Assembly: GCA_964561085.1 (NCBI GenBank) | Contig: CAZLNP010000001.1 | Coordinates: 147,201 to 211,200 of the forward strand | Direction of reading: 5' to 3' | DNA length: 64,000 nt | Source of the DNA: an uncultured Candidatus Saccharibacteria bacterium | GTDB lineage: Bacteria; Patescibacteriota; Doudnabacteria; UBA920 | Shown: in pieces, positions 1 to 64,000 of the stretch | How the letters are laid out: every line of letters begins with the position of its first letter | Position numbering within the stretch: the stretch's first letter is position 1 | Notes under the pieces: model-generated | What the model was told of the DNA's origin: nothing | The model's input: only the letters and a program-made list of their open reading frames with translations | Database searches by the model: none | Made by a program: the position numbers and the translations under genes

Positions 1-149
1 CAAGCAAAATAACCGCAGCAAGTAAACGTGCGGTATTTTTAAGAATTGTCTGTTTTTTCATGATTTTTTGTTTCATCTCAGGTTTACTGGACTATTAAAT
101 ATAGTATATCACATTTTAAGGCAAAGCACAAGGCCAAAAGCCCTAATAA

Positions 150-698
150 CTAATTAGATCTACTAGAGCCGGTCTCCGAATCGCTATCGGGAACCAGTGA
201 ATCGTCCTGACTTAATGTTAACGGGGCAATTTCAATAACTTTGTTAGTATCTGGTCTAAATAATATGGCTCTCTGAGCCTCCTGGTAGATTAAGACTTTA
301 TCCCCAGCTTTGGAATTTGCGAAGAACTCTTGATCTGCTAGCTTGGTTGGATCAGTAACGGTTGCTACTGTCGGCTCTTCCCCTACTGGGAGCTCTACTA
401 ACTGACCAACTTGGTCTACAATCTTTTGGCTTTCTTCTTTTGCTTTAGCGTTTGGATCGTTCTGGATTTGTTTCAACTCATTCTTTGCTTCTCTTAAATC
501 CATGTAGAATTTAACCGTAAATACTAATAATAGTAATCCGAAAATAATTACTAGTGCAATTAGAAGTTTCTTTTTATTTTGCTTCAAGCCATCAAGCACT
601 GAAGAAGTCTTAGATGTCTTAGAAAAATTTTGCGGCAAATCGAATGTTGAGTTAACAACAGAAGTAGACTTTATTTTAGATTTTAGTTTCTGTGGCAT
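150..698 (-). CDS. Hypothetical membrane protein (182 aa). Basic N-terminus, one TM helix (LLIALVIIFGLLLLVFTV), C-terminal soluble domain. Last gene of the minus-strand surface island.
   Basis: Intact ORF from the track. Hydrophobic helix visible in the translation. Sits immediately downstream of the giant protein gene on the same strand. Confidence 0.5.
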   Translation of the reverse strand: MPQKLKSKIKSTSVVNSTFDLPQNFSKTSKTSSVLDGLKQNKKKLLIALVIIFGLLLLVFTVKFYMDLREAKNELKQIQNDPNAKAKEESQKIVDQVGQLVELPVGEEPTVATVTDPTKLADQEFFANSKAGDKVLIYQEAQRAILFRPDTNKVIEIAPLTLSQDDSLVPDSDSETGSSRSN

Positions 699-781
699 AG
701 TTTAGTTTTACTCTATATATTATATCAAATGAATCGCATAAAACAAAACTAGCTATGCAAATCACAGCTAGTTTTTATTCT

Positions 782-3700
782 TTATTCTAATCCGAGAGAA
801 TTATCGGAAGAGGGTTCTTCAGTGGAGCTTGGTTCTTCTGGTTCTGTTGATGGTTCATCTATATTATTACCGCCATCAGTAGGCTCTTCGTCCTGATCTG
901 ACGAACCAGTTGAATCTGTTGAATCGCTCGATTCATCTACTTGGGGTTCATCGTTAGGTTGAGAATCGGAACCATCCGAACTAGAGTCATCGTAGAAATA
1001 TTCATCAGTTTGATCCCCTGCCACTTCACCTGTATCTAGCTCTATCTGATCTCCTGCTGAGATTACCAATCTTGGATTCTTTACCGCCAAAGCTATCCAG
1101 CTAAATGTGAGATCTTGAGGAGCCGGTTGGTTTAAGATAATTCGGAAGCCATTCTGACTCTTTCTTGTAACTAAGTGCTGTACATTACTACCAAACAATA
1201 ACTCAATGTTAGAGTCATCAATAATGTTCATGGCGTCTATCACTTCTTGGTTTACCTCTTCAAGAAGCTGTTCATCTTGCTCTTGGGTAATTGCCACACT
1301 AACAATTGGTTGTTCTAAGTATGAGCGCTCAAATGTTACGTCTACGTATCTGTCGCCTTGTAAAATTTTGGCATAGCCAGCTGTGTCTGAATTAAAGAAC
1401 GGGCGACCAATGAATACAAGGTCAGAAAGCACATCTATACTTCTGCCAGAGCTTCCAATCGTCAGCACTTGTAAGCCATCTGCCACAATGTTCGGAGAAA
1501 TTACTTCGAACGTTGCACTTAGTCTATCTGTAAGAATTTGAGAAGATACACCGACATCCTTCTTTTGAGTCTTCATTTGCTTTAGGAAAGCAAGGATTCT
1601 ATCTTGTTTAGTTTCTCTGAGTTCTAAATCGCCGCTTTCAAGAAGAACAGAATCTTCGTCTGGCATTTCTTCTAGGCCCATTTCTGCAATAGCGGCGTCC
1701 ATTTCTTCCATCAGCTGTTCGATTGGTAAACCGTTAAAGCTGCCAAGTTCTACGAACATCATGACTTTGCCACACATTTCCAAATCAACACTTGGCTCTT
1801 CTACTACTTCGTCAGCATCTGCAGTAGTTTCTTCGGTTTCACTTGTGGATTCTTCTGTTGACTCATTTGAAAGATCTTCAGATTCATTATTAGTTTGAAT
1901 TGAACACACTTCTTGCTGTTCTGCAGACAGGCTAGAATCAAGAGCTCTTCCAATTGCTAGCCCAGAACTTGTCGCACGCATAGCATGGCCTTCAATAGAG
2001 GAAGCTGTTAAGTAATCCCCTGGTTGTACCGGACCATTTTCATCGCTAAACTTTACAGGAATACGTCCAGTCAATGCTATTGGATAACCATCTGCTAATC
2101 TTTCTCCCAAAATAATTGCCGGTCTACTCGCCACCACACCAAGCACTCTCTGATTATTTTCACCAGTGTAAAGTACTACGTCGTCACCGTCACCGTTTGG
2201 ATCGATGGAAACTACATCCCCCGCTTGTAGGTTATTAGTAGAGTAATAGTACTCAGCCAAATCGGCTCCACCAGTGAATCCAACTTCTGTACCCAAACTA
2301 CCAACCGCTGTAACACCATCCAAAACTAACTCGTTTCTAATGTTATATAGCTGGTTTGTTATATAATCTAATCCTTGTCCTAACTGAACGTTTTCTGCTT
2401 GGGACCACATATGCTCATCAGTAGCCATTAATAGAGAGCGCTTAGAAAGATCTATGGAACGAATATCATCTGAGTCAGAATCCGTATCTGTCCATTCAGT
2501 TCCATGATCATCAGTCTTTTTAGCGTCGCCGTGGAAAATATCTGCAATTACGTTTGGACCTGCTTGGTGGTTATAACAAGTTACGCCACCAGTACCAGTT
2601 GTACTGTCTGTACCAACACAAAGCAATCTTGCTTCTCCGAGTAAAGCTTTGTTCGTTAATCCAATTGCAACTACAGCATTAGAATCGCCATATAGAGCTT
2701 CTGGGTCGACCTCGAAGTCCGTAGTTGTGTCTGGAGTAACATCAAATGGAATTGCCACTGTCATTGTGTCCGTGGTATTAGAAATTACACGACGTGTTTG
2801 GCCGGCACCAGTACCGCTGGTCAAGTTAACAATTAAACCTGCAAATTCATTCGGGAACCAAGTTTCTCCCGTGTCTGTAATTGTTGTTGAGGTAGCAGCT
2901 GTAGCGTTGTCTACTGTAATTACACGCTTGTTTACCAAAGGACGAGCATCGTTAAATAGACGGCGTTGTTGAGCATTACTTACTGTGGCAAGTGTTGTAG
3001 TTTGCACCGCAAATGTAAAGTCATCGATAGAACCGTTCCAGAAGTTTGAGCCAGCTGCACAGTTCACAGAACCTGCACATGAAGCACCAAGGCTAACAAT
3101 TTGGCTTCCGTCAAAGGTCGTAGCTAAGGCTGTAGCAGTACTTAAGTTAATTGCTTGCCCATCTAGATACACGTCAACGTCACCCGCGTTTGTGCGAGAA
3201 ATTGTTATCATATGCCATTGGTTATCATTATACAATTGAGATGTTGTTGCGGTAATGTCATAGGTGGTGCCTAAAGTCCAGCTGGCATCATCATCTACTC
3301 CGACACGGATTGTTCCAGTAGTTGTCATAGTAGCATCTACACAACCTGTTGCTGCTGTACCCGCTGCGACATAACATTTACTAAAGAGTACTTCAGGTGC
3401 TCCAGGGAGACTAGTAGAATGTTTAAACCACATACTGACCGTCCACCCAACGGTAGATATATTGAATGCCGTATCTACGTCACAAGTACCGTCCGAGGTT
3501 GTATCAGAACATAAGTATCCAGCGCCACCTAAGTCAACAGCTTTACCACGAACACCACTCACCCCTTGTGTGTAGGTTCCTTTGTAAGTCATATCATTGT
3601 CTACAATAGTGTCGCTGTCTGCAGTTGTTGTTGTGTCATCCAAAGGAAGAGCAACGTCAATATACTGATGCTTCATCATACTTTGACGATTTGTATCGAA

Positions 3701-6700
3701 CCACTTTACCCAGCCTGTTGCTGTTGTAGTGTGGCCATGCAATTCAGTCAAACCTAGACTGTGTCCAACATAAATTAAATCTTCTGTTTCTAGGGCAGAT
3801 GATGCACGTTCAATTACATCAATCGCGTCTGGTGCACCTACTATCATGTTTGGTGTAGTTTTAGAAAGTGCTGGTGTTGTAGATTGATCCCATACCGCGC
3901 TGTAAGCTCCATTAATTTCATTAATTTTGTCTGCATCAAAGTTATCCCAACGTTCCAATTGGTCCAGAGTAGTATTTAGAGCGTACATTCTACCAGTCTT
4001 AGTCAAATGCACAGCAGTGTAATCATTATCCGTTGCATCGGAATATTGAATCAGCTGACTTGTAGCCATGTTAATAACAGTAAGGCCAGAATTTGTTGCC
4101 AATGCAATATAAGTACCTCCATACCCTGGAGTTAAGTTAGTAGCAGCACCAATAGTAGACGCAGTGATTGTAATGTTAGGGTTAACAACAAACACATCAT
4201 TAATTGTTTCCCAACCAGCAATGGTACCAGTTACTGCAATGTCTAAGTTGGTATTATTATCTACGTTATAATTCACAGCCCCGTTACGACTTCCAATTCC
4301 AACGTCTGCACCAGAACGATCTGTAGCATCGTAGTTCCACATACGATCGTTAATAAAGTCGAAAGCGTAAAGCCCGTCACCCGCTCCATTAGAACCGTCG
4401 GTTGTACCAACATAGATAACACCATTCATAGCGGTTACGCTGGAAGGATCATTGCTAGTATCTACACCCAAAGCGTACCCACTAGCGTTTTGGCTAAACT
4501 TCATCCACAATGTATTGTTAGAAGTATCAAAAATATACAAAGCATTAGCAGTTACAGCCAAGGTTGCTTTTCTTGGAAAAGAGGAAGCACCACAACGATC
4601 GTCAGTTGAAATGTTACAAATTGAACCGACTGCGTCTTTTGTTTCGTTATACCAAGATAGTCTTTCTGTTGTTGCCCAGTCTACCCAGCGACCACCATCA
4701 CTGTCAGCGGTAGTATCATACAAGAACACATCTTTTACACCAGCTAGTGCTGTTAAGTTTCTAGCACCAATAGTAGTGATGTCGCCGTATACATCTAAGT
4801 CCCCTCTATTAATAGCTTCACCAATTTGAAGCATGCTAGTAGGAGCTGCTGTTCCAATACCAACATAACCATTCATGAATGCAGCGGCATACTCTATGCC
4901 AGCACCCGAGCCAGCATCTATGTATGCACCATAACTTGTTACATTTGTAGTTGATGCACCAGTTATTTTTAAGCCAGCATAAGTACAAGCACCAGTAGCA
5001 CAAGCAGTCATAGTAGGAGCTTCAATATTTAAACCATTAATTTGTTTAGTTCCAGCGCCAGATGTGTTAACAGTAATTGCTAGATTCAAACCATTAGTGA
5101 TTGATTCACTTGAAGCGTTAGTAGAGGCGTTAGTATATGTCAAATTTACTAGACTGCCAGTTTGAGTTGCACCTGGGTCATAAGAAGCGCCAGTAACATT
5201 AATTGCGTTTCCTCGAGTCAATACAGTACCCATGTTAATCTCTATAACTTTTCCAGTAGTTAAAGAAGTGGCATTAAATGTTGCGAGCCTGCCAGTGGCA
5301 GTAGAGTTGGCTGTTAAGTTTAACAATCCACCTGATCCAGTGTAAGCACCAGAAGCTTGAAGTTGAACAATGCCGTTAGACACAGAACCAGTTGTTGCAG
5401 ATGTAACTTTAAAAGCAGACCCTGAAGTAAGCCCTGTTCCTGAAGAAGTGACAGTTAAGTTATCTGTTGTAGTTGTTGCACCCCAATCCAAAGTTTGAAC
5501 AGTTGTACCCATCGCAACAGCGCCATTACCTGCAGCATCGCCGATTGTATCGAAAGTAGTAGAGCCGCCACCAGCGATTGTACAATCTGTACGAGTTGAA
5601 CCAGCGTTGTCTACACAAGCAACTCCTGCACCTGTAAAGTTCAAGGTAGCGCGCTGTGTTAAGCTACCAGCTTCATCTTGAATAGTGGTGTATCCACCAC
5701 CAGCTGAACAAGCACCCCAAAGAATTGTAGTAGCATTTGCTTTCAAACATTCTGTATCTGAACCACGAGCCAAACGGGTTGAGTTAGTGCCATTATGGTA
5801 CAGTAAGTCACCATTAGTTGTGAGTTGAGATAGATTGTTAATTGCATTCTGCGATGTTGATGCTCCAGTACCACCATCTGCAACTGCAATATCAGTTCCG
5901 TTCCATATGCCTGTAGTAACAGTGCCATTGTTAGCTGTAACTACAAGACCGTTAAAGCTAGTTGCTCCAGTGATTGCACCAGACAGTGCAAGTGAACTCA
6001 ATGTTCCGACGCTCGTCAAAGAAGAAGCAGTCACATTAGCAGCTAAGGTTGACCCTGAAATATCTGCTGCTGCGTTAACAGTTATATTAGCATTTGGGAA
6101 TGTGTAAGTTTTATCTGATCCTGTTAAGTCTGCGGTTGTAAAAATACCAGCGAAAGTCGCACCAGTTCCAGTAGTTTGAGGTTTAATATTGATTGTGTCT
6201 GTATTAGCAGTTGTAGATGAGGCTACAATTGAACCTGTAGTCGTAGCAATAAGATTAACATTCTGAGCGGCTCCACCTGCGGTAAATGATAGAGCACCAG
6301 TTCCGGTGATTGAACCATTCGCTGTTCCAGTACCGCCAAGCGAAACTGGAAGCTGTGCATTCACTGACCATGTTCCAGAAGAAATACTTGGTACACCTGT
6401 TGATGCTGAAGTGTTAATTCCAGTACCACCGTAGGTACCAGCAATAGCAGTCCCATTCCAAACACCAGTTGTAATTGTTCCGATGGAAACTAAAGATGAC
6501 AAAGTTGTCACACCTGATGTAATTAAAGTTCCTGTGGTTGGAAGTGTCACGTTTGTAGCACCAGTAGTTGTAAGTGTAAGAGCGTTTGCTCCCGCTGTTG
6601 TAAATGCTGCCGCTGTATTAATGTTGCCGCCAAGGGTAATTGTGTTGCTACCATTGTTTACTCCTGTGCCACCATAAGTTGAGCCGACCACTGTTCCCTG

Positions 6701-7558
6701 CCAAGCTCCTGCAGTAACAACTCCGCTTGCGTTTACACTAAATGCATTTGCGGTTCCAGAAGTTAATGTTCCAGATACATCTACATTTCCTGTTATAGCT
6801 AAATCACTTCCAGAAGGTGCAATTGTTAAATCGCCTCCGGATGAGGTTGTGAAGGAAGAATAGTTTGCTGCGTCGTAGCCAACTCTTAATTGTTCAGTTG
6901 TAGATGTGACATGCAATTTTGCAGAAGTAGTGGCTGTTCCAATTCCTACATTACCACCAGTTAAGTTCCAACCAGCTCCGCTTCCTACAGAAGTCAAAGT
7001 TGTGAATCCGTTAGATGCTACTCCCAAAGTTGCGCGGTTAGAGCCATCATAATTAAATGCTGCTTGGGTGGCGGTATTAGTAATGTCCACCAGACCTGTG
7101 CCCTTAAGATTGCTTGCCAAGAAAGCGACTGGAACTGTTCCAATCTTCTTTCGTGGAGTCATTTCTCCATCCCAACTAGGTGTCCCTGTTCCTCCGATGT
7201 TTACACTCAAAAATAAAGTCTGATTAAAATCTAGACTACCAAAAGGGTTAACCTCTCCCAACATCACACTAAACACCCCATTAGTGACTGTCACTTTATC
7301 TCCAGCAGTACGAGTTTCGGTCCAAAGAAGACTTCCTCCACTTACAGCGTCGTAAAGTTTGAACTCCATGTTATAGTCACCATCCGCAACAGCGACATTG
7401 CTACCATTTGTTAGTTTTCCCTGGTAGTTAATCTCTGCATTATAAGCAGCAATGGCCGAACGTTCATAATTGAAAGTAGATGCTACTGTAGCCAATACAA
7501 CTAGAAGGCCTATTAACGCGAAAGCTATGCGCACGGTAGGAGTAAAGAGTTTAATCAT
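782..7558 (-). CDS. Giant surface protein (about 2,258 aa). N-terminal signal/anchor helix, long Thr/Gly/Ser/Asn-rich repeat region, central LamG/ConA-like lectin-fold domain, C-terminal acidic Asp/Glu/Ser/Pro-rich tail.
   Basis: Uninterrupted 6.8 kb ORF. The ORF track starts at 7591 (MRKCEQ...). The internal Met at 7558 (MIKLFTPTVRIAFALIGLLVVLATVAS) gives a typical signal/anchor and avoids overlap with the upstream HTH gene. LamG-like signature '...WTVSMWFKH...NQWHMITISRTNAGDVDVYLDGQ' is encoded around 3050-3450. Confidence 0.8.
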   Translation of the reverse strand: MIKLFTPTVRIAFALIGLLVVLATVASTFNYERSAIAAYNAEINYQGKLTNGSNVAVADGDYNMEFKLYDAVSGGSLLWTETRTAGDKVTVTNGVFSVMLGEVNPFGSLDFNQTLFLSVNIGGTGTPSWDGEMTPRKKIGTVPVAFLASNLKGTGLVDITNTATQAAFNYDGSNRATLGVASNGFTTLTSVGSGAGWNLTGGNVGIGTATTSAKLHVTSTTEQLRVGYDAANYSSFTTSSGGDLTIAPSGSDLAITGNVDVSGTLTSGTANAFSVNASGVVTAGAWQGTVVGSTYGGTGVNNGSNTITLGGNINTAAAFTTAGANALTLTTTGATNVTLPTTGTLITSGVTTLSSLVSIGTITTGVWNGTAIAGTYGGTGINTSASTGVPSISSGTWSVNAQLPVSLGGTGTANGSITGTGALSFTAGGAAQNVNLIATTTGSIVASSTTANTDTINIKPQTTGTGATFAGIFTTADLTGSDKTYTFPNANITVNAAADISGSTLAANVTASSLTSVGTLSSLALSGAITGATSFNGLVVTANNGTVTTGIWNGTDIAVADGGTGASTSQNAINNLSQLTTNGDLLYHNGTNSTRLARGSDTECLKANATTILWGACSAGGGYTTIQDEAGSLTQRATLNFTGAGVACVDNAGSTRTDCTIAGGGSTTFDTIGDAAGNGAVAMGTTVQTLDWGATTTTDNLTVTSSGTGLTSGSAFKVTSATTGSVSNGIVQLQASGAYTGSGGLLNLTANSTATGRLATFNATSLTTGKVIEINMGTVLTRGNAINVTGASYDPGATQTGSLVNLTYTNASTNASSESITNGLNLAITVNTSGAGTKQINGLNIEAPTMTACATGACTYAGLKITGASTTNVTSYGAYIDAGSGAGIEYAAAFMNGYVGIGTAAPTSMLQIGEAINRGDLDVYGDITTIGARNLTALAGVKDVFLYDTTADSDGGRWVDWATTERLSWYNETKDAVGSICNISTDDRCGASSFPRKATLAVTANALYIFDTSNNTLWMKFSQNASGYALGVDTSNDPSSVTAMNGVIYVGTTDGSNGAGDGLYAFDFINDRMWNYDATDRSGADVGIGSRNGAVNYNVDNNTNLDIAVTGTIAGWETINDVFVVNPNITITASTIGAATNLTPGYGGTYIALATNSGLTVINMATSQLIQYSDATDNDYTAVHLTKTGRMYALNTTLDQLERWDNFDADKINEINGAYSAVWDQSTTPALSKTTPNMIVGAPDAIDVIERASSALETEDLIYVGHSLGLTELHGHTTTATGWVKWFDTNRQSMMKHQYIDVALPLDDTTTTADSDTIVDNDMTYKGTYTQGVSGVRGKAVDLGGAGYLCSDTTSDGTCDVDTAFNISTVGWTVSMWFKHSTSLPGAPEVLFSKCYVAAGTAATGCVDATMTTTGTIRVGVDDDASWTLGTTYDITATTSQLYNDNQWHMITISRTNAGDVDVYLDGQAINLSTATALATTFDGSQIVSLGASCAGSVNCAAGSNFWNGSIDDFTFAVQTTTLATVSNAQQRRLFNDARPLVNKRVITVDNATAATSTTITDTGETWFPNEFAGLIVNLTSGTGAGQTRRVISNTTDTMTVAIPFDVTPDTTTDFEVDPEALYGDSNAVVAIGLTNKALLGEARLLCVGTDSTTGTGGVTCYNHQAGPNVIADIFHGDAKKTDDHGTEWTDTDSDSDDIRSIDLSKRSLLMATDEHMWSQAENVQLGQGLDYITNQLYNIRNELVLDGVTAVGSLGTEVGFTGGADLAEYYYSTNNLQAGDVVSIDPNGDGDDVVLYTGENNQRVLGVVASRPAIILGERLADGYPIALTGRIPVKFSDENGPVQPGDYLTASSIEGHAMRATSSGLAIGRALDSSLSAEQQEVCSIQTNNESEDLSNESTEESTSETEETTADADEVVEEPSVDLEMCGKVMMFVELGSFNGLPIEQLMEEMDAAIAEMGLEEMPDEDSVLLESGDLELRETKQDRILAFLKQMKTQKKDVGVSSQILTDRLSATFEVISPNIVADGLQVLTIGSSGRSIDVLSDLVFIGRPFFNSDTAGYAKILQGDRYVDVTFERSYLEQPIVSVAITQEQDEQLLEEVNQEVIDAMNIIDDSNIELLFGSNVQHLVTRKSQNGFRIILNQPAPQDLTFSWIALAVKNPRLVISAGDQIELDTGEVAGDQTDEYFYDDSSSDGSDSQPNDEPQVDESSDSTDSTGSSDQDEEPTDGGNNIDEPSTEPEEPSSTEEPSSDNSLGLE

Positions 7559-7802
7559 ACACAACCTCCGCTTTTGTTCGCATTTGCGCACTGCGAGAAT
7601 GCTTCACTTTTTGTTGTTTCAAATACAATAAAACCGCCCCACGTGTAGTGAGCCAGTTTCTAGCTATCTTCATTGCTTTTAGATGTCCTGTTCTCGCTCT
7701 TAAACTCAAGTACTCGGCTGAGTATGGAGTAAAGTTTGCAGCTTCAGAGATTGAGATTAAATCTCCTGAGGCTAAAAAGGACTTCTTTTCCCTTTCTGAC
7801 AT
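7551..7802 (-). CDS. Small helix-turn-helix DNA-binding protein (83 aa, excisionase/MerR-like HTH), immediately upstream of the giant protein gene.
   Basis: ORF with the segment 'ISISEAANFTPYSAEYLSLRARTGHLKAMKIARNWLTTRGAV', which resembles an excisionase-family HTH. Its stop codon lies 2-4 nt from the proposed giant-gene start. Confidence 0.5.
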   Translation of the reverse strand: MSEREKKSFLASGDLISISEAANFTPYSAEYLSLRARTGHLKAMKIARNWLTTRGAVLLYLKQQKVKHSRSAQMRTKAEVVYD

Positions 7803-7940
7803 ATTGTATTTTAGTTTTTGTTTCTTGTATTGATCTTCGCTTTTTTACCGATGATCAATATTTGCTATCCGATACTTTTTCTATATCAAGTATAGCAGTT
7901 TTATTGCGTTTTGTCAATGCTATATTAAAAAAGAGTTGGA

Positions 7941-9284
7941 TTATTCCAACTCTTTTTTCTCTTCATTGCTTCGCAAGGAAATTTGTTTTCTAATTCTTAC
8001 TACTCTCCAAAAATGTACTGTCACAATTACTGCGGCGAGGCCCACTGTTCCTATGATAACGGGGTTCGGAAGTCCTTCCTGTCCCGATTCTTCCCTGCTA
8101 TCCACTTCTGCCTGCGCTTCATTAATTACTTCAACAGAGCCCGAAACCTTTTCAAGTATTAATTTTGTCGAATTAAATACTGTGACAACTAATGCATAGT
8201 TTTTTGGATTTTTAAACGCTGGGGTTTTTACCCTATACTCACCGCTCTCTTTATCGTAAAAAAACAGATAGGTCGAGCTAGAAGATTTTTTTTCAGGATC
8301 GGCAACAGTCAACGTTAAGAATGACCCATCTTCAGGTAGACGACTCCTCGGGATTGAAATTTCTAAACCTTGTCCTACAGGAATCACTGGGTTGTCTAAA
8401 TCCAAAGTAAGACCATCGCGATAGGAAAAATTAAAATCTTTAAACAGACTTGGAATCAGTGGTGGGTTCTTTACCGAAGGAAGTTGTATGTCTACTGCAG
8501 GAGCTGTTGGATCTGTGTTGACTTCATCACTGCTGGCGATCATTGTATACGAAACGGATCCGGAAGAATAATTACCAGTAGTGTCCTTAGAGAACGCTGT
8601 ATAAAAATAAATTACACCGGGCACTACATTGTCATCATAAAAATTACTTCCAAGACCTTCATAGATCACAGCTCCATTTAAAGGATCTAAAGGAAAAAAC
8701 TTTTCTGATTTTACTATTCTAACTAAATTAAAATCTGATTCTGTTGGATTGTTCCAACTTAAATGAATATGTTTTAATTGAGGAGTTGCAGAAAACTCAC
8801 TAACATTGCTGGGTGGTTCTGTGTCTGGTGGGCTAAGTGTTACGAATACATCTTGATACTTACTCTCGGCACCATTTGTCCCGGTAGAAATTATTTGAAA
8901 GTAGTATCTTTTATTTGGTAATAGATCTGAAATTAGAGCTGAATGATTCTTGGTATATTGTTCTCCAGCAACAGTGCCATCTCTATAGTCAGGGTTAGTG
9001 CCCCAAGAAACGCGGGACAACGCTAAGTCTTGTGTGACCCAATTTATTGTCGCCGAATCGTAAGAAGTTGTTACTGCAACTCTACTTATTTTTGGAGGAC
9101 TAACCGTTGGAGGCGCCCCTCCTCCTGTAGATCCTGGCACAGGATCAACTCCGGTATTACTAGGCTGACCAACCTGAACACCACTACTTGCTGCATAGAT
9201 TAAAGCAGGCGTACTTAAAAATATTGAGCAAGTAAAAATCCCCAACGAAAATAAAGTAAAGATTCGGCTGATTTTGAATTTCAT
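7941..9284 (-). CDS. Membrane-anchored surface protein with two fibronectin type III-like domains (447 aa). N-terminal signal peptide, C-terminal TM helix and charged tail.
   Basis: Signal 'MKFKISRIFTLFSLGIFTCSIFLSTPALIYA'. FN3-like blocks ('ATINWVTQ...YYFQIISTGTNGAES', 'HIHLSWNNPTE...YFYTAFSKDTTGN'). C-terminal 'IIGTVGLAAVIVTVHFWRVVRIRKQ'. Confidence 0.65.
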   Translation of the reverse strand: MKFKISRIFTLFSLGIFTCSIFLSTPALIYAASSGVQVGQPSNTGVDPVPGSTGGGAPPTVSPPKISRVAVTTSYDSATINWVTQDLALSRVSWGTNPDYRDGTVAGEQYTKNHSALISDLLPNKRYYFQIISTGTNGAESKYQDVFVTLSPPDTEPPSNVSEFSATPQLKHIHLSWNNPTESDFNLVRIVKSEKFFPLDPLNGAVIYEGLGSNFYDDNVVPGVIYFYTAFSKDTTGNYSSGSVSYTMIASSDEVNTDPTAPAVDIQLPSVKNPPLIPSLFKDFNFSYRDGLTLDLDNPVIPVGQGLEISIPRSRLPEDGSFLTLTVADPEKKSSSSTYLFFYDKESGEYRVKTPAFKNPKNYALVVTVFNSTKLILEKVSGSVEVINEAQAEVDSREESGQEGLPNPVIIGTVGLAAVIVTVHFWRVVRIRKQISLRSNEEKKELE

Positions 9285-9293
9285 AACTAAGTT

Positions 9294-10097
9294 TTATAGA
9301 GCTACTGCAGTGACGGTAATATTAGCTTCGTAATTTCCATTAGGTTGGATATGACTTGAACCTACTTCAGCCTGCATCTTCACAGTAGTAGTAGTCCCCG
9401 ACGGATGATTCCCAGTTGTTCGTTCAGCAATTTGTTGGTCAGAAGTAGTAAGCTTGTCCCAACATCGATCTGTAGTATCACTTCCCCCTATAGCATCACA
9501 CGTAGCACCATTATCTTTGTATCTTTGAATAATATCTACTCCTTCTGGAGTAAATCCGTACTCGCTATCTGCTGAGGCTACTGACCATAAATAGTCCGGC
9601 GCAGCTCCACTTGTTGTATAGTCAGCAAAATCACTGGAAGCGCTTCGCAATGCTGGATTAGTATCGGCTTTAATTGTTAGCGAATATCCTGCTGGATTAT
9701 CTGTAATGACTGTCCAAACAGTTGAACCGCTACCGACTCCACCAGAAACTCCAGAGATTGCTGGACTCATTGTTACATCGCTTCCACTACTAATAGCTAA
9801 GTATGTGAGTTGTGCGCCTATGAATCCTGCGTTTATTCCATAGCTGCCACTCGCAGAGTCTCCAGTAGCTATCTCGCCAACTGTATCGAACAAACCATAA
9901 GAGGTAGATGATCCATCTTGCCCCCCAACGTTAATTGAATCTAACGGAATCTTATATGCTGTGCCAGCCATTTGTGCATGGATATGGGTCGCAGTTCCCA
10001 CTGACACAGACATCAACAAAAAAAACAGCACAGCAAACCTGAAAGTTTTGCCTGCACTGATTTTTGTTATTAAAATTTTAATTTTTTCTAAATTCAT
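9294..10097 (-). CDS. Secreted protein (267 aa), WxL-like. Paralog of the 11186-11836 gene.
   Basis: Signal peptide. Motif 'GSTVWTVITDNPAGYSLTIKADTNPALRS' is shared with its paralog and resembles the proximal WxL motif ([LI]TWT[LV]xDxP). Conserved C-terminus '...YEANITVTAVAL'. Confidence 0.55.
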   Translation of the reverse strand: MNLEKIKILITKISAGKTFRFAVLFFLLMSVSVGTATHIHAQMAGTAYKIPLDSINVGGQDGSSTSYGLFDTVGEIATGDSASGSYGINAGFIGAQLTYLAISSGSDVTMSPAISGVSGGVGSGSTVWTVITDNPAGYSLTIKADTNPALRSASSDFADYTTSGAAPDYLWSVASADSEYGFTPEGVDIIQRYKDNGATCDAIGGSDTTDRCWDKLTTSDQQIAERTTGNHPSGTTTTVKMQAEVGSSHIQPNGNYEANITVTAVAL

Positions 10098-10139
10098 CCT
10101 AATCGCTTACTAATGATACTGGCCAGCGGTTAGTGATTG

Positions 10140-11111
10140 CTATTTTTTACGTTTGATTTCAAATGAGCGCACTAACCGACGAAGGATAAAGGCTACCACA
10201 ATAATTGCTGCCAAGAAACCTACTACTATTTTCCAAGGTAGCACCCAAAAAGAAATAGTCTTTACATCAACTTCGTCTGGTGACTCCCTGTAGCCGCGGT
10301 CGATTGTTGCTGTTGCAGTATAACGACCAAAGGCGAAGTCTGATTCCCAAGTAACTACAGCTGCGCGTAGAGAGTCGGGCAAACTAAAGAAAGGGGCTAC
10401 TTCAATATCTTTAACACTACGTCCGAGCATGTTCTTAATTTGAACTTTACCGCTTGGAGTTAAGTGGACACTACTGTTATTTTCGTAAAGTAATTCGAAA
10501 TTAAAGGGTCCTTTTTCATGGAAAGCTTTATCATTTTCCATACGGAAATCTGTAAGCAATGAAGACTCTTTTACCTTGCCTTCAACACGAACAAAATACA
10601 AAGCACCGATTCTAGAAATAGTTTTTGCTTTGTTATCTAGTTCAGCATCGTCATCTGAAGATGGTGCGCTAGAAACCAAAACTGAACCATAGTGACCGCC
10701 TGGCTCTGCTTCTGCTGGAATAGTCACTACTACATCCAAAACGGCACGCTGTTTTGGTTTAAGTTTAAACGAATCCTTCTCTGGCTTGATGTAATCCTTT
10801 AAAGAATATGGGCCTTTGTCATTTCCTAAAAGAACTACAGGATTCTTTAAATCTTTCGAGCCCGTGAAGTCTTCTACGCTAACCGTAAAAGTTTGTTCTC
10901 GGTCGGTTCTGTTAACAACAGATAAACTTCGAGTTGCTTTCTCCCCTCTCTTTAAAAAGAGTTCTGTCTTAGCAGGGCCAACTACGAAGTCGTCACGAAT
11001 TTCCGCGGAAGTGTCTGTAATAGTAATCGCATAAGCAGTTGGAGCTAATCCAAAAGTTAATATTGAAATACTTATTAATACAAACCAACGGTTGAGGTTG
11101 AATTTTTTCAT
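10140..11111 (-). CDS. Signal-peptide protein with C-terminal TM anchor and KRKK tail (about 323 aa). Architecture resembles the DUF916/DUF3324-type anchored partner of WxL (Csc) loci.
   Basis: The ORF track starts at 11132. The internal Met 'MKKFNLNRWFVLISISILTFGLAPTAYA' at 11111 gives a clean signal peptide. C-terminus 'VVGFLAAIIVVAFILRRLVRSFEIKRKK'. Flanked by the two WxL-like paralogs. Confidence 0.55.
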   Translation of the reverse strand: MKKFNLNRWFVLISISILTFGLAPTAYAITITDTSAEIRDDFVVGPAKTELFLKRGEKATRSLSVVNRTDREQTFTVSVEDFTGSKDLKNPVVLLGNDKGPYSLKDYIKPEKDSFKLKPKQRAVLDVVVTIPAEAEPGGHYGSVLVSSAPSSDDDAELDNKAKTISRIGALYFVRVEGKVKESSLLTDFRMENDKAFHEKGPFNFELLYENNSSVHLTPSGKVQIKNMLGRSVKDIEVAPFFSLPDSLRAAVVTWESDFAFGRYTATATIDRGYRESPDEVDVKTISFWVLPWKIVVGFLAAIIVVAFILRRLVRSFEIKRKK

Positions 11112-11185
11112 CTTAGTATCAGAATACCACACTTTATGAGTGTGGTATAGTGGAAAATTATATTTAGTCTGCTTTGTATCTCAAC

Positions 11186-11836
11186 TTATAAAGTAGTAGC
11201 TGTAGCAGTGATTGTTGCTGAGTAAGAACCAGCTACTGCGAAAGTTGTATCTTGTTCAGTTGCTACACACATGTTAGCTACTGTACCAGATGTAGTTGTT
11301 GGAGCTGCTGCTGTAGCGATTTGGTCAGCTGAGCCAGTCAAATCGAAGTCTCTCCATTTTAGACCAGCGCTTGGTACGTCTGCACCAGCGATACAATCAG
11401 CATCTGTGCCATATGTAGAAGTGTTAACATCTGTGCCGAATGCTGAGAAACCAAATTCTACATTAGACGCAGGAACTGACCATGTTTCAGGTGTTTCAGA
11501 TACTGTAGGAGTGTAGTCAACGATGTTACCACCGCCACCAGAACGGGACAGTGCAGGGGCACTTGAAGCATGAAGAGTCAAAGTATACCCGTCATCGTTG
11601 TTTGTGATTACAGTCCAAGCTGCGGTGCCTACTGCTGTATTTTGAGAAGTAGACAATGCAGTCATTGTAATGTCTGAAGGTGAGCTTAGAGAAATCTCTG
11701 AAGTTACCGATTGGTTTACTACTACGTCGTCTGTATCTGTAGCAGCACCTGTGATCCTTGGTTCTACAAACGCAAATAGTCCTGAAACCATAACAGCGCT
11801 AGCAACCAACAAAATAAAGTTATTCTTTAAGTTCAT
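11186..11836 (-). CDS. Secreted protein (216 aa), WxL-like. Paralog of the 9294-10097 gene.
   Basis: Signal peptide 'MNLKNNFILLVASAVMVSGLFAFVEP'. Motif 'GTAAWTVITNNDDGYTLTLHASSAPALSRS'. C-terminus '...YSATITATATTL'. Clear paralogy with the 267-aa protein. Confidence 0.55.
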   Translation of the reverse strand: MNLKNNFILLVASAVMVSGLFAFVEPRITGAATDTDDVVVNQSVTSEISLSSPSDITMTALSTSQNTAVGTAAWTVITNNDDGYTLTLHASSAPALSRSGGGGNIVDYTPTVSETPETWSVPASNVEFGFSAFGTDVNTSTYGTDADCIAGADVPSAGLKWRDFDLTGSADQIATAAAPTTTSGTVANMCVATEQDTTFAVAGSYSATITATATTL

Positions 11837-12028
11837 TGTCTTTTATTAATTATTTTAGTTTATTTTTGTATCAACTGCCCTATTTAAGTAAAGTTGGGCA
11901 ACGTTTTCTTAACTTGTAATGATATTATAGCATGGTTTTACTGTTTTGTAAAGCGCAAACATCTTAATTTAATTTCTTCTTCATATTATATGAAGAGATA
12001 TGCTATTATTTATATAGTAAAGTACTAC

Positions 12029-13039
12029 ATGGAAACAAAAAAACATCCTCACTTACCAGTATTTATATTATTGTCCTTAACCTTCATTGGATTCGTACTA
12101 TTTACTTCGTACTTTTCCTATCGCCAGAGGGCGGATGATTCTATTGTTAAAGTTGGGTTAAAATGGCTTCATAGCGCCCAATTTGCAGGTATGTACGTAG
12201 CCAAAGAACAGAAGATGTATGAGGATGGTGGTCTGACAGTGGAATTCAATGAACCAACTGAAGACAAGAGATCTACTATCGATTCACTTCTCTCTGGTGA
12301 GAATGACTACGTAATAGTATCTGCTCTAGAACTACTGGATCACGTTGCCCAGAACGACCCCGTAAAGGCTGTGGCGGTTATTTATCAGGAAACTCCTACA
12401 GTTATCGCCTCTTTACCAGAAAGTGGTATAAATAAGCCTGAGGATTTGCGTAATAAAGTCCTAGGGACTACCAGAAATGAAAATTACTCTTTTTCTTTGT
12501 ACAAATTCCTAGGAAATAAGTACAAAGTCCCAGTAAATAGCATGATTTTTAAAAATATAGGGTTCAATGCTATAGACGACTTAATTAACGGAGAAGTAGA
12601 TGCAGTCAGCATCTATCGCACCAAGCTATACTTACCAAAAGATTACCCAGAAACAAACTTTAGCTTAATAAAGCCCGAGGATTACGACATTCACATGTAT
12701 AGTGATGTAATTGTGACCACCAATGAACTAATAGAAAAAAGACCGGAACAAGTCCAGGCTTTTGTAAACGCTACAATAAAAGGATGGGAGTACGCGTTAG
12801 ATTACAGAGATGAGGCAATCGATATAACTATGCCATACACATCTGGCAGACAACGTGAAGAAGAATTTCAAAAGCAAATACTTACAGCTAGCGCTCCCCT
12901 AATTAGAACAGACGGAATTGAGCATGTTGGAGAGATGAGCACTGGGAGATGGCTTGAAATGTATTATTTATACAAAACAAGTGTACTAGTTTCTGAATTC
13001 GATATAGCAAAAGCGTACACAACAGAATTCCTCCCCTAG
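12029..13039 (+). CDS. NMT1/SsuA/TauA-like substrate-binding protein (ABC-type nitrate/sulfonate/bicarbonate family) with an N-terminal TM anchor. No cognate permease or ATPase is adjacent.
   Basis: The ORF track starts at 11894. The internal Met at 12029 (METKKHPHLPVFILLSLTFIGFVLF) gives a TM anchor. The body resembles periplasmic-binding fold type 2 NMT1/THI5-like proteins. Confidence 0.65.
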   Translation: METKKHPHLPVFILLSLTFIGFVLFTSYFSYRQRADDSIVKVGLKWLHSAQFAGMYVAKEQKMYEDGGLTVEFNEPTEDKRSTIDSLLSGENDYVIVSALELLDHVAQNDPVKAVAVIYQETPTVIASLPESGINKPEDLRNKVLGTTRNENYSFSLYKFLGNKYKVPVNSMIFKNIGFNAIDDLINGEVDAVSIYRTKLYLPKDYPETNFSLIKPEDYDIHMYSDVIVTTNELIEKRPEQVQAFVNATIKGWEYALDYRDEAIDITMPYTSGRQREEEFQKQILTASAPLIRTDGIEHVGEMSTGRWLEMYYLYKTSVLVSEFDIAKAYTTEFLP

Positions 13040-13042
13040 TGG

Positions 13043-13360
13043 CTAAGCTTCTTTATTCATTGTTTTGATTACTCGAAGTAGGTCTGCAAATGCAACTATT
13101 AGGAGCACTCCGACTAAGAACCCAAGACCTCTTACAACTACTGCCCAATTAGGATCCTGTTCCAATCCTAAAATTCCTAAGACCAATCTAAAAGGAATTA
13201 AAGCAATCGCTATTGTTATAATTTTTAAAAATCTATCAAGTCGTTTTTCAACTCGCCAAATACAATTCAATGCAAATACTATAACCACAATATAAATTGC
13301 AATGTTTGCAAATGATAAAAGTTTTTCAATCGTTTGTACTACCGTCAAAGAATTTTCCAT
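13043..13360 (-). CDS. Small hypothetical membrane protein (105 aa, about 3 TM helices).
   Basis: Hydrophobic helices in the translation. Tightly packed after the upstream gene (4-nt gap). Confidence 0.4.
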   Translation of the reverse strand: MENSLTVVQTIEKLLSFANIAIYIVVIVFALNCIWRVEKRLDRFLKIITIAIALIPFRLVLGILGLEQDPNWAVVVRGLGFLVGVLLIVAFADLLRVIKTMNKEA

Positions 13361-13363
13361 AAG

Positions 13364-14515
13364 TTATGCTGCTGATTTTTTAAATAAGTCTGCCTCGTTT
13401 AATTGCTTTATATTCTGAGATAATACAACTACCTTATTATACTCCATATAGGCCACTACAACCCCTAGAAATAGCATCCCCCCAAGAATTTGCATAATGA
13501 GCGTTCTATTTGAAAATGGGGAAGAAGTAGATGAGCCTGCAGCTACAGGTTCTTCGCTAGATACAATCTCGAAAGTATCTGTAGAGGTAGCGATTAAATC
13601 CTCAGAGGGAACTGCGACTGTTAATGTATATTCACCCAATGGTAGAGTTGTGGTGGTAAGGAATGATTTAGAGTACTCTAGAGCACCTTTAACTGCCATG
13701 GTTTCCGAATTTTCAGAAACAATATCTTCATCTTTGTTTGTAATAGTGTATTGTACTTCTACGTCGACAGCTTTATCGGGACTACTAAAGTTAATAAATT
13801 TAATATCTGCAACGATAGGATCACCAACTAATACTTCTTTGGACTCACTATTAATTACAGCTCTTACATCGAACAACGCTCCCCCGTTTCCAAGTTGTGG
13901 CGTGTTATTAAATTTAGGAGCTAATGGCTCTTCATTCTCTCCTAACACAATTTCAAACAAGAATGAGTCAGTGGCCAATACCTTACTCGACACACCTCTT
14001 GAAACTTTAGCAGTTAAGGTATAAGTTCCTGGTTTTAGCGGAACAGTTGATTCCCAGGTCCAGTTACCATTAGTGTCCGCTAATGATTTTCCCGTTACAT
14101 TGTTTACCCCAAAAAGGTTCAATGCTACATTCCCATCAGGAACATTAGTATGTCCTATAAATTTAGGAAATTGATTTCTAAAAACAAAGATTGCCTGGAC
14201 CTCTCCATCTTGTAAGATATATCTTTGCTGGATAGAGTCACCTGGGATTACTGTAATCTCTGGAGTTAAATCAGGAATAGAGGTTTCTTCATTTGAGGCC
14301 GTGCTTGCCCTGCTACTATTCGAGATCACTTTAACGTCTGGTTCGACTGGGTGGTCTGCCAACAAAATGGGACGATTAGAGTTTTCGGCACTCACTGAGG
14401 TCAAAGCAATTCCAAGTACCCAAGCAAAAAATGCCACTAAAATTACACTAGTGACAAAAGTGACTGCATGATAGCTCCGCCTAATATGGTGATGTGCTAA
14501 ACCTGTTTGTTTCAT
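13364..14515 (-). CDS. Hypothetical surface protein anchored at both ends (383 aa). N-terminal TM, beta-rich Ig-like middle, C-terminal TM.
   Basis: 'VTFVTSVILVAFFAWVLGIALTSVSA' near the N-terminus and 'IMQILGGMLFLGVVVAYMEY' near the C-terminus. Confidence 0.5.
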   Translation of the reverse strand: MKQTGLAHHHIRRSYHAVTFVTSVILVAFFAWVLGIALTSVSAENSNRPILLADHPVEPDVKVISNSSRASTASNEETSIPDLTPEITVIPGDSIQQRYILQDGEVQAIFVFRNQFPKFIGHTNVPDGNVALNLFGVNNVTGKSLADTNGNWTWESTVPLKPGTYTLTAKVSRGVSSKVLATDSFLFEIVLGENEEPLAPKFNNTPQLGNGGALFDVRAVINSESKEVLVGDPIVADIKFINFSSPDKAVDVEVQYTITNKDEDIVSENSETMAVKGALEYSKSFLTTTTLPLGEYTLTVAVPSEDLIATSTDTFEIVSSEEPVAAGSSTSSPFSNRTLIMQILGGMLFLGVVVAYMEYNKVVVLSQNIKQLNEADLFKKSAA

Positions 14516-14552
14516 TTCGAAAGTTTTACTACCAAATTATAGCATGAATTAA

Positions 14553-14580
14553 AAACACCCCCGAAATGGGGGTGTTTTTA
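14553..14580. terminator. Rho-independent terminator hairpin (ACACCCCC-GAAA-GGGGGTGT plus T-run), bidirectional, downstream of rpoC.
   Basis: Perfect 8-bp GC-rich stem with a T-run on the plus side and an A-run on the other. 27 nt below the rpoC stop. Confidence 0.7.
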
Positions 14581-14606
14581 ATATTTTCAGAGCACTGAAA
14601 GGCTAA

Positions 14607-17600
14607 TTATTGCAAAGGCAATGCTTGAGCCTTCAGATTTTCTTGAGCAATTTCTTCAGTAAATCCAGTTCCAGCAGGAATTAGTTTACCGATGATAACA
14701 TTTTCTTTTAGACCACGGAGGTAGTCAGTCTTACCGCTTACCGCAGCTTCGATAAGAACACGGGTAGTTTCTTGGAAACTCGCAGCAGCCAAGAAGCTTT
14801 CAGTAGAAAGAGAGATCTTAGTAATACCCATCAACAATTGTTCAGCTTGAGCTGGAGCACGACCTTCATTTTCAAGCATCTCATTCATTTCGGAGAACTT
14901 AGCTTTATCTACCATGTCGCCCATTGCCATGTCTGAATCACCAGCGTCTGTGATGCGCATCTTACTGAACATCTGACGAGCGATAATTTCAATGTGCTTG
15001 TCGTGAATTTGCTGACCTTGAGAAACGTAAATGTCTTGTACTTCTTTAACAAGATACTTTTGAGCTTCTACAATCCCCTGCAATTCTAGAACTTGGTTAG
15101 GGTTTAAGTTTCCTTCAGTTAATGGCTTTCCAGGATAAACTAAATCACCATCTTTAACTGTTAGAGAGAAGCCGCGGGGAATAATATATTCTGCTAGCTC
15201 ATCACCTTCGTGAATAAGTTTGATGTTGCCATCTTTTACAACAGCGATACCTGCGTTAGTAGATTTTACTAAAGCACCATCTTCACCTTCGTACAAAGCG
15301 TCACCGATACCAACATGAGTACCATCTTTGATTAACGCTTCACCGCCAGCTGGCAATGCCATCACTTGAGTTTCTACGTTAGCACCTTCAATGCGAACAA
15401 TTTGTTCACGAGTTGGAGAAATGCTAATAGAAACAGTTCCAGCAATTTCAGAAACTGCAGCCATACCTTTTGGCTCACGAGCTTCAAACAATTCTTCTAC
15501 ACGAGGCAAACCTTGAGTAATGTCACTTACAGACGCGGATCCACCAGTATGGAAGGTACGCATTGTAAGCTGTGTTCCCGGTTCACCAATCGCTTGAGCA
15601 GCCACGATGCCTACAGCAGCACCCTTCTTAACCATAGTGTTGAAACCAAGGTCGTATCCGTAACATAACTGACAAATACCACGAATCAACTTACACTTTA
15701 GAACTGAACGAGATTTAACTTCAGTGATTCCAGATGCAGCAATCTGATTAGCCTGCTGTTCATCAATACCTTGGTTTTTCTTAACAATTACTGTGCCATC
15801 TTCTAATTTTACATCTGCAGCAGCTACACGACCGAACAAACGGTTTTCAAAAGATTGGTTCATCAGTTCTGATTCCGCTAACGTAATAGCGTCGTAATCT
15901 TTAGTTCCACAATCTTCAGCGTTGATAACTACATCCTGAGCAACGTCTACCAAACGACGAGTTAAGTAACCCGCGTCAGCAGTACGAAGCGCTGTGTCAG
16001 ACATACCTTTTCGAGAACCATGAGTAGAGATGAAATATTCCAACACACCCAAACCTTCTTTAAAGGAACCACGGACAGGAAGTTCGATAGTACGACCACC
16101 AGGGTTTACCACCAAACCTTTAAGTCCAGACATCTGTGTAATCTGAGAGAAAGAACCACGAGCACCAGAAGATACAAAGTAGTTTACGCTAGAGTGTTCA
16201 GTAACTGTACCAACCACATCTTTCGCAATCTTTTCTGAAGCATCAGCCCAAATTTCTACAACGCGACCGTAACGTTCATCTTCTGTAAGAAGACCTTCAC
16301 GGTATTGTTCAGAGGTAGCTTGTACTTCTTCATCAGCCTTGCCTAGAATAACGTATTTAGTATCTGGTACACGAAGGTCATCCATACCCCATGACAAACC
16401 AGATTGTTTCATGTAAGTGAATCCAGTGCGCTTAATGTCATCGATCAATTCCGCAGTGCGGTCTGGACCAAATAAACGGTAAGCTTCGCGAACCAACGCC
16501 TGAAGCTTCTTTTTGTCGAAAGCTTCATTACGGTAACCCATTTCAGCTGGAACAATTTTGTTGAAGATTAAGCGACCAACAGTTGTTTCTACAAGTTCAG
16601 TATCTTCTTTAGATAGACGAACTTTAATTAGAGATTGAATGTGAACATGCTTGTTATTGTAAGCCAAGATTGCTTCAGCGCGATCGCTGAAAGTCTTGCC
16701 TTCACCTTTTAAGCCTTCACGAGTTTTTGTAATGTAGTAACAACCTACCACAGCATCTTTGTCGGGAGTCATCACTGGTTGACCAGATGCAGGCTTTAGC
16801 AAGTTGCGAGAAGAAACCATGATTTCCTTAGCTTCTTTCTGAGCAGCTTCTGTAAGTGGAACGTGAACAGCCATCTGGTCACCATCGAAGTCAGCGTTGA
16901 ACGCCGCACATACCATAGGGTGAAGTTGGATAGCTTTTCCTTCAATCAATACTGGCTGGAAAGCTTGGAAACCAAGTCTGTGCAATGTAGGAGCACGGTT
17001 TAATAGAACGTAGTGATCTTTAGTCACTTCTTCTAGAATATCCCATACTTCGTTGCGCGCTTGTTCTATTAAGCGGTTTGCGGAACGAACGTTGTGAGCG
17101 TATTCACGAGAAATAAGTTTAGAAATAACGAATGGTTTGAAAAGTTCCAAAGCCATAGCTTTAGGCAAACCACACTGGTGAAGCTTCAAGTTAGGACCTA
17201 CTACAATAACAGAACGTCCAGAGTAGTCTACACGCTTACCAAGCAAGTTCTGACGGAAACGTCCTTGCTTACCTTTAAGCATGTCTGCCAATGAACGAAG
17301 CTTACGCTTTTGTCCTGTTGATGCAGTCACTTCTTTACCATGACGTACTGAGTTGTCGATAAGCGCATCAACAGCTTCTTGCAACATACGTTTTTCGTTT
17401 CGAGTAATAACTTCAGGAGATTTGATTTCTAAAAGTTTCTTCAAACGGTTGTTACGGTTGATAACGCGGCGGTACAAATCGTTCAAGTCAGATGCCGCAA
17501 AACGACCACCATCAAGTTGCACCATTGGACGCAAGTCAGGTGGAATAACAGGAAGATGTGTAATCAACATCCATTCAGGACGAAGACCAGATTTAATTAG

Positions 17601-18488
17601 AGACTTAACTAACTTTAGGCGACGCATCATTTTCTTTGCGCTTTGACCTTCAGTAGTTTGTAATTGAGTTTCAATTGATTGAGCTAGCTCTTCAAGGTTC
17701 AATTCTTCTAACAAACCTTTAACAGCTTCAGCGCCAATTCCAGCTGTGAAAACTGGGCCGTACTTTAGAGAAAGATCACGGTAAGCAAGTTCAGAAATAA
17801 TTTGGTATTTCTTGATGCTCTTCAATTCAGAACGAGCTTGGTCACGGATTGCTTCCAAGTTAGAAACTTCAGCTTGCCAAAGATCTTTAATCTTTGTTGT
17901 TTCCAAATCGATCTTTGCGCCAACTACATCTGCATCACCCTTAAGTTCAGCTTGCATTGTAGTGCGAGTTTTTGAAAGCAAAGTTTCGTAGCGTTGTTCA
18001 ATCTCTTTCTTCTTGGTTTTGAATTCACCTTCGATTTGCTCTAGAGTACCTAGGCGAGCTTCTTCATCTACAGAAGTGATGATGTAAGCAGCAAAGTAAA
18101 CACAACGTTCAAGTTCTTGAACACCTAAGTCTAGGATTAAACCAAGACGGCTCGGTACAGAACGCAAGAACCAAATGTGCGCTACAGGAACAGCCAAAGT
18201 AATGTGACCCATACGTTCACGACGTACAGATGACTTAGTCACTTCAACACCACATTTATCACAAACAATATTTTTGTAGCGAATACGCTTGTATTTACCA
18301 CAGTAACATTCCCAGTCTTTAATTGGACCAAAAATCTTTTCGTCGAATAGACCATCTTTTTCCGGACGTTGAGTACGGTAGTTAATGGTTTCCGGTTTTG
18401 TCACTTCTCCGTAAGACCATTCCATAATAGTTTCTGGACTAGCCAGTTTGATCTTTACGCCTTTAAATTCTTCAGTTTGAGTTATCAT
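14607..18488 (-). CDS. rpoC: DNA-directed RNA polymerase subunit beta' (1,293 aa).
   Basis: NADFDGDQMAVHVPL catalytic motif, zinc-binding Cys cluster near the N-terminus, trigger-loop/bridge-helix regions. Directly follows rpoB. Confidence 0.97.
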   Translation of the reverse strand: MITQTEEFKGVKIKLASPETIMEWSYGEVTKPETINYRTQRPEKDGLFDEKIFGPIKDWECYCGKYKRIRYKNIVCDKCGVEVTKSSVRRERMGHITLAVPVAHIWFLRSVPSRLGLILDLGVQELERCVYFAAYIITSVDEEARLGTLEQIEGEFKTKKKEIEQRYETLLSKTRTTMQAELKGDADVVGAKIDLETTKIKDLWQAEVSNLEAIRDQARSELKSIKKYQIISELAYRDLSLKYGPVFTAGIGAEAVKGLLEELNLEELAQSIETQLQTTEGQSAKKMMRRLKLVKSLIKSGLRPEWMLITHLPVIPPDLRPMVQLDGGRFAASDLNDLYRRVINRNNRLKKLLEIKSPEVITRNEKRMLQEAVDALIDNSVRHGKEVTASTGQKRKLRSLADMLKGKQGRFRQNLLGKRVDYSGRSVIVVGPNLKLHQCGLPKAMALELFKPFVISKLISREYAHNVRSANRLIEQARNEVWDILEEVTKDHYVLLNRAPTLHRLGFQAFQPVLIEGKAIQLHPMVCAAFNADFDGDQMAVHVPLTEAAQKEAKEIMVSSRNLLKPASGQPVMTPDKDAVVGCYYITKTREGLKGEGKTFSDRAEAILAYNNKHVHIQSLIKVRLSKEDTELVETTVGRLIFNKIVPAEMGYRNEAFDKKKLQALVREAYRLFGPDRTAELIDDIKRTGFTYMKQSGLSWGMDDLRVPDTKYVILGKADEEVQATSEQYREGLLTEDERYGRVVEIWADASEKIAKDVVGTVTEHSSVNYFVSSGARGSFSQITQMSGLKGLVVNPGGRTIELPVRGSFKEGLGVLEYFISTHGSRKGMSDTALRTADAGYLTRRLVDVAQDVVINAEDCGTKDYDAITLAESELMNQSFENRLFGRVAAADVKLEDGTVIVKKNQGIDEQQANQIAASGITEVKSRSVLKCKLIRGICQLCYGYDLGFNTMVKKGAAVGIVAAQAIGEPGTQLTMRTFHTGGSASVSDITQGLPRVEELFEAREPKGMAAVSEIAGTVSISISPTREQIVRIEGANVETQVMALPAGGEALIKDGTHVGIGDALYEGEDGALVKSTNAGIAVVKDGNIKLIHEGDELAEYIIPRGFSLTVKDGDLVYPGKPLTEGNLNPNQVLELQGIVEAQKYLVKEVQDIYVSQGQQIHDKHIEIIARQMFSKMRITDAGDSDMAMGDMVDKAKFSEMNEMLENEGRAPAQAEQLLMGITKISLSTESFLAAASFQETTRVLIEAAVSGKTDYLRGLKENVIIGKLIPAGTGFTEEIAQENLKAQALPLQ

Positions 18489-18518
18489 AATTTTATCTAT
18501 ATATAATTGATACTAAAC

Positions 18519-21500
18519 TTATTCCTTCTTTGATTTCTTTTTCTTCTTGTCAGGTTCATCAAAGAGAGAAGTTCCGGATTCTGCTTCGACTACAGCAACA
18601 CCAGCTTGATTTTCGCTATCATCAGCATCAGGGATAGCATCCTGCAAACTCATCGATCCGTTTACGCCGAGCAAGTCGACATCTAGACCAAGACTTTGTA
18701 ATTCTTTAATAAGTACACGGAAGGATTCAGGAACGTTTGGCTTCTTAATCGGTTCACCTTTTACAATCGCTTCGTAAGTTTTGCTTCTACCTACAACGTC
18801 ATCTGATTTGATAGTCAACATTTCTTGTAGAGTGTGAGCCGCGCCGTAACCTTCAAGCGCCCATACTTCCATTTCACCGAAACGCTGTCCACCCATTTGG
18901 GCTTTACCACCCAACGGCTGTTGAGTAATTAAAGAGTAAGGTCCAGTAGAACGAGCGTGCATCTTGTCGTCTACTAAGTGATGTAGCTTCAAGAAGTACT
19001 TGATACCAACCATTACCGGCTCATCGAATGCTTCACCAGTTTTACCATCATATAAAGCAACTTTACCGTTTTCTGGTACACCAGCTTTCTTAAGCTCTTC
19101 TTTAATCTGAGTTTCAGTCATACCATCTAGTACTGGAGTAGCAACATGATAGCCAAGCTTGTGAGCTGCGAAACCTAAGTGAGTTTCAAGCACCTGACCC
19201 AAGTTCATACGAGATACAATACCAAGCGGGTTCAAGATTACATCAACTGGAGTTCCATCAGCCATGAACGGCATGTCTTCTGCAGGAACGATACGAGAGA
19301 TAATACCCTTGTTACCGTGACGTCCAGCCATCTTATCCCCTACTTGAATCTTGCGAAGTACAGCAATGGAAACTTGGATAGAACGGATAACACCGCTTTG
19401 TAGTTTGTCGCCGTTATCACGAGAGAATTCACGAATGTTTACGACTTTACCGTATTCACCATGAGGAAGTGTTAGAGAAGTATCTTTTACGTCACGAGAC
19501 TTTTCACCAAAGATAACACGCAGAAGTTTTTCTTCAGCTGTTAAATCTGTTTCACCCTTTGGAGTAATTTTTCCAACTAAGATGTCGCCAGCTTTAACTT
19601 GAGCACCAATGCGAACCACACCGTCTTCATCAAGATTCTTAAGTTTTTCTTCACCGACATTTGGAATGTCGCGAGTAACAACTTCAGGTCCTAGTTTTGT
19701 ATCACGGATATCAATTTTGAAATCTTCAATGTGAACAGAGGTGTAGTAATCTTGTTGCACTAATCGGCTAGATAGCAAGATAGCATCTTCATAGTTACCA
19801 CCTTCCCATGACATGAAAGCCACAAGAACGTTTTGACCAAGAGCTAGTTCACCTTTTTCTGTAGAAGTACCATCAGCCAACACATCACCAGCTTTAACTT
19901 TTTGTCCTTTTGACACACGGTTAATCTGGTTCATAGATGTACCGCTATTAGTACGGATGAACTTAAGCAATGGGTATTCAAGAGTTTTGCCGTTATCACC
20001 TTTAACGGTGATCTTATCGCCCACTACAGAGGTGACTTCACCATCTTCTTGGTTGATAATTACTTGTCCAGAATCGCGAGCTGCTTTTGCTTCCATACCT
20101 GTTCCAACAAGTGGAGCACGAGGAACAATACAAGATACAGCCTGACGTTGCATGTTTGATCCCATCAAAGCACGGTTAGCGTCATCGTGTTCCAAGAAAG
20201 GAATTAGAGAGGTTGTTACAGAGATAATTTGCTTCGGAGATACGTCGATGTAATCGATTTCGTTTGTATCGGCAATTGTCGGTGTGCCGTTTACGCGTAC
20301 AGATGCACGTTCATCTTCGAAGAAACCTTCTTTAGAAATATTTAAGTTAGCTGGAGCGATAGTAAGTTTTTCTTCTTCATACGCATCCATGTATTCAACT
20401 TTGTTTGTAAGGTGACTAACGATGCGAACCTGATCTAGATCTTGAATCTTGGAAAGTTTCTTTGCATCTGCTTCAGTCATTTTTGTACCTGCAGCCACTA
20501 CAACACTTTCGCCATCTTTTATATCAAATAAAGCAGTTTCATCGATTGCATCTTTGCCATCGTTTTTTGCAAAACGCTTGATCTTACGATAAGGTGTTTC
20601 GATAAAACCAAAGTCATTAATCTTTGCGTAAGTAGCTAAGTGAGCAACCAAACCAATGTTCGGTCCTTCAGGAGTTGTAATAGGACAAAGACGACCGTAG
20701 TGAGAACGGTGAACGTCACGAACTTCGAAACCTGCGCGTTCACGAGATAGTCCACCAGGACCCATCGCGCTTAGACGACGCTTGTGTTCAAGTTCAGCCA
20801 ACGGGTTTGTTTGGTCCATGAACTGTGATAGCTGAGATGAAGAGAAGAATTCCTGCATGGAAGCCACAATCGGACGAACGTGAATAAGTTGTGCAGGAGT
20901 AACAGTTTCTAGGTCAGCTAAAGACATACGGTCTTTTGCGATACGGCTCATACGAGCTAAACCAACACGGTAACGAGTTTGGATAAGTTCACCAGCAGCA
21001 CGAATACGACGGTTAGCCAAGTGATCAATATCATCAGCAGGACCTTGAATGTTGCTCAAACGAATAATTTCTTTTACAACAGAAACAAGATCTTCCAAAG
21101 TTAACATGCGAGAATCTTGCTTTTGGTCTACATATTCATCTAGACGTTGGTTGAATTTGTAACGGCCTACTTCAGATAAGTCGTAGCGTTCGAAGTTGAA
21201 GAACATCGCGCTAATCAAAGAACGCGCGTTGTCTACTGTCGCCAAGTCACCTGGACGAATACGTTTGTATACTTCTTTAAAACCTTCATCAGCATTTGTT
21301 GATGCATCTTTTTCTAAAGTAGTAGCGATGAATTTAAGTTCAGGGTTTGTATCAACGTCTTTGAAAGTTTCCAAGATAGCTTCGTTTGTTTCCAAGCCGA
21401 AAACACGAAGCAAAGCAGTAATAGGAATGCGACGCTTACGATCGATCTTTACACCGATCACACCTGCGTTGTCAGTATCAAGTTCTAACCACGCGCCACG

Positions 21501-22016
21501 GTTAGGAACAATCTTTGCACCGAATAAGAATTTACCACGAGAAAATTCATTCGTGAAGAAAACACCCGGTGATTTAATCAACTGGGATACAACTACACGT
21601 TCAACACCATTAATAACAAAAGTTCCACGCGGGGTTAGCAATGGAAAATCACCAAAGTACACATCTTGTGTTTTGGTTTTGCCAGTAACTTTATTGATAA
21701 GTTTTGCAGTCACATACAAAGGAGCTTCGTATGTAGTATTGCGTTCACGAGAAGTGTTCTCGTCGTACTTTGGTTTATCGAAGAAGAAATCTCCAAAAGA
21801 TAGTTCCAAATTTTTACCTGTGAAATCCTTAATAGGATTAATTTCAGCAAGCAACTCTTTAAGACCTGTCTCAAAGAACCATTTGTAGGAATCAAGCTGG
21901 ATTTCTATCAGGTTCGGAACTGCAGCGATATCGTGCTGCTTAGTAAAAAACTTACGAGTGATCATAGTCTCGCCTGGTACGGCAACACTACCAATCGGCT
22001 TTGGCTTGTTTTGCAT
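18519..22016 (-). CDS. rpoB: DNA-directed RNA polymerase subunit beta (1,165 aa).
   Basis: Conserved rpoB blocks (e.g. 'GRHGNKGI', 'ETHLGFAAH', 'GGQRFGEMEVWALEGYGAA'). Confidence 0.97.
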   Translation of the reverse strand: MQNKPKPIGSVAVPGETMITRKFFTKQHDIAAVPNLIEIQLDSYKWFFETGLKELLAEINPIKDFTGKNLELSFGDFFFDKPKYDENTSRERNTTYEAPLYVTAKLINKVTGKTKTQDVYFGDFPLLTPRGTFVINGVERVVVSQLIKSPGVFFTNEFSRGKFLFGAKIVPNRGAWLELDTDNAGVIGVKIDRKRRIPITALLRVFGLETNEAILETFKDVDTNPELKFIATTLEKDASTNADEGFKEVYKRIRPGDLATVDNARSLISAMFFNFERYDLSEVGRYKFNQRLDEYVDQKQDSRMLTLEDLVSVVKEIIRLSNIQGPADDIDHLANRRIRAAGELIQTRYRVGLARMSRIAKDRMSLADLETVTPAQLIHVRPIVASMQEFFSSSQLSQFMDQTNPLAELEHKRRLSAMGPGGLSRERAGFEVRDVHRSHYGRLCPITTPEGPNIGLVAHLATYAKINDFGFIETPYRKIKRFAKNDGKDAIDETALFDIKDGESVVVAAGTKMTEADAKKLSKIQDLDQVRIVSHLTNKVEYMDAYEEEKLTIAPANLNISKEGFFEDERASVRVNGTPTIADTNEIDYIDVSPKQIISVTTSLIPFLEHDDANRALMGSNMQRQAVSCIVPRAPLVGTGMEAKAARDSGQVIINQEDGEVTSVVGDKITVKGDNGKTLEYPLLKFIRTNSGTSMNQINRVSKGQKVKAGDVLADGTSTEKGELALGQNVLVAFMSWEGGNYEDAILLSSRLVQQDYYTSVHIEDFKIDIRDTKLGPEVVTRDIPNVGEEKLKNLDEDGVVRIGAQVKAGDILVGKITPKGETDLTAEEKLLRVIFGEKSRDVKDTSLTLPHGEYGKVVNIREFSRDNGDKLQSGVIRSIQVSIAVLRKIQVGDKMAGRHGNKGIISRIVPAEDMPFMADGTPVDVILNPLGIVSRMNLGQVLETHLGFAAHKLGYHVATPVLDGMTETQIKEELKKAGVPENGKVALYDGKTGEAFDEPVMVGIKYFLKLHHLVDDKMHARSTGPYSLITQQPLGGKAQMGGQRFGEMEVWALEGYGAAHTLQEMLTIKSDDVVGRSKTYEAIVKGEPIKKPNVPESFRVLIKELQSLGLDVDLLGVNGSMSLQDAIPDADDSENQAGVAVVEAESGTSLFDEPDKKKKKSKKE

Positions 22017-22426
22017 GAATAATACACCCCCACATCGCGGTCGCTAAAAAGGCCCCGATGTGCTTATTAATGATATTTAGTTTTCCGGATCGCTCTAAAA
22101 GTTCTAATTACGTCTACGCGAAGACGCATTATAGATAAAGTGGTCTCTGACCTTAAGTAGATTTTTCTAGGCAGAGTGGCGATCAAAAGTAGCTTATTTA
22201 AAAGAGATTTTGTTTTTCACAAATCGCAAACGCACGGATCTAAAGCATTAAAAATTGGAAATCTGACAGTATTCGGGTGTTTCTAGAACAAAAAAGACCG
22301 CTTTTTCGCTAACGCAAAAAAGGGCATGTGATTTCGCCTTATTTTCCTATGTATTTGTGCACCTATTCATTATATCTCAGAGCAAAAAGTTGTCAAGTTT
22401 TTTTAATAAAAACTGAGAAAATAACA

Positions 22427-22458
22427 AAAACCTCGAGGAATAAACCTCGAGGTTTTCA
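22427..22458. terminator. Perfect palindromic terminator (CCTCGAGG-AATAAA-CCTCGAGG) flanked by A- and T-runs, downstream of the 22484-24214 gene.
   Basis: 8-bp perfect inverted repeat followed by TTTT. Confidence 0.7.
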
Positions 22459-22483
22459 AAATATCTAATTCTTCTAGTAAATA

Positions 22484-24214
22484 CTAGTTATTCTTTTCAC
22501 AAATATTAACTACTACACCTTCATCTACGTAACCCATGGCTAGGACTTCGCCTTTTTCCTTGGTGCTAGTAGTTTCTAGGTAATCACTTTGTGGGTAGCC
22601 TTTATGCAAACGGAACCATGGAAGTGCTCCAGAAGCATTATTGCTGAATCCGTATCCTAAGATGCCTTCGTTTGCGTAGCCGTAGTTAGTTGCATCATTA
22701 GTTGTAGAATAATAGTGAGCTTTCACACCTGAATGGTAGCTACGGTAAATTTCAGTTGTACCCGCTACTTTCTCTTTGTAAACATATCCAGCTATTCCTT
22801 CGTAGACATAATCCCCTGGACGTTCATTGGCATTAGTTGTGAAGAAGTGATCTCCATCAGCTGCTTTCCAGAAACGGTATATTGGCATCAACTTGTCTTT
22901 GTTAGATGAACAATTACTTGCGCTACCACCGCCGCCGCCTGAACCACCGCCGCCGCCAGTTGTGCTACCGCCGGTTACTTTCCAAGTGAAATCTTTCTTA
23001 GCCAGATTTTTTTCACCTGTCTGAGGTCCACATTGAGCTGAGATAGACACTACATATGTTCCTGCTGCACTCGGTGTTGCTGTGAAAGTAGCTCTACCAG
23101 TACGATCAGATTGTATATTATCTAACCCAGTGATTTTAGCTCCTGACATACTTGGGGTAACTTTATCTAAGGTCCAAGTACATGTTGATGTTTCTGAGTT
23201 GATTGTTTGAAGATTGAATGAAGATTCTTGTCCAACTTTTCCTTCTGTGAAGGTACCGCTAATATCAAGTGTTGCAGGCAATGGAGGTTGTCTAGTTGGT
23301 TTTACTACCCAACTAAAATCTTTAGTTGTTGCAGCCTTGGCGTCTGAACCAGTTGTGGCACAAGACACACCGATTTTAACAGCGTAAGTACCAGATTCAG
23401 TTGGAGTGGCACTAAATAATGCTGAAGATTCTTGAGTAGCTGCAACATTATCTACACGAGTGACAGTTGCACCAGTGATTTTTGGATTAACATCTGTTAG
23501 TTCAAACGTACAGTTAGCACCATTTGCGTTTGTTGTTTGTAAATTAGTTGAATATGGTTGTCCGACTAAAGATTCAGAGAAATTTCCAGCAACACCTAGT
23601 CCTACTGCTGTAGCAGGAGAAACTTTCCAAACAAATGTTTTACTTGTTGTCTGGCCATTCTTACAAGTGACCTTAACAGTAACTTCATAGTCTCCAGCTT
23701 CCTTAGGAGTGGCTGTAAACTCTGCAGTGCTAACACTACTATCATTATTCACCTTAAGTGATGCGCCAGAGATTTCAGGTTTAACTCCTACTAAAGTCCA
23801 TTCACAAGGTAAAGCTGTTGAGCTACTTACTTGCAACTGTTTAGTATATAGAGCGCCAGCCTTACCTTCAGAAAAACTTCCAGAAATGGTTATTTTATCT
23901 GTTTCGTCAGAAGGCTGATCCCAAAGTCCTCCACAACCAGCGACATCTTCTCCTACTAAATCAACAGGACAGTTTGCTTGCTGATACATTGGGTTCAATT
24001 GCAACCCAAAGATAGAGATTTTTTGACCAGTGATCATTGCAGTTCCTGCAAGAACGATAATAATCGCCATCACAAGACCGGCAACAGACAATGTTCTGTT
24101 GGAATTTATCCAAGCCAAGAATTTTCCAGGCTTTTTTGAAGGGTCCTGTTGATTGTTAGGAACCTTCGGTGCACCAGAAGAATCTGGAGGCACAACGTAC
24201 TCAACTTCGTTCAT
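22484..24214 (-). CDS. Membrane-anchored surface protein (576 aa). N-terminal TM, three Ig-like repeats, Gly/Ser linker, C-terminal module with three 'YRFxxxxGxHFYT'-type repeats.
   Basis: TM 'LSVAGLVMAIIIVLAGTAMITG'. Repeated about 90-aa blocks ('ISGTFTEGK...', 'TLDISGTFTEGK...'). 'GGGGGSGGGGGS' linker. Repeats 'IYRFWKAADGDHFFTTNANE', 'IYRSYHSGVKAHYYSTTNDA', 'WFRLHKGYPQSDYLETTSTKE'. Confidence 0.6.
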   Translation of the reverse strand: MNEVEYVVPPDSSGAPKVPNNQQDPSKKPGKFLAWINSNRTLSVAGLVMAIIIVLAGTAMITGQKISIFGLQLNPMYQQANCPVDLVGEDVAGCGGLWDQPSDETDKITISGSFSEGKAGALYTKQLQVSSSTALPCEWTLVGVKPEISGASLKVNNDSSVSTAEFTATPKEAGDYEVTVKVTCKNGQTTSKTFVWKVSPATAVGLGVAGNFSESLVGQPYSTNLQTTNANGANCTFELTDVNPKITGATVTRVDNVAATQESSALFSATPTESGTYAVKIGVSCATTGSDAKAATTKDFSWVVKPTRQPPLPATLDISGTFTEGKVGQESSFNLQTINSETSTCTWTLDKVTPSMSGAKITGLDNIQSDRTGRATFTATPSAAGTYVVSISAQCGPQTGEKNLAKKDFTWKVTGGSTTGGGGGSGGGGGSASNCSSNKDKLMPIYRFWKAADGDHFFTTNANERPGDYVYEGIAGYVYKEKVAGTTEIYRSYHSGVKAHYYSTTNDATNYGYANEGILGYGFSNNASGALPWFRLHKGYPQSDYLETTSTKEKGEVLAMGYVDEGVVVNICEKNN

Positions 24215-24398
24215 TTGATTAGATATTTAATTGTTTTTTTGTTTTTATTTCGACTTAGAGCGAGATTTTTTCTCAATCTATAATCATTTTAGCATATTTT
24301 GATAAAAAAATCAAGTGGGGTGTAATTCTATTGGTTAATAAAGCTCTGTAATTTGCTATATCCCCTATTTACAAGGGAAATATGTTACAATAAAGCAT

Positions 24399-24974
24399 AT
24401 GATAGCGTATTTACAAGGCAAGATTTTACAAAAAACCACACAATATATAGTGCTTTTAACAGGTGGCGATGAAGGCAAATTGGGATATAAGGTGTTCACG
24501 ACCCCGGAAGTGCTTGAACTACCAATTGGCGGCCAAACTGAGCTCTATATATACCATAAAAGCACCGATGAAGGGCAAATTCTGTTTGGGATGCCCGATT
24601 TTGATGGTCTTCAGTTCTTCGAAATGCTAATTTCCGTCACTGGAGTGGGTCCAAAAATGGCTTTAACCATCATTTCTGCAGCAAAAATAGACCTTTTGCA
24701 GCAAGCCATCATGAATGCGGACACAGAAATCTTCACCAGAATGTCTGGAGTAGGTAAAAAAACCGCGGAACGCATCATTCTTGAACTGAAAAGCAAAATT
24801 ACTAGCGGTGGATTGCTCGAAGGAAGCAATGTTTCAGGTAGTGATGTCTACGATGCATTGTCTGGCTTAGGATATAACCCAAGAGAGATTCGCGAAACTT
24901 TACCTCAACTTGATGCCACAGCTGATACATCAACTCAGCTAAAACAGGCCTTGAAATTATTAAGTCGCTCATAG
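24399..24974 (+). CDS. ruvA: Holliday junction branch-migration complex subunit RuvA (191 aa).
   Basis: N-terminus 'MIAYLQGKI'. Two HhH motifs ('GVGPKMALTI', 'GVGKKTAERIILEL'). Confidence 0.9.
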   Translation: MIAYLQGKILQKTTQYIVLLTGGDEGKLGYKVFTTPEVLELPIGGQTELYIYHKSTDEGQILFGMPDFDGLQFFEMLISVTGVGPKMALTIISAAKIDLLQQAIMNADTEIFTRMSGVGKKTAERIILELKSKITSGGLLEGSNVSGSDVYDALSGLGYNPREIRETLPQLDATADTSTQLKQALKLLSRS

Positions 24975-24984
24975 CCAAGTTTTC

Positions 24985-25959
24985 ATGCGAATAATTCAAC
25001 TAACAGAAGAGTACAAAGAGTCATATGAAAAATTTGTGGCCGCCCACGAAAGCGGCTCTTTTTTGCAAAGTTGGAGTTGGGGTGAGTTTCAGAGAACACA
25101 AGGAAAAACTCCAGTTCGTTATGGAATTTTTTCTGAGCAAAATGAAATAGTTGGAACAGTTCAATTTTTAGAAACCAAGGTCCCTAAGTTGTCTGGAAAA
25201 TATCTGTACGCACCATATGGACCATTAGTTCCTGAAGAATATTCACGGGAATTAATTCAAAAAGTTAAAGATGACTTTGCCAGCGCTTGGTTCATTAGAG
25301 TAGAGCCAAAAGATGAGTTGCCTATTGATGGCAAACCAACTTTGCACATTCAACCTGGATCTACTTTAATTACCGACTTAACTCAGACAGATGAAGAGTT
25401 GCTCGCTGGGATGCATCAGAAAACCAGATACAACATTAAGGTTGCTAATAAGCATGGTGTAACTATTGAATCTGGAACTGAACAAAATGACGAAGCAATT
25501 AATTTGCTAACTAAGACTAGTGAGCGTCAGAGTTATAAATCTTATTCTACTAACTACTACAATGATCTTTTAAAGTTTTTTAGATCTGCAAAAGAAAACG
25601 ATTGTATTGTACACTTATATCAAGCGAGTTTTAATGGCTCGCCAATTGCTTCATCGATTACTATTGACCACGGAACTACACGCACATATTTATTCGGTGG
25701 TAGCGATAACAGCAAAAGAAATTTAATGGCCCCATATGCTTTGCATTGGCAATCAATGCATGACGCAAAAAATAAAGGCTTAACTAAATATGATTGGTGG
25801 GGAACCGAAACAGCCACTGGTGCAGTACCTGGGTTCGTGCAATTTAAAATGCGCTGGGGTGGTAGTCAAAAGTTTTACGCCGGTGCACGAGATATTGTTT
25901 TGAACGCTAATTGGTACCGAGCTTATAACGCTCTCAGAAAAATAAATAGATTATTTTAA
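24985..25959 (+). CDS. FemAB/FemX-family aminoacyl-tRNA-dependent peptidoglycan peptidyltransferase (324 aa).
   Basis: Architecture and motifs similar to FemX ('YLYAPYGPL', 'YLFGGSDNS...APYALHWQSM...YDWWGTE'). Confidence 0.75.
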   Translation: MRIIQLTEEYKESYEKFVAAHESGSFLQSWSWGEFQRTQGKTPVRYGIFSEQNEIVGTVQFLETKVPKLSGKYLYAPYGPLVPEEYSRELIQKVKDDFASAWFIRVEPKDELPIDGKPTLHIQPGSTLITDLTQTDEELLAGMHQKTRYNIKVANKHGVTIESGTEQNDEAINLLTKTSERQSYKSYSTNYYNDLLKFFRSAKENDCIVHLYQASFNGSPIASSITIDHGTTRTYLFGGSDNSKRNLMAPYALHWQSMHDAKNKGLTKYDWWGTETATGAVPGFVQFKMRWGGSQKFYAGARDIVLNANWYRAYNALRKINRLF

Positions 25960-25960
25960 T

Positions 25961-27274
25961 ATGTTTTTAACTATAAAAAAAATTATTAGGGCTATTACCC
26001 CTAAACCGATTCTACGCCTAACACAACCCATCTATCATGGATTAGTTGCGCGCATTGCTTCTATGTATTTTGGCAGTCCCAGCAAAAAACTTTTTGTTAT
26101 TGGAGTAACAGGAACTGCTGGAAAATCTACTACTGTAATGATGGCTGCTCAAATTCTAAATTACTCAGGCAAAAAAACTGGATATATTACTACCACAGGA
26201 TCATTCGATGGCAGTAACACAAAAATGAATACTCACGGGATGTCTATGCCTGGTGGTTGGATGCTCCAGAAACAACTAGCAGAAATGGTTTCTAAGAAAT
26301 GTGAATTTGCAATTGTTGAATGCACATCAGAAGGACTTGCTCAGAACCGTCATTTAGGTATTAAGTTTCAGACTGCTTTGTTTACGAACCTATCCCCTGC
26401 TCACATAGATAGCCATGGTAGTTTCGAAAAATACAGAGCTGCAAAAGGGCTGCTATTCAGTGCTTTGAGCAATACTGATAAAAGTTTAATTGGAGTTAAT
26501 CTAGATGACCCAAATAAAAATTACTTCTTAGGATTCCCTGCTGCAATTAAGTTCGGAGTTAGCATGCGCGCCGATACTCCAAAGCCAGACAACGTCGCTT
26601 CATTTCTAGCAGAAAGTGTGCAAGTTAGCGATCATATTTCATTTAAAGTGCAGGGCGTGGAATTCAAGCTACGCATGTTTGGAACCTTTAATGTAACTAA
26701 CGCCTTACTGGCCGTAGCAACTACTAAGATGTTAGGGATTTCCCTGGAATCATCTGCGGAGGCATTAGCAAACATTGGAACAGTTCCTGGACGCATGGAA
26801 ACTATTAAATCGCCAAACGGTGTAACTGTTATTGTTGATTACGCACCTGAGCCAGTAGCGATGGAGTCATCACTTAAAGCAGTTAGTCTTTTACCACATA
26901 ATAAAATTATCCACGTGTTTGGCTCTACTGGTGGTCATAGAGATGTTTCCAAAAGATTTACGTTTGGAAAAATATCTGCTGAGTTTTCTGACACTATTAT
27001 TATCACCAATGATGATGTTTACGATTCAGATCCAAGAGAAATCGCTTCGAATGTACGGGAAGGAATAGATAGTTCTGAGAACAAAAAAGTTTCTGTTATA
27101 GAAACAGTTTTAAACCGCAAAGACGCCATTGCACGCGCGTTGGAAATTGCTACTCCTCAGGACATTGTACTAATTACCGGTAAAGGTTCTGAACAATTTT
27201 TAGTTCTTCCTAACAACGAGCGCATCGCTTGGGATGACAGAACAGTAGTTAAAGAATTGTTAAAAATTAGTTAG
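25961..27274 (+). CDS. Mur ligase family protein (437 aa, MurE/MurF-like).
   Basis: P-loop 'GVTGTAGKSTT' and Mur ligase central/C-terminal layout. Lacks an N-terminal MurE-specific domain and has no MurT-type Cys4 ribbon. Confidence 0.7.
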   Translation: MFLTIKKIIRAITPKPILRLTQPIYHGLVARIASMYFGSPSKKLFVIGVTGTAGKSTTVMMAAQILNYSGKKTGYITTTGSFDGSNTKMNTHGMSMPGGWMLQKQLAEMVSKKCEFAIVECTSEGLAQNRHLGIKFQTALFTNLSPAHIDSHGSFEKYRAAKGLLFSALSNTDKSLIGVNLDDPNKNYFLGFPAAIKFGVSMRADTPKPDNVASFLAESVQVSDHISFKVQGVEFKLRMFGTFNVTNALLAVATTKMLGISLESSAEALANIGTVPGRMETIKSPNGVTVIVDYAPEPVAMESSLKAVSLLPHNKIIHVFGSTGGHRDVSKRFTFGKISAEFSDTIIITNDDVYDSDPREIASNVREGIDSSENKKVSVIETVLNRKDAIARALEIATPQDIVLITGKGSEQFLVLPNNERIAWDDRTVVKELLKIS

Positions 27275-27283
27275 TTACATTTT

Positions 27284-27670
27284 ATGATTTTGTTTATTGA
27301 TACAAGTGAATTCAGCGCCCTTACTTTCGCGATCATTAATGGTGCGACTGTTAAGATTAGTTCTTCTGAGGTTGCATTCAATGAGAACTATAAAACCAAT
27401 TTGCTCCTTGAAAAGTTTTTGAAGCATCAAAAAGTTGATATGCGCGAATTGAAAAAAATAATTGTTTGTAGTGGTCCTGGTTCATTCACAGGAATAAGGG
27501 TTGGGGTTTCCCTAGCTCAGGCTCTGGGGTTTGCTTTGAACATACCAGTTATTGCAATTCCTAAATCTAAAATCCCAGAGGATGTTCGTAAACTGAATAG
27601 CGTGAAAGGTGGTAAAAGTTTGGTAGTAAACTATGGGCAGAAGCCGAACATCACCAAGGCTAAGAAATAA
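27284..27670 (+). CDS. tsaB: Short TsaB/YeaZ-like protein (128 aa; canonical TsaB is about 230 aa).
   Basis: 'VCSGPGSFTGIRVGVSLAQALGFALNIPV' matches the TsaB/Kae1-family signature. The protein ends after the first ASKHA half. Confidence 0.55.
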   Translation: MILFIDTSEFSALTFAIINGATVKISSSEVAFNENYKTNLLLEKFLKHQKVDMRELKKIIVCSGPGSFTGIRVGVSLAQALGFALNIPVIAIPKSKIPEDVRKLNSVKGGKSLVVNYGQKPNITKAKK

Positions 27671-27792
27671 GGTTAAAATTTTAGGTATTATAAAAACGTG
27701 CTTTCCGAAGATCGCACGTTTTTCTTTAAACGAATTTGTGGCACCATTAGACATGTTGCTGGTCAATGAAACACCAAATATCGTTCAAAGAT

Positions 27793-28035
27793 CTAAGCTT
27801 TGAGTCGCTTTTCCGCCCGAGCGATTATATCTTCGAGCGGCTCGCGGGCAGCCGTATGCTCGTCATCGGAAAACCCGAGAAGATTAAAGCTCGGAGCTCT
27901 TGTCTCTGCTTTGAGTAACCACGCGGGCATATTCACTCCGACAAAAATGCTTGCAAACACGCTTAAGACATATATCGTCTCCCTAACAGCCTTTGTCAAA
28001 ATTCCCATAACGCTATCAAACCTCCATTTAAACAT
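27793..28035 (-). CDS. Possible small membrane protein (80 aa) inside a GC-rich compositional island. Strand assignment is uncertain (an antisense 80-aa ORF is at 27800-28042 +).
   Basis: The minus-strand translation has a plausible TM helix plus a charged tail. The plus-strand ORF is Ser-rich low complexity. Local GC is clearly above genome background. Confidence 0.25.
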   Translation of the reverse strand: MFKWRFDSVMGILTKAVRETIYVLSVFASIFVGVNMPAWLLKAETRAPSFNLLGFSDDEHTAAREPLEDIIARAEKRLKA

Positions 28036-28141
28036 TGCCTAGTACCCAATAACTAAAACACGATATCAGGATTATAAAGAAAAAGTATGGTTTTGTCAAC
28101 CATGCTTTTATACTGTGAATATATAAGGAATTGCTCTTGGA

Positions 28142-28897
28142 TTACTCTTTTAGGCGGAATTTCCACAGGGTGAAACCAAGGATAACCACGAACCAAATAG
28201 CCAAAACCCCAGCATCGGTCCAAAACAATTTTGGAATATTTTTGTTTAAGAACACTAATCTAATGCCATCGGCTAAATAAGTAATTGGCAGCACTTCCCC
28301 AACGTACTGCAGAACTTTTGGCAAGCTATCGATCGGGAAGAAAATATTTCCTAAAAAAGTTAGGGGCAAGCCAACAGCGCTAGTAATTGGAGCTGCGGCT
28401 TCGTATGTATCGGCAAACATGGAAATCAGTAATCCTACTAACAAGAAAATGCCCGCTCCCAAGACTATTAACAATAACGCAGCGAGTACATTTACACCGA
28501 TTGAAACATTAAAGAAAATTACGCCGACTAAAGTTAAGAATACAGCCTGCCCAATTGCAATTAAAATTCTACTTGCCAATACACTGACTATCAGCTCACC
28601 TTGTTTTAGTGGTGTGACAAGGAAGCGTTTAATTACTCCTCGAGATTTTAGATCGATCATCCAATATGCTAAACCGTAAATACCGCCCTGCATAATTGTC
28701 ATAGCAATAATTCCCGGCAGTACATATTGCGAATAGTTAAACCCGTTACTACTTCCACCGAACACTGCCCCGATAGGAAGAACTGAGAGGGCAACGTAAA
28801 TTATACTCGGCATCACGAGAGTAAAAAACAATCCAGTATAGTTTCGATAAACCAATCGCAGGTTCATCAGAAATAATTGGTAAAAACTTGATGTCAT
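28142..28897 (-). CDS. ABC-2 family transporter permease (251 aa, 6 TM).
   Basis: Six hydrophobic helices. Located immediately downstream of the ABC ATPase. Confidence 0.75.
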   Translation of the reverse strand: MTSSFYQLFLMNLRLVYRNYTGLFFTLVMPSIIYVALSVLPIGAVFGGSSNGFNYSQYVLPGIIAMTIMQGGIYGLAYWMIDLKSRGVIKRFLVTPLKQGELIVSVLASRILIAIGQAVFLTLVGVIFFNVSIGVNVLAALLLIVLGAGIFLLVGLLISMFADTYEAAAPITSAVGLPLTFLGNIFFPIDSLPKVLQYVGEVLPITYLADGIRLVFLNKNIPKLFWTDAGVLAIWFVVILGFTLWKFRLKE

Positions 28898-28907
28898 AAT
28901 TTTATAA

Positions 28908-29855
28908 TTATTCTTGGAATTCTTTGCCTGTTAAATCTAAGTACACATCTTCTAAGGTAGCAGTCTTAACAGTGAACGAACTAAAGCTAATCTTCTTTTC
29001 TGTTAAACGACGGACTATGTCGCCGATTACCTCAAGATTATTTATTTCAACAATCATCTTTGGGGTAGTGCTGTACATTTTTTCAACGCCATTAATCCCT
29101 TCAAAAATATTTTCACTAATTTCATCGTCTGTTAGAAAAGAAACTTGAGTGGTGTGAGATAGATCTTCAATTAACTTCTTCGGATCGTTAATAGCTAAAA
29201 TTTCTCCAGAGTCCATAATTGCAACACGATTACACAAATACTCTGCTTCTTCCATGTAATGAGTAGTTAAAACAACAGTGATCCCGCGCTCGTGAATTTT
29301 GCGCACTAGTTCCCACACATCGCGGCGCGCGCGTGGGTCTAGTCCTGTAGTTGGTTCATCTAAGAAAAGAACTTCTGGGTCATTAACTAAGCTTGAAGCT
29401 AAAGTAAAGCGTTGTTTTTGTCCGCCAGACAAATCTTTTACTAAAGCGTTTTTCCTATCTACTAAATTAACAAAGCCGAGTAGCTCATCAACGTTCGCAG
29501 GTCTTTTATATAGTGAAGCGAAAAGTTCTAGAAGTTCGCCCAGAGACATGAGGTTCATGTATTCACTGGATTGAAGCTGAACACCGATGCGCTTTTTAAT
29601 TTCATCAGCACTAGTTTTGTTGTCTAACCCAAGCACTGCAACGCTTCCTGAAGTTTGAGATTTTAATCCTTCGATAATTTCTAAAGTTGTGGTCTTGCCC
29701 GCCCCGTTAGGTCCAAGGATTCCAAAGATCTCGCCTTTTTGGACAGAGAATGATGTACCTTTAACAGCATCGAAGGTGGTCTGGCCGTCTTTACGATCAC
29801 CTCTAGGTAGCTGATAGGTTTTCTTTAAATTTGTAATTTCTATTACGTTTGACAT
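28908..29855 (-). CDS. ABC transporter ATP-binding protein (315 aa).
   Basis: Walker A 'GPNGAGKTT', signature 'LSGGQKQR', Walker B 'LFLDEPTTGLD', H-loop. Confidence 0.9.
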   Translation of the reverse strand: MSNVIEITNLKKTYQLPRGDRKDGQTTFDAVKGTSFSVQKGEIFGILGPNGAGKTTTLEIIEGLKSQTSGSVAVLGLDNKTSADEIKKRIGVQLQSSEYMNLMSLGELLELFASLYKRPANVDELLGFVNLVDRKNALVKDLSGGQKQRFTLASSLVNDPEVLFLDEPTTGLDPRARRDVWELVRKIHERGITVVLTTHYMEEAEYLCNRVAIMDSGEILAINDPKKLIEDLSHTTQVSFLTDDEISENIFEGINGVEKMYSTTPKMIVEINNLEVIGDIVRRLTEKKISFSSFTVKTATLEDVYLDLTGKEFQE

Positions 29856-29938
29856 AGGTGGATTATAGCAATTATAAGGGTATAAAAAAAGAGTCGAACC
29901 GAAGTCCGACCCGTACTAAAAAATCAACTAGTCCTGAA

Positions 29939-30520
29939 TCAAAGATGAACTGGCTCCTTGATGGGCTTCATCTTGTCATTTATTTCAACCTGCTTTATAA
30001 CTTCTTCGCGTGCATGACTGCACATGATAGGCATCATGATGATGGCGAAAAGTAGCAGCACACAATTCCCAATAACTATATATGTAACCGGAAACCAGTG
30101 CCTCCACTTGTCCACGATCAAAATGTTAGCACATACAAACAAGAACAAACCAGGAAAGAGCGCGAAAAAGTCAGGAACGACATTAAGCCATTTCTTCCTA
30201 TAAAGAAACCGTAGATTTTCGTGCCAATCACCGGTTTGATAGAGCTCTTCGCCCAAAGTGTGAATTGAGACATCCGCTTTAGTAAGCGGTCCGCCTATAA
30301 GACCAATTATTAGCATAACGGAGAATTCTGCAGCGATTACCGACAACCACCACACATTACTCCATACACTAATGAATCCGGCGACCAGTAGTGACACGGC
30401 CGAAGCAAGAACTACCACAATAGATACTAACCATTGAATGATTGTAAAATTATGAATTTGGCTCTTTGCCAAATCCTTGTTGAAATTGCCTCTAGGTGAG
30501 ACATACTTTTTATCCTTCAT
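29939..30520 (-). CDS. Hypothetical polytopic membrane protein (about 193 aa).
   Basis: The ORF track starts at 30571. The internal Met 'MKDKKYVSPRG' at 30520 is the more plausible start. 4-5 TM helices. Confidence 0.45.
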   Translation of the reverse strand: MKDKKYVSPRGNFNKDLAKSQIHNFTIIQWLVSIVVVLASAVSLLVAGFISVWSNVWWLSVIAAEFSVMLIIGLIGGPLTKADVSIHTLGEELYQTGDWHENLRFLYRKKWLNVVPDFFALFPGLFLFVCANILIVDKWRHWFPVTYIVIGNCVLLLFAIIMMPIMCSHAREEVIKQVEINDKMKPIKEPVHL

Positions 30521-30663
30521 ACCTTTCCCCCGTAAAAATGTCTGAAATATAACAACGTCTGCCCCATGCAAGACTCACTACTATATAATATCTTATTGAT
30601 ATAGTCAATATATTCAACTATAATGAAATTTGATAGCCGAGTAGTCACTATATATAGACACTT

Positions 30664-32715
30664 ATGAAGTTTCAACTGAAAACTAATTACGACCCCGCTG
30701 GTGATCAACCTCAAGCAATTGCAGGCCTCTTAAAATCACTTGAAAAAGGTTATCGTCACCAGACGCTTTTAGGTGTGACTGGTTCTGGCAAAACTTATAC
30801 CATGGCGAACATTATCAATAAAGTTCAGAAGCCGACTTTGATAATGTGTCATAACAAAACTTTGGCTGCACAATTGGCTAGCGAATTCCAACAATATTTT
30901 CCAGATAACGCAGTTCACTATTTTGTTTCTTACTACGATTACTATCAGCCTGAGGCTTATATCCCCCGCTCTGACACTTACATTGAAAAGGATACGCAGA
31001 TCAACGAAGAGATTGATCGTCTTCGTAACGCCGCTACAACTTCGCTGATGTCGCGTTCTGATGTTTTAATTGTTGCATCTGTATCTTGTATTTACGGTTT
31101 GGGCAACCCTGACAACTATTTAGAATTGTCTTTGGAAATTGATAAAGGAATGAGCTTTAAACGAGATAAACTTCTGCGTCGTTTAACAGATATGCAGTAC
31201 AGTCGTAATGACATGGATTTGCGCCGTGGCACATATCGCGTTCAAGGTGACACAATGGAAATTGTTCTATCTTCTGAAGATACAATTATCCGCCTCAGTT
31301 TTTTTGGTGATGAAATCGAAAACATTGAACGCTTACATATGATCTCTGGTGAAACTATAGACACCATGGAGCATATTAAAATTTTCCCAGCTCGTCACTT
31401 CGTAACTCCAGAAGATAAATTACACGTTGCACTAGATAGAATTAAGTCTGAACTTAAAGAGCGCTTGGCTGAACTTAAAGGCCAAGGCAAACTTTTAGAA
31501 GCAGCTCGATTAGAGCAGCGCACTAACTTTGATTTAGAAATGCTGAACAACACAGGATTTGTTGCCGGTATTGAAAACTATTCTCGCGTAATGGAGGGTC
31601 GTGAGCCTGGCAGTCCTCCATCTACTTTAATTGATTACTTTCCTGACGACTTCCTTCTATTAATAGACGAGTCTCATCAAACTATTCCACAAGTTGGCGC
31701 AATGTATGAAGGCGATAAATCTCGCAAATCCACTTTAATTGATTATGGTTTCCGCTTGCCTTCTGCTTTGGACAACCGTCCTTTGAAGTTCCCTGAGTTC
31801 GAAGACAAAATTAGTCAGGTAGTTTTTGTGTCGGCTACTCCTGGGCCATATGAGATTCGTAAAAGTTTAGACGAAAACTATTTAATTACTGATCCTAAGA
31901 AAAAGGTTATTTCAGCAGATATTCGCAAAGAGGTTGTTGTTGAACAAATTAATCGACCTACGGGACTGCTTGACCCTACAATTGAAATCCAACCGATTAA
32001 GCATCAGGTCGACCACTTGATGACGCAGATTGTAGAGCGAGTTGCTAAAAAACAACGCGTAATTGTAACTACCCTTACTAAGCGAATGGCAGAAGAATTA
32101 AACACCTACATTAAAGAAGCGGGTATTAAAGCTCAGTACTTGCATAGTGAAGTGGAAACTTTTGAACGCTTGGAAATTCTACGCGATTTACGTTTGGGAA
32201 TTTATGATGTGATTATTGGAATCAACTTACTTCGCGAAGGTTTGGATTTGCCAGAAGTTTCTTTAGTAGCAATCCTTGATGCTGACAAAGAAGGTTTCCT
32301 ACGTAGCGAAACTGCGTTCATGCAGATTATGGGACGAGCCGCTCGTCACTTAGAAGGTCATGTAATTATGTATGCCGACAGAATCACTGGTTCAATGGAA
32401 CGCGCAATTAACGAAACGAAGCGTCGCCGTAAAGTTCAGGAAATCTACAACACCAAGCATGGAATTACCCCGGAAGGAATTATTAAAAAGATCCAAGACT
32501 CTCGTTTAGCTGGTAGTCACGAGGCTCTGCCGGGAATCGATACTGAAGATGTTGAAATTGGAAAGCTTTCTCCTCAAGGAATGAAGCACTATGTTGAAGA
32601 GCTGACTGATCAGATGGAACTTGCTTCCAAGAACATGGAGTTTGAGCTAGCTGCAAAAATTCGCGACAAGCTGGTTGAAATTAACCAAGTTCGCAAATTG
32701 CAGAACAAAAAATAG
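30664..32715 (+). CDS. uvrB: Excinuclease ABC subunit B (683 aa).
   Basis: N-terminus 'MKFQLKTNYDPAGDQPQAI', helicase motif 'GVTGSGKT', 'DESH', UvrB-UvrC interaction C-terminus. Confidence 0.95.
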   Translation: MKFQLKTNYDPAGDQPQAIAGLLKSLEKGYRHQTLLGVTGSGKTYTMANIINKVQKPTLIMCHNKTLAAQLASEFQQYFPDNAVHYFVSYYDYYQPEAYIPRSDTYIEKDTQINEEIDRLRNAATTSLMSRSDVLIVASVSCIYGLGNPDNYLELSLEIDKGMSFKRDKLLRRLTDMQYSRNDMDLRRGTYRVQGDTMEIVLSSEDTIIRLSFFGDEIENIERLHMISGETIDTMEHIKIFPARHFVTPEDKLHVALDRIKSELKERLAELKGQGKLLEAARLEQRTNFDLEMLNNTGFVAGIENYSRVMEGREPGSPPSTLIDYFPDDFLLLIDESHQTIPQVGAMYEGDKSRKSTLIDYGFRLPSALDNRPLKFPEFEDKISQVVFVSATPGPYEIRKSLDENYLITDPKKKVISADIRKEVVVEQINRPTGLLDPTIEIQPIKHQVDHLMTQIVERVAKKQRVIVTTLTKRMAEELNTYIKEAGIKAQYLHSEVETFERLEILRDLRLGIYDVIIGINLLREGLDLPEVSLVAILDADKEGFLRSETAFMQIMGRAARHLEGHVIMYADRITGSMERAINETKRRRKVQEIYNTKHGITPEGIIKKIQDSRLAGSHEALPGIDTEDVEIGKLSPQGMKHYVEELTDQMELASKNMEFELAAKIRDKLVEINQVRKLQNKK

Positions 32716-32865
32716 TTTACACTTCCCTGCTCGTTTGATACGATGAAGACGTGCCGTTATGTTCACCGCCCAGGTGGGCCCCGGCCCCGATTCCTTGTTA
32801 AGGAGAATAGTTCTAAAGAACCATCCCCCGTTCGATTTTCGAACCCCATTCTCCTGCCCGACTTT

Positions 32866-32895
32866 GTTTTTACATCGTCGGGTTTTTCTTTTCCC
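32866..32895 (+). terminator. Rho-independent terminator (CCCGAC-loop-GTCGGG plus TTTTTCTTTT) ending a GC-rich structured segment downstream of uvrB.
   Basis: 6-7 bp GC stem and T-run. Lies about 150 nt after the uvrB stop. Confidence 0.55.
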
Positions 32896-33023
32896 TAAAT
32901 ATTAAGTTAAAGTTGATAGAATCTTTAACAGAACTTTATACACTTCTTGCTACGATAGTTTCTGCTCTGCAGTTTATCATCAGATAAAGAGCAAAGCAGG
33001 AATAAAATCAAAAGGAGTGTGTT

Positions 33024-33704
33024 ATGAAAAATTTAACTGTTTTAGTTGCAGCGTTAGCTGCAGTTTTTAGCCTTGGTATTACGCAGGAAGTCGAAGCACA
33101 GAATTACCATGGTGACGGTGGCTTGCTCGTAGTGGAAGGTGTTTTACTCTCGGGTGAAACTCACAAACAAATTGTCTTTGTTGTTTCGAAGAATATTTCT
33201 ACCGCGGCCCGTGTAGAAATGCAAACACATACATCAGAAGGAGTAGTGAATCAGTTTAAAACTTTGGTATTCCCACAAGGTTTAACTCGTGGGCAGATTG
33301 TGCCAATTTGGAATGGTGACCTTAATTCCTTTGGAAGCACGCCGTGGCTAAACATTTGGGTGACTATCTCCACAGCAACTGATGTTTACTACACAAATAC
33401 AATGTTCCCTATTCAGAATCGAGAACAGTACAAAGAACCGATGATCACGAGTGTTAGTGAGACTGGTGGATACGGTGTTCCTTATCAAATTACTGCGAAA
33501 GGAATATTTGATACCACTATTCCAAGCCTGGTTCTAATCAACAAGGATGTTTTTGTGTCACCGAAAGCAGTAATCCAGGCTGCACCTGGAACCATTCAAT
33601 TCACAATGCCAAGCGGTAACTTCGAGCAATTCCCTTCTGGGAAATATTTGCTCACCATTTGCCAAGGAGGGCATTGCGACACCCTTCAGGGACGGCATCG
33701 ATAA
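33024..33704 (+). CDS. Hypothetical secreted protein (226 aa).
   Basis: Signal peptide 'MKNLTVLVAALAAVFSLGITQEVEA'. Canonical AAGGAG RBS 8 nt upstream, which is unusual here. Confidence 0.55.
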   Translation: MKNLTVLVAALAAVFSLGITQEVEAQNYHGDGGLLVVEGVLLSGETHKQIVFVVSKNISTAARVEMQTHTSEGVVNQFKTLVFPQGLTRGQIVPIWNGDLNSFGSTPWLNIWVTISTATDVYYTNTMFPIQNREQYKEPMITSVSETGGYGVPYQITAKGIFDTTIPSLVLINKDVFVSPKAVIQAAPGTIQFTMPSGNFEQFPSGKYLLTICQGGHCDTLQGRHR

Positions 33705-33869
33705 TACAGCAAGGGGTAAAACACTACCCCTTGCTTTTTTCATTATTTATCTCTATAATACAGGAGCTTTAATCGATTTCCCTGTCTTCCGTGTCCACTT
33801 TAGATAAGGGATTCACCAAAGCACATCGCTTTTAGAAAGCGACTAATCAATTTATAATTTAATCTTAGA

Positions 33870-34139
33870 ATGCCAAATACTAAATCAGCAGCTCGTGCGA
33901 TGCGTAATTCACGCCGTCGTAATGTGATTAATACTCGCACAAAGTCTAAGTTCAAGACTGCAGTAAAAGAAACTCGCACTATTATTGCATCAGGTGATGC
34001 AAAAGAAGCCGCAGAAAGCTTGAAGAAAGCTATGTCTGCACTAGATAAAGCAGTAAAGAAAGATGTTCTACACAAGAACACTGCTTCTCGCAAGAAATCC
34101 CGCTTAGCAAAAGCTTTAGCAAAGATCGAGAAGAAATAG
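33870..34139 (+). CDS. rpsT: 30S ribosomal protein S20 (89 aa).
   Basis: 'MPNTKSAARAMRNSRRRNVINTRTKSKFKTAVK...' is typical bS20. Confidence 0.9.
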   Translation: MPNTKSAARAMRNSRRRNVINTRTKSKFKTAVKETRTIIASGDAKEAAESLKKAMSALDKAVKKDVLHKNTASRKKSRLAKALAKIEKK

Positions 34140-34150
34140 TTCAGTTATTT

Positions 34151-34176
34151 AAAAACTCCCGAAAGGGAGTTTTTTG
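34151..34176 (+). terminator. rpsT terminator (ACTCCC-GAAA-GGGAGT plus TTTTT).
   Basis: Perfect 6-bp stem, GAAA tetraloop, T-run. Confidence 0.7.
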
Positions 34177-34237
34177 ATTGAAACTTTATTTTCAGTTTAA
34201 GTTAATTTGATAGGTGTTGTGCGAAACTAATTATACG

Positions 34238-34310
34238 TGGGCCGGGACACGGTTGTCACAAAGGAATCGTCACTCTTTCGTAGGGAGTTCAACTCTCCTC
34301 CGGTCCACCA
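34238..34310 (+). other. tRNA-like element: canonical T-arm, 7-bp acceptor pairing and encoded CCA, but no convincing D-arm or anticodon arm. Possibly a degenerate tRNA or integration-site remnant.
   Basis: 'GGGAG-TTCAACT-CTCCT-CCGGTCC-A-CCA' at 34283-34310. The complementary 'GGGCCGG' lies 73 nt upstream at 34238-34244. The middle 37 nt do not fold into a canonical cloverleaf. Confidence 0.3.
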
Positions 34311-34386
34311 CCTTGAAAAAGGTTCTTATGCATGGTAAGATATGCATGACGATTCTTATGTGAAGCCAACCGTGGCTCGAATATAA

Positions 34387-34410
34387 AGCCGCCCTATTGG
34401 GCGGCTTTTG
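34387..34410. terminator. Bidirectional terminator (AGCCGCCC-TATT-GGGCGGCT) immediately downstream of polA.
   Basis: 8-bp GC stem with A-run and T-run on either side. Confidence 0.65.
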
Positions 34411-34412
34411 TT

Positions 34413-37208
34413 TTAAATCTTTTTCATCTCTCCCCAGTTATCGCCGACCTTGGCTTCGGCAATTACTGGCACTGTTAGTTTGTAGGCATCTTCCATTAGA
34501 GGTTTAATTTTTTTAACCCATTTGTCGACAACATCTTCACGGACTTCAAAAACAAGTTCATCATGTACTTGCATTAGCATTCTAATTTCATCATCTTTAC
34601 CAGAAACTTCTTTGTGAATATTTAGCATAGCTATCTTCAAGATGTCTGCTTGCAAACCCTGAATTGGGAAGTTTATAGCCGCGCGTTCTGCAGCTGCTCG
34701 GATGAAGAATTGGCTTGATCTTATTTCAGGGAATTTGCGAATACGCCCAAGCTCGTGACGAACAAATCCATTTTCATTCACCTCAGCCTTAATATTCTCT
34801 AAATACATTTGCACGCCTGAATATTCTTCAAAGTATTTATCAATAAATTCTTTTGCATCTGTACGAGACACTGCACCAATTCTACTAGCCAAACCAAAAC
34901 TTGATAAACCATACAACACTCCAAAGTTGATGGTCTTCGCATCACGGCGCATGTCATCTGTCACTTCACCTGGCAAGACATCAAAAATCGCAGCTGCTGT
35001 GTTTGTGTGAATATCTTCTTTTTTGTTGAACACGTCCATCATGTTCTCATCTTGTGCTAGATGAGCAACGATGCGGAGTTCCATTTGAGAATAGTCGATC
35101 GCTAAGAGTTTGTAACCTTTTTCAGCGATGAACGCTTTGCGAATTTCGGAACCAATACCGTGGCCTCGAACAGGGATATTCTGCAAATTAGGATCTGTGG
35201 AAGAAAGACGGCCAGTTGCCGCCACTGTTTGGTTATAACTAGTATGAACACGGCCGGTGCGAACATTTACCAAAGCTGGAAGAGCCATTAAGTATGTTGA
35301 AAGTAATTTAGAAATTTCTCGATAGGAAAGAATCTTCTCAATTATTTCATGCTCCCCCACCAACGCTTCTAGAACACCAGCAGCGGTTGACAGTCCGGTC
35401 TTATTTCTTTTACCTGAAGTTAAATTTAATTTAGTAAATAGAATTTCTTGTAGTTGTTTTGGCGAACCAATATTAAACTCTTCACCAGCAAGTTTATAGA
35501 TATCTTTTTCTAACTGCGCAATTTCCTTCTCTGCTTGGTCCGCTAATTTTTCCAGAAGCCCAACATCTAACTTCACTCCGAACCTTTCCATGCAAGCCAA
35601 AACTTCTACGAGCGGCATTTCAATATCGTGGAAAATTTTCTCTAAACCTTCTTCTTTTAAACGCGGCTCAAAAATTTCTTTCAAGCGTAAAGTCATGTCC
35701 GCATCTTCTGATGCATACCAACTTACTTTTTCAATGTCTACTTCTGCCATAGAAATCTGATTGCGACCCTTGCCGATTAACTCCTCTATAGATTGCATTT
35801 GGTAACCAAGCTCATTGAAAATTAAATTGTCTAAACCATGTTGGCGGACGCCAGCATTCAACACGTAAGAAGCAATCATTGTGTCGAAAGAAAGTGGGTT
35901 CATTTTTATCCCAGCGTTTCCAAAAGTTAGGAAGTCGTATTTCATGTTGTGACCAATCTTGGCCACAGCATTACTCTCTATTAAATTACGTAGCTCCTTG
36001 CTATTGTCCAATACTGGGCGTGTAATATAGTAACCTTCGCCAGTTTTGAAACTAATTGAAATTCCAATTACATTCGCATCAATTGGATACAGCTGATCTG
36101 TTTCTGTATCAATAGCAAACTCTTTTTGTTTCCCTAGCTTTTTCAATAACCCTTCAAGTTTTTCTTGTGTATCTATAAGAGTGTATGTTTGTTTGCCAAC
36201 ATCCCCAACTGTTTCACCGTCGTTCGTACCTGTGAATTTTCCATCATCAATTGTGTCTACCCGTTCAGGTTTTACATCTGCATCACCTGCAGCACCTATG
36301 TATCCTTTAGGTAATTTATCAATTAAAGTTTTGAACTCTAGAACTTGGAACAACTTCATGACTTTGTTTAAATCTGCGCGCTTAAACTCATACACAGGAA
36401 TGTCTATTTCTAGAGGAACATCGCAAACAATTTTTGAAAGTGCATAACTCTGTTCTGCGTCCGCTTTGCCTTCAGTAAGAAGCTTAATAACTCGCGGTTT
36501 TATTTTATCGCCAGTCTTACCTTCTTCAATGGCTTTATACAAATCTATTAAACTGCCAAAGTTCTGAATTAACTCGCCTGCAGTTTTTTCTCCAATCCCT
36601 TTTACACCTTTAATGTTATCTGATGGATCGCCGCGCAATGCCTTGTAGTCTATCATCTGGAGTGGCGCTAAACCGTAACGATCTTTTACCCCAGCAATGT
36701 CATAAACTGCTGTGTCATTAATTCCTTTGCGCAAAGTATAAATTTTTACACATTCGTTTACAAGCTGTAATGAATCTAAATCGCCGGTAGCGATCATGAC
36801 TTCGCAATCGCCGTCTTTATGTTTCGCGCAAATATGAGTTGCGAGTGTACCCAGCACGTCATCAGCCTCGAAACCTTGAATTTCAAAAATAGGAATATTC
36901 AAAGCACGCACCACTTCTTTAATTCGTGGGAATTGCATGTATAATTCATCATCACCTTTTACACGAGTGCCTTTATACTCGGCATACATTTCATCACGGA
37001 AAGTGGGTCCAGCTAAATCAAAACTACACGCAATGTGCGTTGGCTTTAACTCTTTAATAGCCCTCAACAAAATCATAACGAAACCATAAACAGCGTTAGT
37101 ATGTTCGCCATCTTTGTTAGTAAGAGCAGGAATTGCATGATAACCGCGGTGAACCAGCGCATTACCATCTATTAGCATATATCGATTTGAGGCAGTTTTT
37201 TTAGGCAT
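34413..37208 (-). CDS. polA: DNA polymerase I (931 aa; 5'-3' exonuclease, 3'-5' exo-like and polymerase domains).
   Basis: 'DYSQMELRIVAHL', 'QVHDELVFEV', 'RRDAKTINFGVLYG' polymerase motifs. N-terminal 5' nuclease region. Confidence 0.95.
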   Translation of the reverse strand: MPKKTASNRYMLIDGNALVHRGYHAIPALTNKDGEHTNAVYGFVMILLRAIKELKPTHIACSFDLAGPTFRDEMYAEYKGTRVKGDDELYMQFPRIKEVVRALNIPIFEIQGFEADDVLGTLATHICAKHKDGDCEVMIATGDLDSLQLVNECVKIYTLRKGINDTAVYDIAGVKDRYGLAPLQMIDYKALRGDPSDNIKGVKGIGEKTAGELIQNFGSLIDLYKAIEEGKTGDKIKPRVIKLLTEGKADAEQSYALSKIVCDVPLEIDIPVYEFKRADLNKVMKLFQVLEFKTLIDKLPKGYIGAAGDADVKPERVDTIDDGKFTGTNDGETVGDVGKQTYTLIDTQEKLEGLLKKLGKQKEFAIDTETDQLYPIDANVIGISISFKTGEGYYITRPVLDNSKELRNLIESNAVAKIGHNMKYDFLTFGNAGIKMNPLSFDTMIASYVLNAGVRQHGLDNLIFNELGYQMQSIEELIGKGRNQISMAEVDIEKVSWYASEDADMTLRLKEIFEPRLKEEGLEKIFHDIEMPLVEVLACMERFGVKLDVGLLEKLADQAEKEIAQLEKDIYKLAGEEFNIGSPKQLQEILFTKLNLTSGKRNKTGLSTAAGVLEALVGEHEIIEKILSYREISKLLSTYLMALPALVNVRTGRVHTSYNQTVAATGRLSSTDPNLQNIPVRGHGIGSEIRKAFIAEKGYKLLAIDYSQMELRIVAHLAQDENMMDVFNKKEDIHTNTAAAIFDVLPGEVTDDMRRDAKTINFGVLYGLSSFGLASRIGAVSRTDAKEFIDKYFEEYSGVQMYLENIKAEVNENGFVRHELGRIRKFPEIRSSQFFIRAAAERAAINFPIQGLQADILKIAMLNIHKEVSGKDDEIRMLMQVHDELVFEVREDVVDKWVKKIKPLMEDAYKLTVPVIAEAKVGDNWGEMKKI

Positions 37209-37249
37209 AAAATGTTATTTCTCTATTCATTGTAGCGGTTTTGGGGCAT

Positions 37250-37286
37250 AAAAAAAAGCCGCGCGAACCCCTAAAGATTCGCGCGG
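37250..37286 (-). terminator. Terminator for the 37317-38171 gene (CCGCGCGAA-10 nt loop-TTCGCGCGG preceded by A8 on the plus strand).
   Basis: 9-bp GC-rich inverted repeat with a poly-T on the minus strand. Confidence 0.6.
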
Positions 37287-37316
37287 ACAAACTAACTCCT
37301 TTTAACTTTTCTCGGA

Positions 37317-38171
37317 TTAAGGCTTGGCGCCTTCTTCCGAAATATTGTTTTGAGTCCGATCAAGCAACCTGACTCCCATTCCATTATCGGAATAACCGCC
37401 AGCGGAAACGACTGTCATTTTATAGTCTCCTGGCGGAAGATAAACATCCTTCAAATTAGAAAAATCCAATTCGATGAATCCATTCCGCATTCTTACGGAC
37501 TCTGCCGGGACACTCCAAGTGTAACTGTCCGGCAGCTGCAAAAGCACACCGGCGATACTGCCGAAGTTTCCGAAGATATAAAATCTCGGTAGACTTCCTG
37601 AGTATCCCGCGGATGCTCTTGTTATCATCTGCCTGGGAACTGTTCCAACGATCCCGAAGTTTCGCTTGGCAGTATATTGCCTCACTACATTCCCTGTGAC
37701 CGAAACAATCTTATAACCCAACACGCCGCCGGGTTCCGAATAGTTCGGTTTCTTTCCATTGTCCAGGTTGTAATACAGATACCCGGCCGGCACTTCTTCT
37801 TCCGAATACCAGGCACTAAGAACATGCTCTTCGCCGTTCGGTGCGATCTGAACTCCGTAATACAAAGTGCCAGCAGGTAAAGTGTTTACCGAGAAAGCGT
37901 TAGCGGTGATTCCGCTATTGTATACATCGCCCGTAATTTGAATCGCAAAAACCGGGGGCTGACCAGTCATGTCGGATGAGTTATCAAAGTTCGCAACAGG
38001 CGAACTTGCGACCAATTCCATAGCCCGGGTCTTTTCGGCCGTTGTTGCCAACCTGATATTGGCTGTCTTCCCAGCGACTAGAGGCGGATTGACGCGGACC
38101 TGAGCACCAACACTCGAAGAAGTGGCGATTAACGCCACAAACAAAAAAGCGAAAAAAGTTAAAGTTTTCAT
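37317..38171 (-). CDS. Hypothetical secreted protein (about 284 aa), compositionally GC-rich relative to its neighbours.
   Basis: The ORF track starts at 38270. The internal Met 'MKTLTFFAFLFVALIATSSSVGAQ' at 38171 is a classic signal peptide. Many GC-rich codons (about 50% GC by eye). Confidence 0.55.
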   Translation of the reverse strand: MKTLTFFAFLFVALIATSSSVGAQVRVNPPLVAGKTANIRLATTAEKTRAMELVASSPVANFDNSSDMTGQPPVFAIQITGDVYNSGITANAFSVNTLPAGTLYYGVQIAPNGEEHVLSAWYSEEEVPAGYLYYNLDNGKKPNYSEPGGVLGYKIVSVTGNVVRQYTAKRNFGIVGTVPRQMITRASAGYSGSLPRFYIFGNFGSIAGVLLQLPDSYTWSVPAESVRMRNGFIELDFSNLKDVYLPPGDYKMTVVSAGGYSDNGMGVRLLDRTQNNISEEGAKP

Positions 38172-38313
38172 TGATTCTCCTAATAGTTTAAGTCTGTGTT
38201 TGTTTTTCCCTAGTCCAGAACTACATAAATTTGCAGAACTTCCAGAGTTTTCACCACGAGATTGTACCATATTTATATGATTTTGTCAATGCTAAAAGCT
38301 TAATATTGAAACT

Positions 38314-38342
38314 AAAAAACCGCATATAACAGCGGTTTTTTT
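38314..38342. terminator. Bidirectional terminator downstream of the pilB-like gene (ACCGC-loop-GCGGT flanked by A/T runs).
   Basis: Inverted repeat with flanking A6 and T7. Confidence 0.55.
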
Positions 38343-38362
38343 ACATATATTAACAAATAGCT

Positions 38363-40006
38363 CTACCCCACCACCCTAAACACTTCTTCTACATCTGTAA
38401 TCTTATTCAAGGCCTTAATCAAACCATCTTGGGCCATGCTAATTGTGCCGTTAGCGTGAGCAAGTTTTTTGATATCAATAACGGAAGACTCTTTCAAGAT
38501 CAGCTCTCGCATCTCATCATTTACTTCTACTACCTCGTAAACGCCCATGCGTCCTTTATATCCCATTCCCCCACATTCGGAACACCCATCAGAATGATAG
38601 AACACTAACTTCCCGTCTGCACTTCTTGGAATTTCTACTCCTGCGCTTTCAGGGATATCGGCAATTAACTTTTCAACTTTTTCTTGTAGTTTAGTTGGTA
38701 GCTCTGCTGGCTTCATACAAGATTGGCAAATTCGACGAACGAGTCGTTGCGCTAAGATTGCATTCAATGCTGGAGCAATAGTGAACGCCTTCACGCCCAT
38801 TGTTATTAATCGAGGAACGGCGCCGGCAGCATCATTTGTGTGGAGTGTAGACAAAACTATGTGTCCAGTAAGTGCAGCTTGCAATGCAGTCTCTGCAGTT
38901 TCCGGATCACGAATTTCTCCAACCATTACGATGTCAGGATCTTGACGAAGAACTGCTCTCAAACCTTTTGCAAAATTAAAATCAACGCGGTGATCAATTG
39001 GTGTTTGCTGAATGCCTTCAACTTTATATTCAACTGGATCTTCTAAGGTAATAATTTTCACACCAGGTTCATTTAGTTCACGTAAAAACGCGTACAAGGT
39101 TGTTGTCTTACCAGAACCTGTTGGACCAGTAGTTAGAATCATGCCGTTAGGTTTATCAAGTTGTTCTTTCACAACTTCACCAGCGCGTCCTTGAATTCCC
39201 AAATCTGCAACTCTTACATCTACTGCACCAATACCTAACAAACGCATTACGATAGCTTCACCGTAACTTGATGGCAAAATAGAAACACGTACATCTAATG
39301 GTTCATTATTGTACATCACAGTGAAGCGGCCATCTTGAGAAACATTATTAACATTTAGTTTTAACTTAGCTAACAACTTGATGCGTGAGATTACACTGTT
39401 GTGAGAAGTCTTTGGCATTTGAGCTGCATCATGCAAAACACCATCTATACGAAGCCTCACTTTTACCATATGTTCTTCTGGTTCTAAGTGGATGTCGGAA
39501 GATCCTTGTCTTACCGCAGCACCAAACATAGCGGTTAGTAGATCGCTAGCGTTTGTAGTTTCGTTCTGCATAAGCGCCTGCAGCTCATCTTGAGAGCCAG
39601 CATCGCCAAACTTAATAGAGTCCTGAAAAGTCGTAAGAGGTCTTACAACCTTACTATAGAACTTCATTGTTGCTTCGTAACTGGATGCAGAAATATAGTA
39701 CAACTCTACTTTGTGATCTTTCGATAGATCAGCGACTTTAGCTTTTAATGCTGGATTTTCTGGCTCATTTGTCCCTAGACGTAGATCGCGATGGTCTTTG
39801 TAAAAAGGAACAGCTTTAATATCGCGAGCTTCCTGTTCGGTAATAATAGATAGCGCCGTAAGATCTAATGGAAAATTTTGTAAATTTATATACTGCATAC
39901 CTAAAGAATTAGCGCGTCCTTGGGACTCGCGTTCTTCTATGTTGCGCTTCTCATCTTCTAGTGCGCGTGTTAGATCTTTAGGATTGCTTGATAAAAAATT
40001 ACTCAT
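38363..40006 (-). CDS. pilB: Type IV pilus assembly / type II secretion ATPase (GspE/PilB family, 547 aa).
   Basis: Walker A 'GPTGSGKTTT', Asp/His boxes, tetracysteine motif 'CQSC...CSEC', N-terminal GspE_N-like domain. Confidence 0.85.
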   Translation of the reverse strand: MSNFLSSNPKDLTRALEDEKRNIEERESQGRANSLGMQYINLQNFPLDLTALSIITEQEARDIKAVPFYKDHRDLRLGTNEPENPALKAKVADLSKDHKVELYYISASSYEATMKFYSKVVRPLTTFQDSIKFGDAGSQDELQALMQNETTNASDLLTAMFGAAVRQGSSDIHLEPEEHMVKVRLRIDGVLHDAAQMPKTSHNSVISRIKLLAKLKLNVNNVSQDGRFTVMYNNEPLDVRVSILPSSYGEAIVMRLLGIGAVDVRVADLGIQGRAGEVVKEQLDKPNGMILTTGPTGSGKTTTLYAFLRELNEPGVKIITLEDPVEYKVEGIQQTPIDHRVDFNFAKGLRAVLRQDPDIVMVGEIRDPETAETALQAALTGHIVLSTLHTNDAAGAVPRLITMGVKAFTIAPALNAILAQRLVRRICQSCMKPAELPTKLQEKVEKLIADIPESAGVEIPRSADGKLVFYHSDGCSECGGMGYKGRMGVYEVVEVNDEMRELILKESSVIDIKKLAHANGTISMAQDGLIKALNKITDVEEVFRVVG

Positions 40007-40050
40007 TTTGTTTTATTTTGTTTCAAAAAAAAGAAGGCTCTAGGCCTTCA

Positions 40051-41220
40051 TTATACCACAGAATTGCGGTTCTCAATTAGTTTATTTAACTGTTGCTGGA
40101 CTAGCTCTAGGTCGTTGTTAATATGCAGGGAAACGTATTCGTATTTTCCTACTAATGGCAACGGCTTTGAAATAGTTTCTCCGGCAAATACAGAAGACAG
40201 CTTACTTAGATCTTCGAATGGCATCCCCGCTAAAATTAATTGCACTCCACCAGTTGGTAGCTCAGCTAGCAATACGACTAAAGAATAGCCGGTGATCATA
40301 TCTATAATGTCCCCAACAACAATTGGTAGGGATTCAACTGCCACGCCGGTTTTTTCTAAATCGGACTTAGTAACTACAGCTGTAAGGATTTGTTTCTCTG
40401 GCAAAGATACTAAGCGCGCCAATGCTCTCCCCCATAACTGCAGAAGTGGCAAAGGTTTTGTTTTAAATAAGTGTTGAATAATTTCTTGTTGTTTAGCACC
40501 AGCCGAAATCAAACGTGATGCTTTGAACATTGCTTGCGGTGTTGTCTTAGGATCACGGAAGCTAGAAGTCTGGCTAATGATTCCTGATAGCAAAGCAGTA
40601 CTTACGATTTCAGTGTTCAAAACTTCGGGAGTCATCTCTATAATATCCATCACCACTTCTGAAATGCTGCTGGCAGTTGTGTTAACAAGATTAATAGTCC
40701 CAAAGTATTCGTTAGAAGGATTTGTATCTATATTAATGTGTGGGGTTTCAAAAAATAGTTTTGTATTATCAGTGTACAATTTTCCAATCGCTTCAAAGTT
40801 TGCCGCACCTAGAATTATTAGTAGGTCAAAGTTTGCTGCACCGGGAAGAATAGTTACGTCTGTTTCCTTAAACTGGCCATTGTCTTTCGGGGTAATGAAA
40901 ACAGTTAGTCCATCATCAGTTTTTTCATAACGAAGCTCTCCAGGCTGAGCCGTCTTATTTGACACCTTAATTGCTAGTTGATTACTGCTATTTAAAGCAT
41001 CGTATATCTTTGGAGAGTTTTTCAGATAAGCAAGCTCTGCCGGCTCAATACCAAATATGGTAGCAGGTTTTTTCACAGCAATAGCCAAGGTCGTATATAG
41101 AGCAATTGCAGCCCCGACAGCGTCAATATTGGCCTGAATAGGCAAAACTATGGCTATTTGCTTAGCAGCGCCAATGGTCTTTATTATTGTTTCAATTTCT
41201 GGATTTTTTAGATCTGCCAT
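40051..41220 (-). CDS. DHH/DHHA1-like protein with degenerate catalytic motifs (389 aa), immediately upstream of pilB.
   Basis: NrnA-like layout. Motif I is 'IQANIDAVGAA' instead of the DXD/H consensus. 'ETPHINIDTNPSN' sits in place of DHH. A 'PTGGVQLILAG' GGGH-like remnant is present. Confidence 0.45.
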   Translation of the reverse strand: MADLKNPEIETIIKTIGAAKQIAIVLPIQANIDAVGAAIALYTTLAIAVKKPATIFGIEPAELAYLKNSPKIYDALNSSNQLAIKVSNKTAQPGELRYEKTDDGLTVFITPKDNGQFKETDVTILPGAANFDLLIILGAANFEAIGKLYTDNTKLFFETPHINIDTNPSNEYFGTINLVNTTASSISEVVMDIIEMTPEVLNTEIVSTALLSGIISQTSSFRDPKTTPQAMFKASRLISAGAKQQEIIQHLFKTKPLPLLQLWGRALARLVSLPEKQILTAVVTKSDLEKTGVAVESLPIVVGDIIDMITGYSLVVLLAELPTGGVQLILAGMPFEDLSKLSSVFAGETISKPLPLVGKYEYVSLHINNDLELVQQQLNKLIENRNSVV

Positions 41221-41310
41221 TTTTGGATTTATAAGGGTAATAGGTCATTACAGCTTATCACTATAACGAAGTTTACTAATACGGTCAATCGGGCTACAAT
41301 ATAGGTACAA

Positions 41311-41748
41311 ATGAAAGCCTTAACCCCTAAAACCAAGCCTAAACCGAAGATGGGAACAAAGCTCCTCCTTTCGGAAGTGGAATCTGCTGCGAAGAAATTT
41401 GCTAAGGGAATCAAGGGTGGAGAGATATTTGCTCTCATTGGGGAACTCGGCAGTGGCAAAACAACATTTACCAAAGCTTTAGGTAAAGAGCTAGGAATCA
41501 GACAAACGATCTCGAGCCCAACATTTGTGATGATGCAGCAATTCGAGATATCTAGCAGGAAACCAAAACTGTTTTTATATCACCTAGACCTTTACCGAAC
41601 CAAAAATTTTAAAGAAGTTAAATCTCTTGGAATTACTGAGTGGTGGGGTCACCCAGAAACTGTGACTGTAATTGAGTGGGCAGACAAAATCATGAAAGAC
41701 TTACCCTCTAACGCAACAATAATTTATTTAACCCGTGATAAAGAATAA
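41311..41748 (+). CDS. tsaE: tRNA threonylcarbamoyladenosine biosynthesis ATPase TsaE (YjeE family, 145 aa).
   Basis: 'GELGSGKTTFTKAL', 'SPTF', 'LYHLDLYR' motifs. Confidence 0.8.
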   Translation: MKALTPKTKPKPKMGTKLLLSEVESAAKKFAKGIKGGEIFALIGELGSGKTTFTKALGKELGIRQTISSPTFVMMQQFEISSRKPKLFLYHLDLYRTKNFKEVKSLGITEWWGHPETVTVIEWADKIMKDLPSNATIIYLTRDKE

Positions 41749-43051
41749 TCAAACAATTGAATTAAATCGATGCTTCCCTGCTGCAACAGCAATGTTAGCA
41801 GTGGCTGTTTTTTCTTTTGTTTTAATTTCTGCTCCTCAAACAGTAGACGCTGCGGATTCTAAACTAACTCCATTTAGCCAACAACCTGTCCCAACATATA
41901 GTCCAGTACTTTCTACTAGCACGAGCACAGTTGCAAGTGTTCCTGCTAATTTAGTAAAAGAGTGGCGAGGACTGTACACCAAGCGTGCAGGTTCTTTGCT
42001 TACTAACTCAGAACCAAACTACGATGGAACCTTACAAGAATATATTGCTGAATGGCTAGAAGGTCGCGACCACAAAGCCACTACTCGAACATACAAATTC
42101 AATCCAAAGTTAGTTTATGAATGGACTGGCCAAATTGCTAGCAGTGTAAACGCTACTGCAAGCGAGCCATCAATAAAAGTTGAGAAGGGTCGTGTTACTG
42201 AATTCACTCCCCCGCAAACAGGCAAAGCCTTGGACAGATACGCAAGCACTTTGAAGATTATCAACGAACTTGGCAAAGGCAATACTGAAATCGAATTAGA
42301 AGTTAGCTCAACTCAACCAAAGCAATCTTTAGAAGAATTGGGTGGTCTCGGCTTAAAAGAATTAATTGGCCGTGGTGAATCTAAATTTAATGGCAGCCCT
42401 TCAAACCGACGATGGAACATCAAAGTTGGTGTAGAAAAAATGTCTGGAATCATTCTTAAGCCGAATGAAGAATTTAGCTTTAACACCTACTTAGGTGAAG
42501 TAGATGCTTCCACAGGATTCAAACCAGAACTAGTTATTAAGGCAGAAGGTACAATCCCAGAATTTGGTGGTGGTCTATGCCAAGTTTCATCTACTGCTTT
42601 CCGCGCTGCCATGCACGCTGGCTTACCTATTACTGCACGCCGCAATCACTCTTACGCGGTGCAATACTACGCCCCTCAAGGGACTGATGCCACAATTTAC
42701 CCAGGTGTTCAAGATTTAAAGTTTAAAAATGATACCGGCCACAACATTTTAATTTGGCCTTACTTGAAAGATGAAAATTATTTAATCTTTGACTTCTACG
42801 GTACATTCGATGGCCGCAAAATTGAGCTAGGTACTCCTTACGCTTACGACAAAAAAGGAGATGGTTCCATGAAAGCAACATGGAAGCGTACAGTTACTCG
42901 CGTTGGCGAAGAACCTAAAAATGATAACTTCTTCTCTTTGTACCAACCGCCGGCTAAGTTCCACAAACAAGAAGTTTTCCCTACGAAACCGGTAGCGGGA
43001 ACTAAACCAGAAGATATAAAGCCATTCGTCGGCACACCAACAGAAAACTAA
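41735..43051 (+). CDS. VanW-like protein with N-terminal TM anchor (438 aa).
   Basis: '[44 protein letters not shown]' is a VanW domain signature. N-terminal helix '[19 protein letters not shown]'. Confidence 0.7.
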
Positions 43052-43067
43052 AAACTACAAACACGGC

Positions 43068-44081
43068 ATGATTACTTCCAGCGATTCAGAAATTATTTTA
43101 GAAAACTCAGCAACACCTGAGGATCAAGGGCTGGAGCTAACTCTTCGTCCCCAAACCCTCCCAGACTTTATTGGCCAAGAAGCTCTAAAGTCTAATTTAA
43201 GTATTGTTATTCAAGCTGCAAAGATCCGCCGTGAATCTTTAGAGCATCTTTTACTTTACGGTCCTCCAGGTTTAGGCAAGACCACTCTAGCAAACATTGT
43301 GGCTCGCGAACTTGGCGCTGGTATTAAAACTACATCTGGCCCTGCCATTGAACGTCCTGGTGACGTTGCTTCTTTGCTTACCAATTTAAACGAAGGTGAT
43401 ATTCTTTTCATAGATGAAATTCACCGCTTAAACAAAGTTGCTGAAGAAGTTTTATATCCAGCTTTAGAAGACGGGTCTTTAGATATTATGGTTGGCAAAG
43501 GTCCTGGGGCTCGTAGCGTACGAATGGAGTTGCCATCTTTCACACTTATAGGTGCGACTACCAGAATTGGAATGATCTCTGCTCCATTACGCGATCGTTT
43601 TGGTATGATCTATCATTTAGATTATTACGATCATAAAGATCTACAAAGAATTATTGAACGAGCTGGAAATATTTTAAAAACGGATTTGAGTCCGCAAGCA
43701 GCCGAAGCAATTGCTAAGCGTAGTCGGTTTACTCCACGCATAGGCAACCGCTTACTTAAGCGTGTTCGTGACTTCGCACAGGTTTCTGGCCATGATACAA
43801 TTACCATAGAAGATGCAGAAAGTGCTTTGAAGATGCTAGAGATTGATGAATTCGGTCTAGACAAGCATGACCGGAAAATCCTCTCTACTATTATTGAGAC
43901 TTTCAAAGGTGGCCCAGTTGGATTGAACACCATCGCTGCCTCTACTGGTGAAGAAGAAGATACCATTGCCGATGTCCACGAGCCTTTCTTAATTCGCTCA
44001 GGATTTCTTACTAGAACTCCTAAGGGACGCCAGGCAACAGAATTAGCTTATGAGCATCTTGGTTATGCTCACAAAGATTGA
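43068..44081 (+). CDS. ruvB: Holliday junction ATP-dependent DNA helicase RuvB (337 aa).
   Basis: '[14 protein letters not shown]', 'DEIHRL', sensor motifs, winged-helix C-terminus. Confidence 0.95.
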
Positions 44082-44098
44082 TATAAATTTTTAAACAC

Positions 44099-44305
44099 AT
44101 GGGACAAGATCTAACTAGTCAGCTCAGTACAATAGCATTTTTTGTTATAGTAGGGTTCTTCGCGCTAATCTCCTTACTAGCAATGTTTATATTCATCCGA
44201 TACGGCCGCAAACCAACTTTCACAATTGCTGTAAGTTTGGTGTTTGGGGCCATTTTCTTTTTAGGCACAATTACTGCTTTAGTAACTTTGCAGAAACTAT
44301 TTTAA
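44099..44305 (+). CDS. Small membrane protein (68 aa, 2 TM).
   Basis: Two hydrophobic helices. Tightly spaced between ruvB and the next ORF. Confidence 0.4.
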   Translation: MGQDLTSQLSTIAFFVIVGFFALISLLAMFIFIRYGRKPTFTIAVSLVFGAIFFLGTITALVTLQKLF

Positions 44306-44307
44306 TT

Positions 44308-44865
44308 ATGCATAACCAACCCATCACTTACGAAAAGCTTTTCCCTAGCCAACAGCCAAATGAAAAAATTGTTTTGGTTGTTAGAGAACATTGGTTTAGG
44401 TTGTTCTCCAAGGTGGTGCTCGTAGGAATCTTTTCTTTAGTTCCATATCTTGTGAAGTTGTTGATATTTGAAACTGACCTGCTACAAATCACTTCAACAG
44501 TTGATGGGATTATCACAGCGTTCGGCTACGTTTACTATCTCGGTCTACTTGTGGCGTTGTTCATTATTTTTGTTTTATACTATTTGAATTTACACATTGT
44601 TAGCGAAGAACGTATTGTCGACATAGACCAAGTAGGGCTTCTGTTCCATGAAGTTTCCGAGCTAAACATAGAAACAATAGAAGATGTGACCAGCCAAACA
44701 AAAGGTCTAATTGGAAACGTTCTAGACTACGGCACTGTATTTATTCAAACCGCAGGAGCAACAGAACGTTTTGAATTTGAAAACGTGTCGAACCCTGCAA
44801 AGATAGCAAGTGTTATTCTAGAACTGTATGAACAACACGGCCAGAAAGCTAAGCCAAAAGCTTAA
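44308..44865 (+). CDS. Membrane protein with two N-terminal TM helices and a soluble C-terminal domain (185 aa; bacterial PH-like topology).
   Basis: Topology read from the translation. 3-nt gap to the preceding small ORF. Confidence 0.4.
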   Translation: MHNQPITYEKLFPSQQPNEKIVLVVREHWFRLFSKVVLVGIFSLVPYLVKLLIFETDLLQITSTVDGIITAFGYVYYLGLLVALFIIFVLYYLNLHIVSEERIVDIDQVGLLFHEVSELNIETIEDVTSQTKGLIGNVLDYGTVFIQTAGATERFEFENVSNPAKIASVILELYEQHGQKAKPKA

Positions 44866-44908
44866 ACTTAACTGGTTCGGATCACCCTTAATCTTTTAAC
44901 TCCACTTT

Positions 44909-45997
44909 ATGAATATTTTAATTTTTGCAGGCGGGTCTGGCACCCGTCTTTGGCCAGCTAGTCGTAAATCTAAACCTAAGCAATTACTTAAGTTAATAGA
45001 CAACAAAACTCTATTGCAGAACACTTATGAACGCTGCTTGCAATGGACAGAAAAAAATCAGATTTACGTTGCCACATTGAGCGAATACAAAGATTTAATT
45101 CAGAAGCAGCTTCCTGGGATCCCTGCCTCTCATTATTCTCTTGAGCCAGCACTTCGTGACCGCGGCCCTGCAATTGCTTTGGCTGCATTGATTATGAACC
45201 ACCAAGACCCAAGCTCAATGTTCATGACCATGTGGAGCGACCATAACATTAACGAGAAGTCTGGGTATTTTAAAAAGTTATTAGCAAATGCTGAGAAATA
45301 CTTAAACGATAACCCTACGGCTACTTTAACAATTGGTGTTCCCCCAACTTTTGCTCACACTGGCTTTGGCTACATCAAAAAAGGTTCTAAGGTTTCTAAT
45401 AAATACGGACTTCCTTTATATAAAGTTGATTCGTTCACCGAGAAGCCTAACCAAGCTAAAGCTGAAAAATTCTTAGCTAGTAAAAAGTATCTTTGGAATA
45501 GTGGTTACTTCATATGGAAAACAGATACTCTCCTAAAGCTTTATGAGCAACATTTGCCAGAAGTCCATACAATCTTAATGAAGATAAAGCCTCACTTAGG
45601 AACCAAGAATCAACAAAAAGCAATTGATCAATGGTATCCAAAAATGCCGAAGGTCGAAGTAGAAGATGGGATCATCGAAAAAATCAAAAATAATCTACTT
45701 ACGATTGAAGCAAAATTTGATTGGATAGATGTTGGTAGCTGGAAAGTTATCAAAGATACTCAAACAAAGAAACGCGACGAAAATATTGTTCAGGGCTTAC
45801 ACTTAGACCACGATAGTAAGAACACTTTGGTCTATAACTACAATCCGAAACAATTAGTAACAACACTTAGCACTAAGGAGTTGGTAATAGTTGTGACTGA
45901 AGACGCTATCCTCATTGCCGACAAAGACTCAAGTACTGAACTCAAAAAGCTTACTGCAAAATTAAAAGAAGATCCGAAGTTGAAGAAGTACTTATAA
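44909..45997 (+). CDS. manC: Mannose-1-phosphate guanylyltransferase-like nucleotidyltransferase (362 aa).
   Basis: N-terminus 'MNILIFAGGSGTRLWPASRKSKPKQLL' (sugar-nucleotidyltransferase G-rich loop). Length and layout match GMP/ManC. Confidence 0.75.
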   Translation: MNILIFAGGSGTRLWPASRKSKPKQLLKLIDNKTLLQNTYERCLQWTEKNQIYVATLSEYKDLIQKQLPGIPASHYSLEPALRDRGPAIALAALIMNHQDPSSMFMTMWSDHNINEKSGYFKKLLANAEKYLNDNPTATLTIGVPPTFAHTGFGYIKKGSKVSNKYGLPLYKVDSFTEKPNQAKAEKFLASKKYLWNSGYFIWKTDTLLKLYEQHLPEVHTILMKIKPHLGTKNQQKAIDQWYPKMPKVEVEDGIIEKIKNNLLTIEAKFDWIDVGSWKVIKDTQTKKRDENIVQGLHLDHDSKNTLVYNYNPKQLVTTLSTKELVIVVTEDAILIADKDSSTELKKLTAKLKEDPKLKKYL

Positions 45998-46004
45998 ATA
46001 AAAA

Positions 46005-46037
46005 GAGACCGCGTTCAATTAAGAACGCGGCTTTTTT
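46005..46037. terminator. Bidirectional terminator (CCGCGTTC-AATTAA-GAACGCGG plus T6) between manC-like and the methyltransferase gene.
   Basis: Perfect 8-bp stem and T-run. Confidence 0.7.
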
Positions 46038-46043
46038 GCCAAA

Positions 46044-46958
46044 TTATTGAGGTTTATAACCCACAATAATTTCTTTGTTAGGAATAAGCTTAATGTCATC
46101 CTCAGTTTCTTCGTAATGCATTTGGTCTTTTACATGGCTTGGCACTGTTGCCATGTATTGCTTTGCGAAGTTAACTAATTCAGTACATCGCTGTTTCCCT
46201 ACAACTGCTAGAGATAATTCATCTTCAGCAGAAAGTATTCCCTTTTGCTCTTGTAATTCTAAGCGCACTCTCGACACTAACTCCGACTCACGGACACGCA
46301 TTGTTAAACGCGCATCGACTTCGTGGGCCACAGTTGTATTTTCAAACCCAGCTTGGTTAAGAGCCTCAAGTATTTCGTCTTGACGGGCGAAATAGCGATT
46401 AATAACAAGGCTGTCGAATCCTGCGATCTCATCTTTTTTACGAATGAGGTCTTGGAACACTTTTTGGACTTCTGCATCATGGAAAGACAAGTCCCATGTT
46501 ACGAATTTTCCTCCTGGTTTTAATATTCGTCTAACCTCACGCAGGATGTCGACTTGGTCCTGCTTCGGAACTTCGTGCAAACCCATTTTAATCACTACGG
46601 TATCGAACATACCATCGTCGTAGGGTGTGCGTCTCATATCTGCGGTAACCCTATGGTCTGCAGGAATTTGTGGGAAGTCGGCGTTGGCCCGAGCAATTTG
46701 CACAGGACTTTCGTCTAGCGCATAAATTTCAGGGACAAAGCCCTTAGCATTCGAGGTCTCCCAAATAGCTTGGGAAGGAGCCCCATAACCATCCATGCCA
46801 GAGAGAATCACTTCCCCTGGGCGAGGATCTATAATCTCAAGAAACTTAGTCCAGTCCTGTTTCTTGTGATTATGGATCACACCAAAATCCACAATGCGGT
46901 CGTTAAAGCTTATTTTACGACCAACCTGTAAACGCTCGATTGTATTTGTCTTATTCAT
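46044..46958 (-). CDS. Class I SAM-dependent methyltransferase (304 aa).
   Basis: 'VILSGMDGYG' SAM-binding motif I-like region. 'FDTVVIKMGLHEV...ILKPGGKFV' is typical of Methyltransf_11-like proteins. Confidence 0.6.
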   Translation of the reverse strand: MNKTNTIERLQVGRKISFNDRIVDFGVIHNHKKQDWTKFLEIIDPRPGEVILSGMDGYGAPSQAIWETSNAKGFVPEIYALDESPVQIARANADFPQIPADHRVTADMRRTPYDDGMFDTVVIKMGLHEVPKQDQVDILREVRRILKPGGKFVTWDLSFHDAEVQKVFQDLIRKKDEIAGFDSLVINRYFARQDEILEALNQAGFENTTVAHEVDARLTMRVRESELVSRVRLELQEQKGILSAEDELSLAVVGKQRCTELVNFAKQYMATVPSHVKDQMHYEETEDDIKLIPNKEIIVGYKPQ

Positions 46959-47114
46959 AGTGTTAATTATTAAGTTTACTGGCCATAATAATTAACTTTG
47001 CAAAAATCGTCTATATGTTTAGGCGTAATATTTTGTGTAACACCTTATTTAATTGACTTTTATTACATATTTTGCTATAATAATTAAGTTAGACGACTAA
47101 CTTTTTCGCCGTTT

Positions 47115-47882
47115 ATGGAAAATAGCTTAAATACATACTTAGAAGAATTAGGGCTTTCAGACAAAGAGGTATCTTTATACTTAGCGTCTTTGGAATTAGG
47201 CGAAAGCTATATTCTTCCTATAGCGCGCAAAACTGGTATCCCCCGTACATCAGCTGTTTACTTGTTAGAGAAGCTGAGAGATCGTGGATTGATTACCATT
47301 CTAAAAAAAGGTGCGCGTCATATTTATATACCAACTGCACCTTCTAAAATCTCTACATTATTAAAAAACAAGCGAGTTAAGCTAGATGAACAAATAAATA
47401 TTTTTGATTTGTCTCTTCCAGATTTAAATCGTCTCTATGGCAGCAAGCATTTTGCAACTCAAGTAAAGTTTTTTCGAGGCCGGGATGAAGTCCGTAAGAT
47501 GTATGATGAAATGCTCACATATCCTATAAAAGAAATTGTTTATACTGGCGAAGTAGATAAGATGGAAGCGGCCTTGGGTCAACAATGGTTGCGAGGATGG
47601 ATCAAGCGTCGCATCCAAACAAAGATTCAAACTAGAGGAGTTCGCGTAAGGCATTTAGAATTAGAAGATGATTTATACGGAAGCTCGCCCAGCCTAATGA
47701 GAAAAATAAGATTTGCCCCAGATGGATTTACCAGCCCCTCAAATATTCTTATATATGCAGACAATGTAACCATAATGTCTACGGATAAAGAGAGCTTAGG
47801 AGTAGTAATAACTTCTAGAGATTTTGCGAAAAGTATGAAGTCGTGGTTCAAACAAATTTGGGACAACTCTACAGAGAAATAA
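47115..47882 (+). CDS. TrmB-family transcriptional regulator (255 aa).
   Basis: N-terminal winged HTH 'LGLSDKEVSLYLASLELGESYILPIARKTGIPRTSAVYLLEKLRDRGLI' is typical of TrmB. Confidence 0.6.
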   Translation: MENSLNTYLEELGLSDKEVSLYLASLELGESYILPIARKTGIPRTSAVYLLEKLRDRGLITILKKGARHIYIPTAPSKISTLLKNKRVKLDEQINIFDLSLPDLNRLYGSKHFATQVKFFRGRDEVRKMYDEMLTYPIKEIVYTGEVDKMEAALGQQWLRGWIKRRIQTKIQTRGVRVRHLELEDDLYGSSPSLMRKIRFAPDGFTSPSNILIYADNVTIMSTDKESLGVVITSRDFAKSMKSWFKQIWDNSTEK

Positions 47883-47883
47883 A

Positions 47884-47912
47884 AAACAGCACTCACAATG
47901 AGCGCTGTTTTA
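47884..47912. terminator. Bidirectional terminator (CAGCACTCA-CAA-TGAGCGCTG, one mismatch) between the trmB-like gene and recF.
   Basis: Imperfect 9-bp inverted repeat flanked by A6 and T4. Confidence 0.55.
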
Positions 47913-47921
47913 AATATATAT

Positions 47922-49016
47922 TTATTTCTCTGCTTCTTGAGCACTTGGGCTCAAAGTCACATGTTGTCCTACCATCTCTAATGGATGAGTGGTTGTAATA
48001 AAGGTTTGGAATTTACCTTGTAAGTACTTCAACAAGAATGTGCGGCGAGTATCATCAAGTTCAGAGAGCACATCATCTAGGAGTAAAATTGGGGTGTCTT
48101 CACCTTTAGACAAGTATTCAAGTTCTAGAATCTTAAGAGCTAATACCTGGCTACGTTGTTCGCCTCGGGAAGAGAATGAGACTAGGTATAAACCTTCGCT
48201 CTTTAGGTCAAAATCGTCTCTGTGTGGCCCTATTAACGAAGTTCCGGCCTGAGACTCACGTTTAGCCAAACGTTCTAATGCAGAGGAGAATTCGGCCTGA
48301 ATTTCTTCTAGTGTGTCTCCTAGGATAGTTTCGTAAATAACTTCAATAGTTCTTTGGAATTGAGAAATTCCAGCATACACTTCAGAAATGTTTTGATTCA
48401 AAAAATTAATAAATGTTTTGCGTTCCAAAATAATTTGAGAGCCAATTTCTACCAACTGTTCGTTCCAAGATTGTAATGTACCGAAAGCATCTTGTCCGGC
48501 ACGGCCAGCGCGGATATCTTGTAGTAAGCGATTCTTCTGAGTTAGAACTTTTTTGTACCGTGTGATGTTATCTAGGTATTCAAAACTTTTTTGAGAAAGC
48601 ACCATGTTTAAATATTTACGACGTGCTTCTGGTTGTTGTGTGAACAAATCTACATCGGTAGGCTCAAAGATTACAACATTTAAATACCCTTGTGCTTCTT
48701 TGCGCTTTTTCTTAACACCATCAATTTTAAAGTTCGCAAAAATTCTATCACGCTTTTCTAAAAATACTTCAATCAAATGTTCTTGACCGTTTCGTTCTAA
48801 ATTAATTTTTACTTCAGCTTGATTAGTTCCTTGCAAGAACATAAACTCTGCGTCATCTCGAAAAGATTTAAACAGCGAACCGAAGTACACCGATTCTAGT
48901 AAGTTTGTTTTTCCAACCGCATTCGGGCCGGATAGAACAACCATATCACTAGTAATCGCCAAGTCTAACCCTGGGTAGTTTCGGAAGTTCTTAATTTGTA
49001 AGTTAGTTATTTTCAT
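47922..49016 (-). CDS. recF: DNA replication and repair protein RecF (364 aa).
   Basis: Walker A 'GPNAVGKTNLLESV', SMC-like signature and D-loop 'LLLDDVLSELD'. Confidence 0.9.
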   Translation of the reverse strand: MKITNLQIKNFRNYPGLDLAITSDMVVLSGPNAVGKTNLLESVYFGSLFKSFRDDAEFMFLQGTNQAEVKINLERNGQEHLIEVFLEKRDRIFANFKIDGVKKKRKEAQGYLNVVIFEPTDVDLFTQQPEARRKYLNMVLSQKSFEYLDNITRYKKVLTQKNRLLQDIRAGRAGQDAFGTLQSWNEQLVEIGSQIILERKTFINFLNQNISEVYAGISQFQRTIEVIYETILGDTLEEIQAEFSSALERLAKRESQAGTSLIGPHRDDFDLKSEGLYLVSFSSRGEQRSQVLALKILELEYLSKGEDTPILLLDDVLSELDDTRRTFLLKYLQGKFQTFITTTHPLEMVGQHVTLSPSAQEAEK

Positions 49017-49026
49017 TTGAACCTAA

Positions 49027-50121
49027 TTAGAGCCTGATTGGCATTATTAAATAAAGATAGTTTGTTTTTCCTTGCGGCCGGAACACTACAGGTCTAGAAT
49101 CATCAATTATGTGAATATCAATTATTTCTGGACTAGTGTTTGTAAGTAAGTCGAGCATATATCTGTAATTAAGGATCACTGATCCTGCTTCACCAACAAT
49201 CTGACAAGGGATATCAACCACGCTTTCCCCAACCCCTTGTGACGCCGACATAATTTGAATATTCTGCTTTTCTGGGTCAAACCCCAAAGTAACACTTCCA
49301 GCTCCTCTTGAGAAAATCCCACTAGTCTTCAAGGCAGAGAGTAGTGCGCTATGTTGTAGAGTAATCACATTTCCGGTCTCAGTGGGGATAATCTGTGAAT
49401 ATTCCGGATACTGACCATCTATTAGCCTTGTAACCATATATGTATCATTTACGGTTAAAGCCATCTGAGTAGGGCTAATATTCAGCCCTACAGAACCTTC
49501 TACCCCAGCAAGCATGCGGGAAAGCTCTGAAATGCTCCTGTGGGGAACAACTACAGCACGGTCATCTGTTGTTTGAACGGGAATACTCATTTCTCCTAAC
49601 CTGTATCGATCTGTGGCTGTTGCGATCATTTTCGAATTCTCAAACCTCATCGCTATTCCAGATATCTCTGGTTGAGTTTCACTGGTGCTGGCTGCAAAAG
49701 CGACTGAATCTAGAACTTCCTTTAGGTCAGAAGCAGCAATAGCCACCAAACTCCCATCTTCTACAGCAGGAATTAAAGGAAAATCTTCAACCGGCAAGTG
49801 CTTAATCTTTGTTTGATACCTTTCAGTACTTACGGCAGTTTCTGCATCTCCTACTTCGATAGTAATGTTTTCATTTGGAAGATTATTTACCAAATCCAGT
49901 AAAACTTTGGCTGCGATACAAACCCCACCTTCACTCTCAATCTTACAGCGGACCGAAGTACTCATCCCCATCTCCAAATTGGTCGCGGAAATCTTTAGCT
50001 GGCCATTCTCGGTCTGAAGTAAAACATTGTTTAAGATCGGTAATGTCTGACTTGATCCAACAATTCTTGAAACTTGTTGAAGTCCATTTCTTAAATTTTC
50101 TTGTGTACAGATGATTTTCAT
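49027..50121 (-). CDS. dnaN: DNA polymerase III beta sliding clamp (364 aa).
   Basis: N-terminus 'MKIICTQENLRNGLQQVSRIV' and a three-domain clamp-length protein. Position after dnaA. Confidence 0.9.
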   Translation of the reverse strand: MKIICTQENLRNGLQQVSRIVGSSQTLPILNNVLLQTENGQLKISATNLEMGMSTSVRCKIESEGGVCIAAKVLLDLVNNLPNENITIEVGDAETAVSTERYQTKIKHLPVEDFPLIPAVEDGSLVAIAASDLKEVLDSVAFAASTSETQPEISGIAMRFENSKMIATATDRYRLGEMSIPVQTTDDRAVVVPHRSISELSRMLAGVEGSVGLNISPTQMALTVNDTYMVTRLIDGQYPEYSQIIPTETGNVITLQHSALLSALKTSGIFSRGAGSVTLGFDPEKQNIQIMSASQGVGESVVDIPCQIVGEAGSVILNYRYMLDLLTNTSPEIIDIHIIDDSRPVVFRPQGKTNYLYLIMPIRL

Positions 50122-50274
50122 TATTGTATTTATTTATTCTTTAAAGAAAGATAATACATAGTAATAAGGGCTGGGGATTACGGGATAAGTACTAACTTCT
50201 AATCAGTTTCGGTTTTAACTAACATGGTTTAATTTATTTTTGGGTGTTAGTAAGTCATCGTTTCTAGGCAGATA

Positions 50275-50360
50275 AAGTCTGGATAAAATTTTTCTAAAAT
50301 GTTGATAAAGTAGGTTTAGTCATAACGGCTGTGCACAAGTATAAAGTTATCCTGAATTTA
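50275..50360. promoter_or_regulatory. AT-rich dnaA-dnaN spacer with DnaA-box-like 9-mers. Candidate oriC half/DUE.
   Basis: 'TGGATAAAA' at 50280-50288 and 'TTATCCTGA' at 50347-50355 each have 1-2 mismatches to TTATCCACA/TGTGGATAA. The surroundings are strongly AT-rich. Confidence 0.3.
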
Positions 50361-50412
50361 TTCTAAAGTTATACATGAGTTGTGAACATCTTATGAACGG
50401 TTTTTTAGTAAG

Positions 50413-51798
50413 TTAGTTGTATATCTTTTCTAAGATCAATTCCATTTCCTGCTTTATTCCATCGTTTGCGGTTACGGCTTTCTCAACTTTTTCTACACCA
50501 TGCATAACAGTTGTATGATCTCTTCCCCCAAAGAACTCACCAATGGATGGGAATGAGCTCCCAAGCTCTTTACGAGCCAAATACATGGCTGTTTGCCTTG
50601 GTTTTACATACTCTTTACGTCTCGACTGCTTTAGCAGGTCTTCCATGGTAATACTGTAAAAGTTAGCAACAGATTCAGCGATTTTAGATAGAGTCACTGC
50701 TTTCTTCTTAGCACTAACAATACTTGCGAGAATATTCTTGGCTTGATCTAGGGTAAGAGGTTTATTTTCTATTTGCTGATAAATTAACAACTTGTTCAGA
50801 GCGCCTTCTAATTCTCTAATGTTGTTTACAACGTTCTCAGCAATGAATTCTGTTATCTCTTTAGACACCTCCACACCTTTTTTACCGAGTTTAGTCTGAA
50901 GGATGGCAATTCTAGTCTCAAGGTTAGGCGCGCTAATGTCTGCGACCATCCCCCATTCGAACCTCGATACTAAACGTTGTTCAATTGCAGGGATATCTTT
51001 AGGTAAGCGGTCAGCTGTAAGGATGATTTGCTTGCCTTTATCTCTTAGCTCATTGAATGTATGGAAGAACACTTCCTGAGTCTGTTCTTTACCAGCAATG
51101 AACTGAATGTCATCTACCAACAGCATATCCACATTGCGGTAAAGAGCTTTGAAACTATCCATTCTCTTTTGTCCAAGCGCTGCAACGTAGTCATTTGTAA
51201 ACTTTTCACTAGTTACATACAAAATCTTTAGGTTTGGATCTGATTTCTGAATTTGATTACCAACCGCATGCATTAAATGAGTTTTACCTAGTCCAACCCC
51301 ACCATAAATGAATAAAGGGTTGTATTGTGAGCCAGGAGTTTTGGCCACTGCGGTACTAGCGGCATAAGCAAGTTCGCTATTTTGTCCTACAACGAATGTA
51401 TCAAAGGTGTATTGGGGGTTAAGTCCACCTGTTTTAGCCGGGGCAGTGCTTTTTTGGCCAGGATTAAGGTTTTCTTGTTGCTTCTGTTCTTCTTGAGGAG
51501 GAGTGTTTGCTGCAGAGTCCATTAATGAAGGTTGAGTAGCGTTTTCTGCCTTAAAATGGCCCACATAGTACTTAATAACCTTTACTTCTGGGGCAATAGA
51601 CTTTAGAGCCTTAAGCATTGTTGCGTGATATTTGTCGGAGATCCAGTCTCTAGTGAAGTTGCTAGGCACTCCAACTACTATATAATCCTCAGCTTTTTCG
51701 ATAATTCCTGTGTTTTTGAACCAAGTATTAAAATTAGCTTTACTTAAGCTAACTTCTAGATCACCTATGATTGCTTGCCAGAGTTGTTGATTAGTCAT
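50413..51798 (-). CDS. dnaA: Chromosomal replication initiator DnaA (461 aa).
   Basis: AAA+ Walker A 'GGVGLGKTHLMHAVG', sensor motifs, C-terminal DNA-binding domain 'HTTVMHG'. Confidence 0.95.
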   Translation of the reverse strand: MTNQQLWQAIIGDLEVSLSKANFNTWFKNTGIIEKAEDYIVVGVPSNFTRDWISDKYHATMLKALKSIAPEVKVIKYYVGHFKAENATQPSLMDSAANTPPQEEQKQQENLNPGQKSTAPAKTGGLNPQYTFDTFVVGQNSELAYAASTAVAKTPGSQYNPLFIYGGVGLGKTHLMHAVGNQIQKSDPNLKILYVTSEKFTNDYVAALGQKRMDSFKALYRNVDMLLVDDIQFIAGKEQTQEVFFHTFNELRDKGKQIILTADRLPKDIPAIEQRLVSRFEWGMVADISAPNLETRIAILQTKLGKKGVEVSKEITEFIAENVVNNIRELEGALNKLLIYQQIENKPLTLDQAKNILASIVSAKKKAVTLSKIAESVANFYSITMEDLLKQSRRKEYVKPRQTAMYLARKELGSSFPSIGEFFGGRDHTTVMHGVEKVEKAVTANDGIKQEMELILEKIYN

Positions 51799-51859
51799 TA
51801 TTTTCTTTGTTTCTTTGAGTTTTTCGGAAGAAATTTGCCAGATAATTCATTCTAACAGC

Positions 51860-51945
51860 GAAGTTATCAACATGCAAAATTGCCATATTCATGGCTTATA
51901 TAAGCCACTTTCCTTTTTCGCTGTTAACAACGTGTGGATAGATTG
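51860..51945. promoter_or_regulatory. DnaA-box-like motifs upstream of dnaA, in the rpmH-dnaA intergenic region. Candidate oriC half.
   Basis: 'TTATCAACA' at 51864-51872 and 'TGTGGATAG' at 51933-51941 are both one mismatch from consensus. Confidence 0.35.
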
Positions 51946-52025
51946 TGCTTAAGCTGGGAATTTATAAAAAATTAAGGGGTTTTTGAGAAAAATGCGATTT
52001 TTTTGTCAAATAACTGCCATAATCA

Positions 52026-52054
52026 TTGACTTTAGTCGGCCACTTCAGTATAAT
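52026..52054 (+). promoter_or_regulatory. Sigma70-type promoter for rpmH-rnpA-yidD-yidC-jag (TTGACT, 17 nt spacer, TATAAT).
   Basis: Consensus -35 and -10 hexamers with a 17-nt spacer, 34 nt upstream of the rpmH ATG. Confidence 0.55.
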
Positions 52055-52087
52055 TACACAAGAAATAGACTAATTAACGCCCGATTA

Positions 52088-52222
52088 ATGAAACGTACTT
52101 ATCAGCCAAAAGTTAAAAAGCGAAAACGAGTCCATGGATTCATGCAAAGAATGCTAACCCGTACAGGACGCGCAGTACTTGCCCGACGTAGATTGAAAGG
52201 TCGCGCTAAACTAACTGTTTAA
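52088..52222 (+). CDS. rpmH: 50S ribosomal protein L34 (44 aa).
   Basis: '[44 protein letters not shown]'. The track ORF starts earlier (51983), but L34 begins at the MKRTYQP Met. Confidence 0.9.
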
Positions 52223-52235
52223 ACCATCGATTTAT

Positions 52236-52586
52236 ATGCTTTCCCAAAAACACCGCCTCTCGAAGTCAGCTGAAGTTAAAAAGACAACAGCCCGAGGGCG
52301 GGGTTTTTTTAATCCATACTTCGTATTAAAAACATTGCCAGGGACAGAGCCGGCTAAAGTAACTGTGGTCGTATCTGTTAAAGTTTCTAAAAAAGCAGTA
52401 GATCGCAACCGTTTGAAGAGAGTTATTAGAGAAACTATTAGACCAGACATATTGAAGTTTAAGCCAGGTAGCTATGCAATTTTAGTTAAGCCTAGCGCAA
52501 TGAAGATCACCTCAGCAGAATTACGCGAGCAGATCCGCAAAGGGCTAATTGCCAGCAAGACTTTGAAACAAACCCAGAAAATATAG
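52236..52586 (+). CDS. rnpA: Ribonuclease P protein component (116 aa).
   Basis: Basic protein with 'KKAVDRNRLKRVIRETIR' (RNR motif region). Position after rpmH. Confidence 0.85.
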   Translation: MLSQKHRLSKSAEVKKTTARGRGFFNPYFVLKTLPGTEPAKVTVVVSVKVSKKAVDRNRLKRVIRETIRPDILKFKPGSYAILVKPSAMKITSAELREQIRKGLIASKTLKQTQKI

Positions 52587-52590
52587 AGCG

Positions 52591-52830
52591 ATGAAAAAAA
52601 TACTAATTTTCACTATTAAAATATATCAAAAGACTTTGTCCCCCGACCATGGAGTTTTCAGAGCAAGATGGCCATATGGATATTGTCGCTATCAACCGAC
52701 TTGTAGCCAATATGCTATTGATGCATTAAATGCCCATGGAGTAGTAAAGGGCAGCGCAAAAGCCGCATGGCGAATACTGCGATGTAATCCATTCGCCCAG
52801 CCTGGCGCAGATCCCGCCACTAAACTATAA
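52591..52830 (+). CDS. yidD: Membrane protein insertion efficiency factor YidD (79 aa).
   Basis: 'YQKTLSPDHGVFRARWPYGYCRYQPTCSQYAIDAL...RCNPF' is a YidD signature. Confidence 0.88.
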   Translation: MKKILIFTIKIYQKTLSPDHGVFRARWPYGYCRYQPTCSQYAIDALNAHGVVKGSAKAAWRILRCNPFAQPGADPATKL

Positions 52831-52856
52831 TGATACGGAGACCTTAAACAAATACT

Positions 52857-53594
52857 ATGCTTAACTTTTTAATAAACATCTACACACAAGCTATCTACGA
52901 ACCAATTCTTAACTTATTAGTTGGTTTATACAACGTCATCCCTGGCCAAGACATTGGGGTGGTAATTATTCTAATCACAATTGCGATTCGTCTAATTCTT
53001 GCTCCTTTCATGCACAAGTCATTGAAGGGTCAAAAAGAGATGAGCGTGCTTCAGCCAAAAATTGCTCAGCTTCGCGAAAAGTATAAAGACGATAGAGCTG
53101 AACAAACAAAAGCAATTACAGAATTATACAAAGAACACAACATCAACCCGTTCTCATCTTGTTTGCCTTTACTAATTCAACTTCCGATCTTAATTGCGTT
53201 GTATCAGGTTTTCGATAAAGCCCTAAAGGGCAACTTAGATGGCCTCTATTCGTTTGTTACTAATCCAGGGATGTTAAACTCAACATTGTTTGGGTTGGTA
53301 GACCTAGCAACTCCAAATATTGTCTTCGCTATATTAGCTGGACTAGTTCAGTTCTGGCAGTCATGGTTGATTACTAAGAGTCAAAATACTGAAGGCATGG
53401 ACCCAACTATGAAAGCAATGAGTATCCCGACAATGTACATCTTACCTTTGGTATCAGTTTACATCGCTTGGAAGCTACCAGCTGGATTACCACTTTATTG
53501 GATAGTTACTACTCTATTCGCAGTAGGACAACAATACTACTTTAATAGCACGCATGTTCCAAAAGAAATTGTAATTACTGCTAAAGAAGTTTAA
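52857..53594 (+). CDS. yidC: YidC/Oxa1-family membrane protein insertase, short form (245 aa).
   Basis: Five TM helices. Conserved 'PLLIQLPILIALYQVF' and the C-terminal TM bundle. Follows yidD. Confidence 0.85.
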   Translation: MLNFLINIYTQAIYEPILNLLVGLYNVIPGQDIGVVIILITIAIRLILAPFMHKSLKGQKEMSVLQPKIAQLREKYKDDRAEQTKAITELYKEHNINPFSSCLPLLIQLPILIALYQVFDKALKGNLDGLYSFVTNPGMLNSTLFGLVDLATPNIVFAILAGLVQFWQSWLITKSQNTEGMDPTMKAMSIPTMYILPLVSVYIAWKLPAGLPLYWIVTTLFAVGQQYYFNSTHVPKEIVITAKEV

Positions 53595-53608
53595 AGAAAG
53601 GTTTTAAA

Positions 53609-54094
53609 ATGGCAGATCATCAGATAATTGAATATATTCAAAACACTATTCGCGAAGTGTTGCAGCGCGCTGGCATTGAGGCGCAGATTGAGTATGAAGA
53701 CAGTTTAGCTGATGGTTTAGTATTCAATATTCGCAGCCGTGATGCGAAAATGTTAATCGGTCATCAAGGAAATACTTTGTATTCCCTAGAGCATATTATT
53801 CATGCGATGGTGGCAAGGCAACTAAACAGTAAGCGTGACGAGTCTGAAGAAGATAGCCGTGTTTACTTCTCCGTTGATGTTGATGACTACAAAAAGAAGC
53901 GCCAGTACCACATTAAGCAAATGATAAAAACTGAAGTTGATGAGATGAAGCGCAGTGGCAATACAGTTAGTCTTCCAGCAATGCCAAAGTATGAACGCAA
54001 GTTCGTGCACATGTACATTCAAGATCAATTCCCTCAAGTGACTACAGAAAGTTTGGGAGTCGAACCAACTCGATACATTAAAATGTCGATCTAG
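53609..54094 (+). CDS. khpB: Jag/KhpB-like RNA-binding protein with KH and R3H domains (161 aa).
   Basis: KH-like 'LIGHQGNTLYSLEHII'. R3H region 'MPKYERKFVHMYIQ...'. Canonical position after yidC. Confidence 0.8.
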   Translation: MADHQIIEYIQNTIREVLQRAGIEAQIEYEDSLADGLVFNIRSRDAKMLIGHQGNTLYSLEHIIHAMVARQLNSKRDESEEDSRVYFSVDVDDYKKKRQYHIKQMIKTEVDEMKRSGNTVSLPAMPKYERKFVHMYIQDQFPQVTTESLGVEPTRYIKMSI

Positions 54095-54118
54095 AGATAT
54101 ATAAAATACATTTCAAAT

Positions 54119-54152
54119 AAAAAAACACCTCCCAATTGGGAGGTGTTTTTTA
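54119..54152. terminator. Bidirectional terminator (ACACCTCCC-AATT-GGGAGGTGT plus T6) between jag and the PBP gene.
   Basis: Perfect 9-bp stem flanked by A6 and T6. Confidence 0.75.
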
Positions 54153-54165
54153 ATAAGCTATTGTT

Positions 54166-57006
54166 TTAAGGAACAGTGACAGGAACCTTTTCGCTAGTTA
54201 CCCCTGTTTCAGATCTTGCATATACACTATATGAACCTGGGTCAGGTGGGTTATTCCATGTGTAGGAATAAGTGTAGTTGCTACCAGTCTTTGAAATGGA
54301 TCCATCTCCTAACCGTATAACCTTCGCTCCAGATTGAGCGTAGAATGTCACTTTATCGTATTCAGCTGGCCCTTCAGCGCTAAGATCCAACGGGAAGTTA
54401 TCTCCACTTCCTGAGACGGACATCTCTAGCCCGCCGTCTAAAGCGTACTGAACATTTACACTATCTGTTGCTGAGCTGTTGTCGTTGTAGATCACTTTTG
54501 CAGTAATAGTGTGGGAGCCGTCGTTATACTTTTTGTTTAACCTTACTCTATAAGGCGATACATCAGTGCTTTCAACAAATTCTCCATCAACAGAAACTTC
54601 TACACGCGATATATTATCTCCTTCCGCGCTAATCATTACAGTTACTGGCGTATCTGTTATAACGCTGTCATCAGCAGGAGAAATAATTTGAACTTTTTCA
54701 GTTGATTGTTGCTGTTCTCCAGGGTAGCAATATCCATTAGCGCGACCATAAGCAATTACAGGGTTTTCCCAACTTGGGGTATCACGTCTCTCGCTATGAA
54801 GAGTTCTACAGACTCCTGCGGGTAAACCTGAAACTGTTGCGTTAGGATTATTTGGATCTTGCATAGTTGGTGAGACCCAACCATCTGGAGCTGCGATATG
54901 AACATCATCATAGTCCTTCGGCACCGCATAGTCGGCAAATATTTCTGTGCGAGTTTGTGGGGTGTATTGAGTAGGAAGTTTACCTGAAACTGCATCCACA
55001 GCAACTTCTTTAATTCCGGATGGACGTTCAAATTGTTCGATTGGAGTATCAGCCAAAGCGGCTTTCATGAACTGATTCCAAATTGGCCCTGCCATAACCA
55101 CCGCATCTCTCTTCATTGGAGTGTTGTTGTTATTTCCAGTCCATACTCCAGCAGCAAGTGATGGTGTGAAGCCCATTGTCCAGCCGTCACGGAAATCTTG
55201 AGTGGTACCAGTCTTAGCAGCCACGGGACGGTTGCCTAATTGTAATGGTGAGTTAGAACCGAACACATAAGAACGCGCGCTGTTATCGGACATTATGTGA
55301 GTTAAAGAATACACGGCTTGTTCATCAAGTACTTGCTCGCGCTTTTCTTTGTACTCTTCTAAAATATCACCTTCTTGAGAAACAATTTTTAAGATGGCAG
55401 TCTTCTCACTCTTATTACCTTTGTTCGCTAGAGCAGCATAGGCAGCTGTGTGGTCTAACAATGTAATATCGCAACCACCTAATACTAGTGAAAGACCACA
55501 ATCTTTGAATTCAGAATTAATACCTAAGCTACGCGCAGTCTCAATCACTTTTTCAGGACCTACAAGTGCAATGGCTTTTACTGCAGCAATGTTCAAACTA
55601 CCTGCTAATGCTTTGCGCATAGAAACTGGACCATTTGATGCTAGGTTGAAGTTATTTGGAGAGTATCCACCACCGAAGTCAGTTTTAACATCTACTAACA
55701 TGCTTGCTGGAGAGTATTTAAAGTCTTTTCCAAAAGCTGTTACGTATGCGTAAGGTTTAAAACTTGATCCTGGCTGTTGAAGTGTAGTGGCGATATTTAC
55801 GTTTGGAGAGAATAGACAAGTTTTTGGGTTACAGTCTTTCGGGAAGTTTTCGCCAAAATAATCTTTACTTCCAACCATAGCAAGGATTTGCCCGGTTTTA
55901 GGGTCAATCGCTACTAGAGCTGCGTTGTAGCCCCCTGAAGAAGCATTTTTGGCAGCACCATCAGCAACAGCTTTTTCAGCAATTTCTTGTAGCTTAGGAT
56001 CTAGGGTTGTGTAAACTTTCATTCCCCCTTCTTGCAAAGATTGTTCACCAAACTTTTCTGTTAAGTACGCTTCTACATACTGAACAAAGTGAGGAGCAAC
56101 GATTGAGTTTTTAATTGTTTCAAATACAACCTTTTCATTTTTAGCTTCATTGAGTTGATCTTCGGTAATATACTTCAACTCTTTCATTTGCTCTAAGATG
56201 TACTGTTGTCTTGCTTGGAGTGCATCAAAGTTTGGACCGCTTGGGTTGTAATAGGAAGGCGCTTGAGGTAAAGCAGCCAAGTAAGCACTTTCAGCAATAC
56301 TTAAATCAGCGGCGCGCTTGTTAAAGTATGTTTGAGCAGCAGCTTCAATCCCGTATGCGTTACGACCGTAAGGAATTTCGTTCAAGTACATCTTGAAGAT
56401 TTCATCTTTGCTGAAGCGAGCCTCTAGTTCAATTGATAAAATTATTTCCTTGGCTTTACGAATGAAAGATTTGTCGTTCGTTAGCATTGCGTTCTTAACG
56501 AACTGTTGAGTAATAGTAGAACCACCTTGGCGCTTCTCTCTATATATAATGTCGATAACAATCGAACGCGCCAGTCCAGTAATAGAAATCCCAGCATGGT
56601 TATAGAAATTTCTATCTTCCGCTACGATTGTGGCGTTCTTCAGATTTTGGTTGATTTGGTCAAGGTTAACCAGTGTTCGTTTAAATTCCCCATGCACTTC
56701 ATAAAGTAGGGTTTCATCTTTGGCATAGATTTTAGTGCTTTCAGGGACGTTTCTACCCAATAGACGGTTCGGATCCGGCAAAGAACGACTATAATAAATA
56801 AAAAGAAAGGCTATGAACAATACTCCCGCAGCGGCGATGCGGAAGGTCCAAGTGCCAATCCTATTCCAGGGTAGGTCGGCAAGCCAGCCGCGCCAATTTT
56901 TAAAAGAGAACTTCGTTCTAGGGCCACTACTTTTGGTAGCAGTCTTAGAACCTGAATCTGCACTTGCAGATTTTTTTGGTTGATTTTGATAGTTATAAAT
57001 TTTCAT
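54166..57006 (-). CDS. Class A penicillin-binding protein (PBP1A-like; glycosyltransferase + transpeptidase) with a C-terminal extension of about 250 aa (946 aa).
   Basis: N-terminal TM. GT51 motifs ('RNFYNHAGI', 'GGSTITQQFVKN'). Transpeptidase 'SGSSFKP', 'SLN', 'KTGTT'. Extra beta-rich C-terminal region. Confidence 0.9.
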   Translation of the reverse strand: MKIYNYQNQPKKSASADSGSKTATKSSGPRTKFSFKNWRGWLADLPWNRIGTWTFRIAAAGVLFIAFLFIYYSRSLPDPNRLLGRNVPESTKIYAKDETLLYEVHGEFKRTLVNLDQINQNLKNATIVAEDRNFYNHAGISITGLARSIVIDIIYREKRQGGSTITQQFVKNAMLTNDKSFIRKAKEIILSIELEARFSKDEIFKMYLNEIPYGRNAYGIEAAAQTYFNKRAADLSIAESAYLAALPQAPSYYNPSGPNFDALQARQQYILEQMKELKYITEDQLNEAKNEKVVFETIKNSIVAPHFVQYVEAYLTEKFGEQSLQEGGMKVYTTLDPKLQEIAEKAVADGAAKNASSGGYNAALVAIDPKTGQILAMVGSKDYFGENFPKDCNPKTCLFSPNVNIATTLQQPGSSFKPYAYVTAFGKDFKYSPASMLVDVKTDFGGGYSPNNFNLASNGPVSMRKALAGSLNIAAVKAIALVGPEKVIETARSLGINSEFKDCGLSLVLGGCDITLLDHTAAYAALANKGNKSEKTAILKIVSQEGDILEEYKEKREQVLDEQAVYSLTHIMSDNSARSYVFGSNSPLQLGNRPVAAKTGTTQDFRDGWTMGFTPSLAAGVWTGNNNNTPMKRDAVVMAGPIWNQFMKAALADTPIEQFERPSGIKEVAVDAVSGKLPTQYTPQTRTEIFADYAVPKDYDDVHIAAPDGWVSPTMQDPNNPNATVSGLPAGVCRTLHSERRDTPSWENPVIAYGRANGYCYPGEQQQSTEKVQIISPADDSVITDTPVTVMISAEGDNISRVEVSVDGEFVESTDVSPYRVRLNKKYNDGSHTITAKVIYNDNSSATDSVNVQYALDGGLEMSVSGSGDNFPLDLSAEGPAEYDKVTFYAQSGAKVIRLGDGSISKTGSNYTYSYTWNNPPDPGSYSVYARSETGVTSEKVPVTVP

Positions 57007-57044
57007 ATATTTATTATACTGATTTTATAGCATTAATGGAAATA

Positions 57045-57053
57045 TGGTATACT
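57045..57053 (+). promoter_or_regulatory. Extended -10 element (TGGTATACT) upstream of tyrS.
   Basis: TGnTATAcT about 80 nt upstream of the tyrS ATG. No clear -35. Confidence 0.3.
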
Positions 57054-57135
57054 CTTACTATATTTATACGGTCGAAATACACATTAGTAACCTATCAAAA
57101 GTACCTGAAAACTATCTTAAAATAAGTTTAAACGT

Positions 57136-58311
57136 ATGACAAAAGACGAAAAAATCCGCAGTATCTTACAACGAGGTGTGGAAGAGATTATTCATAGCAA
57201 AAGTTTGGAGAAGAAGTTATCTGGAAAGAAAAAGCTTCGTGTAAAACTTGGTATCGACCCAACCAGCCCTAACATCCATATTGGTCGCGCAGTGGTTTTA
57301 TGGAAGCTTCGTGCTTTCCAGGATTTAGGTCATCAGGTGGTATTTATTATTGGTGACTTCACTGGTCAGATTGGCGACACTTCAGACAAAGATGCTGAGC
57401 GCCCAATGCTAACAGAAGAAGAAATCTCTAAGAATGTTAAAACATATTTGGATCAGGCCTACAAAATTTTAGATAAAGATAAAACTGAATTCCATTACAA
57501 CTCTACTTGGTTAAAGAAATTGGGATTTGCAGAAATTGGACACTTGGCAAACATGTTTGGTCTACATGAATTTTCTTCACGCGATAATATTGCTAAGCGC
57601 TTGAAGGCCGGGAAACGAGTTAGTGTTCGCGAACTTCTCTACCCTCTTATGCAAGGCTACGATAGCGTAGAAGTAAAAGCCGATGTAGAACTTGGTGGAA
57701 CAGATCAACGATTTAATTTGTTAGCAGGTCGCACCATCCAACAAGTTTATGGTCAAGAACCTCAAGATGTTTTGATGATGGAGTTGCTTGAAGGAACTGA
57801 TGGACGCAAGATGTCATCTTCTTGGGGAAATACAATTAACTTAAATGATGAACCAAATTTAATGTTTGGAAAAGTTATGTCTATTGATGATAAGTTGATG
57901 GACCGCTATTTTACTCTTGCCACAAATACTTTATGGCAACACATGGAAGAAATGAAAAAGAGCTACAGCAATCCACGTGATCAGAAATTAATTTTAGCGC
58001 ACGCAATTGTTGAACAGTATCATGGTGCTGATGAAGCGCGTAAAGCACAAGAAAACTTTGTATCACAATTTAGTAAAAAAGAATTACCAACTGATATTCC
58101 AGAAATTAAAGTTAAAGTTGGTACTTACTCACTTGCTGATCTATTAATGCAAGCAAAGATGGTAGCGAGTAAGAGCGAAGCCCGCCGATTAATTGAACAA
58201 GGTGGTGTTAAGATTAACCAAGAGAAAGCAACAGAAAAGCCTGTAGAAATAGGCAAAAAAAACAACCTGACATTGCAGGTTGGGAAACGAAAGTTTATTA
58301 GGATAGTTTAG
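57136..58311 (+). CDS. tyrS: Tyrosyl-tRNA synthetase (391 aa) with C-terminal S4 domain.
   Basis: Class I HIGH-like 'PTSPNIHIGR', 'KMSSS' (KMSKS), TyrRS-like 'GGTDQ', C-terminal S4 'SLADLLMQAKMVASKSEARRLIEQGGVKIN'. Confidence 0.85.
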   Translation: MTKDEKIRSILQRGVEEIIHSKSLEKKLSGKKKLRVKLGIDPTSPNIHIGRAVVLWKLRAFQDLGHQVVFIIGDFTGQIGDTSDKDAERPMLTEEEISKNVKTYLDQAYKILDKDKTEFHYNSTWLKKLGFAEIGHLANMFGLHEFSSRDNIAKRLKAGKRVSVRELLYPLMQGYDSVEVKADVELGGTDQRFNLLAGRTIQQVYGQEPQDVLMMELLEGTDGRKMSSSWGNTINLNDEPNLMFGKVMSIDDKLMDRYFTLATNTLWQHMEEMKKSYSNPRDQKLILAHAIVEQYHGADEARKAQENFVSQFSKKELPTDIPEIKVKVGTYSLADLLMQAKMVASKSEARRLIEQGGVKINQEKATEKPVEIGKKNNLTLQVGKRKFIRIV

Positions 58312-58349
58312 TTAGTCGGAGCGTAAAACTATATACGTATAAAATAAAA

Positions 58350-58378
58350 CCCTCAACGAATTGAGGGATTTATTTTAT
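58350..58378 (+). terminator. tyrS terminator (CCCTCAA-CGAA-TTGAGGG plus T-rich tail).
   Basis: Perfect 7-bp stem and tetraloop followed by ATTTATTTTATT. Confidence 0.65.
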
Positions 58379-58688
58379 TCAGCAGCTACTTCAGTTTCAG
58401 CTGGAGCTTCAACTTCAGCACCTTCAGTAGGTTCTGTTGTTGTTTCAGTTGTATCGTCAGAAGCAACTGTTGTGTCGTCGTTTTCGTCTAAGAACATGTT
58501 TGTGTTCCCCATCTGTACCGAGCTTGCGCAAGGCAGAGACATTAGTGATAAATATAATCAGCTAATTGCTGAACTATGTAACAATCTTAGCACGCGATGA
58601 AGAGTTTGTCCAGCCCCAGAAAAAAAGATTTTTAGAATCATTTGCAAAAGAAAATGAAAATTTTTTGAAGAGCGTGAAAATTTTACTA

Positions 58689-59183
58689 CTACTTCTTCCA
58701 CACTGCGGCGCAAAGTGCGATTGCTAATGCATCTGCTGCGTCATCCGGCTTAGGAATACTTTTTAATTTGAAAGTTTGTTGTACCATTCGCTGAACTTGT
58801 TTTTTGTCAGCTTTCCCGTAACCACACAAAGTACTTTTTACTTGCAAAGGTGTGAATTCATAAATGGGTAGCTTGGCTTGATTGAGCGCTAGGAGCGCAA
58901 CACCTCTTGCTTGAGAGACGGTCATTACAGTCCGCTGATTATTTTGGAAGAAAAGTTTTTCAATTCCTGCACAATCTGGTTTATGTTTTTTTATAACCGC
59001 GCTTAGATCTTCAAAAAGAATTTGTAATCGCTGAGAATCAGAATCATCCTTACTTGTGCTAATGACTCCAAATTCTAAAATTTCATATTCCTGATGACTC
59101 TTGTTTTTTGACCCACCAGTAATTTTCCGAATAATTCCAAAACCTGTAGTGGCGGTTCCCGGGTCAATTCCTAAATAAATCAT
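58689..59183 (-). CDS. ruvC: Crossover junction endodeoxyribonuclease RuvC (164 aa).
   Basis: 'MIYLGIDPGTATTGFGII' RNase H-fold N-terminus. Acidic catalytic residues are conserved. Confidence 0.9.
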   Translation of the reverse strand: MIYLGIDPGTATTGFGIIRKITGGSKNKSHQEYEILEFGVISTSKDDSDSQRLQILFEDLSAVIKKHKPDCAGIEKLFFQNNQRTVMTVSQARGVALLALNQAKLPIYEFTPLQVKSTLCGYGKADKKQVQRMVQQTFKLKSIPKPDDAADALAIALCAAVWKK

Positions 59184-59190
59184 TTTGTTT

Positions 59191-59736
59191 CTAGCTAATA
59201 TTTGTAAACACTGCAGTTACGTCGTCGTCATCTTCAAGAGCGCTGTATAATTTCTCAGCTTTCTCTAAATCTTCATCGCTTAGCTCTAAAGGCATGGTGC
59301 TTTCCAGCTCGCCTGTCTCCTCATTTTTCTTAAACTGCCAAGCTACGCTACCTTGAGCTCCAAGATTGCCGTTATTGCGCATAAATACAGTCTTGATATT
59401 TTGCACAGTGCGGTTTTTACTGTCAGTTATGGCCTCAATTAGGAAAGCTGATCCCCCAGGCCCATATCCTTCGTAAACAGCCTCTTCGAGGGCTGCGCTA
59501 CCATCTTGGCCCAATCCCTTCTTAATAGCGCGTTCTATGTTGTCGTTCGGCATCGAAAGAGCGCGGGCTTTATCAATTTCTAGGCGAAGGCGGAAGTTTA
59601 AAGCAGGATCACCGCTATTGCCTTCTTTGACGGCTACGGAGATTTTCTTGGAAAGCTTGCCAAAAATAGCGCCTTTCTTAGCATCAGCAGCCCCTTTTTG
59701 ACGTTTAATTGTTGACCATTTTGAATGTCCAGACAT
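59191..59736 (-). CDS. yebC: YebC/PmpR-family probable transcriptional regulator, short form (181 aa; typical is about 240 aa).
   Basis: '[32 protein letters not shown]' is a YebC N-terminus. The protein lacks part of the C-terminal region. Confidence 0.85.
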
Positions 59737-59758
59737 TTACTCTATATATTAACTCTAA

Positions 59759-60427
59759 TTATTTCTTAAATGATAGTAAAAAGGTGATCTCCCCTTTTAT
59801 ACTTTGCTTGGTTTTTAGTTTCTCAAGAATCTCTGTTGGTGTGCCCGCAATGTATTCTTCATGCATCTTTGTTAGCTCACGGGCCACGACACAATTTACC
59901 TCGGGGAAATTCTTCTCTATATATTGTAAAGTTTTAACGATGCGTTGTGGGGACTCGTAAGTTATTAACGTTGCCTCTGCGACCTTGGCTTGATTAATAA
60001 GCTCGACAACTTTATGTTCAGTCTTTGCAAAGAATCCTGCGAACATGTATCTGTCGGTAGGTAGTCCTGATGCAGATAAAGCTGTGGTCGCTGCATTCGC
60101 TCCAGGTAGTGCAACTACTTCAATGTTAGACTCACGTGCCGCGCGGACCAAACGGAAACCGGGATCAGAAATTCCTGGAGTACCGGCATCGCTTACTAAG
60201 CAAGCAGTTTCTGTTGAAAGGCGCGCGATATACTTTTCTGTAACTAATCTTTCATTATGATCGGCAAATTGCACAATTGGTTTTTTGGGTAGACCAAGAA
60301 GTTTTATTAATTTTCCAGTAGTAAGAGGGTTCTCAGCAATAATAAAATCGCACGAGCTCAGTTGCTCCTGCGCGCGTGCTGTAATATCTCCTAAATTTCC
60401 TAATGGTGTTGGAACAATGTATAACAT
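59759..60427 (-). CDS. rsmI: 16S rRNA (cytidine1402-2'-O)-methyltransferase RsmI-like (tetrapyrrole methylase fold, 222 aa).
   Basis: N-terminus 'MLYIVPTPLGNLGDITARA' and 'TPGISDPG' motifs. Confidence 0.85.
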   Translation of the reverse strand: MLYIVPTPLGNLGDITARAQEQLSSCDFIIAENPLTTGKLIKLLGLPKKPIVQFADHNERLVTEKYIARLSTETACLVSDAGTPGISDPGFRLVRAARESNIEVVALPGANAATTALSASGLPTDRYMFAGFFAKTEHKVVELINQAKVAEATLITYESPQRIVKTLQYIEKNFPEVNCVVARELTKMHEEYIAGTPTEILEKLKTKQSIKGEITFLLSFKK

Positions 60428-60448
60428 GAGTTTATGTAAAAGTTTCGA

Positions 60449-60745
60449 CTAGCGATCTTTCAATTCTAGACCAAATAGTTCTTCGATGATATCGTATTCG
60501 AGTTTCAACTTGTCGCGGTAATCAGAAAGCTCTTCTCTTTCATCCCCAGTTGCGTTAAACCATTCATCGTATGTAGCTTTTAATTCTTCATCTAGGGTTT
60601 GGCAAAAAGCGTAGGCTTCAGTTTCAGTTTGAGGAGAAGATTCCATCCAGTCTCCGTACGTAATCCCTAACTTGGATTCATACTTATCTTCAAAGATTTC
60701 TTGCTGCTTTTCTTTATCTATTTCTCTGGCCATTTCTTCGTCCAT
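60449..60745 (-). CDS. Small acidic hypothetical protein (about 98 aa).
   Basis: The track ORF (to 60787) would overlap the tRNA. The internal Met 'MDEEMAREID' at 60745 avoids this. Strongly acidic and helical composition. Confidence 0.45.
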   Translation of the reverse strand: MDEEMAREIDKEKQQEIFEDKYESKLGITYGDWMESSPQTETEAYAFCQTLDEELKATYDEWFNATGDEREELSDYRDKLKLEYDIIEELFGLELKDR

Positions 60746-60751
60746 ATTTTC

Positions 60752-60828
60752 TGGTGCGCGCGCATGGATTCGAACCATGGACCGCAAAGGTATAAGCTTT
60801 GTGCTCTAACCAGCTGAGCTACGCGCGC
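60752..60828 (-). tRNA. tRNA with anticodon UAU, predicted to read AUA (Ile). 77 nt including the encoded CCA.
   Basis: Manual cloverleaf from the reverse complement: GCGCGCG-UA-GCUC-AGCUGGUU-AGAGC-A-CAAAG-CUUAUAC-CUUUG-CGGUC-CAUGG-UUCGAAU-CCAUG-CGCGCGC-A-CCA. All four stems are fully paired. U33, A37 and a canonical T-loop are present. Confidence 0.8.
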
Positions 60829-60952
60829 ATATTTATTCAATTACCTAGGTATTATAGGCATTTTAGACAGCTAAGGCAATAACTGTTTGCCTTGACTAAA
60901 AGCCCTTTATAAGACATAATTATCGCTACACCAATTCAGGAGGAAAGAGAGG

Positions 60953-61555
60953 ATGATTTACGAAGCTGTCGGTAATCTTTGTGCCGTGAATTTCAAAGAA
61001 CTCCAACTGCCTATCAGCGACGAGCAAGCATTGGAGATTTTATTCAATCTAGGTTTTGAAACGCAAGACGTAGATATTATAGCCCTTGCGTATGGTTGCA
61101 TAGACCTTTCGCAATACAAGAGAGGGGCTACAATCGATATGGCTCCTGGAGTTGTTGACTGCTCAACGTTCACCAATTGGTTGTATTTCCAAAAAGGTGT
61201 AAAGCTCCCTCGTTATTCTATTGATCAGCGTGATCGTCTGAAAATAGTTGTTGGCGAAGAAGATCTACGACCTGGCGACCTTGTTTTTACAAGTGGACGC
61301 TTTAACTATTATTGGGATGATCCAAGTGATGGGGTTGGACATACTGGGATTTATACTGGCAATAATACAGTCATTCATGCTGCTGGTCCGGAGGTTGGAG
61401 TTATTGAAGACCCTTTCACTCCTTTTGCTAAAAACTTAAGAGGGATTAGAAGAGTGTTTGATGACTTCAATTCAGTTGTGACAATTAAGTCGCCCCCGAG
61501 CCGTGTGGTTGGGGATTCACAGGAATTTAGGTGGATCATCTTGCAACATTGTTGA
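60953..61555 (+). CDS. NlpC/P60-family (C40) peptidoglycan peptidase-like protein without a signal peptide (200 aa).
   Basis: Catalytic Cys in 'DCSTFTNWLYF', His in 'GHTGIY', third polar His in 'VIHAAG'. No N-terminal hydrophobic segment. Confidence 0.65.
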   Translation: MIYEAVGNLCAVNFKELQLPISDEQALEILFNLGFETQDVDIIALAYGCIDLSQYKRGATIDMAPGVVDCSTFTNWLYFQKGVKLPRYSIDQRDRLKIVVGEEDLRPGDLVFTSGRFNYYWDDPSDGVGHTGIYTGNNTVIHAAGPEVGVIEDPFTPFAKNLRGIRRVFDDFNSVVTIKSPPSRVVGDSQEFRWIILQHC

Positions 61556-61561
61556 GGAACA

Positions 61562-61592
61562 AAAAAGCGCGCCATTCGTATCGGCACGCTTT
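61562..61592. terminator. Bidirectional terminator between the NlpC/P60 gene and gyrA (imperfect GC-rich hairpin flanked by A6 and T5).
   Basis: AAGCGCGCC...GGCACGCTT inverted repeat with one mismatch. Confidence 0.5.
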
Positions 61593-61605
61593 TTATTTTA
61601 TCTTT

Positions 61606-64000
61606 CTACACTACAGTCGCACTGGCAACTGTATCACCATCTGCGAGTCTCATTACTTTAACGCCTTGAGTAGCACGTCCTAAAGTAGAAATAGTTTTTA
61701 TTGGAGTTTTAATTGTTTGTCCTTGCTTAGAAATAATCAGCAAGTCTTTCGTGTCAGCTTCTTCAGGAGAAATAATACTCATGGAAACAATCTTACCTGT
61801 CTTTGGAGTAATCTTCACTGTCTTGATTCCACTACCGCCACGCTTTTGAATCTTGTAATCCTTTACTGGGGTTTTCTTGCCTAGGCCATGTTCAGTAACC
61901 ACTAGAACGTCGCGGGCTTGGTCTTCCATGCTCTTAGTTATAACATCCATGGAAATTACATGGTCTTCCTTGCGCAAGCGGATTCCTGACACGCCAGCTG
62001 CGCTTCGGCCCATTGCGCGAACATCAGTTTCTTTAAAGCGGATTGCTTGGCCGTCTTCAGTAGAAAGCATGACTTCGTCGTTGCCTGAGCTTGGCTCAAC
62101 CCAGCGTAGTTCATCATCACCCTTAAGGCCAATAGCAATCATTCCAGATTTGCGAACTTTAGCAAATTCTTCTATCGCAACTTTCTTCACTAGACCACTG
62201 CGAGTAGACATTACTAAATACTTGGATTCACTCTTCTTTGGAAGTGCTAGTACAGCAGTAGCAAATTCACTGTTGCCAAGTTGTAAGAAGTTTACTAGAG
62301 CTTGGCCTTTGCTTGTTCTTGAGCTATCAGGCAAGTCATAAGCTTTAGTAACAAATACGCGGCCTTTGTTGGTGAAGAACATCATGTCGTCGTGAGTGCT
62401 AGCAGAAAGAACAGACTCGATAATATCTTCTTCTTTCAAGCTTTGACCTATTACTCCCCGACCACCACGAACTTGTGAGCGGTAAGTATCTGGAGATTGG
62501 CGTTTAATGTAGCCAGACTTTGTAATAGAAATAATTACACTGTTCTCTGGAATTAAGTCCTCAGCGTTAAACTGGCCAATTCCTTGAGGGACAATTTGTG
62601 TGCGGCGTTCATCGCCGAACTTGTCGCGGATATCTGTAACCTCACCTTTAATAATTGCAAGAATCTTTTTTACAGAACTTAGAATGCCTTCAAGCTCAGC
62701 AATCAATTTAAGTTTTTCAGCAAGTTCATCTTCAATCTTCTTTCGTTCCAAACCAGCAAGAGTTTGCAAGCGCATATCAAGAATGGCGTTAGTTTGAATT
62801 TCTGTAAGTTTGAATTTCTTGATTAACTTATCTTGTGCTTCATGACGATCTGCACTGCCGCGAATAATTTTGATAACTTCATCAATATGATCAAGCGCTG
62901 TTTTCAAACCTTCTAAAATATGAGCACGATCTTTTGCACGTTGTAATTCAAATGCGGTACGACGGCGAACAACTGTTTGTCTGTGTTTTAGGTAGTTTTC
63001 TAGAATCGTCTTCAAGTTCATGATCTGTGGCTGGATCCCTTCTTCCAAAGCCAAAGTATTCATGTGGAAAGTTTCTTGTAGTTGAGTGTAAGAAAATAGT
63101 TGGTTTAAGATTTTATTTGGAAGCGCTTCCTTCTTTAAATCTACTACCACGCGCACACCGTCTTTATCGCTTTCATCACGGACGTCTTTAATACCTTCCA
63201 GTTTTTTGTCGCGCACTAAGTCAGCAATTCTTTGTAACATAGTCGCTTTGTTAACCTGATAAGGAATTTCAGTAATTAAAATTCTGCTCGCACCAGTTTT
63301 AGTTTCTTCAATCTCGGTGCGACCACGCATAATGATGCTGCCTTTGCCTGTTGAGTAAGCAGCTTTAATTGCAGCGCGATCATAAATAATTCCACCGGTT
63401 GGGAAATCTGGTCCAGTAACTATGTCGGACAATTCGTCCATGCTTACATCTGGATTTTCGATTATGGCTATGATGGCATTAACAATTTCAGTCAGGTTGT
63501 GCGGAGGAATGTTAGTTGCCATTCCAACTGCGATTCCCAAGCTACCGTTTAGTAAAAGCTGAGGTAATTTAGCAGGAAGTACGCTTGGTTCTTTCTCTGT
63601 CGCATCGTAGTTATCGCGGAAGTCTACGGTGTCTTTATCTAAATCTTCAAGTAATTCCCCTGCTAGAGCGGACATCTTCGCTTCTGTGTAACGCATAGCA
63701 GCAGCGCCATCACCATCCATAGAACCAAAGTTTCCCTGACCAATAATTAATGGATAGCGCATAGCAAATTCCTGAGCCATGTGAACCATAGAATCATAAA
63801 CAGCGACATCGCCATGAGGATGATATTTACCTAGAACTTCACCGACAACCGTTGCTGACTTACGAGTTTTCCCTGAGTGACGAAGGCCAAGAGTTTGCAT
63901 CGCGTAAAGGATGCGACGGTGAACAGGTTTTAAACCATCACGAACATCTGGAAGAGCGCGACCAACAATAACTGTCATCGCGTAATCCAAGAACGATTCT
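61606..64000 (-). CDS. gyrA: DNA gyrase subunit A, N-terminally truncated by the window edge (at least 798 aa here).
   Basis: '[31 protein letters not shown]', active-site region '[10 protein letters not shown]', 'YHPHGD', C-terminal beta-pinwheel repeats. The reading frame continues past 64000. Confidence 0.95.

Follow-up and report, generated by a model that had tools for sequence, protein, structure and literature searches.

A cluster of surface-protein genes in a 64-kb window of DNA (the whole stretch analysed) from an ultrasmall CPR/Patescibacteria bacterium is widely conserved and best read as a pared-down relative of the Pam pilus operon, a variant of a kind described only in 2026. We consider it probable that the cluster encodes a minimal Pam-type surface fibre, assembled without an usher by means of a chaperone and donor-strand exchange, and in addition a regulator/giant-adhesin pair transcribed on its own. 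The first-pass annotation had proposed a host- or substrate-attachment apparatus never described as a unit. An attachment role is plausible in view of the conserved, co-located exported or envelope proteins and the small DNA-binding protein, but the claim of novelty does not stand: the pam operon of Ca. Mycosynbacter amalyticus (CPR, Saccharimonadia) contains the same component types (Troman et al., bioRxiv 10.64898/2026.03.03.709456), and NCBIfam holds a PamT model.

The cluster lies at the window edge, so that its flank is visible on one side. All seven co-directional minus-strand genes of the initial description were present and intact (Table 1), and the gene calls were identical in an independent assembly (L001). 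Full-length homologues were found for each ORF, and thus no pseudogene or mis-called ORF is apparent. As first noted, no enzyme or transporter gene is interleaved, and Shine-Dalgarno motifs are at background (4/42 genes versus 7% expected). Signal-like hydrophobic N-terminal segments were detected in ORF1, ORF2, ORF3, ORF4, and ORF6, and transmembrane (TM) segments at the C termini of ORF2 (residues 292-326) and ORF4 (residues 404-429) and once in ORF7. The proposed paralogy of ORF1 and ORF3 was recovered by BLASTP (E 2e-15) and HHalign (99.9%, E 3e-37). ORF4 is an FN3 protein as suggested, with FN3-type Pfam domains (Pur_ac_phosph_N and fn3) and a C-terminal TM helix. The compositional bias of ORF6 was likewise borne out (Thr 13.9%, Gly 10.9%, Ser 8.7%), whereas its LamG assignment holds for orthologues (PF13385/PF00054) but is weak for the protein itself (E 0.012).

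Table 1. Genes and predicted transcription signals of the cluster (window coordinates)
Feature	Position	Strand	Description
ORF1	11186..11836	-	216 aa: signal peptide, short N-terminal strand (TDDVVVNQSVTS), single pilin-like beta domain
ORF2	10140..11132	-	330 aa (323 from first ATG): signal peptide, two Ig-like beta-sandwich domains, C-terminal TM helix
ORF3	9294..10097	-	267 aa: signal peptide, ~55-aa extension, pilin-like domain with two invariant Cys
ORF4	7941..9284	-	447 aa: signal peptide, N-terminal strand (SSGVQVGQ), Gly/Pro linker, two FN3 domains, third beta domain, C-terminal TM helix, short basic tail
ORF5	7551..7802	-	83 aa: small HTH_17 (MerR/excisionase-type) DNA-binding protein; 3' end overlaps ORF6 start
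ORF6	782..7558	-	2269 aa (2258 from ATG): signal peptide, N-terminal domain, Thr/Gly-rich fibre region, LamG-like region, acidic C terminus; tail-fibre-like giant surface protein
ORF7	150..698	-	182 aa: Lys-rich cytoplasmic N terminus, one TM (41-69), external domain
Candidate promoter upstream of ORF1	11924..11952	-	TTTACA-17-TGcTATAAT; sigma-70-like, 11/12 consensus match, extended -10
Likely intrinsic terminator of ORF1-4	7927..7958	-	14-bp hairpin overlapping ORF4 end, then T-run; dG -17.3 kcal/mol
Candidate promoter of ORF5-ORF6	7889-7917	-	TTGACA-17-TGcTATACT; 11/12 sigma-70-like match
Candidate operator or 5'-UTR element of ORF5-ORF6	7864-7875	-	Near-palindromic GTATCGGATAGC, downstream of promoter (joint region 7864..7917)
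ORF6-ORF7 gap	745..775	-	Hairpin and T-run, then extended -10 (TGATATAAT) upstream of ORF7

The order (ORF1)-ORF2-ORF3-ORF4-(HTH)-giant protein recurred in 47 species-representative Patescibacteria genomes, a recurrence of gene arrangement far beyond chance. The possibility that these genes occur together only in this genome is thereby dismissed. The conserved cluster comprises six of the seven genes, all but ORF7. Its core is the ORF2-ORF3 pair (44/45 evaluable loci), followed downstream by ORF4 at 33 of 38 loci and preceded by ORF1, in places in two copies, at 27 of 41. An ORF6-type giant comes after ORF4 at 23/29 evaluable loci, distant lineages included, and a member of the HTH family is present at 20/27, either as a small protein between ORF4 and ORF6 or as one of 300 to 600 aa upstream of ORF1/ORF2.

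Judged by its sequence, ORF2 is a clear homologue of WxLIP (DUF916/DUF3324) from gut Firmicutes, to which it aligned over both domains (HHalign 97.3%, E 2.4e-11). The solved EfmWxLIP1 was its best structural match, and the fold is also near those of the chaperones CfaA, FimC, CsuC, and PapD. ORF2, which has more than 1100 homologues, is thus a candidate membrane-anchored chaperone of the PamC/PamD type; none of the Pam-specific NCBIfam models matched it. The three-protein triad recognized at the outset therefore has a genuine WxLIP homologue as its middle gene, but its two flanking members, ORF1 and ORF3, failed every sequence test for WxL proteins. The label "WxL-like" had to be dropped for both: they have neither a PF13731 domain nor a dual W-x-L motif, the corresponding positions reading G-Y-[ST]-L and I-T-[AV]-T-A instead, and they show no profile-profile similarity to WxL domains. 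A search of 21 ORF1 relatives returned no Pfam WxL (PF13731) match at E<=10, and HHalign of the subunit family against 10 WxL domains gave probabilities below 5%.

The domain common to ORF1 and ORF3 was modelled as a chaperone-usher-type pilin fold, and its best structural matches were polymerizing donor-strand pilins. ORF3, whose family comprises ~2000 clusters at 50% identity, matched the NCBIfam profile CPR_pilus_PamT at 29.9 bits, short of the curated equivalog cutoff of 240. All 30 ORF3 relatives tested matched the same model (NF058579; best E 1.7e-14), and two of the 30 also matched CPR_Pam_pilin_C. These profile matches place ORF3 remotely within the PamT family; it is the universal subunit of the cluster. 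Its conserved extension of ~55 aa (YKIPLDSINVGG...SYxLxDTxGE...SYxLxAGY) had a pLDDT of <50 when modelled alone, as expected if this segment needs a partner in order to fold. Both ORF1 and ORF3 are single-domain proteins. In similar clusters elsewhere, the ORF3 module forms the C terminus of LamG, DUF2341, FN3, or beta-helix adhesins, fusions that by analogy resemble two-domain tip adhesins; two-domain ORF3 relatives are known in other genomes, with none in this window. ORF1, for which neither Pfam nor NCBIfam (Pam models included) returned a match, is proposed to be a shaft or minor subunit. Genome by genome, the mature N-terminal strands of ORF1 and ORF4 are alike, with mean scores of 16.1 within and 10.5 across genomes (permutation p ~1e-4, by a statistic that ignores phylogeny).

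Taken together with ORF4, these proteins reproduce much of the Pam inventory. The pam operon encodes PamT, the membrane-anchored FimC/PapD-like chaperones PamC/D, and PamR, in which two FnIII domains lie between an N-terminal strand and a C-terminal TM, and a tail-fibre-like gene is central to pam neighbourhoods (bioRxiv 10.64898/2026.03.03.709456). The present cluster likewise encodes predicted Sec-exported subunits, whose modelled domain, similar to chaperone-usher pilins, may be a truncated Ig-like fold that in ORF1 and ORF3 would accept a donor strand; a protein recognized by the PamT model; a FimC/PapD-like candidate chaperone whose C-terminal TM helix is kept; and a protein with the N-terminal strand, tandem FnIII domains, and C-terminal TM of PamR. 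By this architecture ORF4 is a candidate PamR-like anchor or terminator, the match being one of architecture only, as no Pam-specific HMM matched it. Neither system has an usher or a dedicated trans-envelope machine, and a syntenic tail-fibre-like giant adjoins here as well. ORF6 belongs to the giants of this kind that the Pam preprint noted beside pam operons. The two systems also differ. Besides the remoteness of the ORF3 similarity, the window has single-domain subunits in place of two-domain major pilins (NTD, linker strand, and CTD; PamA/PamB/PamE), one chaperone instead of two, and an HTH gene built into the cluster. The ATP-synthase, CorB, and MFS neighbourhood of pam is absent from the 64-kb window, at whose edge the cluster lies. 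The named relatives of our cluster are of the Parcubacteria/Paceibacteria type, whereas Saccharimonadia and Microgenomatia are highlighted in the preprint. Finally, Pam proteins were observed as filaments by cryo-EM (bioRxiv 10.64898/2026.03.03.709456), while the cluster studied here is known from its genes and predicted folds.

The fibre model that we favour builds on these homologies, folds, architectures, synteny, and strand co-variation. Sec would export all structural proteins. ORF2, tethered by its C-terminal helix, would act as the chaperone, its two Ig-like domains capping the incomplete pilin-like domains of ORF3 and ORF1, and strand exchange would then join the subunits into a polymer. 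ORF3, the universal PamT-like subunit, would most likely be distal, because its relatives in other genomes carry N-terminal adhesin domains. ORF1 (0-2 copies per genome) would lengthen the fibre by inserting the strand at its mature N terminus into the subunit before it, until the look-alike strand of ORF4 ends the fibre; the double-FN3 stalk and TM helix of ORF4 would hold the fibre at the cell. PamT is without a linker strand (bioRxiv 10.64898/2026.03.03.709456), and the order of subunits could therefore differ from the one proposed. Likewise, ORF1 is missing from about one-third of the loci, and the systems concerned may thus be short stalks rather than pili.

The last point would also suit a non-filamentous surface complex of the WxL/Csc type, in which ORF1 and ORF3 are stand-alone wall- or membrane-associated beta proteins, stabilized 1:1 by ORF2 and serving as non-polymerizing binding surfaces. 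WxL/Csc clusters of Lactobacillales encode a small WxL protein, WxLIP (DUF916, DUF3324, and TM), a large WxL protein, a small LPXTG protein, and often an HTH gene. The binding of WxL proteins to peptidoglycan is considered non-covalent, and these proteins are not known to form fibres. In ORF2, our cluster has a genuine WxLIP homologue with both DUF916/DUF3324 domains and the TM helix, and it has the same order of small subunit, WxLIP, and second subunit. WxL clusters most commonly have the WxLIP gene between two genes for paralogous small secreted proteins, and an HTH gene close by. Sizes nearly coincide as well (232/340/237 aa in pEfm12493 versus 216/323/267 aa here), and in relatives (L052) a giant adhesin that bears the module C-terminally serves as second subunit, like a large WxL protein. 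In both systems, the mature N terminus of the anchor mimics that of the small subunit (TTEGxIxFxP versus ETEGSIxFxG). However, neither WxL motifs nor detectable similarity to WxL domains occur in ORF1 and ORF3, an FN3 protein of 447 aa anchored by a TM helix stands in place of the sortase-anchored LPXTG protein of ~115 aa (no LPXTG protein is encoded in the cluster), and the HTH proteins are unrelated. Moreover, the ORF3 family is recognized by the model of a protein from a system seen as filaments by cryo-EM (bioRxiv 10.64898/2026.03.03.709456), the best structural matches polymerize, and a simple 1:1 complex would leave the co-varying N-terminal strands of ORF1 and ORF4 without a function. 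We consequently regard the non-filamentous alternative as rather unlikely.

In fold, the subunits are closest to CsuA/B, CupE, FimA/G/H, and CfaB, and the proposed scheme, in which donor strands are N-terminal and one subunit serves as terminator or anchor, is that of the classical and archaic chaperone-usher pili of Gram-negative bacteria (Fim, Pap, CFA/I, Csu, and CupE). In contrast with those pili, the chaperone is membrane-tethered rather than soluble, the fibre would be anchored by an integral membrane protein, and there is no detectable sequence similarity. No usher-like gene occurs in or beside the cluster, and CPR bacteria have no outer membrane (established; also bioRxiv 10.64898/2026.03.03.709456). 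The ORF3 domain also had high-ranking structural matches in other donor-strand fibres of monoderms and archaea, namely TasA fibres, the archaeal cannulae CanX, and TasA-like bundling pili. These share Sec-exported beta-sandwich subunits and strand complementation without an usher, but their operons are without a dedicated two-domain chaperone gene or an FN3/TM anchor gene, and there is no sequence relationship.

Attachment to host cells is considered the way of life of CPR/Patescibacteria. The cluster points to a very wide distribution of a simplified Pam-like fibre beyond the lineages stressed so far. Its minimal version of four genes (subunit, chaperone, subunit, and anchor) should be easy to reconstitute, and the strand co-variation supplies testable donor-strand candidates. 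The link to WxL clusters appears to be unpublished. The homology of the chaperone to WxLIP, the mirrored gene order, and the mirrored N-terminal strands together suggest a way in which the products of the WxL/Csc adhesion clusters of enterococci, listeriae, and lactobacilli, long an enigma, might be assembled. Only tentatively, the Pam-type clusters of CPR and the WxL/Csc clusters of Lactobacillales might be two branches of one ancient, usher-less monoderm pathway of chaperone and donor-strand exchange. Its parts would be a tethered two-Ig chaperone (WxLIP, PamC/D, and ORF2), strand-complemented beta-sandwich subunits (small and large WxL proteins, ORF1 and ORF3, and Pam pilins), and an anchor that supplies the final donor strand with its mature N terminus (the LPXTG protein, ORF4, and PamR). 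If so, WxL "complexes" would be assembled by strand exchange, and in clusters of the present sort the fibre would carry the giant tail-fibre-like protein, perhaps by way of the invariant ORF3 extension.

The genes are not as tightly packed as the initially reported spacers of 4 to 50 nt implied. Successive values are 53 nt (74 from the ATG), 42 nt, 9 nt, 138 nt, an 8-nt overlap (41 nt from the GTG start), and 83 nt. Signals in the longer gaps suggest three transcription units, ORF1-4, ORF5-6, and ORF7, the last apparently with a promoter of its own (Table 1). The hairpin at the end of ORF4 is also present in the closest relative, L004, and the ORF5-ORF6 promoter and the GTATCGGATAGC motif are kept at the same position in L004-L008, L010, and L013. 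The motif is doubled in L008 and L013 and occurs once only within the window. The earlier suggestion of one operon is probably incorrect. That the seven genes are co-directional, encode envelope proteins, and are in six cases syntenic in many genomes would agree with a single operon for one previously undescribed attachment apparatus, but predicted pairs of terminator and promoter separate the three units, ORF7 is conserved in close relatives only, and the component set has been published as the pam operon (2026) and modelled in NCBIfam. Such an arrangement is hence highly improbable.

In the favoured model, ORF5 would probably autoregulate the ORF5-ORF6 unit via the conserved GTATCGGATAGC site. 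Its Pfam HTH_17 match is weak (E 0.016) and stronger in relatives (3e-5 to 2e-3). ORF6 would be the giant adhesin, probably docking to the cell surface or the fibre by its N-terminal domain of ~130-150 aa (AxNxQINYQGKLTN...LWTE...), which is invariant in all relatives while the body varies. The 483 ORF6 homologues of 1300-3800 aa carry Laminin_G_3, Peptidase_S74, Beta_helix, LVIVD, or Collagen domains; ORF6 itself matched neither PDB sequences nor PHROG. It is conceivable, although we lean against it, that ORF5-ORF6(-ORF7) is an independent giant-adhesin module that shares only the neighbourhood, ORF6 never touching the fibre. The unit has its own predicted promoter, operator-like site, and terminator, related genomes encode ORF6-type giants at other places too (e.g., a second copy in L006, and P0401 and P0434 on one contig), and HHalign found no relation of the N-terminal domain to pilin or chaperone families. 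Against such independence, a giant with the invariant N-terminal domain recurs after ORF4 across distant lineages, the HTH gene shifts position inside the cluster yet remains part of it, and the centrality of a tail-fibre-like gene was found independently in the Pam preprint (bioRxiv 10.64898/2026.03.03.709456). ORF7, originally counted as a member of the island, is only loosely attached to it. Only three close relatives, L004, L006, and L009, have an ORF7 homologue after ORF6. In them it tracks the C-terminal portion of giants of the ORF6 type; in L006 it comes after a second giant, which is similar to the C-terminal region of ORF6.

The first-pass annotation of the surface-protein island was, as an observation, largely real: seven minus-strand ORFs (ORF1 to ORF7 in transcription order) fill the region, with identical calls in an independent assembly (L001). 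Hydrophobic signal-like segments were found at the N termini of ORF1, ORF2, ORF3, ORF4, and ORF6, C-terminal transmembrane (TM) segments in ORF2 and ORF4, and one TM segment in ORF7. Shine-Dalgarno motifs are no commoner than background, occurring in 4 of 42 genes. The genes had also been described as separated by tiny spacers. These measured 53 nt for ORF1-ORF2 (74 nt from the ATG), 42 nt for ORF2-ORF3, 9 nt for ORF3-ORF4, 138 nt for ORF4-ORF5, and 83 nt for ORF6-ORF7, with an 8-nt overlap (41 nt from the GTG start) between ORF5 and ORF6, and are therefore not all tiny. An 11/12 promoter match lies upstream of ORF1. A 14-bp hairpin with a T-run spans the end of ORF4 and is followed by TTGACA-17-TGcTATACT, whereas a second hairpin after ORF6 precedes an extended -10 element ahead of ORF7. 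Judging from these consensus matches, the predicted transcription units are likely ORF1 to ORF4, ORF5-ORF6, and ORF7. The island has the composition of the rest of the window and adjoins rpoC and rpoB; dnaA, dnaN, recF, and gyrA lie on the same chromosome. A further gene (MKQKIMKKQTILKNTARLLAAVILL...) with a signal-peptide-like N terminus runs off the left edge, and the run of exported-protein genes may therefore extend past the window.

Features of the island and its surroundings (window positions)
Feature	Position	Strand	Length	Description
Island	150-11836	minus		ORF1 to ORF7
ORF1	11836-11186	minus	216 aa	candidate pilin-like subunit
ORF2	11132/11111-10140	minus	330/323 aa	candidate chaperone
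ORF3	10097-9294	minus	267 aa	candidate pilin-like subunit
ORF4	9284-7941	minus	447 aa	candidate anchor
ORF4-ORF5 intergenic region	7803-7940			conserved among relatives
GTATCGGATAGC	7864-7875			near-palindromic motif
ORF5	7802-7551	minus	83 aa	HTH_17-type
ORF6	7591/7558-782	minus	2269/2258 aa	giant protein
ORF7	698-150	minus	182 aa	one TM segment
Edge gene	1-76	minus		starts at ~76
Ig-domain gene	13364-14515	minus	383 aa	surface-type protein
PKD gene	22484-24214	minus	576 aa	surface-type protein
Candidate ATPase gene	38363-40006	minus	547 aa	possibly PilB/GspE type
tRNA-Ile	60752-60828	minus		anticodon UAU

Each island family is present in a single copy in the window. The ORF3 family is large. 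Searches with ORF3 retrieved 257 matches in a 90%-clustered database and 1970 cluster representatives at 50% identity (E<=1e-3); ORF2 and ORF6 had 1169 and 483 matches, respectively. A survey of one genome per species, with genes mapped by BLAST and HMM, returned 47 loci. All but one, labelled Burkholderiales, have titles that are either patescibacterial or unspecific ("bacterium"); Paceibacterota, Nomura-, Zambryski-, and Vogelbacteria are named, along with many "uncultured Candidatus Saccharibacteria". The closest MAGs carry the latter label, and the named relatives are Nomura-, Zambryski-, Vogel-, and Magasanikbacteria or Paceibacterota. Among evaluable loci, ORF2 is directly upstream of ORF3 in 44 of 45 and ORF4 directly downstream in 33 of 38; an ORF6-type giant follows ORF4 in 23 of 29, an ORF5-family HTH protein is encoded in 20 of 27, and an ORF1-like paralogue lies upstream of ORF2 in 27 of 41 (in two copies in L007, L008, and L013). 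The HTH protein is either small and encoded between ORF4 and ORF6, as in the window, or 300 to 600 aa long and encoded upstream of ORF1/ORF2. ORF7 was found behind ORF6 in close relatives alone, namely L004, L006, and L009. Since the order recurs across loci, six of the seven genes are therefore not an association found here only and scattered elsewhere. Small 23S_rRNA_IVP genes (Pfam; four-helix bundle) are inserted between ORF3 and ORF4 in L002 (10826-11194) and L003 (2723-3091), and another follows a LamG-ORF3 fusion in L053 (6415-6813).

ORF1 and ORF3 are paralogous across a C-terminal domain of ~170 aa, to which ORF3 adds a highly conserved extension of ~55 aa directly after the signal peptide (ORF3 family alignment A1). 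The NCBIfam model CPR_pilus_PamT, named after a component of the Pam pilus operon of Ca. Mycosynbacter amalyticus, matched ORF3 (E 3.5e-7) and 30 of 30 relatives tested (best 1.7e-14), with scores far below the equivalog cutoff, so the relationship is a remote, family-level homology. CPR_Pam_pilin_C matched 2 of the 30. An AF2 model of ORF3 was confident for the domain (pLDDT ~90) and not for the extension (<50). Foldseek with this model returned nothing at E<=1e-3, and its list of matches, all above that value, was dominated by donor-strand pilins. ORF1 matched nothing in Pfam or NCBIfam, and ORF1, ORF3, and their profiles found no match among PDB sequences, a set without the PamA/PamB structures. 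WxL identity of ORF1 and ORF3 was rejected on sequence, as both failed every WxL test.

The AF2 model of ORF2 (pLDDT 87) consists of two beta-sandwich domains and a C-terminal helix. Its top structural match was EfmWxLIP1, a solved WxLIP (DUF916/DUF3324) protein, followed by the two-domain pilus chaperones CfaA, FimC, SafB, CsuC, YadV, EcpB, PapD, and CupB2. Sequence evidence agrees with these matches: ORF2 falls just under the threshold of Pfam WxLIP_PGBD, which 20 of 35 relatives match; EfmWxLIP1 was the sole significant hit of the family profile among PDB sequences (E 2.5e-5); and HHalign against seven Firmicute WxLIPs yielded 97.3% (E 2.4e-11) over 218 columns across both domains. ORF4 starts with a signal peptide and a short strand; a Gly/Pro linker leads to two FN3-type domains and a third beta domain that is conserved, and the protein ends in a TM helix with a basic tail. 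Pam-specific NCBIfam models did not match the ORF2 and ORF4 families.

Short strand-like motifs at the mature N termini of ORF1 and ORF4 vary in concert from genome to genome: DDVVVNQSV and SGVQVGQ in the window, QIVVTQTV and SVIITQSV in L011, SAVSLTVDE and SSVSLTVND in L016, TSVTLTVDE and STVSLEVET in L031, and NVVVTLTV and GIEVELNI in L022. The best ungapped ORF1-ORF4 strand score averaged 16.1 within and 10.5 between genomes (permutation p ~1e-4, kinship ignored). From this covariation we infer that both strands would serve one acceptor site, as expected of a shaft subunit and its terminator or anchor; this role agrees with that proposed for the N-terminal strand of PamR (bioRxiv 10.64898/2026.03.03.709456).

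In other genomes, the whole ORF3 module (extension plus domain) forms the C terminus of larger proteins: fusions of 365 to 670 aa with DUF2341 and LamG, a 1205-aa LamG/FN3 protein, and a 2187-aa repeat protein. The last is encoded in L052 in the order HTH, ORF1-like, ORF2-like, fusion, whereas L053 reads HTH, LamG-ORF3 fusion, ORF1-like, ORF2-like, ORF4-like, ORF6-type giant. These fusions share their architecture with two-domain tip adhesins and "large WxL" proteins, and put the ORF3 extension in the position of the donated linker of PamA and PamB. ORF3 is therefore favored as the distal subunit. ORF1 would then be an optional shaft and ORF4 the base, in an order that could differ. Public calls merging ORF2-like and ORF3-like sequences (e.g., the 450- to 550-aa P0248 and P0100), with a TM helix directly followed by the next signal peptide, probably reflect missed stops or starts; they inflate the count of "two-domain" relatives in the 50%-identity ORF3 family search.

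The ORF4-ORF5 intergenic region contains, in order, a promoter (TTGACA-N17-TGCTATA(A/C)T), the near-palindromic GTATCGGATAGC, and, as last element, an A-rich leader (GAAACAAAAAC...). GTATCGGATAGC is found once in the window and at the same position in L004 to L008, L010, and L013, tandemly doubled in L008 and L013. Downstream of it, most relatives have a hairpin with a CCAAAAT(T)AG loop, where the window has a different stem. The operator-like motif was also sought at the ORF1 promoter and was absent. GTATCGGATAGC could serve as an operator for ORF5 or as a 5′-UTR RNA element. The HTH_17 match of ORF5 is weak here and clearer in relatives; kinship with HTH proteins encoded in Firmicute WxL clusters or with the MarR-type RwpL was looked for and not found.

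ORF6 begins, at the mature N terminus, with an invariant domain (AxNxQINYQGKLTN...); the body behind it is variable. The homologues of ORF6, 1300 to 3800 aa in length, are giant proteins with Laminin_G_3, Peptidase_S74 ("chaperone of endosialidase"), Beta_helix, LVIVD, or Collagen domains, whereas ORF6 itself has a weak LamG match alone in Pfam. ORF6 and its profile had no match among PDB sequences, and no relation of the N-terminal domain to pilin or chaperone families was found. ORF6 fits the "tail fibre-like protein" central to pam neighbourhoods (bioRxiv 10.64898/2026.03.03.709456). Its origin as a prophage or tail-fibre remnant was rejected, given the absence of phage genes and of PHROG matches, the uniform composition, the chromosomal site beside rpoB/rpoC, and the conservation of ORF6 together with the cluster. 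In L006 (1-4756), a second giant matches ORF6 in the C-terminal part only (residues 1763-2200, 29% identity), and an ORF7 homologue comes next; the partner of ORF7 may thus be this C-terminal region and not the fibre genes.

The cluster had been proposed as an undescribed attachment apparatus, a claim overtaken by the 2026 Pam preprint, which reports cryo-EM filaments of PamA and PamB and a system with chaperones PamC and PamD bearing TM helices, tip PamT, anchor PamR, and no usher (bioRxiv 10.64898/2026.03.03.709456). The window cluster shares with Pam a PamT-family subunit, the chaperone type, a PamR-like architecture, and a giant neighbour. In contrast, it is devoid of two-domain major pilins, a second chaperone, and, within the 64-kb window, an ATP-synthase neighbourhood, and the sequence similarity is remote. 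It represents the Pam type in a new, minimal form that is very widespread. With classical chaperone-usher pili it has predicted folds and logic in common, but not the usher, a soluble chaperone, or sequence similarity. The cluster seems reasonably likely to specify a surface fibre or stalk that is assembled with a chaperone by strand exchange and anchored by ORF4; the giant adhesin conserved along with it would be expressed from its own promoter under HTH control.

WxL/Csc clusters are defined by one WxLIP and at least two WxL proteins, and seven on plasmids mostly read (HTH), LPXTG anchor, small WxL, WxLIP, small or large WxL. The term "WxL-like" fails for the subunits ORF1 and ORF3, to which it had been applied, but suits the cluster in spirit: ORF2 is homologous to WxLIP, and there is agreement in gene order and in the sizes of the proteins. 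Moreover, on Enterococcus plasmids (L054, L057, L058, and L060) the small LPXTG protein has a mature N terminus (e.g., ETEGSIRFTG) that resembles the one of the small WxL protein (e.g., TTEGKIEFRP), just as those of ORF1 and ORF4 resemble each other. The likeness between the plasmid proteins, of which no description was found in the literature searched, suggests strand donation by the LPXTG protein to a WxL domain. In published work, AF2 inserts a WxLIP strand into WxL, and the WxL N-terminal strand covers a buried WxL platform and may rearrange. "WxL" and "donor strand" co-occurred only in a 2013 review in the literature searched, and the Pam preprint mentions neither WxL nor DUF916 (bioRxiv 10.64898/2026.03.03.709456). 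That Pam-type and WxL clusters represent one ancient monoderm assembly pathway is a tentative and rather doubtful extension.

Several genes outside the island deserve mention. The Ig-domain gene (Big_13/Y_Y_Y-like, C-terminal TM) and an NMT1 gene are conserved beside the cluster in L004 and L006. Beyond rpoB, in a stretch where one would expect ribosomal protein genes, lies the gene for a PKD/Filamin/DUF5648 protein. The putative PilB/GspE-type ATPase is a guess from its N-terminal sequence; if correct, the genome would encode type IV pilus machinery as well. Finally, the sole tRNA in the window has the anticodon UAU; in bacteria, AUA is more commonly read by lysidine-modified CAU.

Follow-up and report, generated by a model that had tools for sequence, protein, structure and literature searches.

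A giant, tail-fibre-like surface protein of a Patescibacteria bacterium is a candidate host adhesin

The 64,000-nucleotide stretch of DNA analysed here (the window) encodes a giant protein of an ultra-small Patescibacteria (CPR) bacterium. We consider it, on balance, a host adhesin that resembles a tail fibre, is secreted and probably forms trimers. The cell would use it to seize its host, and a plain lectin tethered to the membrane is the less likely reading. We postulate that the protein is exported by the Sec pathway, that its signal peptide is cleaved, and that an Ig-like N-domain docks the fibre on the cell envelope. Next would come a long Thr/Gly/Ser-rich shaft that includes three ~80-aa repeats of tail-fibre type, then a distal, variable head (a ~7-bladed propeller, a LamG lectin insert and a small beta domain) and a helical neck. 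Last would come a C-terminal cassette, in the order G2 chaperone, acidic linker, H-type-lectin-like domain and acidic tail; phi29 gp12 and endosialidase-type S74 fibres suggest, by analogy, that it could seed the extracellular assembly of trimers. Self-cleavage at A1765/D1766 would next detach the cassette from a mature fibre of ~1,730 residues, and the propeller/LamG head of this fibre may bind a glycan or protein on the partner (host) cell.

An intact gene with a modular product

The open reading frame is uninterrupted on the minus strand. Its longest extent, 782..7591, begins at a GTG; the ATG at 7558, with a GGAGG 6 nt 5' of it, gives 2,258 aa. The identical protein (P0001) is present on a 216,756-bp NCBI contig and in an independent Logan assembly, and the relative P0003 is colinear with it across 96 % of its length at 63 % identity. 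Because two independent assemblies agree and P0003 is colinear, the ORF is not the chimera for which an earlier note on this DNA had allowed. The propeller that bears the LamG fold, the Peptidase_G2-type intramolecular chaperone, the H-type-lectin-like C-terminal domain and the conserved Ig-like N-domain (Table 1) had all escaped that note.

Table 1. Features of the giant protein and its neighbouring genes, with positions in the window
Feature	Residues (aa)	Position	Strand	Basis or remark
Giant-protein CDS, complete	1-2258	782..7558	minus	2,258 aa + stop at 782-784; same protein (P0001) in both the NCBI and the Logan assembly
Predicted Sec signal peptide	1-37	7448..7558	minus	K3/R10 n-region; hydrophobic core aa 11-27; predicted cut A35-I36-A37/A38
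Conserved N-domain, Ig-like beta-sandwich	38-170	7049..7447	minus	Motif INYQGKL…PRK
Thr/Gly/Ser/Ala/Asn-rich shaft	171-900	4859..7048	minus	Composition; low monomer confidence
Fibre repeat copy 1	236-317	6608..6853	minus	…GAWQGTVVGSTYGGTGVN…; repeat HMM E=6.6e-19
Fibre repeat copy 2	319-399	6362..6604	minus	…GVWNGTAIAGTYGGTGIN…; repeat HMM E=2e-24; internal LPTTG at aa 339
Fibre repeat copy 3	504-584	5807..6049	minus	…GIWNGTDIAVADGGTGAS…; repeat HMM E=5.8e-10
Beta-propeller, first five blades	~930-1320	3599..4771	minus	AF2 model, four-stranded blades
LamG/ConA-like jelly roll	~1323-1519	3002..3592	minus	Inserted in propeller; Pfam Laminin_G_2 E=8e-4
Small beta domain, second part of insertion	1547-1617	2708..2920	minus	Strands at model residues 652-722, pLDDT 68-90
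Beta-propeller, last two blades	1629-1721	2396..2674	minus	AF2 model
Long alpha-helix (neck)	1727-1747	2318..2380	minus	Helix at model residues 832-852
Peptidase_G2-type intramolecular-chaperone module	1765-1880	1919..2266	minus	Predicted cut A1765/D1766; catalytic-type E1769
Acidic, partly helical linker	1885-2010	1529..1906	minus	26 % Asp/Glu
H-type-lectin-like domain with acidic helical insert	2040-2165	1064..1441	minus	PF09458 via homologues
Acidic Ser/Asp/Glu/Pro tail	2190-2258	785..991	minus	35 % Asp/Glu; 70 % Ser/Asp/Glu/Pro
Helix-turn-helix-like gene	83 aa long	7551..7802	minus	8-nt overlap with the start of the giant gene
Promoter-like site		7917-7889	minus	Associated with the 83-aa gene
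Bitopic membrane protein, downstream partner	182 aa long	150..698	minus	Conserved near family genes

A gp12-like chaperone module near the C-terminus

Profile comparison identifies the G2 module as a homologue of the phi29 gp12 chaperone, with a conserved DxAE. The best PDB match to a profile of aa 1760-1880 was gp12 itself (3gqh/6qz9, E=0.004-0.005), in an alignment that begins at or one residue before the gp12 cleavage site, S691/D692. hhalign paired A1765-D1766 with S691-D692 and E1769 with E695 (94.8 % probability, E=5e-8); PDB entry 3suc has a Q at the E695 position. Pfam Peptidase_G2 (PF11962) was matched by 8 of 28 homologous modules, and the profile hits include proteins with precomputed PF11962. 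The giant protein's own module falls below the Pfam and NCBIfam thresholds and is modelled with poor confidence (pLDDT ~45-73). DxAE is found in ~72 of 76 modules (~95 %), 237-664 aa from the C-terminus. By analogy with gp12, the module may cleave itself at A1765/D1766.

Beyond the module, the H-type-lectin-like domain was recognised through homologues: PF09458 was matched by 14 of 25 homologous modules (best 1.1e-6), the giant protein's own module reached only E=0.16, and a profile of the module found no match in the PDB. The acidic C-terminal tail described in the earlier note is present, and the linker is a second acidic low-complexity stretch.

It is unlikely, but deserves serious consideration, that the same architecture carries a G2-like module that no longer cleaves. 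The cassette would then stay in place, with the H-type-lectin-like domain (with or without the head) serving as the distal tip that binds the ligand or as a second point of contact with the cell's own wall. The segment after the putative cut is conserved and, at ~490 aa, unusually long for release, and the lectin-like domain inside it could itself function; 3 of 76 relatives have lost DxAE and still keep the module. gp12 autocleavage is reportedly ATP-dependent and, to our knowledge, ATP is not available outside the cell, so secretion would remove access to it. However, the retention of D-x-A-E in nearly all modules argues for retained catalysis. In addition, G2 and S74 are interchangeable at this position, and the property that they share is chaperone-plus-cleavage. 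We continue to favour a self-cleaving cassette.

A lectin-bearing propeller as the variable head

The AF2 model of the head region (pTM 0.71) suggests a roughly 7-bladed beta-propeller carrying a LamG insertion and a small beta domain. In Foldseek, the propeller matched WD40, GH43 and trans-sialidase propellers, and the jelly roll matched laminin LG, neurexin LNS, botulinum toxin Hc and viral LamG (target-normalised TM-scores 0.59-0.67). Relatives carry PF13385, PF00054 or PF02210. The LamG/ConA-like fold proposed in the earlier note is thus supported; the domain lies not near the middle of the protein but ~60 % along it, inside the propeller.

Most of the invariant columns lie at aa 947-1120, and within aa 947-1100 there is a cluster of conserved acidic and aromatic residues and Arg. 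Such a cluster would suit a tailspike-like surface enzyme, a reading that we consider rather improbable, in which glycoside hydrolase or lyase activity resides in the propeller, LamG serves as its carbohydrate-binding module, and host or environmental polysaccharide is degraded, not just bound. In Foldseek, the top PDB entries are a GH43 arabinanase (5hp6, E=6e-11) and T. cruzi trans-sialidase, each of which pairs a propeller with a lectin-like beta-sandwich, and phi29 gp12 and the endosialidases are themselves enzymes. However, sequence searches gave no hit to a glycoside hydrolase family, the predicted blades number ~7 rather than the 5 of GH43 or the 6 of sialidases, TM-scores are 0.13-0.21 with 7-12 % identity, and non-enzymatic WD40-type propellers match just as well. 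We prefer a head that binds.

A fibre-like shaft and a probable export signal

Thr, Gly, Ser, Ala and Asn make up 66 % of aa 201-900, but over aa 1-1505 their share falls to 56 %; the figure of >60 % once given for the N-terminal two thirds therefore holds only for aa 201-900. GxWxGT…GGTG occurs three times in the giant protein (aa 284, 365 and 550), in copies that are significantly similar to one another (Smith-Waterman 86-114; block-shuffled controls score at most 79, with their 99th percentile at 67). The repeat unit is ~80 aa, not ~35 as first described. In relatives the copy number reaches 29, and repeat units from them hit PHROG families of the tail-fibre, minor-tail and structural classes (E-values down to 6.6e-14); copy 1 of the giant protein, the copy with a reported PHROG scan, had no match. 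Another part of the shaft, aa 650-915, is a sub-module common to other family members (identity up to 59 %). Modelled as a monomer, the shaft gave an uninformative structure (pLDDT 31-50), and no single-chain beta-helix was predicted. Failure to model as a monomer is typical of intertwined trimeric fibres. Of the fibre or beta-helix-like shaft suggested earlier, the fibre-like part agrees with the PHROG matches of the family repeats and with the monomer modelling, and the single-chain beta-helix does not.

The LPTTG in repeat 2 is internal and was rejected as a sorting signal. As the earlier note had stated, no C-terminal LPXTG signal and no type IV pilin leader were found. The same note had made the N-terminal helix the only anchor, whereas the helix shows the hallmarks of a signal peptide that can be cleaved. 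In 69 of 69 full-length relatives, an n-region and an h-region are kept, as is a small-x-small site 3-6 residues ahead of a conserved INYQGKL. Because of this conservation, the helix is most likely a cleavable Sec signal peptide with an AxA site, removed by signal peptidase I. We give little credence to an adhesin that keeps the helix uncleaved in the membrane below a shaft of beta-helix type and a LamG core that binds the ligand. The hydrophobic helix at aa 11-27 and the confirmed LamG fold would fit it, but the AxA-type site directly ahead of the conserved mature N-terminus in every one of these relatives, and the shaft model, do not, and the G2 and H-lectin modules would be left unexplained.

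In the secreted fibre that we favour, the N-domain would provide the attachment to the envelope. Its model is confident (pLDDT 82-94 for aa 40-140) and its fold matches generic Ig-like domains only. The N-domain matches 57,197 cluster representatives and occurs at 520 loci in species-representative genomes, of which the 80 listed belong, by their titles, almost all to Patescibacteria lineages. It was not found in the 2.9 million viral contigs of IMG/VR.

Conserved ends, a variable middle and a chromosomal setting

The N-terminus, including the N-domain, is common to ~90 of 119 relatives and the C-terminus to ~50-80, and the middle to only ~10-14. Such a pattern would arise if the attachment end and the chaperone were fixed and the receptor-binding part between them varied. 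Module swapping was also observed: P0012, the positional orthologue at the same rpoC-linked locus, has an N-terminus that is 60 % identical and the same last domain, with Peptidase_S74 in place of G2 and a different head.

A partner gene accompanies the family. Each of the five other family genes that were examined, from four further genomes, has a homologue of the 182-aa membrane protein just downstream (39-62 % identity); it follows directly in four cases, and one gene intervenes for P0012. The 182-aa protein has no Pfam or PDB match. Copies of the 83-aa gene (71-74 % identical) lie directly upstream of P0004 and P0012, and HTH_17/MerR genes lie upstream of P0006 and P0037.

The giant gene resides in a core chromosomal neighbourhood (rpoB/C, dnaA, gyrA, polA). 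Because of this setting, the near restriction of the N-domain to Patescibacteria among the loci listed and its absence from IMG/VR, we regard the protein as cellular, not viral. A genuine phage or prophage tail-fibre gene residing in the chromosome is very improbable: the tail-fibre-type repeats, the G2 chaperone and weak jumbo-phage hits in tblastn with the G2 module (E=1e-5) recall one, but the protein has a Sec signal peptide and several paralogues per genome, no phage genes were found near the gene, rpoB/C and surface-protein genes adjoin it in synteny conserved across genomes, and viral contigs lack the N-domain.

Comparison with known systems

In two papers searched by keyword, very large Patescibacteria surface proteins are regarded as candidate host adhesins, and size and generic adhesion domains are what is given for giant Patescibacteria/Parcubacteria surface proteins (PMC4508563; PMC13059738). 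The giant protein resembles these adhesins in having >1,500 aa, a signal peptide, internal repeats, a beta-rich fold, ConA/LamG-type domains and a proposed role in host contact. Keyword searches of the literature found no paper in which tail-fibre repeats or a G2/S74 chaperone are connected with Patescibacteria.

Co-option of a phage intramolecular-chaperone autocleavage domain (trimerisation plus self-cleavage) by a cellular protein has a parallel in MyRF (PMC8326128), a membrane-bound transcription factor of eukaryotes whose ICA domain is of the phage S74 type. MyRF is no surface fibre: it is eukaryotic and intracellular, uses S74 and frees a transcription factor on cleavage.

The order of parts recalls endosialidase-type tailspikes and T5 pb1 (Peptidase_S74), which run from attachment domain through fibre or stalk and propeller head to a C-terminal self-cleaving chaperone. 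In endoNF, too, a lectin-like domain is inserted in the beta-propeller of the head. The giant protein has G2 rather than S74, lacks sialidase motifs and is cellular; its positional orthologue P0012 itself carries S74.

The pre-neck appendage tailspike of phi29, gp12, forms trimers, and the virion lacks its chaperone domain (PMC9863714). Both proteins have a C-terminal intramolecular chaperone with the same D-x-A-E start, following a long beta-rich receptor-binding body whose N-terminus is, or in the giant protein would be, the attachment end. gp12 is an 854-aa virion component that has no signal peptide, a right-handed beta-helix enzyme body and a 163-aa chaperone. In contrast, the giant protein is cellular and secreted, has 2,258 aa and a propeller/LamG head, and continues for ~490 aa past the predicted cut site, into a segment with a lectin-like domain.

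Module sharing and the order of parts

Both in kind and in order, the parts of the giant protein (P0001) correspond to those of a phage receptor-binding fibre, which has a constant end for attachment, then a repetitive stalk, then a variable receptor-binding head and, at the C-terminus, a constant chaperone that cleaves itself. In the giant protein, these fibre-type parts follow a Sec signal peptide and are encoded in a cellular genome. In a sharing map against the 119 best relatives, aa 1-200 were common to about 90 of the 119, aa 1750-2200 to about 50-80 and aa 600-1700 to about 10-14. Scans of the whole protein (Pfam, NCBIfam, PHROGs and PDB sequences) returned almost nothing, a weak Laminin_G_2 match only, and we therefore profiled the modules from their homologues.

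One relative indicates cassette exchange at a fixed rpoC-linked locus. P0012 (1,849 aa; L088 6001-11550) is encoded at this locus too, on the downstream side of rpoC, and the same genes precede it. Its N-terminus is 60 % identical to that of the giant protein and its last domain 40 %, but the middle and head are different. P0012 bears a Peptidase_S74 domain in place of the giant protein's G2 module (a Peptidase_G2-type intramolecular chaperone), and thus two unrelated phage chaperone types are interchangeable at one position. Common to G2 and S74 is trimer-assisted folding followed by self-cleavage. Another relative, P0009 (3,552 aa; L089 6001-16659), shares its head and C-terminal cassette with the giant protein, and has a faint precomputed match to Mtd_N, which forms the N-terminal domain of a Bordetella phage protein, the major tropism determinant.

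On the strength of its correspondence in parts and order with a phage receptor-binding fibre, we propose that the giant protein is exported as a secreted, trimeric fibre. The fibre would mature through a cut between A1765 and D1766, and would present a propeller/LamG head that could bind the surface of a partner cell. The N-domain, an Ig-like domain, would hold the fibre on the envelope, possibly via a neighbouring membrane protein. Trimerization, cleavage, docking and adhesion are steps that we infer; the module homologies, motif conservation, conservation pattern, synteny and cellular context are shown.

The C-terminal cassette

A G2 profile built from 28 diverse homologous modules (aa 1765-1880 region) was compared with the PDB by hmmsearch, and its top matches were phi29 gp12 (3gqh, E=0.0038; 6qz9, E=0.0052). 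The match to 3gqh begins at residue 1 of the crystallized autochaperone (D692), and that to 6qz9, full-length gp12, begins one residue earlier, at S691. Alignment of the family profile with gp12 residues 680-854 by hhalign (94.8 % probability, E=5e-8) pairs A1765-D1766-L-A-E1769 with gp12 S691-D692-F-A-E695; PDB entry 3suc has Q where gp12 has E695. Of 76 family modules, about 72 contain the D-x-A-E motif, in every case 237-664 residues before the C-terminus, and conservation of its A and E is 90 % or higher. Pfam Peptidase_G2 (PF11962) was matched by 8 of the 28 modules (best 1.8e-4) and is precomputed on further matches of the G2 profile, and phage cement or minor-capsid-like models matched the second half of seven. 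The giant protein's own sequence did not match PF11962 with Pfam or NCBIfam. In phi29, gp12 is a homotrimer and the intramolecular chaperone is missing from the virion (PMC9863714).

The last domain resembles the H-type lectins: PF09458 was matched by 14 of 25 homologous last-domain modules (best 1.1e-6), and the giant protein's own module gave E=0.16. The H-lectin profile had no match in the PDB. Pfam describes H-type lectins as trimeric. We regard the marginal single-sequence statistics of the G2 and H-lectin modules as a main weakness of the proposal, together with the ATP requirement and the cassette size given below. The acidic C-terminal tail described in the earlier note was confirmed (aa 2190-2258, 35 % Asp/Glu), and there is a second acidic stretch at aa 1885-2010.

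The fibre might instead remain uncut, with the H-lectin domain as its tip. Cleavage of gp12 is said, by Xiang et al. in 2009, to require ATP, which would be awkward outside the cell, and the cassette to be released would be unusually large. We consider this variant less likely than a fibre that would be cut, at the widely conserved D-x-A-E motif.

The head

An AlphaFold2 model of aa 896-1900, made with 13 homologues (mean pLDDT 67.9, pTM 0.71), predicts a beta-propeller with an inserted LamG jelly roll (Table). Foldseek matches to the head in the PDB comprised propellers (WD40, GH43 arabinanase at 6e-11, and trans-sialidase) and ConA-like jelly rolls (BoNT/TeNT clostridial neurotoxin Hc, laminin LG4-5 and neurexin LNS). 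Among viral models, Foldseek matched many LamG-containing phage structural proteins, and LamG-only viral proteins aligned with the jelly roll at target-normalised TM values of 0.59-0.67 and rmsd of 3.3-5.4. By sequence, Laminin_G_2 scored weakly on the giant protein (E=8e-4; 20.3 bits, under the gathering score of 22.9), and relatives carry precomputed LamG domains (PF13385, PF00054 or PF02210). From the model and the Foldseek matches, we conclude that the LamG/ConA-like domain called earlier from sequence has the right fold, but that its placement needs revision, since it is inserted in a propeller. A homology search with the propeller only returned three fragments, which argues that the head is confined to close relatives.

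A head with tailspike-like enzyme activity, as the matches to GH43 arabinanase and trans-sialidase could suggest, is less probable still than an uncut fibre. We rejected a GH43/GH33 sialidase propeller and, on the same grounds, disfavour an enzyme head: there is no Pfam match, the model has about seven blades rather than five or six, and the fold matches are of low TM only.

Features of the giant protein, of its gene and of neighbouring and related genes (aa, residues of the giant protein; other positions without a locus name are in the window)
Feature	Position	Strand	Remarks
Repeat copies 1-3	aa 236-317, 319-399, 504-584		Repeat HMM E-values 6.6e-19, 2e-24, 5.8e-10
Head	aa ~930-1721		About seven four-stranded propeller blades; AlphaFold2 model
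Insertion between fifth and sixth blades	jelly roll aa 1323-1519, helix, small beta domain aa 1547-1617		AlphaFold2 model
Neck, long helix	aa 1727-1747		AlphaFold2 model
Last domain, H-type-lectin-like	aa 2040-2165		After acidic linker; PF09458 matches in homologues
Membrane-protein homologue	L083 15531-16010		
Membrane-protein homologue	L087 13556-13891		
Membrane-protein homologue	L085 16172-16528		
Membrane-protein homologue	L089 16716-17117		
Membrane-protein homologue	L088 12773-13039		
Terminator-like hairpin, 13 bp	745-775	-	Directly after the giant gene's stop codon; consensus match only
HTH-like gene, 83 aa	7551-7802	-	Directly upstream, 8-nt overlap with giant gene start; consensus match only
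Promoter-like site, near-consensus extended -10	7917-7889	-	Precedes HTH-like gene; 11/12 positions match; consensus match only
Palindromic hairpin, 14 bp	7927-7958		A and T runs on flanks; between 447-aa gene and HTH gene

The shaft

Three occurrences of the motif GxWxGT…GGTG lie at aa 284, 365 and 550. Local alignments between repeat copies scored 86-114; shuffles that preserved local composition scored 79 at most, with the 99th percentile at 67. The WNGT…GGTG copies of the earlier note stand, and resemble each other more than expected by chance, but the unit is about 80 aa and not about 35. Similarly, a Thr/Gly/Ser/Ala/Asn content above 60 %, which had been claimed for the N-terminal two thirds, holds for aa 201-900 (66 %) but not for the first 1,505 residues (56 %). 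Of the 120 proteins examined, 24 contain copies detected by the repeat HMM, 277 in total and as many as 29 in a single protein.

Repeat units from relatives matched the PHROGs categories 'tail fiber', 'minor tail' and 'structural', with E down to 6.6e-14; PHROGs gave no match to repeat copy 1 of the giant protein, the sole copy individually reported, or to the whole protein. The repeat profile had no match in Pfam, and its best match in the PDB, the spike gpV of phage P2, was not significant (E=0.35-0.8). The monomer model of the shaft (aa 171-900) is poor, with pLDDT of 31-50 across aa 270-570. Such values would be expected of an intertwined fibre, yet prove nothing.

The N-terminus

In full-length relatives, an initial basic n-region is followed by a hydrophobic core, and all 69 relatives that could be scored have a small-x-small site (mostly AxA) 3-6 residues ahead of an invariant INYQGKL; the predicted cut site of the giant protein is A35-I36-A37|A38. 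These features argue that the N-terminal helix is a signal peptidase I substrate, which would be cleaved, and not a stable anchor. An adhesin with a beta-helix shaft held by this helix, which had been read as the only anchor, is unlikely given the cleavable-type site conserved in 69 of 69 relatives. The absence of a sortase anchor and of a pilin leader, in contrast, was borne out. No prepilin leader (G|F/M-x3-E) was found in the first 60 residues, nor any C-terminal LPXTG with a hydrophobic stretch and basic tail; the acidic C-terminus lacks a hydrophobic segment. The sole LPXTG-like string is LPTTG at aa 339, within repeat 2. We thus rejected both a sortase-anchored LPXTG protein and a type IV pilin.

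The N-domain (aa 38-170) is a confidently modelled beta-sandwich (pLDDT 82-94). A fold search of the PDB found generic Ig-like neighbours only, with no match at E<=1e-3. A weak sequence match to CBM3/cohesin-like domains (E=0.04) was not supported by this search, and we therefore treat the N-domain as an unclassified Ig-like domain. The family is very large. At E<=1e-3 the N-domain profile matched 57,197 cluster representatives, and at E<=1e-10 it matched 25,616; the domain lies almost always at residues ~25-190, and the longest of the proteins has 7,453 aa. The N-domain is present at 520 loci in species-representative genomes, and among the 80 listed the titles are almost all of Patescibacteria lineages.

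A membrane protein encoded downstream

Five further family genes, from four other genomes, were examined, and just downstream of each lies a gene for a bitopic membrane protein of ~145-220 aa, adjacent in four cases and separated by a single gene from P0012 in L088. The five membrane proteins, including those in an otherwise different gene neighbourhood, are 39-62 % identical to the 182-aa protein encoded at window 150-698 (-). Each has a Lys-rich N-terminus, one TM helix and an ectodomain with the conserved motif 'PTVATVTDP.KLADQ.FFANS.AGDKVLIYQEA.RAILYRP..NKVIEIAPL'. There was no significant match in Pfam or the PDB. The protein may be an anchor or an assembly partner of the fibre.

The gene and its setting

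The giant-protein ORF is uninterrupted on the minus strand and spans 782..7591 when started at GTG. An ATG at 7558, with GGAGG 6 nt upstream, gives 2,258 aa, and the N-termini of relatives align with the Met encoded there. P0001 is identical on the NCBI contig of 216,756 bp and in an independent Logan assembly of run SRR12762285, and a relative, P0003, is 63 % identical and colinear across 96 % of its length. These results exclude the frameshift or assembly chimera that the earlier note had named as a possible refutation.

The window is a core chromosomal region of ~40 % G+C that encodes rpoB, rpoC, dnaA, gyrA, polA and uvrB, together with a class A penicillin-binding protein and a type IV pilus ATPase, and no phage genes were found near the giant gene. 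A prophage gene for a virion protein could account for the phage-type modules, but is unlikely: the context is that of a chromosomal core, the product has a Sec signal peptide, and the N-domain was not found in IMG/VR (2.9 million viral contigs).

Named relatives of the giant protein come from Nomura-, Magasanik- and Vogelbacteria and Paceibacterota, and one member of the RpoB cluster at 90 % identity bears the name 'Patescibacteria group bacterium'. No paralogues were found elsewhere within the 64-kb window; other genomes have several, and two (P0004 and P0037) share one contig. The 83-aa HTH-like gene is found upstream of orthologues as well (71-74 % identity), and paralogues have a 65-70-aa HTH_17/MerR gene at its position.

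In the interval from rpoC to the giant gene, window 7941-11836 (-), secreted or anchored proteins are encoded in a syntenic cluster: two mutually similar WxL-like proteins of 216 and 267 aa, a WxLIP_PGBD/DUF916-like protein (330 aa) and an FN3/purple-acid-phosphatase-N-like protein (447 aa), the latter two each with a C-terminal TM helix. The cluster is also found in L083 and L088, two loci carrying family members; other known WxL loci are those of Firmicutes. Genes for two more secreted surface proteins with several domains flank rpoB/rpoC, one of 576 aa with PKD, filamin and DUF5648 domains (22484-24214 (-)) and one of 383 aa with Big_13 and Y_Y_Y (13364-14515 (-)). The window also encodes a tRNA-Ile with anticodon TAT (UAU) at 60752-60828 (-). 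This tRNA is uncommon in bacteria, where AUA is usually read by a lysidine-modified CAU tRNA.

Possible phage-like fibres in Patescibacteria

To our knowledge, little is known of host recognition and attachment by ultra-small episymbiotic Patescibacteria beyond type IV pili. If family members are phage-like fibres with exchangeable heads, then they would be prime candidates for host-specificity determinants, and host range could be predicted from sequence and tested with recombinant heads. The analysis also points to an uncharacterized small membrane protein as a possible partner.

With more doubt than confidence, we suggest that the toolkit of phage receptor-binding fibres, with its tail-fibre repeats, its exchangeable heads and its G2/S74 chaperones that cleave themselves, has been domesticated by Patescibacteria and serves throughout the phylum as a secreted organelle of host recognition. 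The universal N-domain would dock to a small, dedicated membrane protein encoded by the neighbouring gene, and swapping of heads at a conserved rpoC-linked locus would change the hosts that can be attached to. If so, the host range of a cellular parasite would evolve by the phages' own mechanism.

Seen as a giant CPR adhesin, the protein would be ordinary. Papers on genomes describe very large, repeat-rich, surface-targeted proteins with domains of the adhesion type, ConA-like ones among them, in Parcubacteria and other Patescibacteria (PMC4508563; PMC13059738; PMC10633639). The interest lies in the phage-fibre architecture, the module swapping and the conserved partner gene. Among the results listed for full-text searches of incomplete coverage, no paper linked Patescibacteria with S74/G2 chaperones, endosialidase-type modules or tail-fibre- or tailspike-like proteins. 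MyRF is a known cellular use of a phage chaperone domain (PMC8326128), and the giant protein would exemplify a bacterial cellular, secreted use of an intramolecular chaperone of the G2/S74 type.

Follow-up and report, generated by a model that had tools for sequence, protein, structure and literature searches.

What do two small secreted paralogues and the membrane-anchored protein encoded between them build on the surface of a bacterium of the CPR/Patescibacteria? Members of this group live attached to other microbes, and their means of attachment are largely obscure. Three open reading frames of this kind, here termed U, C and D, lie on the minus strand of the window (the whole stretch of DNA that was analyzed, 64,000 nucleotides), exactly where a preliminary description had located them. 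That description read them as a triad of the WxL/Csc type, in which two WxL proteins flank a DUF916/DUF3324 protein. The flanking of C by the paralogues U and D stood, but the boundaries had been drawn too narrowly, because R, a short HTH-like open reading frame and a giant gene adjoin the three and make the unit larger. The features are as follows.

11924..11952, minus strand: promoter-like site, TTTACA-17-TATAAT, TG-extended, upstream of U (consensus scan)
11186..11836, minus strand: U, 216 aa, secreted single-domain pilin-like protein (open reading frame, family alignment)
10140..11111, minus strand: C, 323 aa, membrane-anchored protein with two Ig-like domains (open reading frame, AF2, Pfam)
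9294..10097, minus strand: D, 267 aa, secreted PamT-like protein (open reading frame, NCBIfam, AF2)
7941..9284, minus strand: R, 447 aa, PamR-like FnIII and transmembrane protein (open reading frame, Pfam, PDB profile)
7927..7958, no strand assigned: hairpin, a 14-bp palindrome overlapping the R stop codon at 7941-7943 (consensus scan)
7889-7917: second promoter-like site, upstream of the HTH-like open reading frame and the giant gene (consensus scan)
7551..7802, minus strand: HTH-like open reading frame, 83 aa, between R and the giant gene (open reading frame)
782..7558, minus strand: giant protein, 2,258 aa, secreted "tail-fiber-like" surface protein (open reading frame)

The locus is most likely a four-gene operon, U-C-D-R, together with a conserved adjoining gene for a giant surface protein. 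The order U-C-D-R-giant protein was kept across about 80 fetched loci; nearly all of them placed C strictly between U and D, and R followed D in 71 of 83. The breadth of the system is given by two figures: relatives of C occurred in 328 species-level genomes (those with names were all Patescibacteria, mostly Parcubacteria/Paceibacteria), and the D family comprised more than 2,000 protein clusters. Since relatives of C are found in so many genomes and the gene order is conserved, we do not regard the U-C-D cluster as a product of chance. A Minisyncoccia genome is among those that carry the module. Natural C-D fusions were present in many lineages, and larger forms of U/D with an N-terminal extension were present in other genomes; no other U/D-type genes were found within the window. 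C could start either at the ATG that gives the 323-aa protein or at a GTG that gives 330 aa (10140-11132). The promoter-like site upstream of U agreed with the consensus at 11 of 12 positions, although the overall count of such sites did not exceed that in shuffled sequence, and it should be read as a pattern match only. The same reading applies to the second promoter-like site and to the hairpin, whose T-run falls in the spacer after R and which is likely, as far as its sequence pattern goes, to act as the terminator of the U-C-D-R unit.

We examined C for both of its proposed identities. The AF2 model of C (pLDDT 90.9) contained an N-terminal hydrophobic helix at residues 6-21, two beta-sandwich domains and a transmembrane helix at 293-316, followed by RRLVRSFEIKRKK, which bears out the signal, C-terminal transmembrane segment and basic tail previously ascribed to the middle protein. 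Its kinship with DUF916/DUF3324 proteins was borne out as well. PF06030 (DUF916) matched 59 of 65 members of the C family, with the window copy marginally below the Pfam threshold (26.5 bits against a cut-off of 27.3, E 7e-6), whereas PF11797 (DUF3324) matched none of the 65. Searching PDB sequences with the C family profile retrieved the solved EfmWxLIP1 at E 1e-8, and hhalign aligned C with five Firmicute WxLIPs at 97.6% (E 3.8e-12) over 248 columns that cover both domains and the transmembrane helix. The best Foldseek matches of the C model were also WxLIP structures (9i1y/9i25, E about 1e-12), with solved EfmWxLIP1 in first place. C is thus a genuine homologue of Firmicute WxLIP (DUF916-DUF3324-TM), full-length by profile alignment. 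The Foldseek matches that came next were the chaperones CfaA, FimC, Caf1M, CsuC and SafB (E 1e-9 to 1e-7), with RbmA also among them, and the model resembled PapD as well. A PapD-like chaperone fold had been named as the outcome that would speak against a WxL-type middle protein; this was a false dichotomy, given that the model matches WxLIP best and PapD, FimC, Caf1M, CfaA and CsuC next. We regard C as a putative assembly chaperone with PapD-like architecture.

The paralogy of U and D was confirmed by pairwise alignment (BLASTP E 2e-15, 33% identity over 175 aa) and by alignment of the family profiles (hhalign probability 100%, E 1e-53). The common block noted earlier (GTAAWTVITNNDDGYTLTL in one protein and GSTVWTVITDNPAGYSLTI in the other) and the similar C-termini (ATITATATTL and ANITVTAVAL) are present and conserved across both families. 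U consists of a signal peptide, a conserved N-terminal strand (DDVVVNQSV) and an Ig-like domain that holds one Cys pair, and its last beta-strand sits at the very C-terminus; D has a signal peptide, a highly conserved N-terminal module of about 55 aa (43-99), for which AF2 obtained no fold, and an Ig-like domain as in U. The signal peptides of U, C, D and R were called by sequence inspection alone. About 90% of U/D members carried the one Cys pair, and the final strand lay 3-4 residues from the C-terminus in 64 of 78 U proteins and 3 residues from it in 53 of 74 D proteins. Searches of PDB chains with the single sequences of U, C and D returned nothing useful. The fold matches of the D model were weak and individually non-significant (E 0.013 or higher), and about 26 of the best 30 were donor-strand pilins, including the PapG pilin domain, FimA, CfaB, PapE and CsuA/B; the best by TM-score was CsuA/B (probability 0.98, TM 0.62).

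WxL/WxLIP clusters occur in lactic acid bacteria, enterococci and Listeria. They are defined by at least one WxLIP and at least two WxL proteins within a few genes (Hassan et al. 2023). The WxL domain is characterized by two Trp-x-Leu motifs and by non-covalent binding to peptidoglycan. The preliminary description had taken U and D for such WxL proteins, and this part of it was unsupported. PF13731 (WxL) matched none of the 121 members searched (0/60 D and 0/61 U), and a family profile of the flanking proteins found no WxL chain in the PDB. With a thin profile and with deep ones that drew on 120 WxL proteins, hhalign gave U/D a probability of 13% or less against WxL (P 0.002-0.016, marginal), and the alignment covered one strand only (TD..G[Y/W]xL). 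At the level of motifs, U/D and WxL domains did correspond at three points in the same order, with the marginal hhalign signal above the reversed controls, and both Trp positions of the WxL motifs were replaced in U/D, one by Y and the other by V or A. The shared block had also been paired with the wrong motif: it corresponds, if at all, to the first WxL motif, GWxLSV, and not to the C-terminal one. Because the signal was only marginal with thin and deep profiles alike, we rejected WxL membership for U and D on the evidence at hand. What survives of the WxL/Csc reading is the homology of C to WxLIP and the layout of the genes; what does not is a demonstrable WxL domain in the flanking proteins.

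A better-fitting known system had been overlooked. The Pam pilus, described in 2026 in the CPR bacterium Ca. Mycosynbacter amalyticus, is usher-less and uses PapD-like chaperones with a C-terminal transmembrane helix; its pilins contain paired cysteines, a tail-fiber-like protein is encoded beside the pam operons, and PamR, which has FnIII domains and a transmembrane segment, was suggested to end and anchor the pilus by means of an N-terminal strand (Troman et al., bioRxiv 10.64898/2026.03.03.709456). Its components include PamC (WP_260763277.1), PamD (WP_260763284.1), PamR (WP_260763282.1) and PamT (WP_260763289.1). Pam pilins were found mainly in Saccharimonadia and Microgenomatia, and the report mentions neither Paceibacteria nor WxL nor DUF916 (bioRxiv 10.64898/2026.03.03.709456). 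The NCBIfam PamT model (NF058579) matched 59 of 60 D members collinearly, in some nearly over the full length, with a best E of 6e-15. The scores were about 26-54 bits for the D family and 29.9 bits for the window copy, far under the equivalog cut-off of 240 bits, and on these profile scores we take D to be a distant homologue of PamT and not PamT itself. The Pam_pilin_C model (NF058581) gave sporadic weak matches to 2 of 60 D and 1 of 61 U members. Beyond these, the NCBIfam Pam models gave essentially no match to the U, C and R families, and the Pam-specific ones none to the C and R families. When the D family profile was run against 1.84 billion proteins, the best 150 matches were close relatives only, with no bridge among them to PamT or WxL.

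R links the locus to the Pam pilus by architecture. It comprises a signal peptide and a short U-like N-terminal strand, after which come a linker, two FnIII domains, one more beta domain and, at the C-terminus, a transmembrane segment with a basic tail. The window copy matched PF16656/fn3 in Pfam, and the R family profile retrieved FnIII pairs from the PDB with E down to 1.6e-17. The U-type N-terminal strand, with the consensus A.(T/E)D.(F/V).V(T/S)(Q/L).V, was found in 64 of 78 U proteins and, by the strict motif, in 38 of 72 R proteins, but in only 1 of 74 D proteins; the strand of the window R, SGVQVGQPS, is a loose version of it. A head-to-tail chain that ends in a terminator would be expected to show just this distribution, with the strand in U and R and absent from D. 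Additionally, the U and R strands of the same genome were identical at 5.8 of 12 positions, compared with 3.9 +/- 0.26 for shuffled pairings, and 0 of 5000 shuffles reached the observed value; phylogeny was uncontrolled in this comparison. We regard the N-terminal strand of U as a putative donor strand and R as the putative terminator and membrane anchor of a fiber.

Overall, we favor the reading that U-C-D-R encodes an usher-less donor-strand surface fiber on the monoderm CPR cell, as a minimal system related to the Pam pilus, and we hold this to be rather probable. U, C, D and R would all be exported via Sec, and C would be kept in the membrane by its C-terminal helix. The two Ig-like domains of C would lend a beta-strand to U and to D and so cap their incomplete Ig-like domains. 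PapD-type chaperones work in this way, and the same is predicted for WxLIP-WxL. D, being PamT-like and devoid of the U-type donor strand, would form the distal end, or tip. U would then polymerize as its N-terminal strand enters the groove of the preceding subunit, and R would insert last via the same strand, stopping growth and tying the fiber to the membrane. Strand complementation, the polymerization of U rather than the formation of a finite complex, the sequence D-(U)n-R and any role of the giant protein are steps that we infer. In the largest CPR class, such a fiber would offer a simple and tractable candidate for the means of host attachment.

The most serious competitor, which we nonetheless consider unlikely, is a non-polymerizing surface complex of the WxL/Csc type, in which C would be a permanent membrane partner holding U and D and no long fiber would form. 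With a similarly low likelihood, this finite complex could be R-U-D or C-U/C-D, could bind the wall or the host and would perhaps present the giant protein as an adhesin. The full-length homology of C to WxLIP argues for it, as does the combination of a WxLIP, two small secreted paralogues and a large surface protein, which mirrors WxL clusters (PMC10599100). The C-D fusions are easier to reconcile with a stable 1:1 pairing than with a chaperone that acts transiently in cycles, and the three ordered motif correspondences, with their marginal excess over reversed controls, point the same way. However, U and D have no detectable WxL domain and lack both Trp residues, D is related to PamT, a component of a pilus, and the strand shared by U and R and missing in D fits a chain with a terminator. 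Moreover, WxLIP may itself be a chaperone, so the finite complex may differ from the fiber in length alone.

We find it very improbable that U and D polymerize without a chaperone in the manner of TasA/camelysin, with C and R being unrelated surface proteins. The TasA fiber 8aur was the rank 3 fold match of the D model, but at E 0.016 this match is weak and stands among many chaperone-usher pilins; neither U nor D matched Pfam TasA/Peptidase_M73, and C, which at nearly all loci lies strictly between U and D, is a homologue of a protein that binds the subunits encoded next to it. C has a chaperone-like fold and D a pilin-like one, yet the locus has next to no chance of encoding a classical chaperone-usher pilus, a sortase-dependent pilus or a type IV pilus. 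Neither the operon nor its relatives contained an outer-membrane protein of usher size, a sortase, an LPXTG motif or a signal of the prepilin type, an usher-like gene was absent from the module in all of the about 80 loci, and C is membrane-anchored and not a soluble periplasmic protein.

U-C-D-R stands closest to three known systems. With the Pam pilus it shares a CPR/Patescibacteria host, the lack of an usher, paired cysteines and a tail-fiber-like gene nearby; C, a PapD/FimC-like chaperone with a transmembrane helix, is likened to PamC/PamD by fold and description, D is homologous to the single-domain component PamT, and R resembles PamR in its tandem FnIII domains, transmembrane segment and N-terminal strand, a match of architecture only. 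In contrast to Pam, U-C-D-R has one chaperone instead of two, lacks pilins built from two domains like PamA/B/E (N-terminal beta-sandwich, a donor strand in the linker, a truncated Ig-like CTD), has in U, the putative major subunit, a single Ig-like domain whose putative donor strand is N-terminal as in classical chaperone-usher pilins, has a D far under the PamT cut-off and belongs to a Parcubacteria/Paceibacteria lineage. With WxL/Csc clusters it has in common a C homologous to WxLIP in sequence and structure, through both domains and the transmembrane helix, the grouping of two small secreted beta-sandwich paralogues with a WxLIP-like protein and a large surface protein, and subunits that close with a conserved C-terminal beta-strand. 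It differs from them in that U/D miss the WxL model and have the Trp residues replaced, PF11797 is undetected in the C family, the anchor is the transmembrane protein R with neither an LPXTG protein nor a sortase, and the host belongs to the CPR and not to Bacillota. No sequence-level similarity to chaperone-usher pili (Fim, Pap, Caf1, CFA/I, Csu) was detected. The likeness to them lies in the two-domain Ig-like chaperone fold of C, the pilin-like incomplete-Ig fold of D (closest to CsuA/B by TM-score) and single-domain subunits that carry an extension at the N-terminus and an F-like strand at the C-terminus, whereas U-C-D-R has no usher or outer membrane, a membrane-tethered chaperone and a dedicated transmembrane anchor.

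U-C-D-R is, as far as we could find, the first sequence-level bridge between WxL/WxLIP clusters and the Pam pilus; this link is absent from both source papers, and no paper found in our literature search co-mentioned DUF916 and Patescibacteria. We tentatively suggest, as a possibility somewhat short of an even chance, that U-C-D-R, the Pam pilus of Saccharimonadia and the WxL/Csc systems of Firmicutes are branches of one ancient usher-less assembly family of single-membrane cells. In such a family, a membrane-anchored WxLIP/PapD-like chaperone might cap incomplete Ig-like subunits, and an anchor might donate the N-terminal strand of the subunits. In CPR the chain-ending anchor could conceivably be R/PamR, and in Firmicutes a small LPXTG protein. 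A strand of WxLIP itself is predicted to fill out the WxL sandwich, and U-C-D-R suggests a testable mechanism for WxL and Pam systems alike, namely, donor-strand complementation by a membrane-anchored chaperone. If the common ancestry is true, the function of WxL clusters, a puzzle of about 20 years' standing, would be the assembly of donor-strand fibers or complexes, and pilin domains would have diverged to give WxL domains. N-terminal mimicry between LPXTG and WxL proteins of Firmicute clusters seemed convincing to the eye but was not significant, as 7 of 120 permutations reached the observed sum and the signal was not above the reversed-sequence control.

Two further candidates drawn from outside the four genes were set aside. 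A 383-aa Ig-like transmembrane protein was considered as a second WxLIP-like component, and hhalign gave it only 6% against the C family and 34% against WxLIP. A physical tie of the giant protein to the fiber was unsupported: no U/D domain, D N-terminal module or U-type donor strand was detected in it, and its link to the operon is positional only. Pfam and NCBIfam gave no assignment for the window copy of the giant protein or for the HTH-like open reading frame. The giant gene adjoins the operon in most relatives, and Peptidase_S74 was found in the L001 orthologue of the giant protein. The 83-aa open reading frame occupied the same position in about 20 related loci (phmmer); its HTH was assigned by eye, and it may be a regulator.

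The best-supported reading of the module is a minimal, usher-less donor-strand fibre. In this model, the 267-aa secreted protein D would form the tip, the 216-aa secreted protein U would be the polymerised subunit, the fibronectin type III (FnIII) protein R would anchor the fibre in the membrane, and C would act as a membrane-tethered chaperone. The ORFs are arranged as follows:

11186-11836, minus strand, U, 216 aa
10140-11111/11132, minus strand, C, 323/330 aa
9294-10097, minus strand, D, 267 aa
7941-9284, minus strand, R, 447 aa
7551-7802, minus strand, small ORF, 83 aa
782-7558/7591, minus strand, giant protein, 2,258/2,269 aa

The U-C-D-R spacers measure 53, 42 and 9 nt. Pattern matching alone places a strong promoter-like site ahead of U, a 14-bp hairpin 3′ of R, a second promoter-like site before the 83-aa ORF and the giant gene, and a hairpin resembling a terminator 3′ of the giant gene. 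Upstream of the module is rpoB-rpoC. In the relative locus L001 the module directly follows rpoC, whereas in the window an NMT1/THI5-like solute-binding protein gene (PF09084, E 3e-38; 11894-13039, plus strand, divergent from U) intervenes.

The 83 loci compared keep, near-invariantly and on a single strand, the order paralogue, C, paralogue, R, with the giant gene next wherever there was enough flank. A word-indexed search detected 244 relatives of C and 257 of D at 90% clustering, the D profile reached 2,164 clusters at 50% identity, and a scan of one genome per species placed C relatives in 328 genomes. All 80 fetched loci were Patescibacteria MAGs or records with generic labels. The nearest relatives (C identity up to 83%) come from TPA metagenome bins whose label reads 'uncultured Candidatus Saccharibacteria bacterium' (L009-L016 and others). 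This label is probably a generic placeholder. Every locus with a specific name falls within the Parcubacteria group (Nealson-, Falkow-, Taylor-, Zambryski-, Yonath-, Kaiser-, Campbell-, Nomura- and Buchananbacteria, Paceibacteria, Minisyncoccia).

The preliminary description of the triad was accurate: C starts with a hydrophobic helix, and its C-terminus carries a TM helix followed by a basic tail. The proposed DUF916 relationship of C was also borne out, with PF06030 (DUF916/WxLIP_PGBD) matching 59/65 C family members in Pfam and the window protein scoring 26.5 bits against a cut-off of 27.3. In the confident AF2 model of C (pLDDT 90.9), two beta-sandwich domains are accompanied by a TM helix. 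Closest to this model in the PDB are the recently released Enterococcus faecium WxL-interacting protein (WxLIP) structures 9i1y/9i25 (E ~1e-12), followed by RbmA and then the pilus chaperones CfaA, FimC, Caf1M, CsuC, SafB, DraB and CupB2 (E 1e-9 to 1e-7). The C family profile matched the EfmWxLIP1 sequence (E 1e-8), and hhalign against five WxLIPs from annotated Firmicute clusters gave 97.6% probability (E 3.8e-12) over 248 columns covering both domains and the TM helix. On the Pfam, structural, profile and hhalign matches, C is a true WxLIP homologue at the level of sequence and predicted structure. A PapD-like chaperone fold had been named as an outcome that would refute this assignment; the C model matches both folds, which are not alternatives. 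A WxLIP strand is predicted to fill a gap in the WxL beta-sandwich, in a paper that never mentions chaperones or ushers (PMC10599100). Such predicted strand filling is donor-strand complementation. Separately, a 383-aa protein (13364-14515, minus strand) that is hydrophobic at both termini and contains Ig-like domains (Big_13 and Y_Y_Y, both weak matches) weakly resembles DUF3324/WxLIP_HBD (Pfam E 0.002; hhalign 34% against WxLIPs, 6% against the C family).

U and D are paralogues, as proposed (BLASTP E 2e-15; family-profile hhalign E 1e-53), and the shared block and C-terminus quoted for them are present in both. A WxL-domain identity could not be demonstrated for either: Pfam WxL matched 0/60 D and 0/61 U family members, and no WxL chain was found with the D profile against the PDB. 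With WxL profiles built from six annotated proteins and, more deeply, from 120 PF13731 proteins, hhalign aligned a single strand (VTTDxxAGYxLxI vs VQVTDxRGTxxGWxLxV); P was 0.002-0.016, against 0.1-0.5 for reversed controls, and the probability <=13%. Three motif-level correspondences keep their order along the sequences (first strand, G[Y/W]xL strand, C-terminal strand), which is suggestive but falls short of establishing homology. The final conserved strand of both families stops ~3 residues from the C-terminus, and ~90% of members contain exactly one Cys pair. An 'EP' dipeptide directly after the signal-peptide hydrophobic core of U (11759-11764, residues 25-26), is present in at least 90% of the U family alignment, with no counterpart noted in D, C or R, and may mark a special site of processing.

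In R, profile comparison detects tandem FnIII domains (lowest E 1.6e-17), and a TM helix lies at the C-terminus. A conserved strand, A.(T/E)D.(F/V).V(T/S)(Q/L).V, occupies the mature N-terminus of U immediately before its Ig-like domain and recurs at the mature N-terminus of R, where a Pro/Thr/Gly- or Cys-rich linker takes the place of the domain. A strict regex for it matched 64/78 U, 38/72 R and 1/74 D sequences (reversed controls, 0/78 and 8/72). Lineage-specific variants such as ...TLNV or EDQF.V.Q are paired in U and R of the same genome. Mean same-genome strand identity was 5.8/12 versus 3.9 +/- 0.26 for shuffled genome pairings, with 0/5,000 shuffles reaching 5.8 in a comparison that ignores phylogeny. 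Because phylogeny is uncontrolled, this co-variation is supportive of the model rather than conclusive. A head-to-tail U chain started by non-donating D and ended by R would predict a strand shared by U and R and absent in D. Chief among the rival readings is a finite, non-polymerising surface complex of the WxL type; it stays alive because natural C-D fusions in many lineages favour a stable partnership. TasA-like self-assembly, a classical chaperone-usher pilus, a sortase pilus and a type IV pilus are unlikely. Absent from the module are a SipW/TasA signature, an usher, a sortase, an LPXTG motif and a prepilin signal.

A parallel to U and R was seen in Firmicute WxL clusters, where the mature N-terminus of a small LPXTG protein resembles the N-terminal strand of adjacent WxL proteins (for example, AYDSNGVTSF vs EYTSNGAITF; VETEGTIGFTG vs VTTNGNIEFTP). 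The loci compared were L008:2182-2550 vs the L008 WxL genes, L094:3626-3994 vs 3999-4790, and L004, L007, L090 and L091. The likeness is clear by eye in two Enterococcus clusters; copying of the strand over five clusters was not significant (7/120 permutations, scores not above the reversed control).

NCBIfam 'CPR-type pilus protein PamT' matched 59/60 D family members (best E 6e-15) collinearly. The match starts at the signal peptide, spans the N-terminal module and reaches into the Ig-like domain, and in some members it is near full length; one D-family C-terminus matched the NCBIfam Pam pilin C-terminal-domain model. In the AF2 model of D, the Ig-like domain (residues 100-267) has pLDDT >90, whereas the N-terminal module (residues 37-94) falls below 50 though highly conserved, and may fold only on binding or oligomerisation. 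PDB matches of the model are each weak (E >=0.013), and nearly all are donor-strand pilins (PapG pilin domain, FimA, CfaB, PapE, CsuA/B, TasA). The N-terminal module (9801-9971, residues 43-99), the most conserved part of D, is restricted to D-position proteins and gives the best PamT match. It consists of three ~16-aa repeats, S..Y.(I/L)..(D/T)..G, with the consensus MsStnY.IqsDSiN.GGg.S.StnY..edT.GEvaTG.SsStsY.L.AGYqQM. Among relatives, P0264, P0251 and P0303 carry a ~200-aa insert between module and Ig-like domain, and C-D fusions of 520-577 aa (P0245, P0249, P0258 and others) are possible gene-calling artefacts. The 'large' variants P0247 (2187 aa) and P0324 (1205 aa; FnIII repeats) add N-terminal domains to a C-terminal D-type domain, a layout shared with large WxL proteins.

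A 2026 preprint described a CPR-specific pilus, Pam, in Ca. Mycosynbacter amalyticus. Its pilins are linked via donor-strand exchange, and its PapD-like chaperones, PamC/D, carry a TM helix at the C-terminus. The tip protein, PamT, has a single domain, while PamR combines FnIII and TM regions with an N-terminal strand for which a role in ending and anchoring the fibre is proposed; a tail-fibre-like gene is nearby. The preprint mentions neither Parcubacteria/Paceibacteria nor WxL or DUF916 (bioRxiv 10.64898/2026.03.03.709456). R fits the PamR architecture and the module would work alike. The module differs from Pam in two membership features: two-domain pilins are missing, and the D score lies far under the PamT cut-off. 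With WxL clusters it shares a bona fide homologous core protein but not the defining WxL domain. It is therefore best classed as a new minimal variant, from the Parcubacteria/Paceibacteria lineage, of donor-strand assemblies with a membrane-anchored chaperone. Our literature search found no paper naming both DUF916 and Patescibacteria. WxL clusters, Pam pili and the U-C-D-R module may form one ancient family.

The giant protein is tied to the module by position only; no U/D domain, D module or donor strand was found in it, and the window protein had no match in Pfam or NCBIfam. Across its family the mature N-terminus is strongly conserved, AA(I/F)N.QINYQGKLTN.SNVAVADGTYNMEFKLY...LWTETRT (782-7558, minus strand; L001, L009, L011-L013 and other orthologues), and the C-terminal region is acidic and of low complexity. 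Peptidase_S74, which serves tail spikes as an intramolecular chaperone domain, is present in the L001 orthologue. The 83-aa ORF, which overlaps the 5′ end of the longest giant ORF, had no profile match; by eye it resembles an excisionase/MerR-type HTH protein and may be a regulator, and it recurs between R and the giant gene in ~20 related loci.

Follow-up and report, generated by a model that had tools for sequence, protein, structure and literature searches.

Telling AUA from AUG is the textbook difficulty of the genetic code, for which almost every bacterium relies on the essential enzyme TilS. Only a few genomes, from Mycoplasma, Bifidobacterium, and Neorickettsia, are known to depart from this rule. 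Mycoplasma mobile has neither tilS nor a tRNA-Ile(CAT); U34 of its tRNA-Ile2(UAU) is unmodified, its IleRS carries Arg865 where tilS-bearing bacteria have Trp, and on its own ribosome this tRNA is barred from reading AUG and binds AUA much better (PMC3575796). An isoleucyl-tRNA synthetase adapted to U34 would be expected to have either Arg or Lys at the equivalent of E. coli W905 or to be of the eukaryote type, the latter being found in Bifidobacterium and Neorickettsia, which are without tilS and use a TAT tRNA-Ile as AUA decoder (PMC3575796, PMC8450103). In a Bacillus subtilis suppressor of a tilS deletion, G34 of tRNA1-Ile was changed to U34; this U34 stays unmodified, and on the organism's own ribosome the tRNA has a high affinity for AUA and a low one for AUG (PMC3919564). 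Lactobacillus casei, Cyanothece PCC 7424, and Ferrimonas balearica hold a TAT tRNA-Ile together with tilS, and redundant AUA decoding by both routes has been proposed for them (PMC3575796). Outside bacteria, a UAU anticodon serves AUA in the small or unusual genomes of the archaea Nanoarchaeum equitans and Korarchaeum cryptofilum (PMC8450103). As to frequency, nine species without tilS and 371 distinct TAT sequences from a metagenome database have been noted (PMC3575796), the tRNAscan-SE 2.0 paper counted 17 complete bacterial genomes in which tRNA-Ile(UAU) replaces tRNA-Ile2(CAU) (PMC8450103), and a 2026 preprint still terms such cases rare (10.64898/2026.02.03.703510).

Here we analysed a stretch of 64,000 nucleotides (the window) that belongs to the chromosome of a member of the Patescibacteria (CPR), most likely of the class Doudnabacteria, and that contains a tRNA-Ile gene with a TAT anticodon. 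We propose, at a probability of roughly 0.85, that this gene has descended vertically and that its product, a functional tRNA-Ile whose UAU anticodon is encoded in the genome, decodes AUA in this Doudnabacteria-like bacterium. The claim of the sequence-only reading that an encoded UAU is uncommon holds for cultured bacteria, given the 17 genomes cited above. As bacterial tRNA-Ile(UAU) is already established, what is new is the clade-wide CPR example. With M. mobile it shares a bacterial host, an encoded TAT, an A37 suited to t6A, a small genome, and AUA meaning Ile. In M. mobile, however, the loss of tilS and of the CAT tRNA, Arg865, the plain U34, and the rejection of AUG were all demonstrated, whereas the present tRNA is known from its gene sequence; it spans a whole candidate class, not a few species, and its C38 is invariant. 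The B. subtilis suppressor also reads AUA with UAU, but it is a laboratory mutant of tRNA-Ile(GAU), whereas the gene described here is natural and conserved. Compared with the canonical tRNA-Ile2(CAU), the task of reading AUA as Ile is the same, but there C34 needs TilS, while here T34 is encoded and invariant.

The tRNA gene and its genomic context

ARAGORN found a single tRNA in the window, a tRNA-Ile on the minus strand at 60752-60828 with the anticodon tat at position 35. Rfam likewise counted one (RF00005, 70.7 bits against a gathering score of 29, E = 2e-13), matched at full length over model positions 1-71. The gene is 77 nt long with its CCA end encoded, and its minus-strand sequence is GCGCGCGTAGCTCAGCTGGTTAGAGCACAAAGCTTATACCTTTGCGGTCCATGGTTCGAATCCATGCGCGCGCACCA. 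Arranged by arm, the RNA reads GCGCGCG-UA-GCUC-AGCUGGUUA-GAGC-A-CAAAG-CUUAUAC-CUUUG-CGGUC-CAUGG-UUCGAAU-CCAUG-CGCGCGC-A-CCA, with Watson-Crick pairing at 21 of 21 stem pairs and A73 as the discriminator. The anticodon loop is C32 U33 U34 A35 U36 A37 C38 (CUUAUAC), and the anticodon lies at 60792-60794, where ATA on the plus strand corresponds to TAT on the tRNA strand. The coordinates, cloverleaf, anticodon, and loop that had been claimed from a manual fold were thus all correct, ARAGORN placing the anticodon at the same position; the strand, which had been left unstated, is minus. A tRNA identical to this one is present in an independent metagenome contig (L102), in which the adjoining proteins are 89-100% identical to those of the window, and T34 is therefore no assembly error. 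The minimum-free-energy fold of the window sequence alone did not recover the D and anticodon arms; single tRNA sequences often fail in this way in the central arms, and the covariation described below carries more weight. Searches by blastn for the nearest E. coli tRNA gave uninformative weak matches to tRNA-Val and tRNA-Arg (E ~1e-3).

The identity set of E. coli IleRS reportedly includes A73, U12:A23, C4:G69, A37 (as t6A), A38, and C29:G41, according to Nureki et al. in 1994. The window tRNA has the Ile-type body features A73, U12:A23, C4:G69, and A37, with C38 in place of A38 and A29:U41 in place of C29:G41. Because of these two differences, its recognition must differ somewhat from that in E. 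coli. The D arm, T arm, and discriminator presumably resemble those of E. coli tRNA-Ile2(CAU), in which position 38 is usually A, in contrast to the C found here. Typically t6A is formed on an A37 that adjoins U36, and A37 of this tRNA would accordingly be expected to carry that modification. The sequence-only reading had called A37 consistent with t6A and had noted tsaB and tsaE homologues in the window, and NCBIfam matched both of these components of the t6A37 machinery on the plus strand: a short TsaB homologue at 27284-27670 (TIGR03725, 72.4 bits against a cut-off of 69.3) and the ATPase TsaE at 41311-41748 (TIGR00150, 100.9 bits against 60.1).

NCBIfam and Pfam scans identified the window as an origin region, with dnaA, dnaN, a recF-like gene, rnpA, yidC, jag, and gyrA. 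Further genes include rpoB, rpoC, polA, uvrB, ruvA, ruvB, ruvC, murE, and that for a PilB-type ATPase, in addition to those for TsaB and TsaE. The GC content is about 40%, and many ORFs have no family match. The window proteins are encoded on a contig of 216,756 bp. One of these, on the minus strand at 782-7591, encodes 2269 amino acids and has no Pfam match; in an independent Logan contig (L185) it is called as a 2258-aa gene, likewise with no Pfam match on record.

A sigma-70-type promoter, TTGCCT-N17-TATAAT, was predicted by promoter scan (10 of 12 matches) on the minus strand at 60851-60879. The end of its −10 hexamer lies 22 nt upstream of position 1 of the tRNA, which suggests a 5′ leader of about 15 nt that RNase P would remove. 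The RNase P protein that may act on this leader is encoded in the window by rnpA, on the plus strand at 52236-52586 (PF00825, E = 9e-20). Downstream of the tRNA on the same strand follow a small ORF of 98 amino acids (60449-60745) with no Pfam match, and then, as assigned by NCBIfam, rsmI (59759-60427), a yebC-like gene (59191-59736), and ruvC (58689-59183). The intergenic gaps here are 7-22 nt, and no terminator-like site was predicted in 60300-61100. The tRNA, small ORF, rsmI, yebC-like gene, and ruvC probably form one transcription unit, with the tRNA as the first gene under the control of its own putative promoter. The ATG of the 98-aa ORF is 6 nt past the CCA of the tRNA and is preceded by no Shine-Dalgarno sequence. 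A 3′ cut beside the encoded CCA would leave an mRNA that is almost leaderless, and processing of the tRNA may thus create a nearly leaderless message for the small protein. In several close relatives the ORF starts 5-14 nt past the CCA. The YebC-like ORF (181 aa) covers only profile positions 1-137 of 245, with the same 181-aa call made in an independent Logan contig (L001), and the TsaB ORF (128 aa) covers only positions 1-92 of 212; each may be either a truncated gene or a form shortened in CPR bacteria.

Conservation among Doudnabacteria-like relatives

Relatives were collected as 60 loci from a scan with RsmI, one genome per GTDB species, and about 40 of these, each 12 kb, are from Doudnabacteria-like Patescibacteria. 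RsmI of the closest relative is 99% identical to that of the window. In 28 of the approximately 40 Patescibacteria loci, ARAGORN placed a tRNA-Ile(tat) close to rsmI, over a range of RsmI identity from 99% down to 53%, and the distance between the two genes was at most about 4 kb and mostly a few hundred bases. Every rsmI-linked copy in the related loci had TAT and none had CAT, and no tRNA-Ile(tat) was found by ARAGORN in the non-CPR loci of the same scan. According to tblastn, 27 related loci have the 98-aa ORF in the interval from the tRNA to rsmI, with identities of 50-95%. In 20 of the 28 loci a TATAAT hexamer precedes the tRNA by 19-55 nt, and in the closest relatives TTGCY is located exactly 17 nt further upstream.

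The related copies and the window tRNA comprise 20 distinct sequences. Loop positions 32-38, the D arm, A73, U12:A23, and A37 are invariant among them, and C4:G69 is kept in 19. The cloverleaf was 100% paired over its 420 cells, and changes on both sides of a pair, i.e., compensatory changes, were found at 11 of the 21 pairs. None of 500 shuffles reached the observed level, and sliding the partners by 1-3 columns reduced pairing to 13-57%. The identity of each tRNA to the window copy correlated with the RsmI identity (Spearman 0.67, p = 9e-5), so that divergence of the tRNA tracks that of RsmI, as fits vertical descent. Taken together, the conservation across the clade, the covariation, the tracking of RsmI, and the identical copy in the metagenome contig L102 argue for a functional gene that is neither a pseudo-tRNA, nor an assembly error, nor mobile cargo. 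On the evidence of these alignments, the gene is under strong purifying selection clade-wide and is ancestral to the clade. Its fixed place in about 28 species-level genomes, the predicted promoter, and the invariant loop indicate that the UAU route is stable and long-lived and is no recent accident.

Position 38 is C in every copy of tRNA-Ile(UAU), whereas the 29:41 pair, A:U in the window, varies in the family. The Leu(UAA) and Cys(GCA) tRNAs of the clade carry A38. The invariant C38 is the sole unusual feature of this tRNA, and if lysidine has been abandoned, the C32/C38 loop might tune the tRNA against AUG reading or to a changed IleRS.

The relative with 99% identical RsmI (L002, tRNA at 5118-5194) differs from the window tRNA (60752-60828) at 4 of 77 positions. 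All four are accounted for by two compensated base pairs: 6:67, with C:G in the window tRNA against U:A in L002, and 50:64, with A:U against C:G, respectively. In two other loci, a partial copy of the 3′ half of the tRNA (GGACTATGCCTTTGTGGTCCGAGGCT) lies directly downstream of the tRNA (L009, 5571-5610; L020, 4481-4520), and the conserved promoter is absent upstream. The partial copies may be the scar of an element integrated at the tRNA.

Reading of AUA and the lysidine route

ATA accounts for 209 of the 19,343 codons in the window (10.8 per 1000) and for 15% of the Ile codons. It is avoided in rpoB and rpoC, with 2 occurrences each among about 80-90 Ile codons. At window ATA codons, orthologues have Ile in 57% of cases, Val in 13%, Leu in 13%, and Met in 4%; as controls, ATT and ATC correspond to Ile in 67% and ATG to Met in 61%. 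Since the ATA profile is near those of ATT and ATC and unlike that of ATG, AUA means Ile in this genome, as a minor sense codon. The codon would be read through a U34:A pair by a tRNA that has been charged by a U34-accepting IleRS, and by analogy with M. mobile and the B. subtilis suppressor, AUG would be read poorly.

In a genome this small, tRNA-Ile(UAU) would probably be the main or only AUA decoder, with a sole-decoder role at near even odds. The explanation that competes most strongly with a sole-decoder role is redundancy, in which TilS and a lysidine-modified tRNA-Ile2(CAU) persist in the clade and tRNA-Ile(UAU) is a second reader of AUA; we put this somewhat short of an even chance. 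About 98% of annotated bacterial genomes encode TilS (PMC12514573), tilS coexists with a TAT gene in some bacteria (PMC3575796), and a metagenome contig (L095) has a CPR-like tRNA(UAU) along with an initiator tRNA and an elongator-type CAT tRNA. A dispensable duplicate is disfavoured, however, by the fact that TAT and the entire anticodon loop are strictly retained even where RsmI identity has fallen to 53%, and genomes of the class are very small, at about 0.7 Mb each for two Doudnabacteria bins (supplement of PMC8672522). Strict conservation in such small genomes makes a sole-decoder role plausible.

We searched for components of the lysidine route. NCBIfam and Pfam scans recognised neither tilS nor ileS among the approximately 46 ORFs of the window. 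By tblastn with E. coli TilS and IleS, no tilS or ileS was found in the window, the 60 genome loci, or the 80 metagenome loci listed, apart from a fragment in the contig L085; the only matches were to related class I tRNA synthetases in Chlorobi loci and to the IleRS-like N-terminus in L085. ARAGORN detected no CAT tRNA in the window or in the approximately 40 related 12-kb loci, which cover at most a few percent of each genome. As an argument against redundancy, the lack of tilS and of a CAT tRNA in the window and the Doudnabacteria-like loci is weak, these being a small share of the genome. The supplements of two groundwater CPR papers that list Doudnabacteria bins contain no data on tilS (K04075). 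A literature search returned no report that links CPR bacteria with lysidine or tRNA-Ile(UAU), and nothing relevant on tRNA modification or anticodons in Patescibacteria.

Slightly under even, in our estimate, is the chance that the Doudnabacteria-like Patescibacteria are a class-level CPR lineage without TilS and lysidine, in which AUA is read by tRNA-Ile(UAU) only. If so, no known bacterial clade with lysidine-independent AUA decoding would be deeper or richer in species, a large bacterial branch could dispense with TilS, and many natural variants would be at hand to study how IleRS and the ribosome handle U34. If tilS is present, the clade adds another example of redundancy in AUA reading. 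With either outcome, the principle of UAU decoding is already known.

An unlikely alternative is that the tRNA works only because its U34 is modified so as to pair with A alone, unlike that of M. mobile. The models would be either eukaryotic tRNA-Ile(UAU), which likewise uses UAU for AUA in another domain and has modified anticodon uridines, or a novel uridine derivative. In the eukaryotic tRNA the modification of the anticodon uridine is pseudouridine. Modification of that UAU anticodon is documented (PMC8007984), and a modified U34 was left possible for Mycoplasma suis by the authors of PMC3575796. Against it, U34 was plain in both bacterial cases that were examined (PMC3575796, PMC3919564), and no U34-modifying enzyme was recognised among the scanned proteins of the window, itself a small part of the genome. 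The view of the sequence-only reading that an encoded UAU implies either special U34 modification or relaxed AUA/AUG discrimination is for the same reason too narrow, as the cases studied combine an unmodified U34 with a strong preference for AUA over AUG (PMC3575796, PMC3919564).

Very improbable, finally, is that the gene was brought in by a phage or mobile element, as accessory cargo, or that it is a pseudo-tRNA which arose from a CAT gene by a recent C-to-T change: tRNA-Ile genes are frequent on phages, and the partial copies in L009 and L020 are a possible integration scar, but the housekeeping neighbours at the replication origin, the synteny of the 28 loci, and the RsmI-coupled divergence ruled out, on the loci compared here, a tRNA borne by a mobile element, the promoter is conserved as well, and no related locus has CAT at the site. 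Phage origin was also rejected, the phage matches being only 76-83% and reflecting generic tRNA similarity.

tRNA(UAU) genes in metagenomes

One metagenome scan with the loop pattern CTYATAC yielded at least 120 matching stretches, 80 of which were obtained as loci. Among the 80 loci listed, 77 had TAT and 3 had CAT, which indicates that tRNA(UAU) genes are common in uncultured bacteria.

Many of these belong to a separate tRNA(UAU) family that has the same loop, CUUAUAC, but an acceptor stem that begins with C1:G72 (CCGCCCU...AGGGCGG, then A73), a pair unusual in a bacterial elongator tRNA; most members have no encoded CCA. The family includes L067-L069, L075, L076, L079, L088, L090, L093, L094, L097, L099, and many more. 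Three contigs of this family also carry a predicted tRNA-Ser with the anticodon ACT (L076, 5601-5688; L090, 10258-10345; L132, 2667-2755), which adjoins, in divergent orientation, a tRNA-Ser(GCT). A tRNA-Ser with A34 is unexpected in bacteria.

In the metagenome contig L085 (36-676), a tRNA(UAU) lies directly 5′ of the IleRS-like N-terminus (tblastn with E. coli IleS, E = 1.9e-18), and the contig stops short of the C-terminal anticodon-binding domain of IleRS. The ileS gene of the Doudnabacteria-like genome lies outside the window. In L097 (1479-2441), an rsmI homologue (39% identity to the window protein) is followed downstream by a tRNA(UAU) of the C1:G72 family, an adjacency that could reflect either chance or an old linkage.
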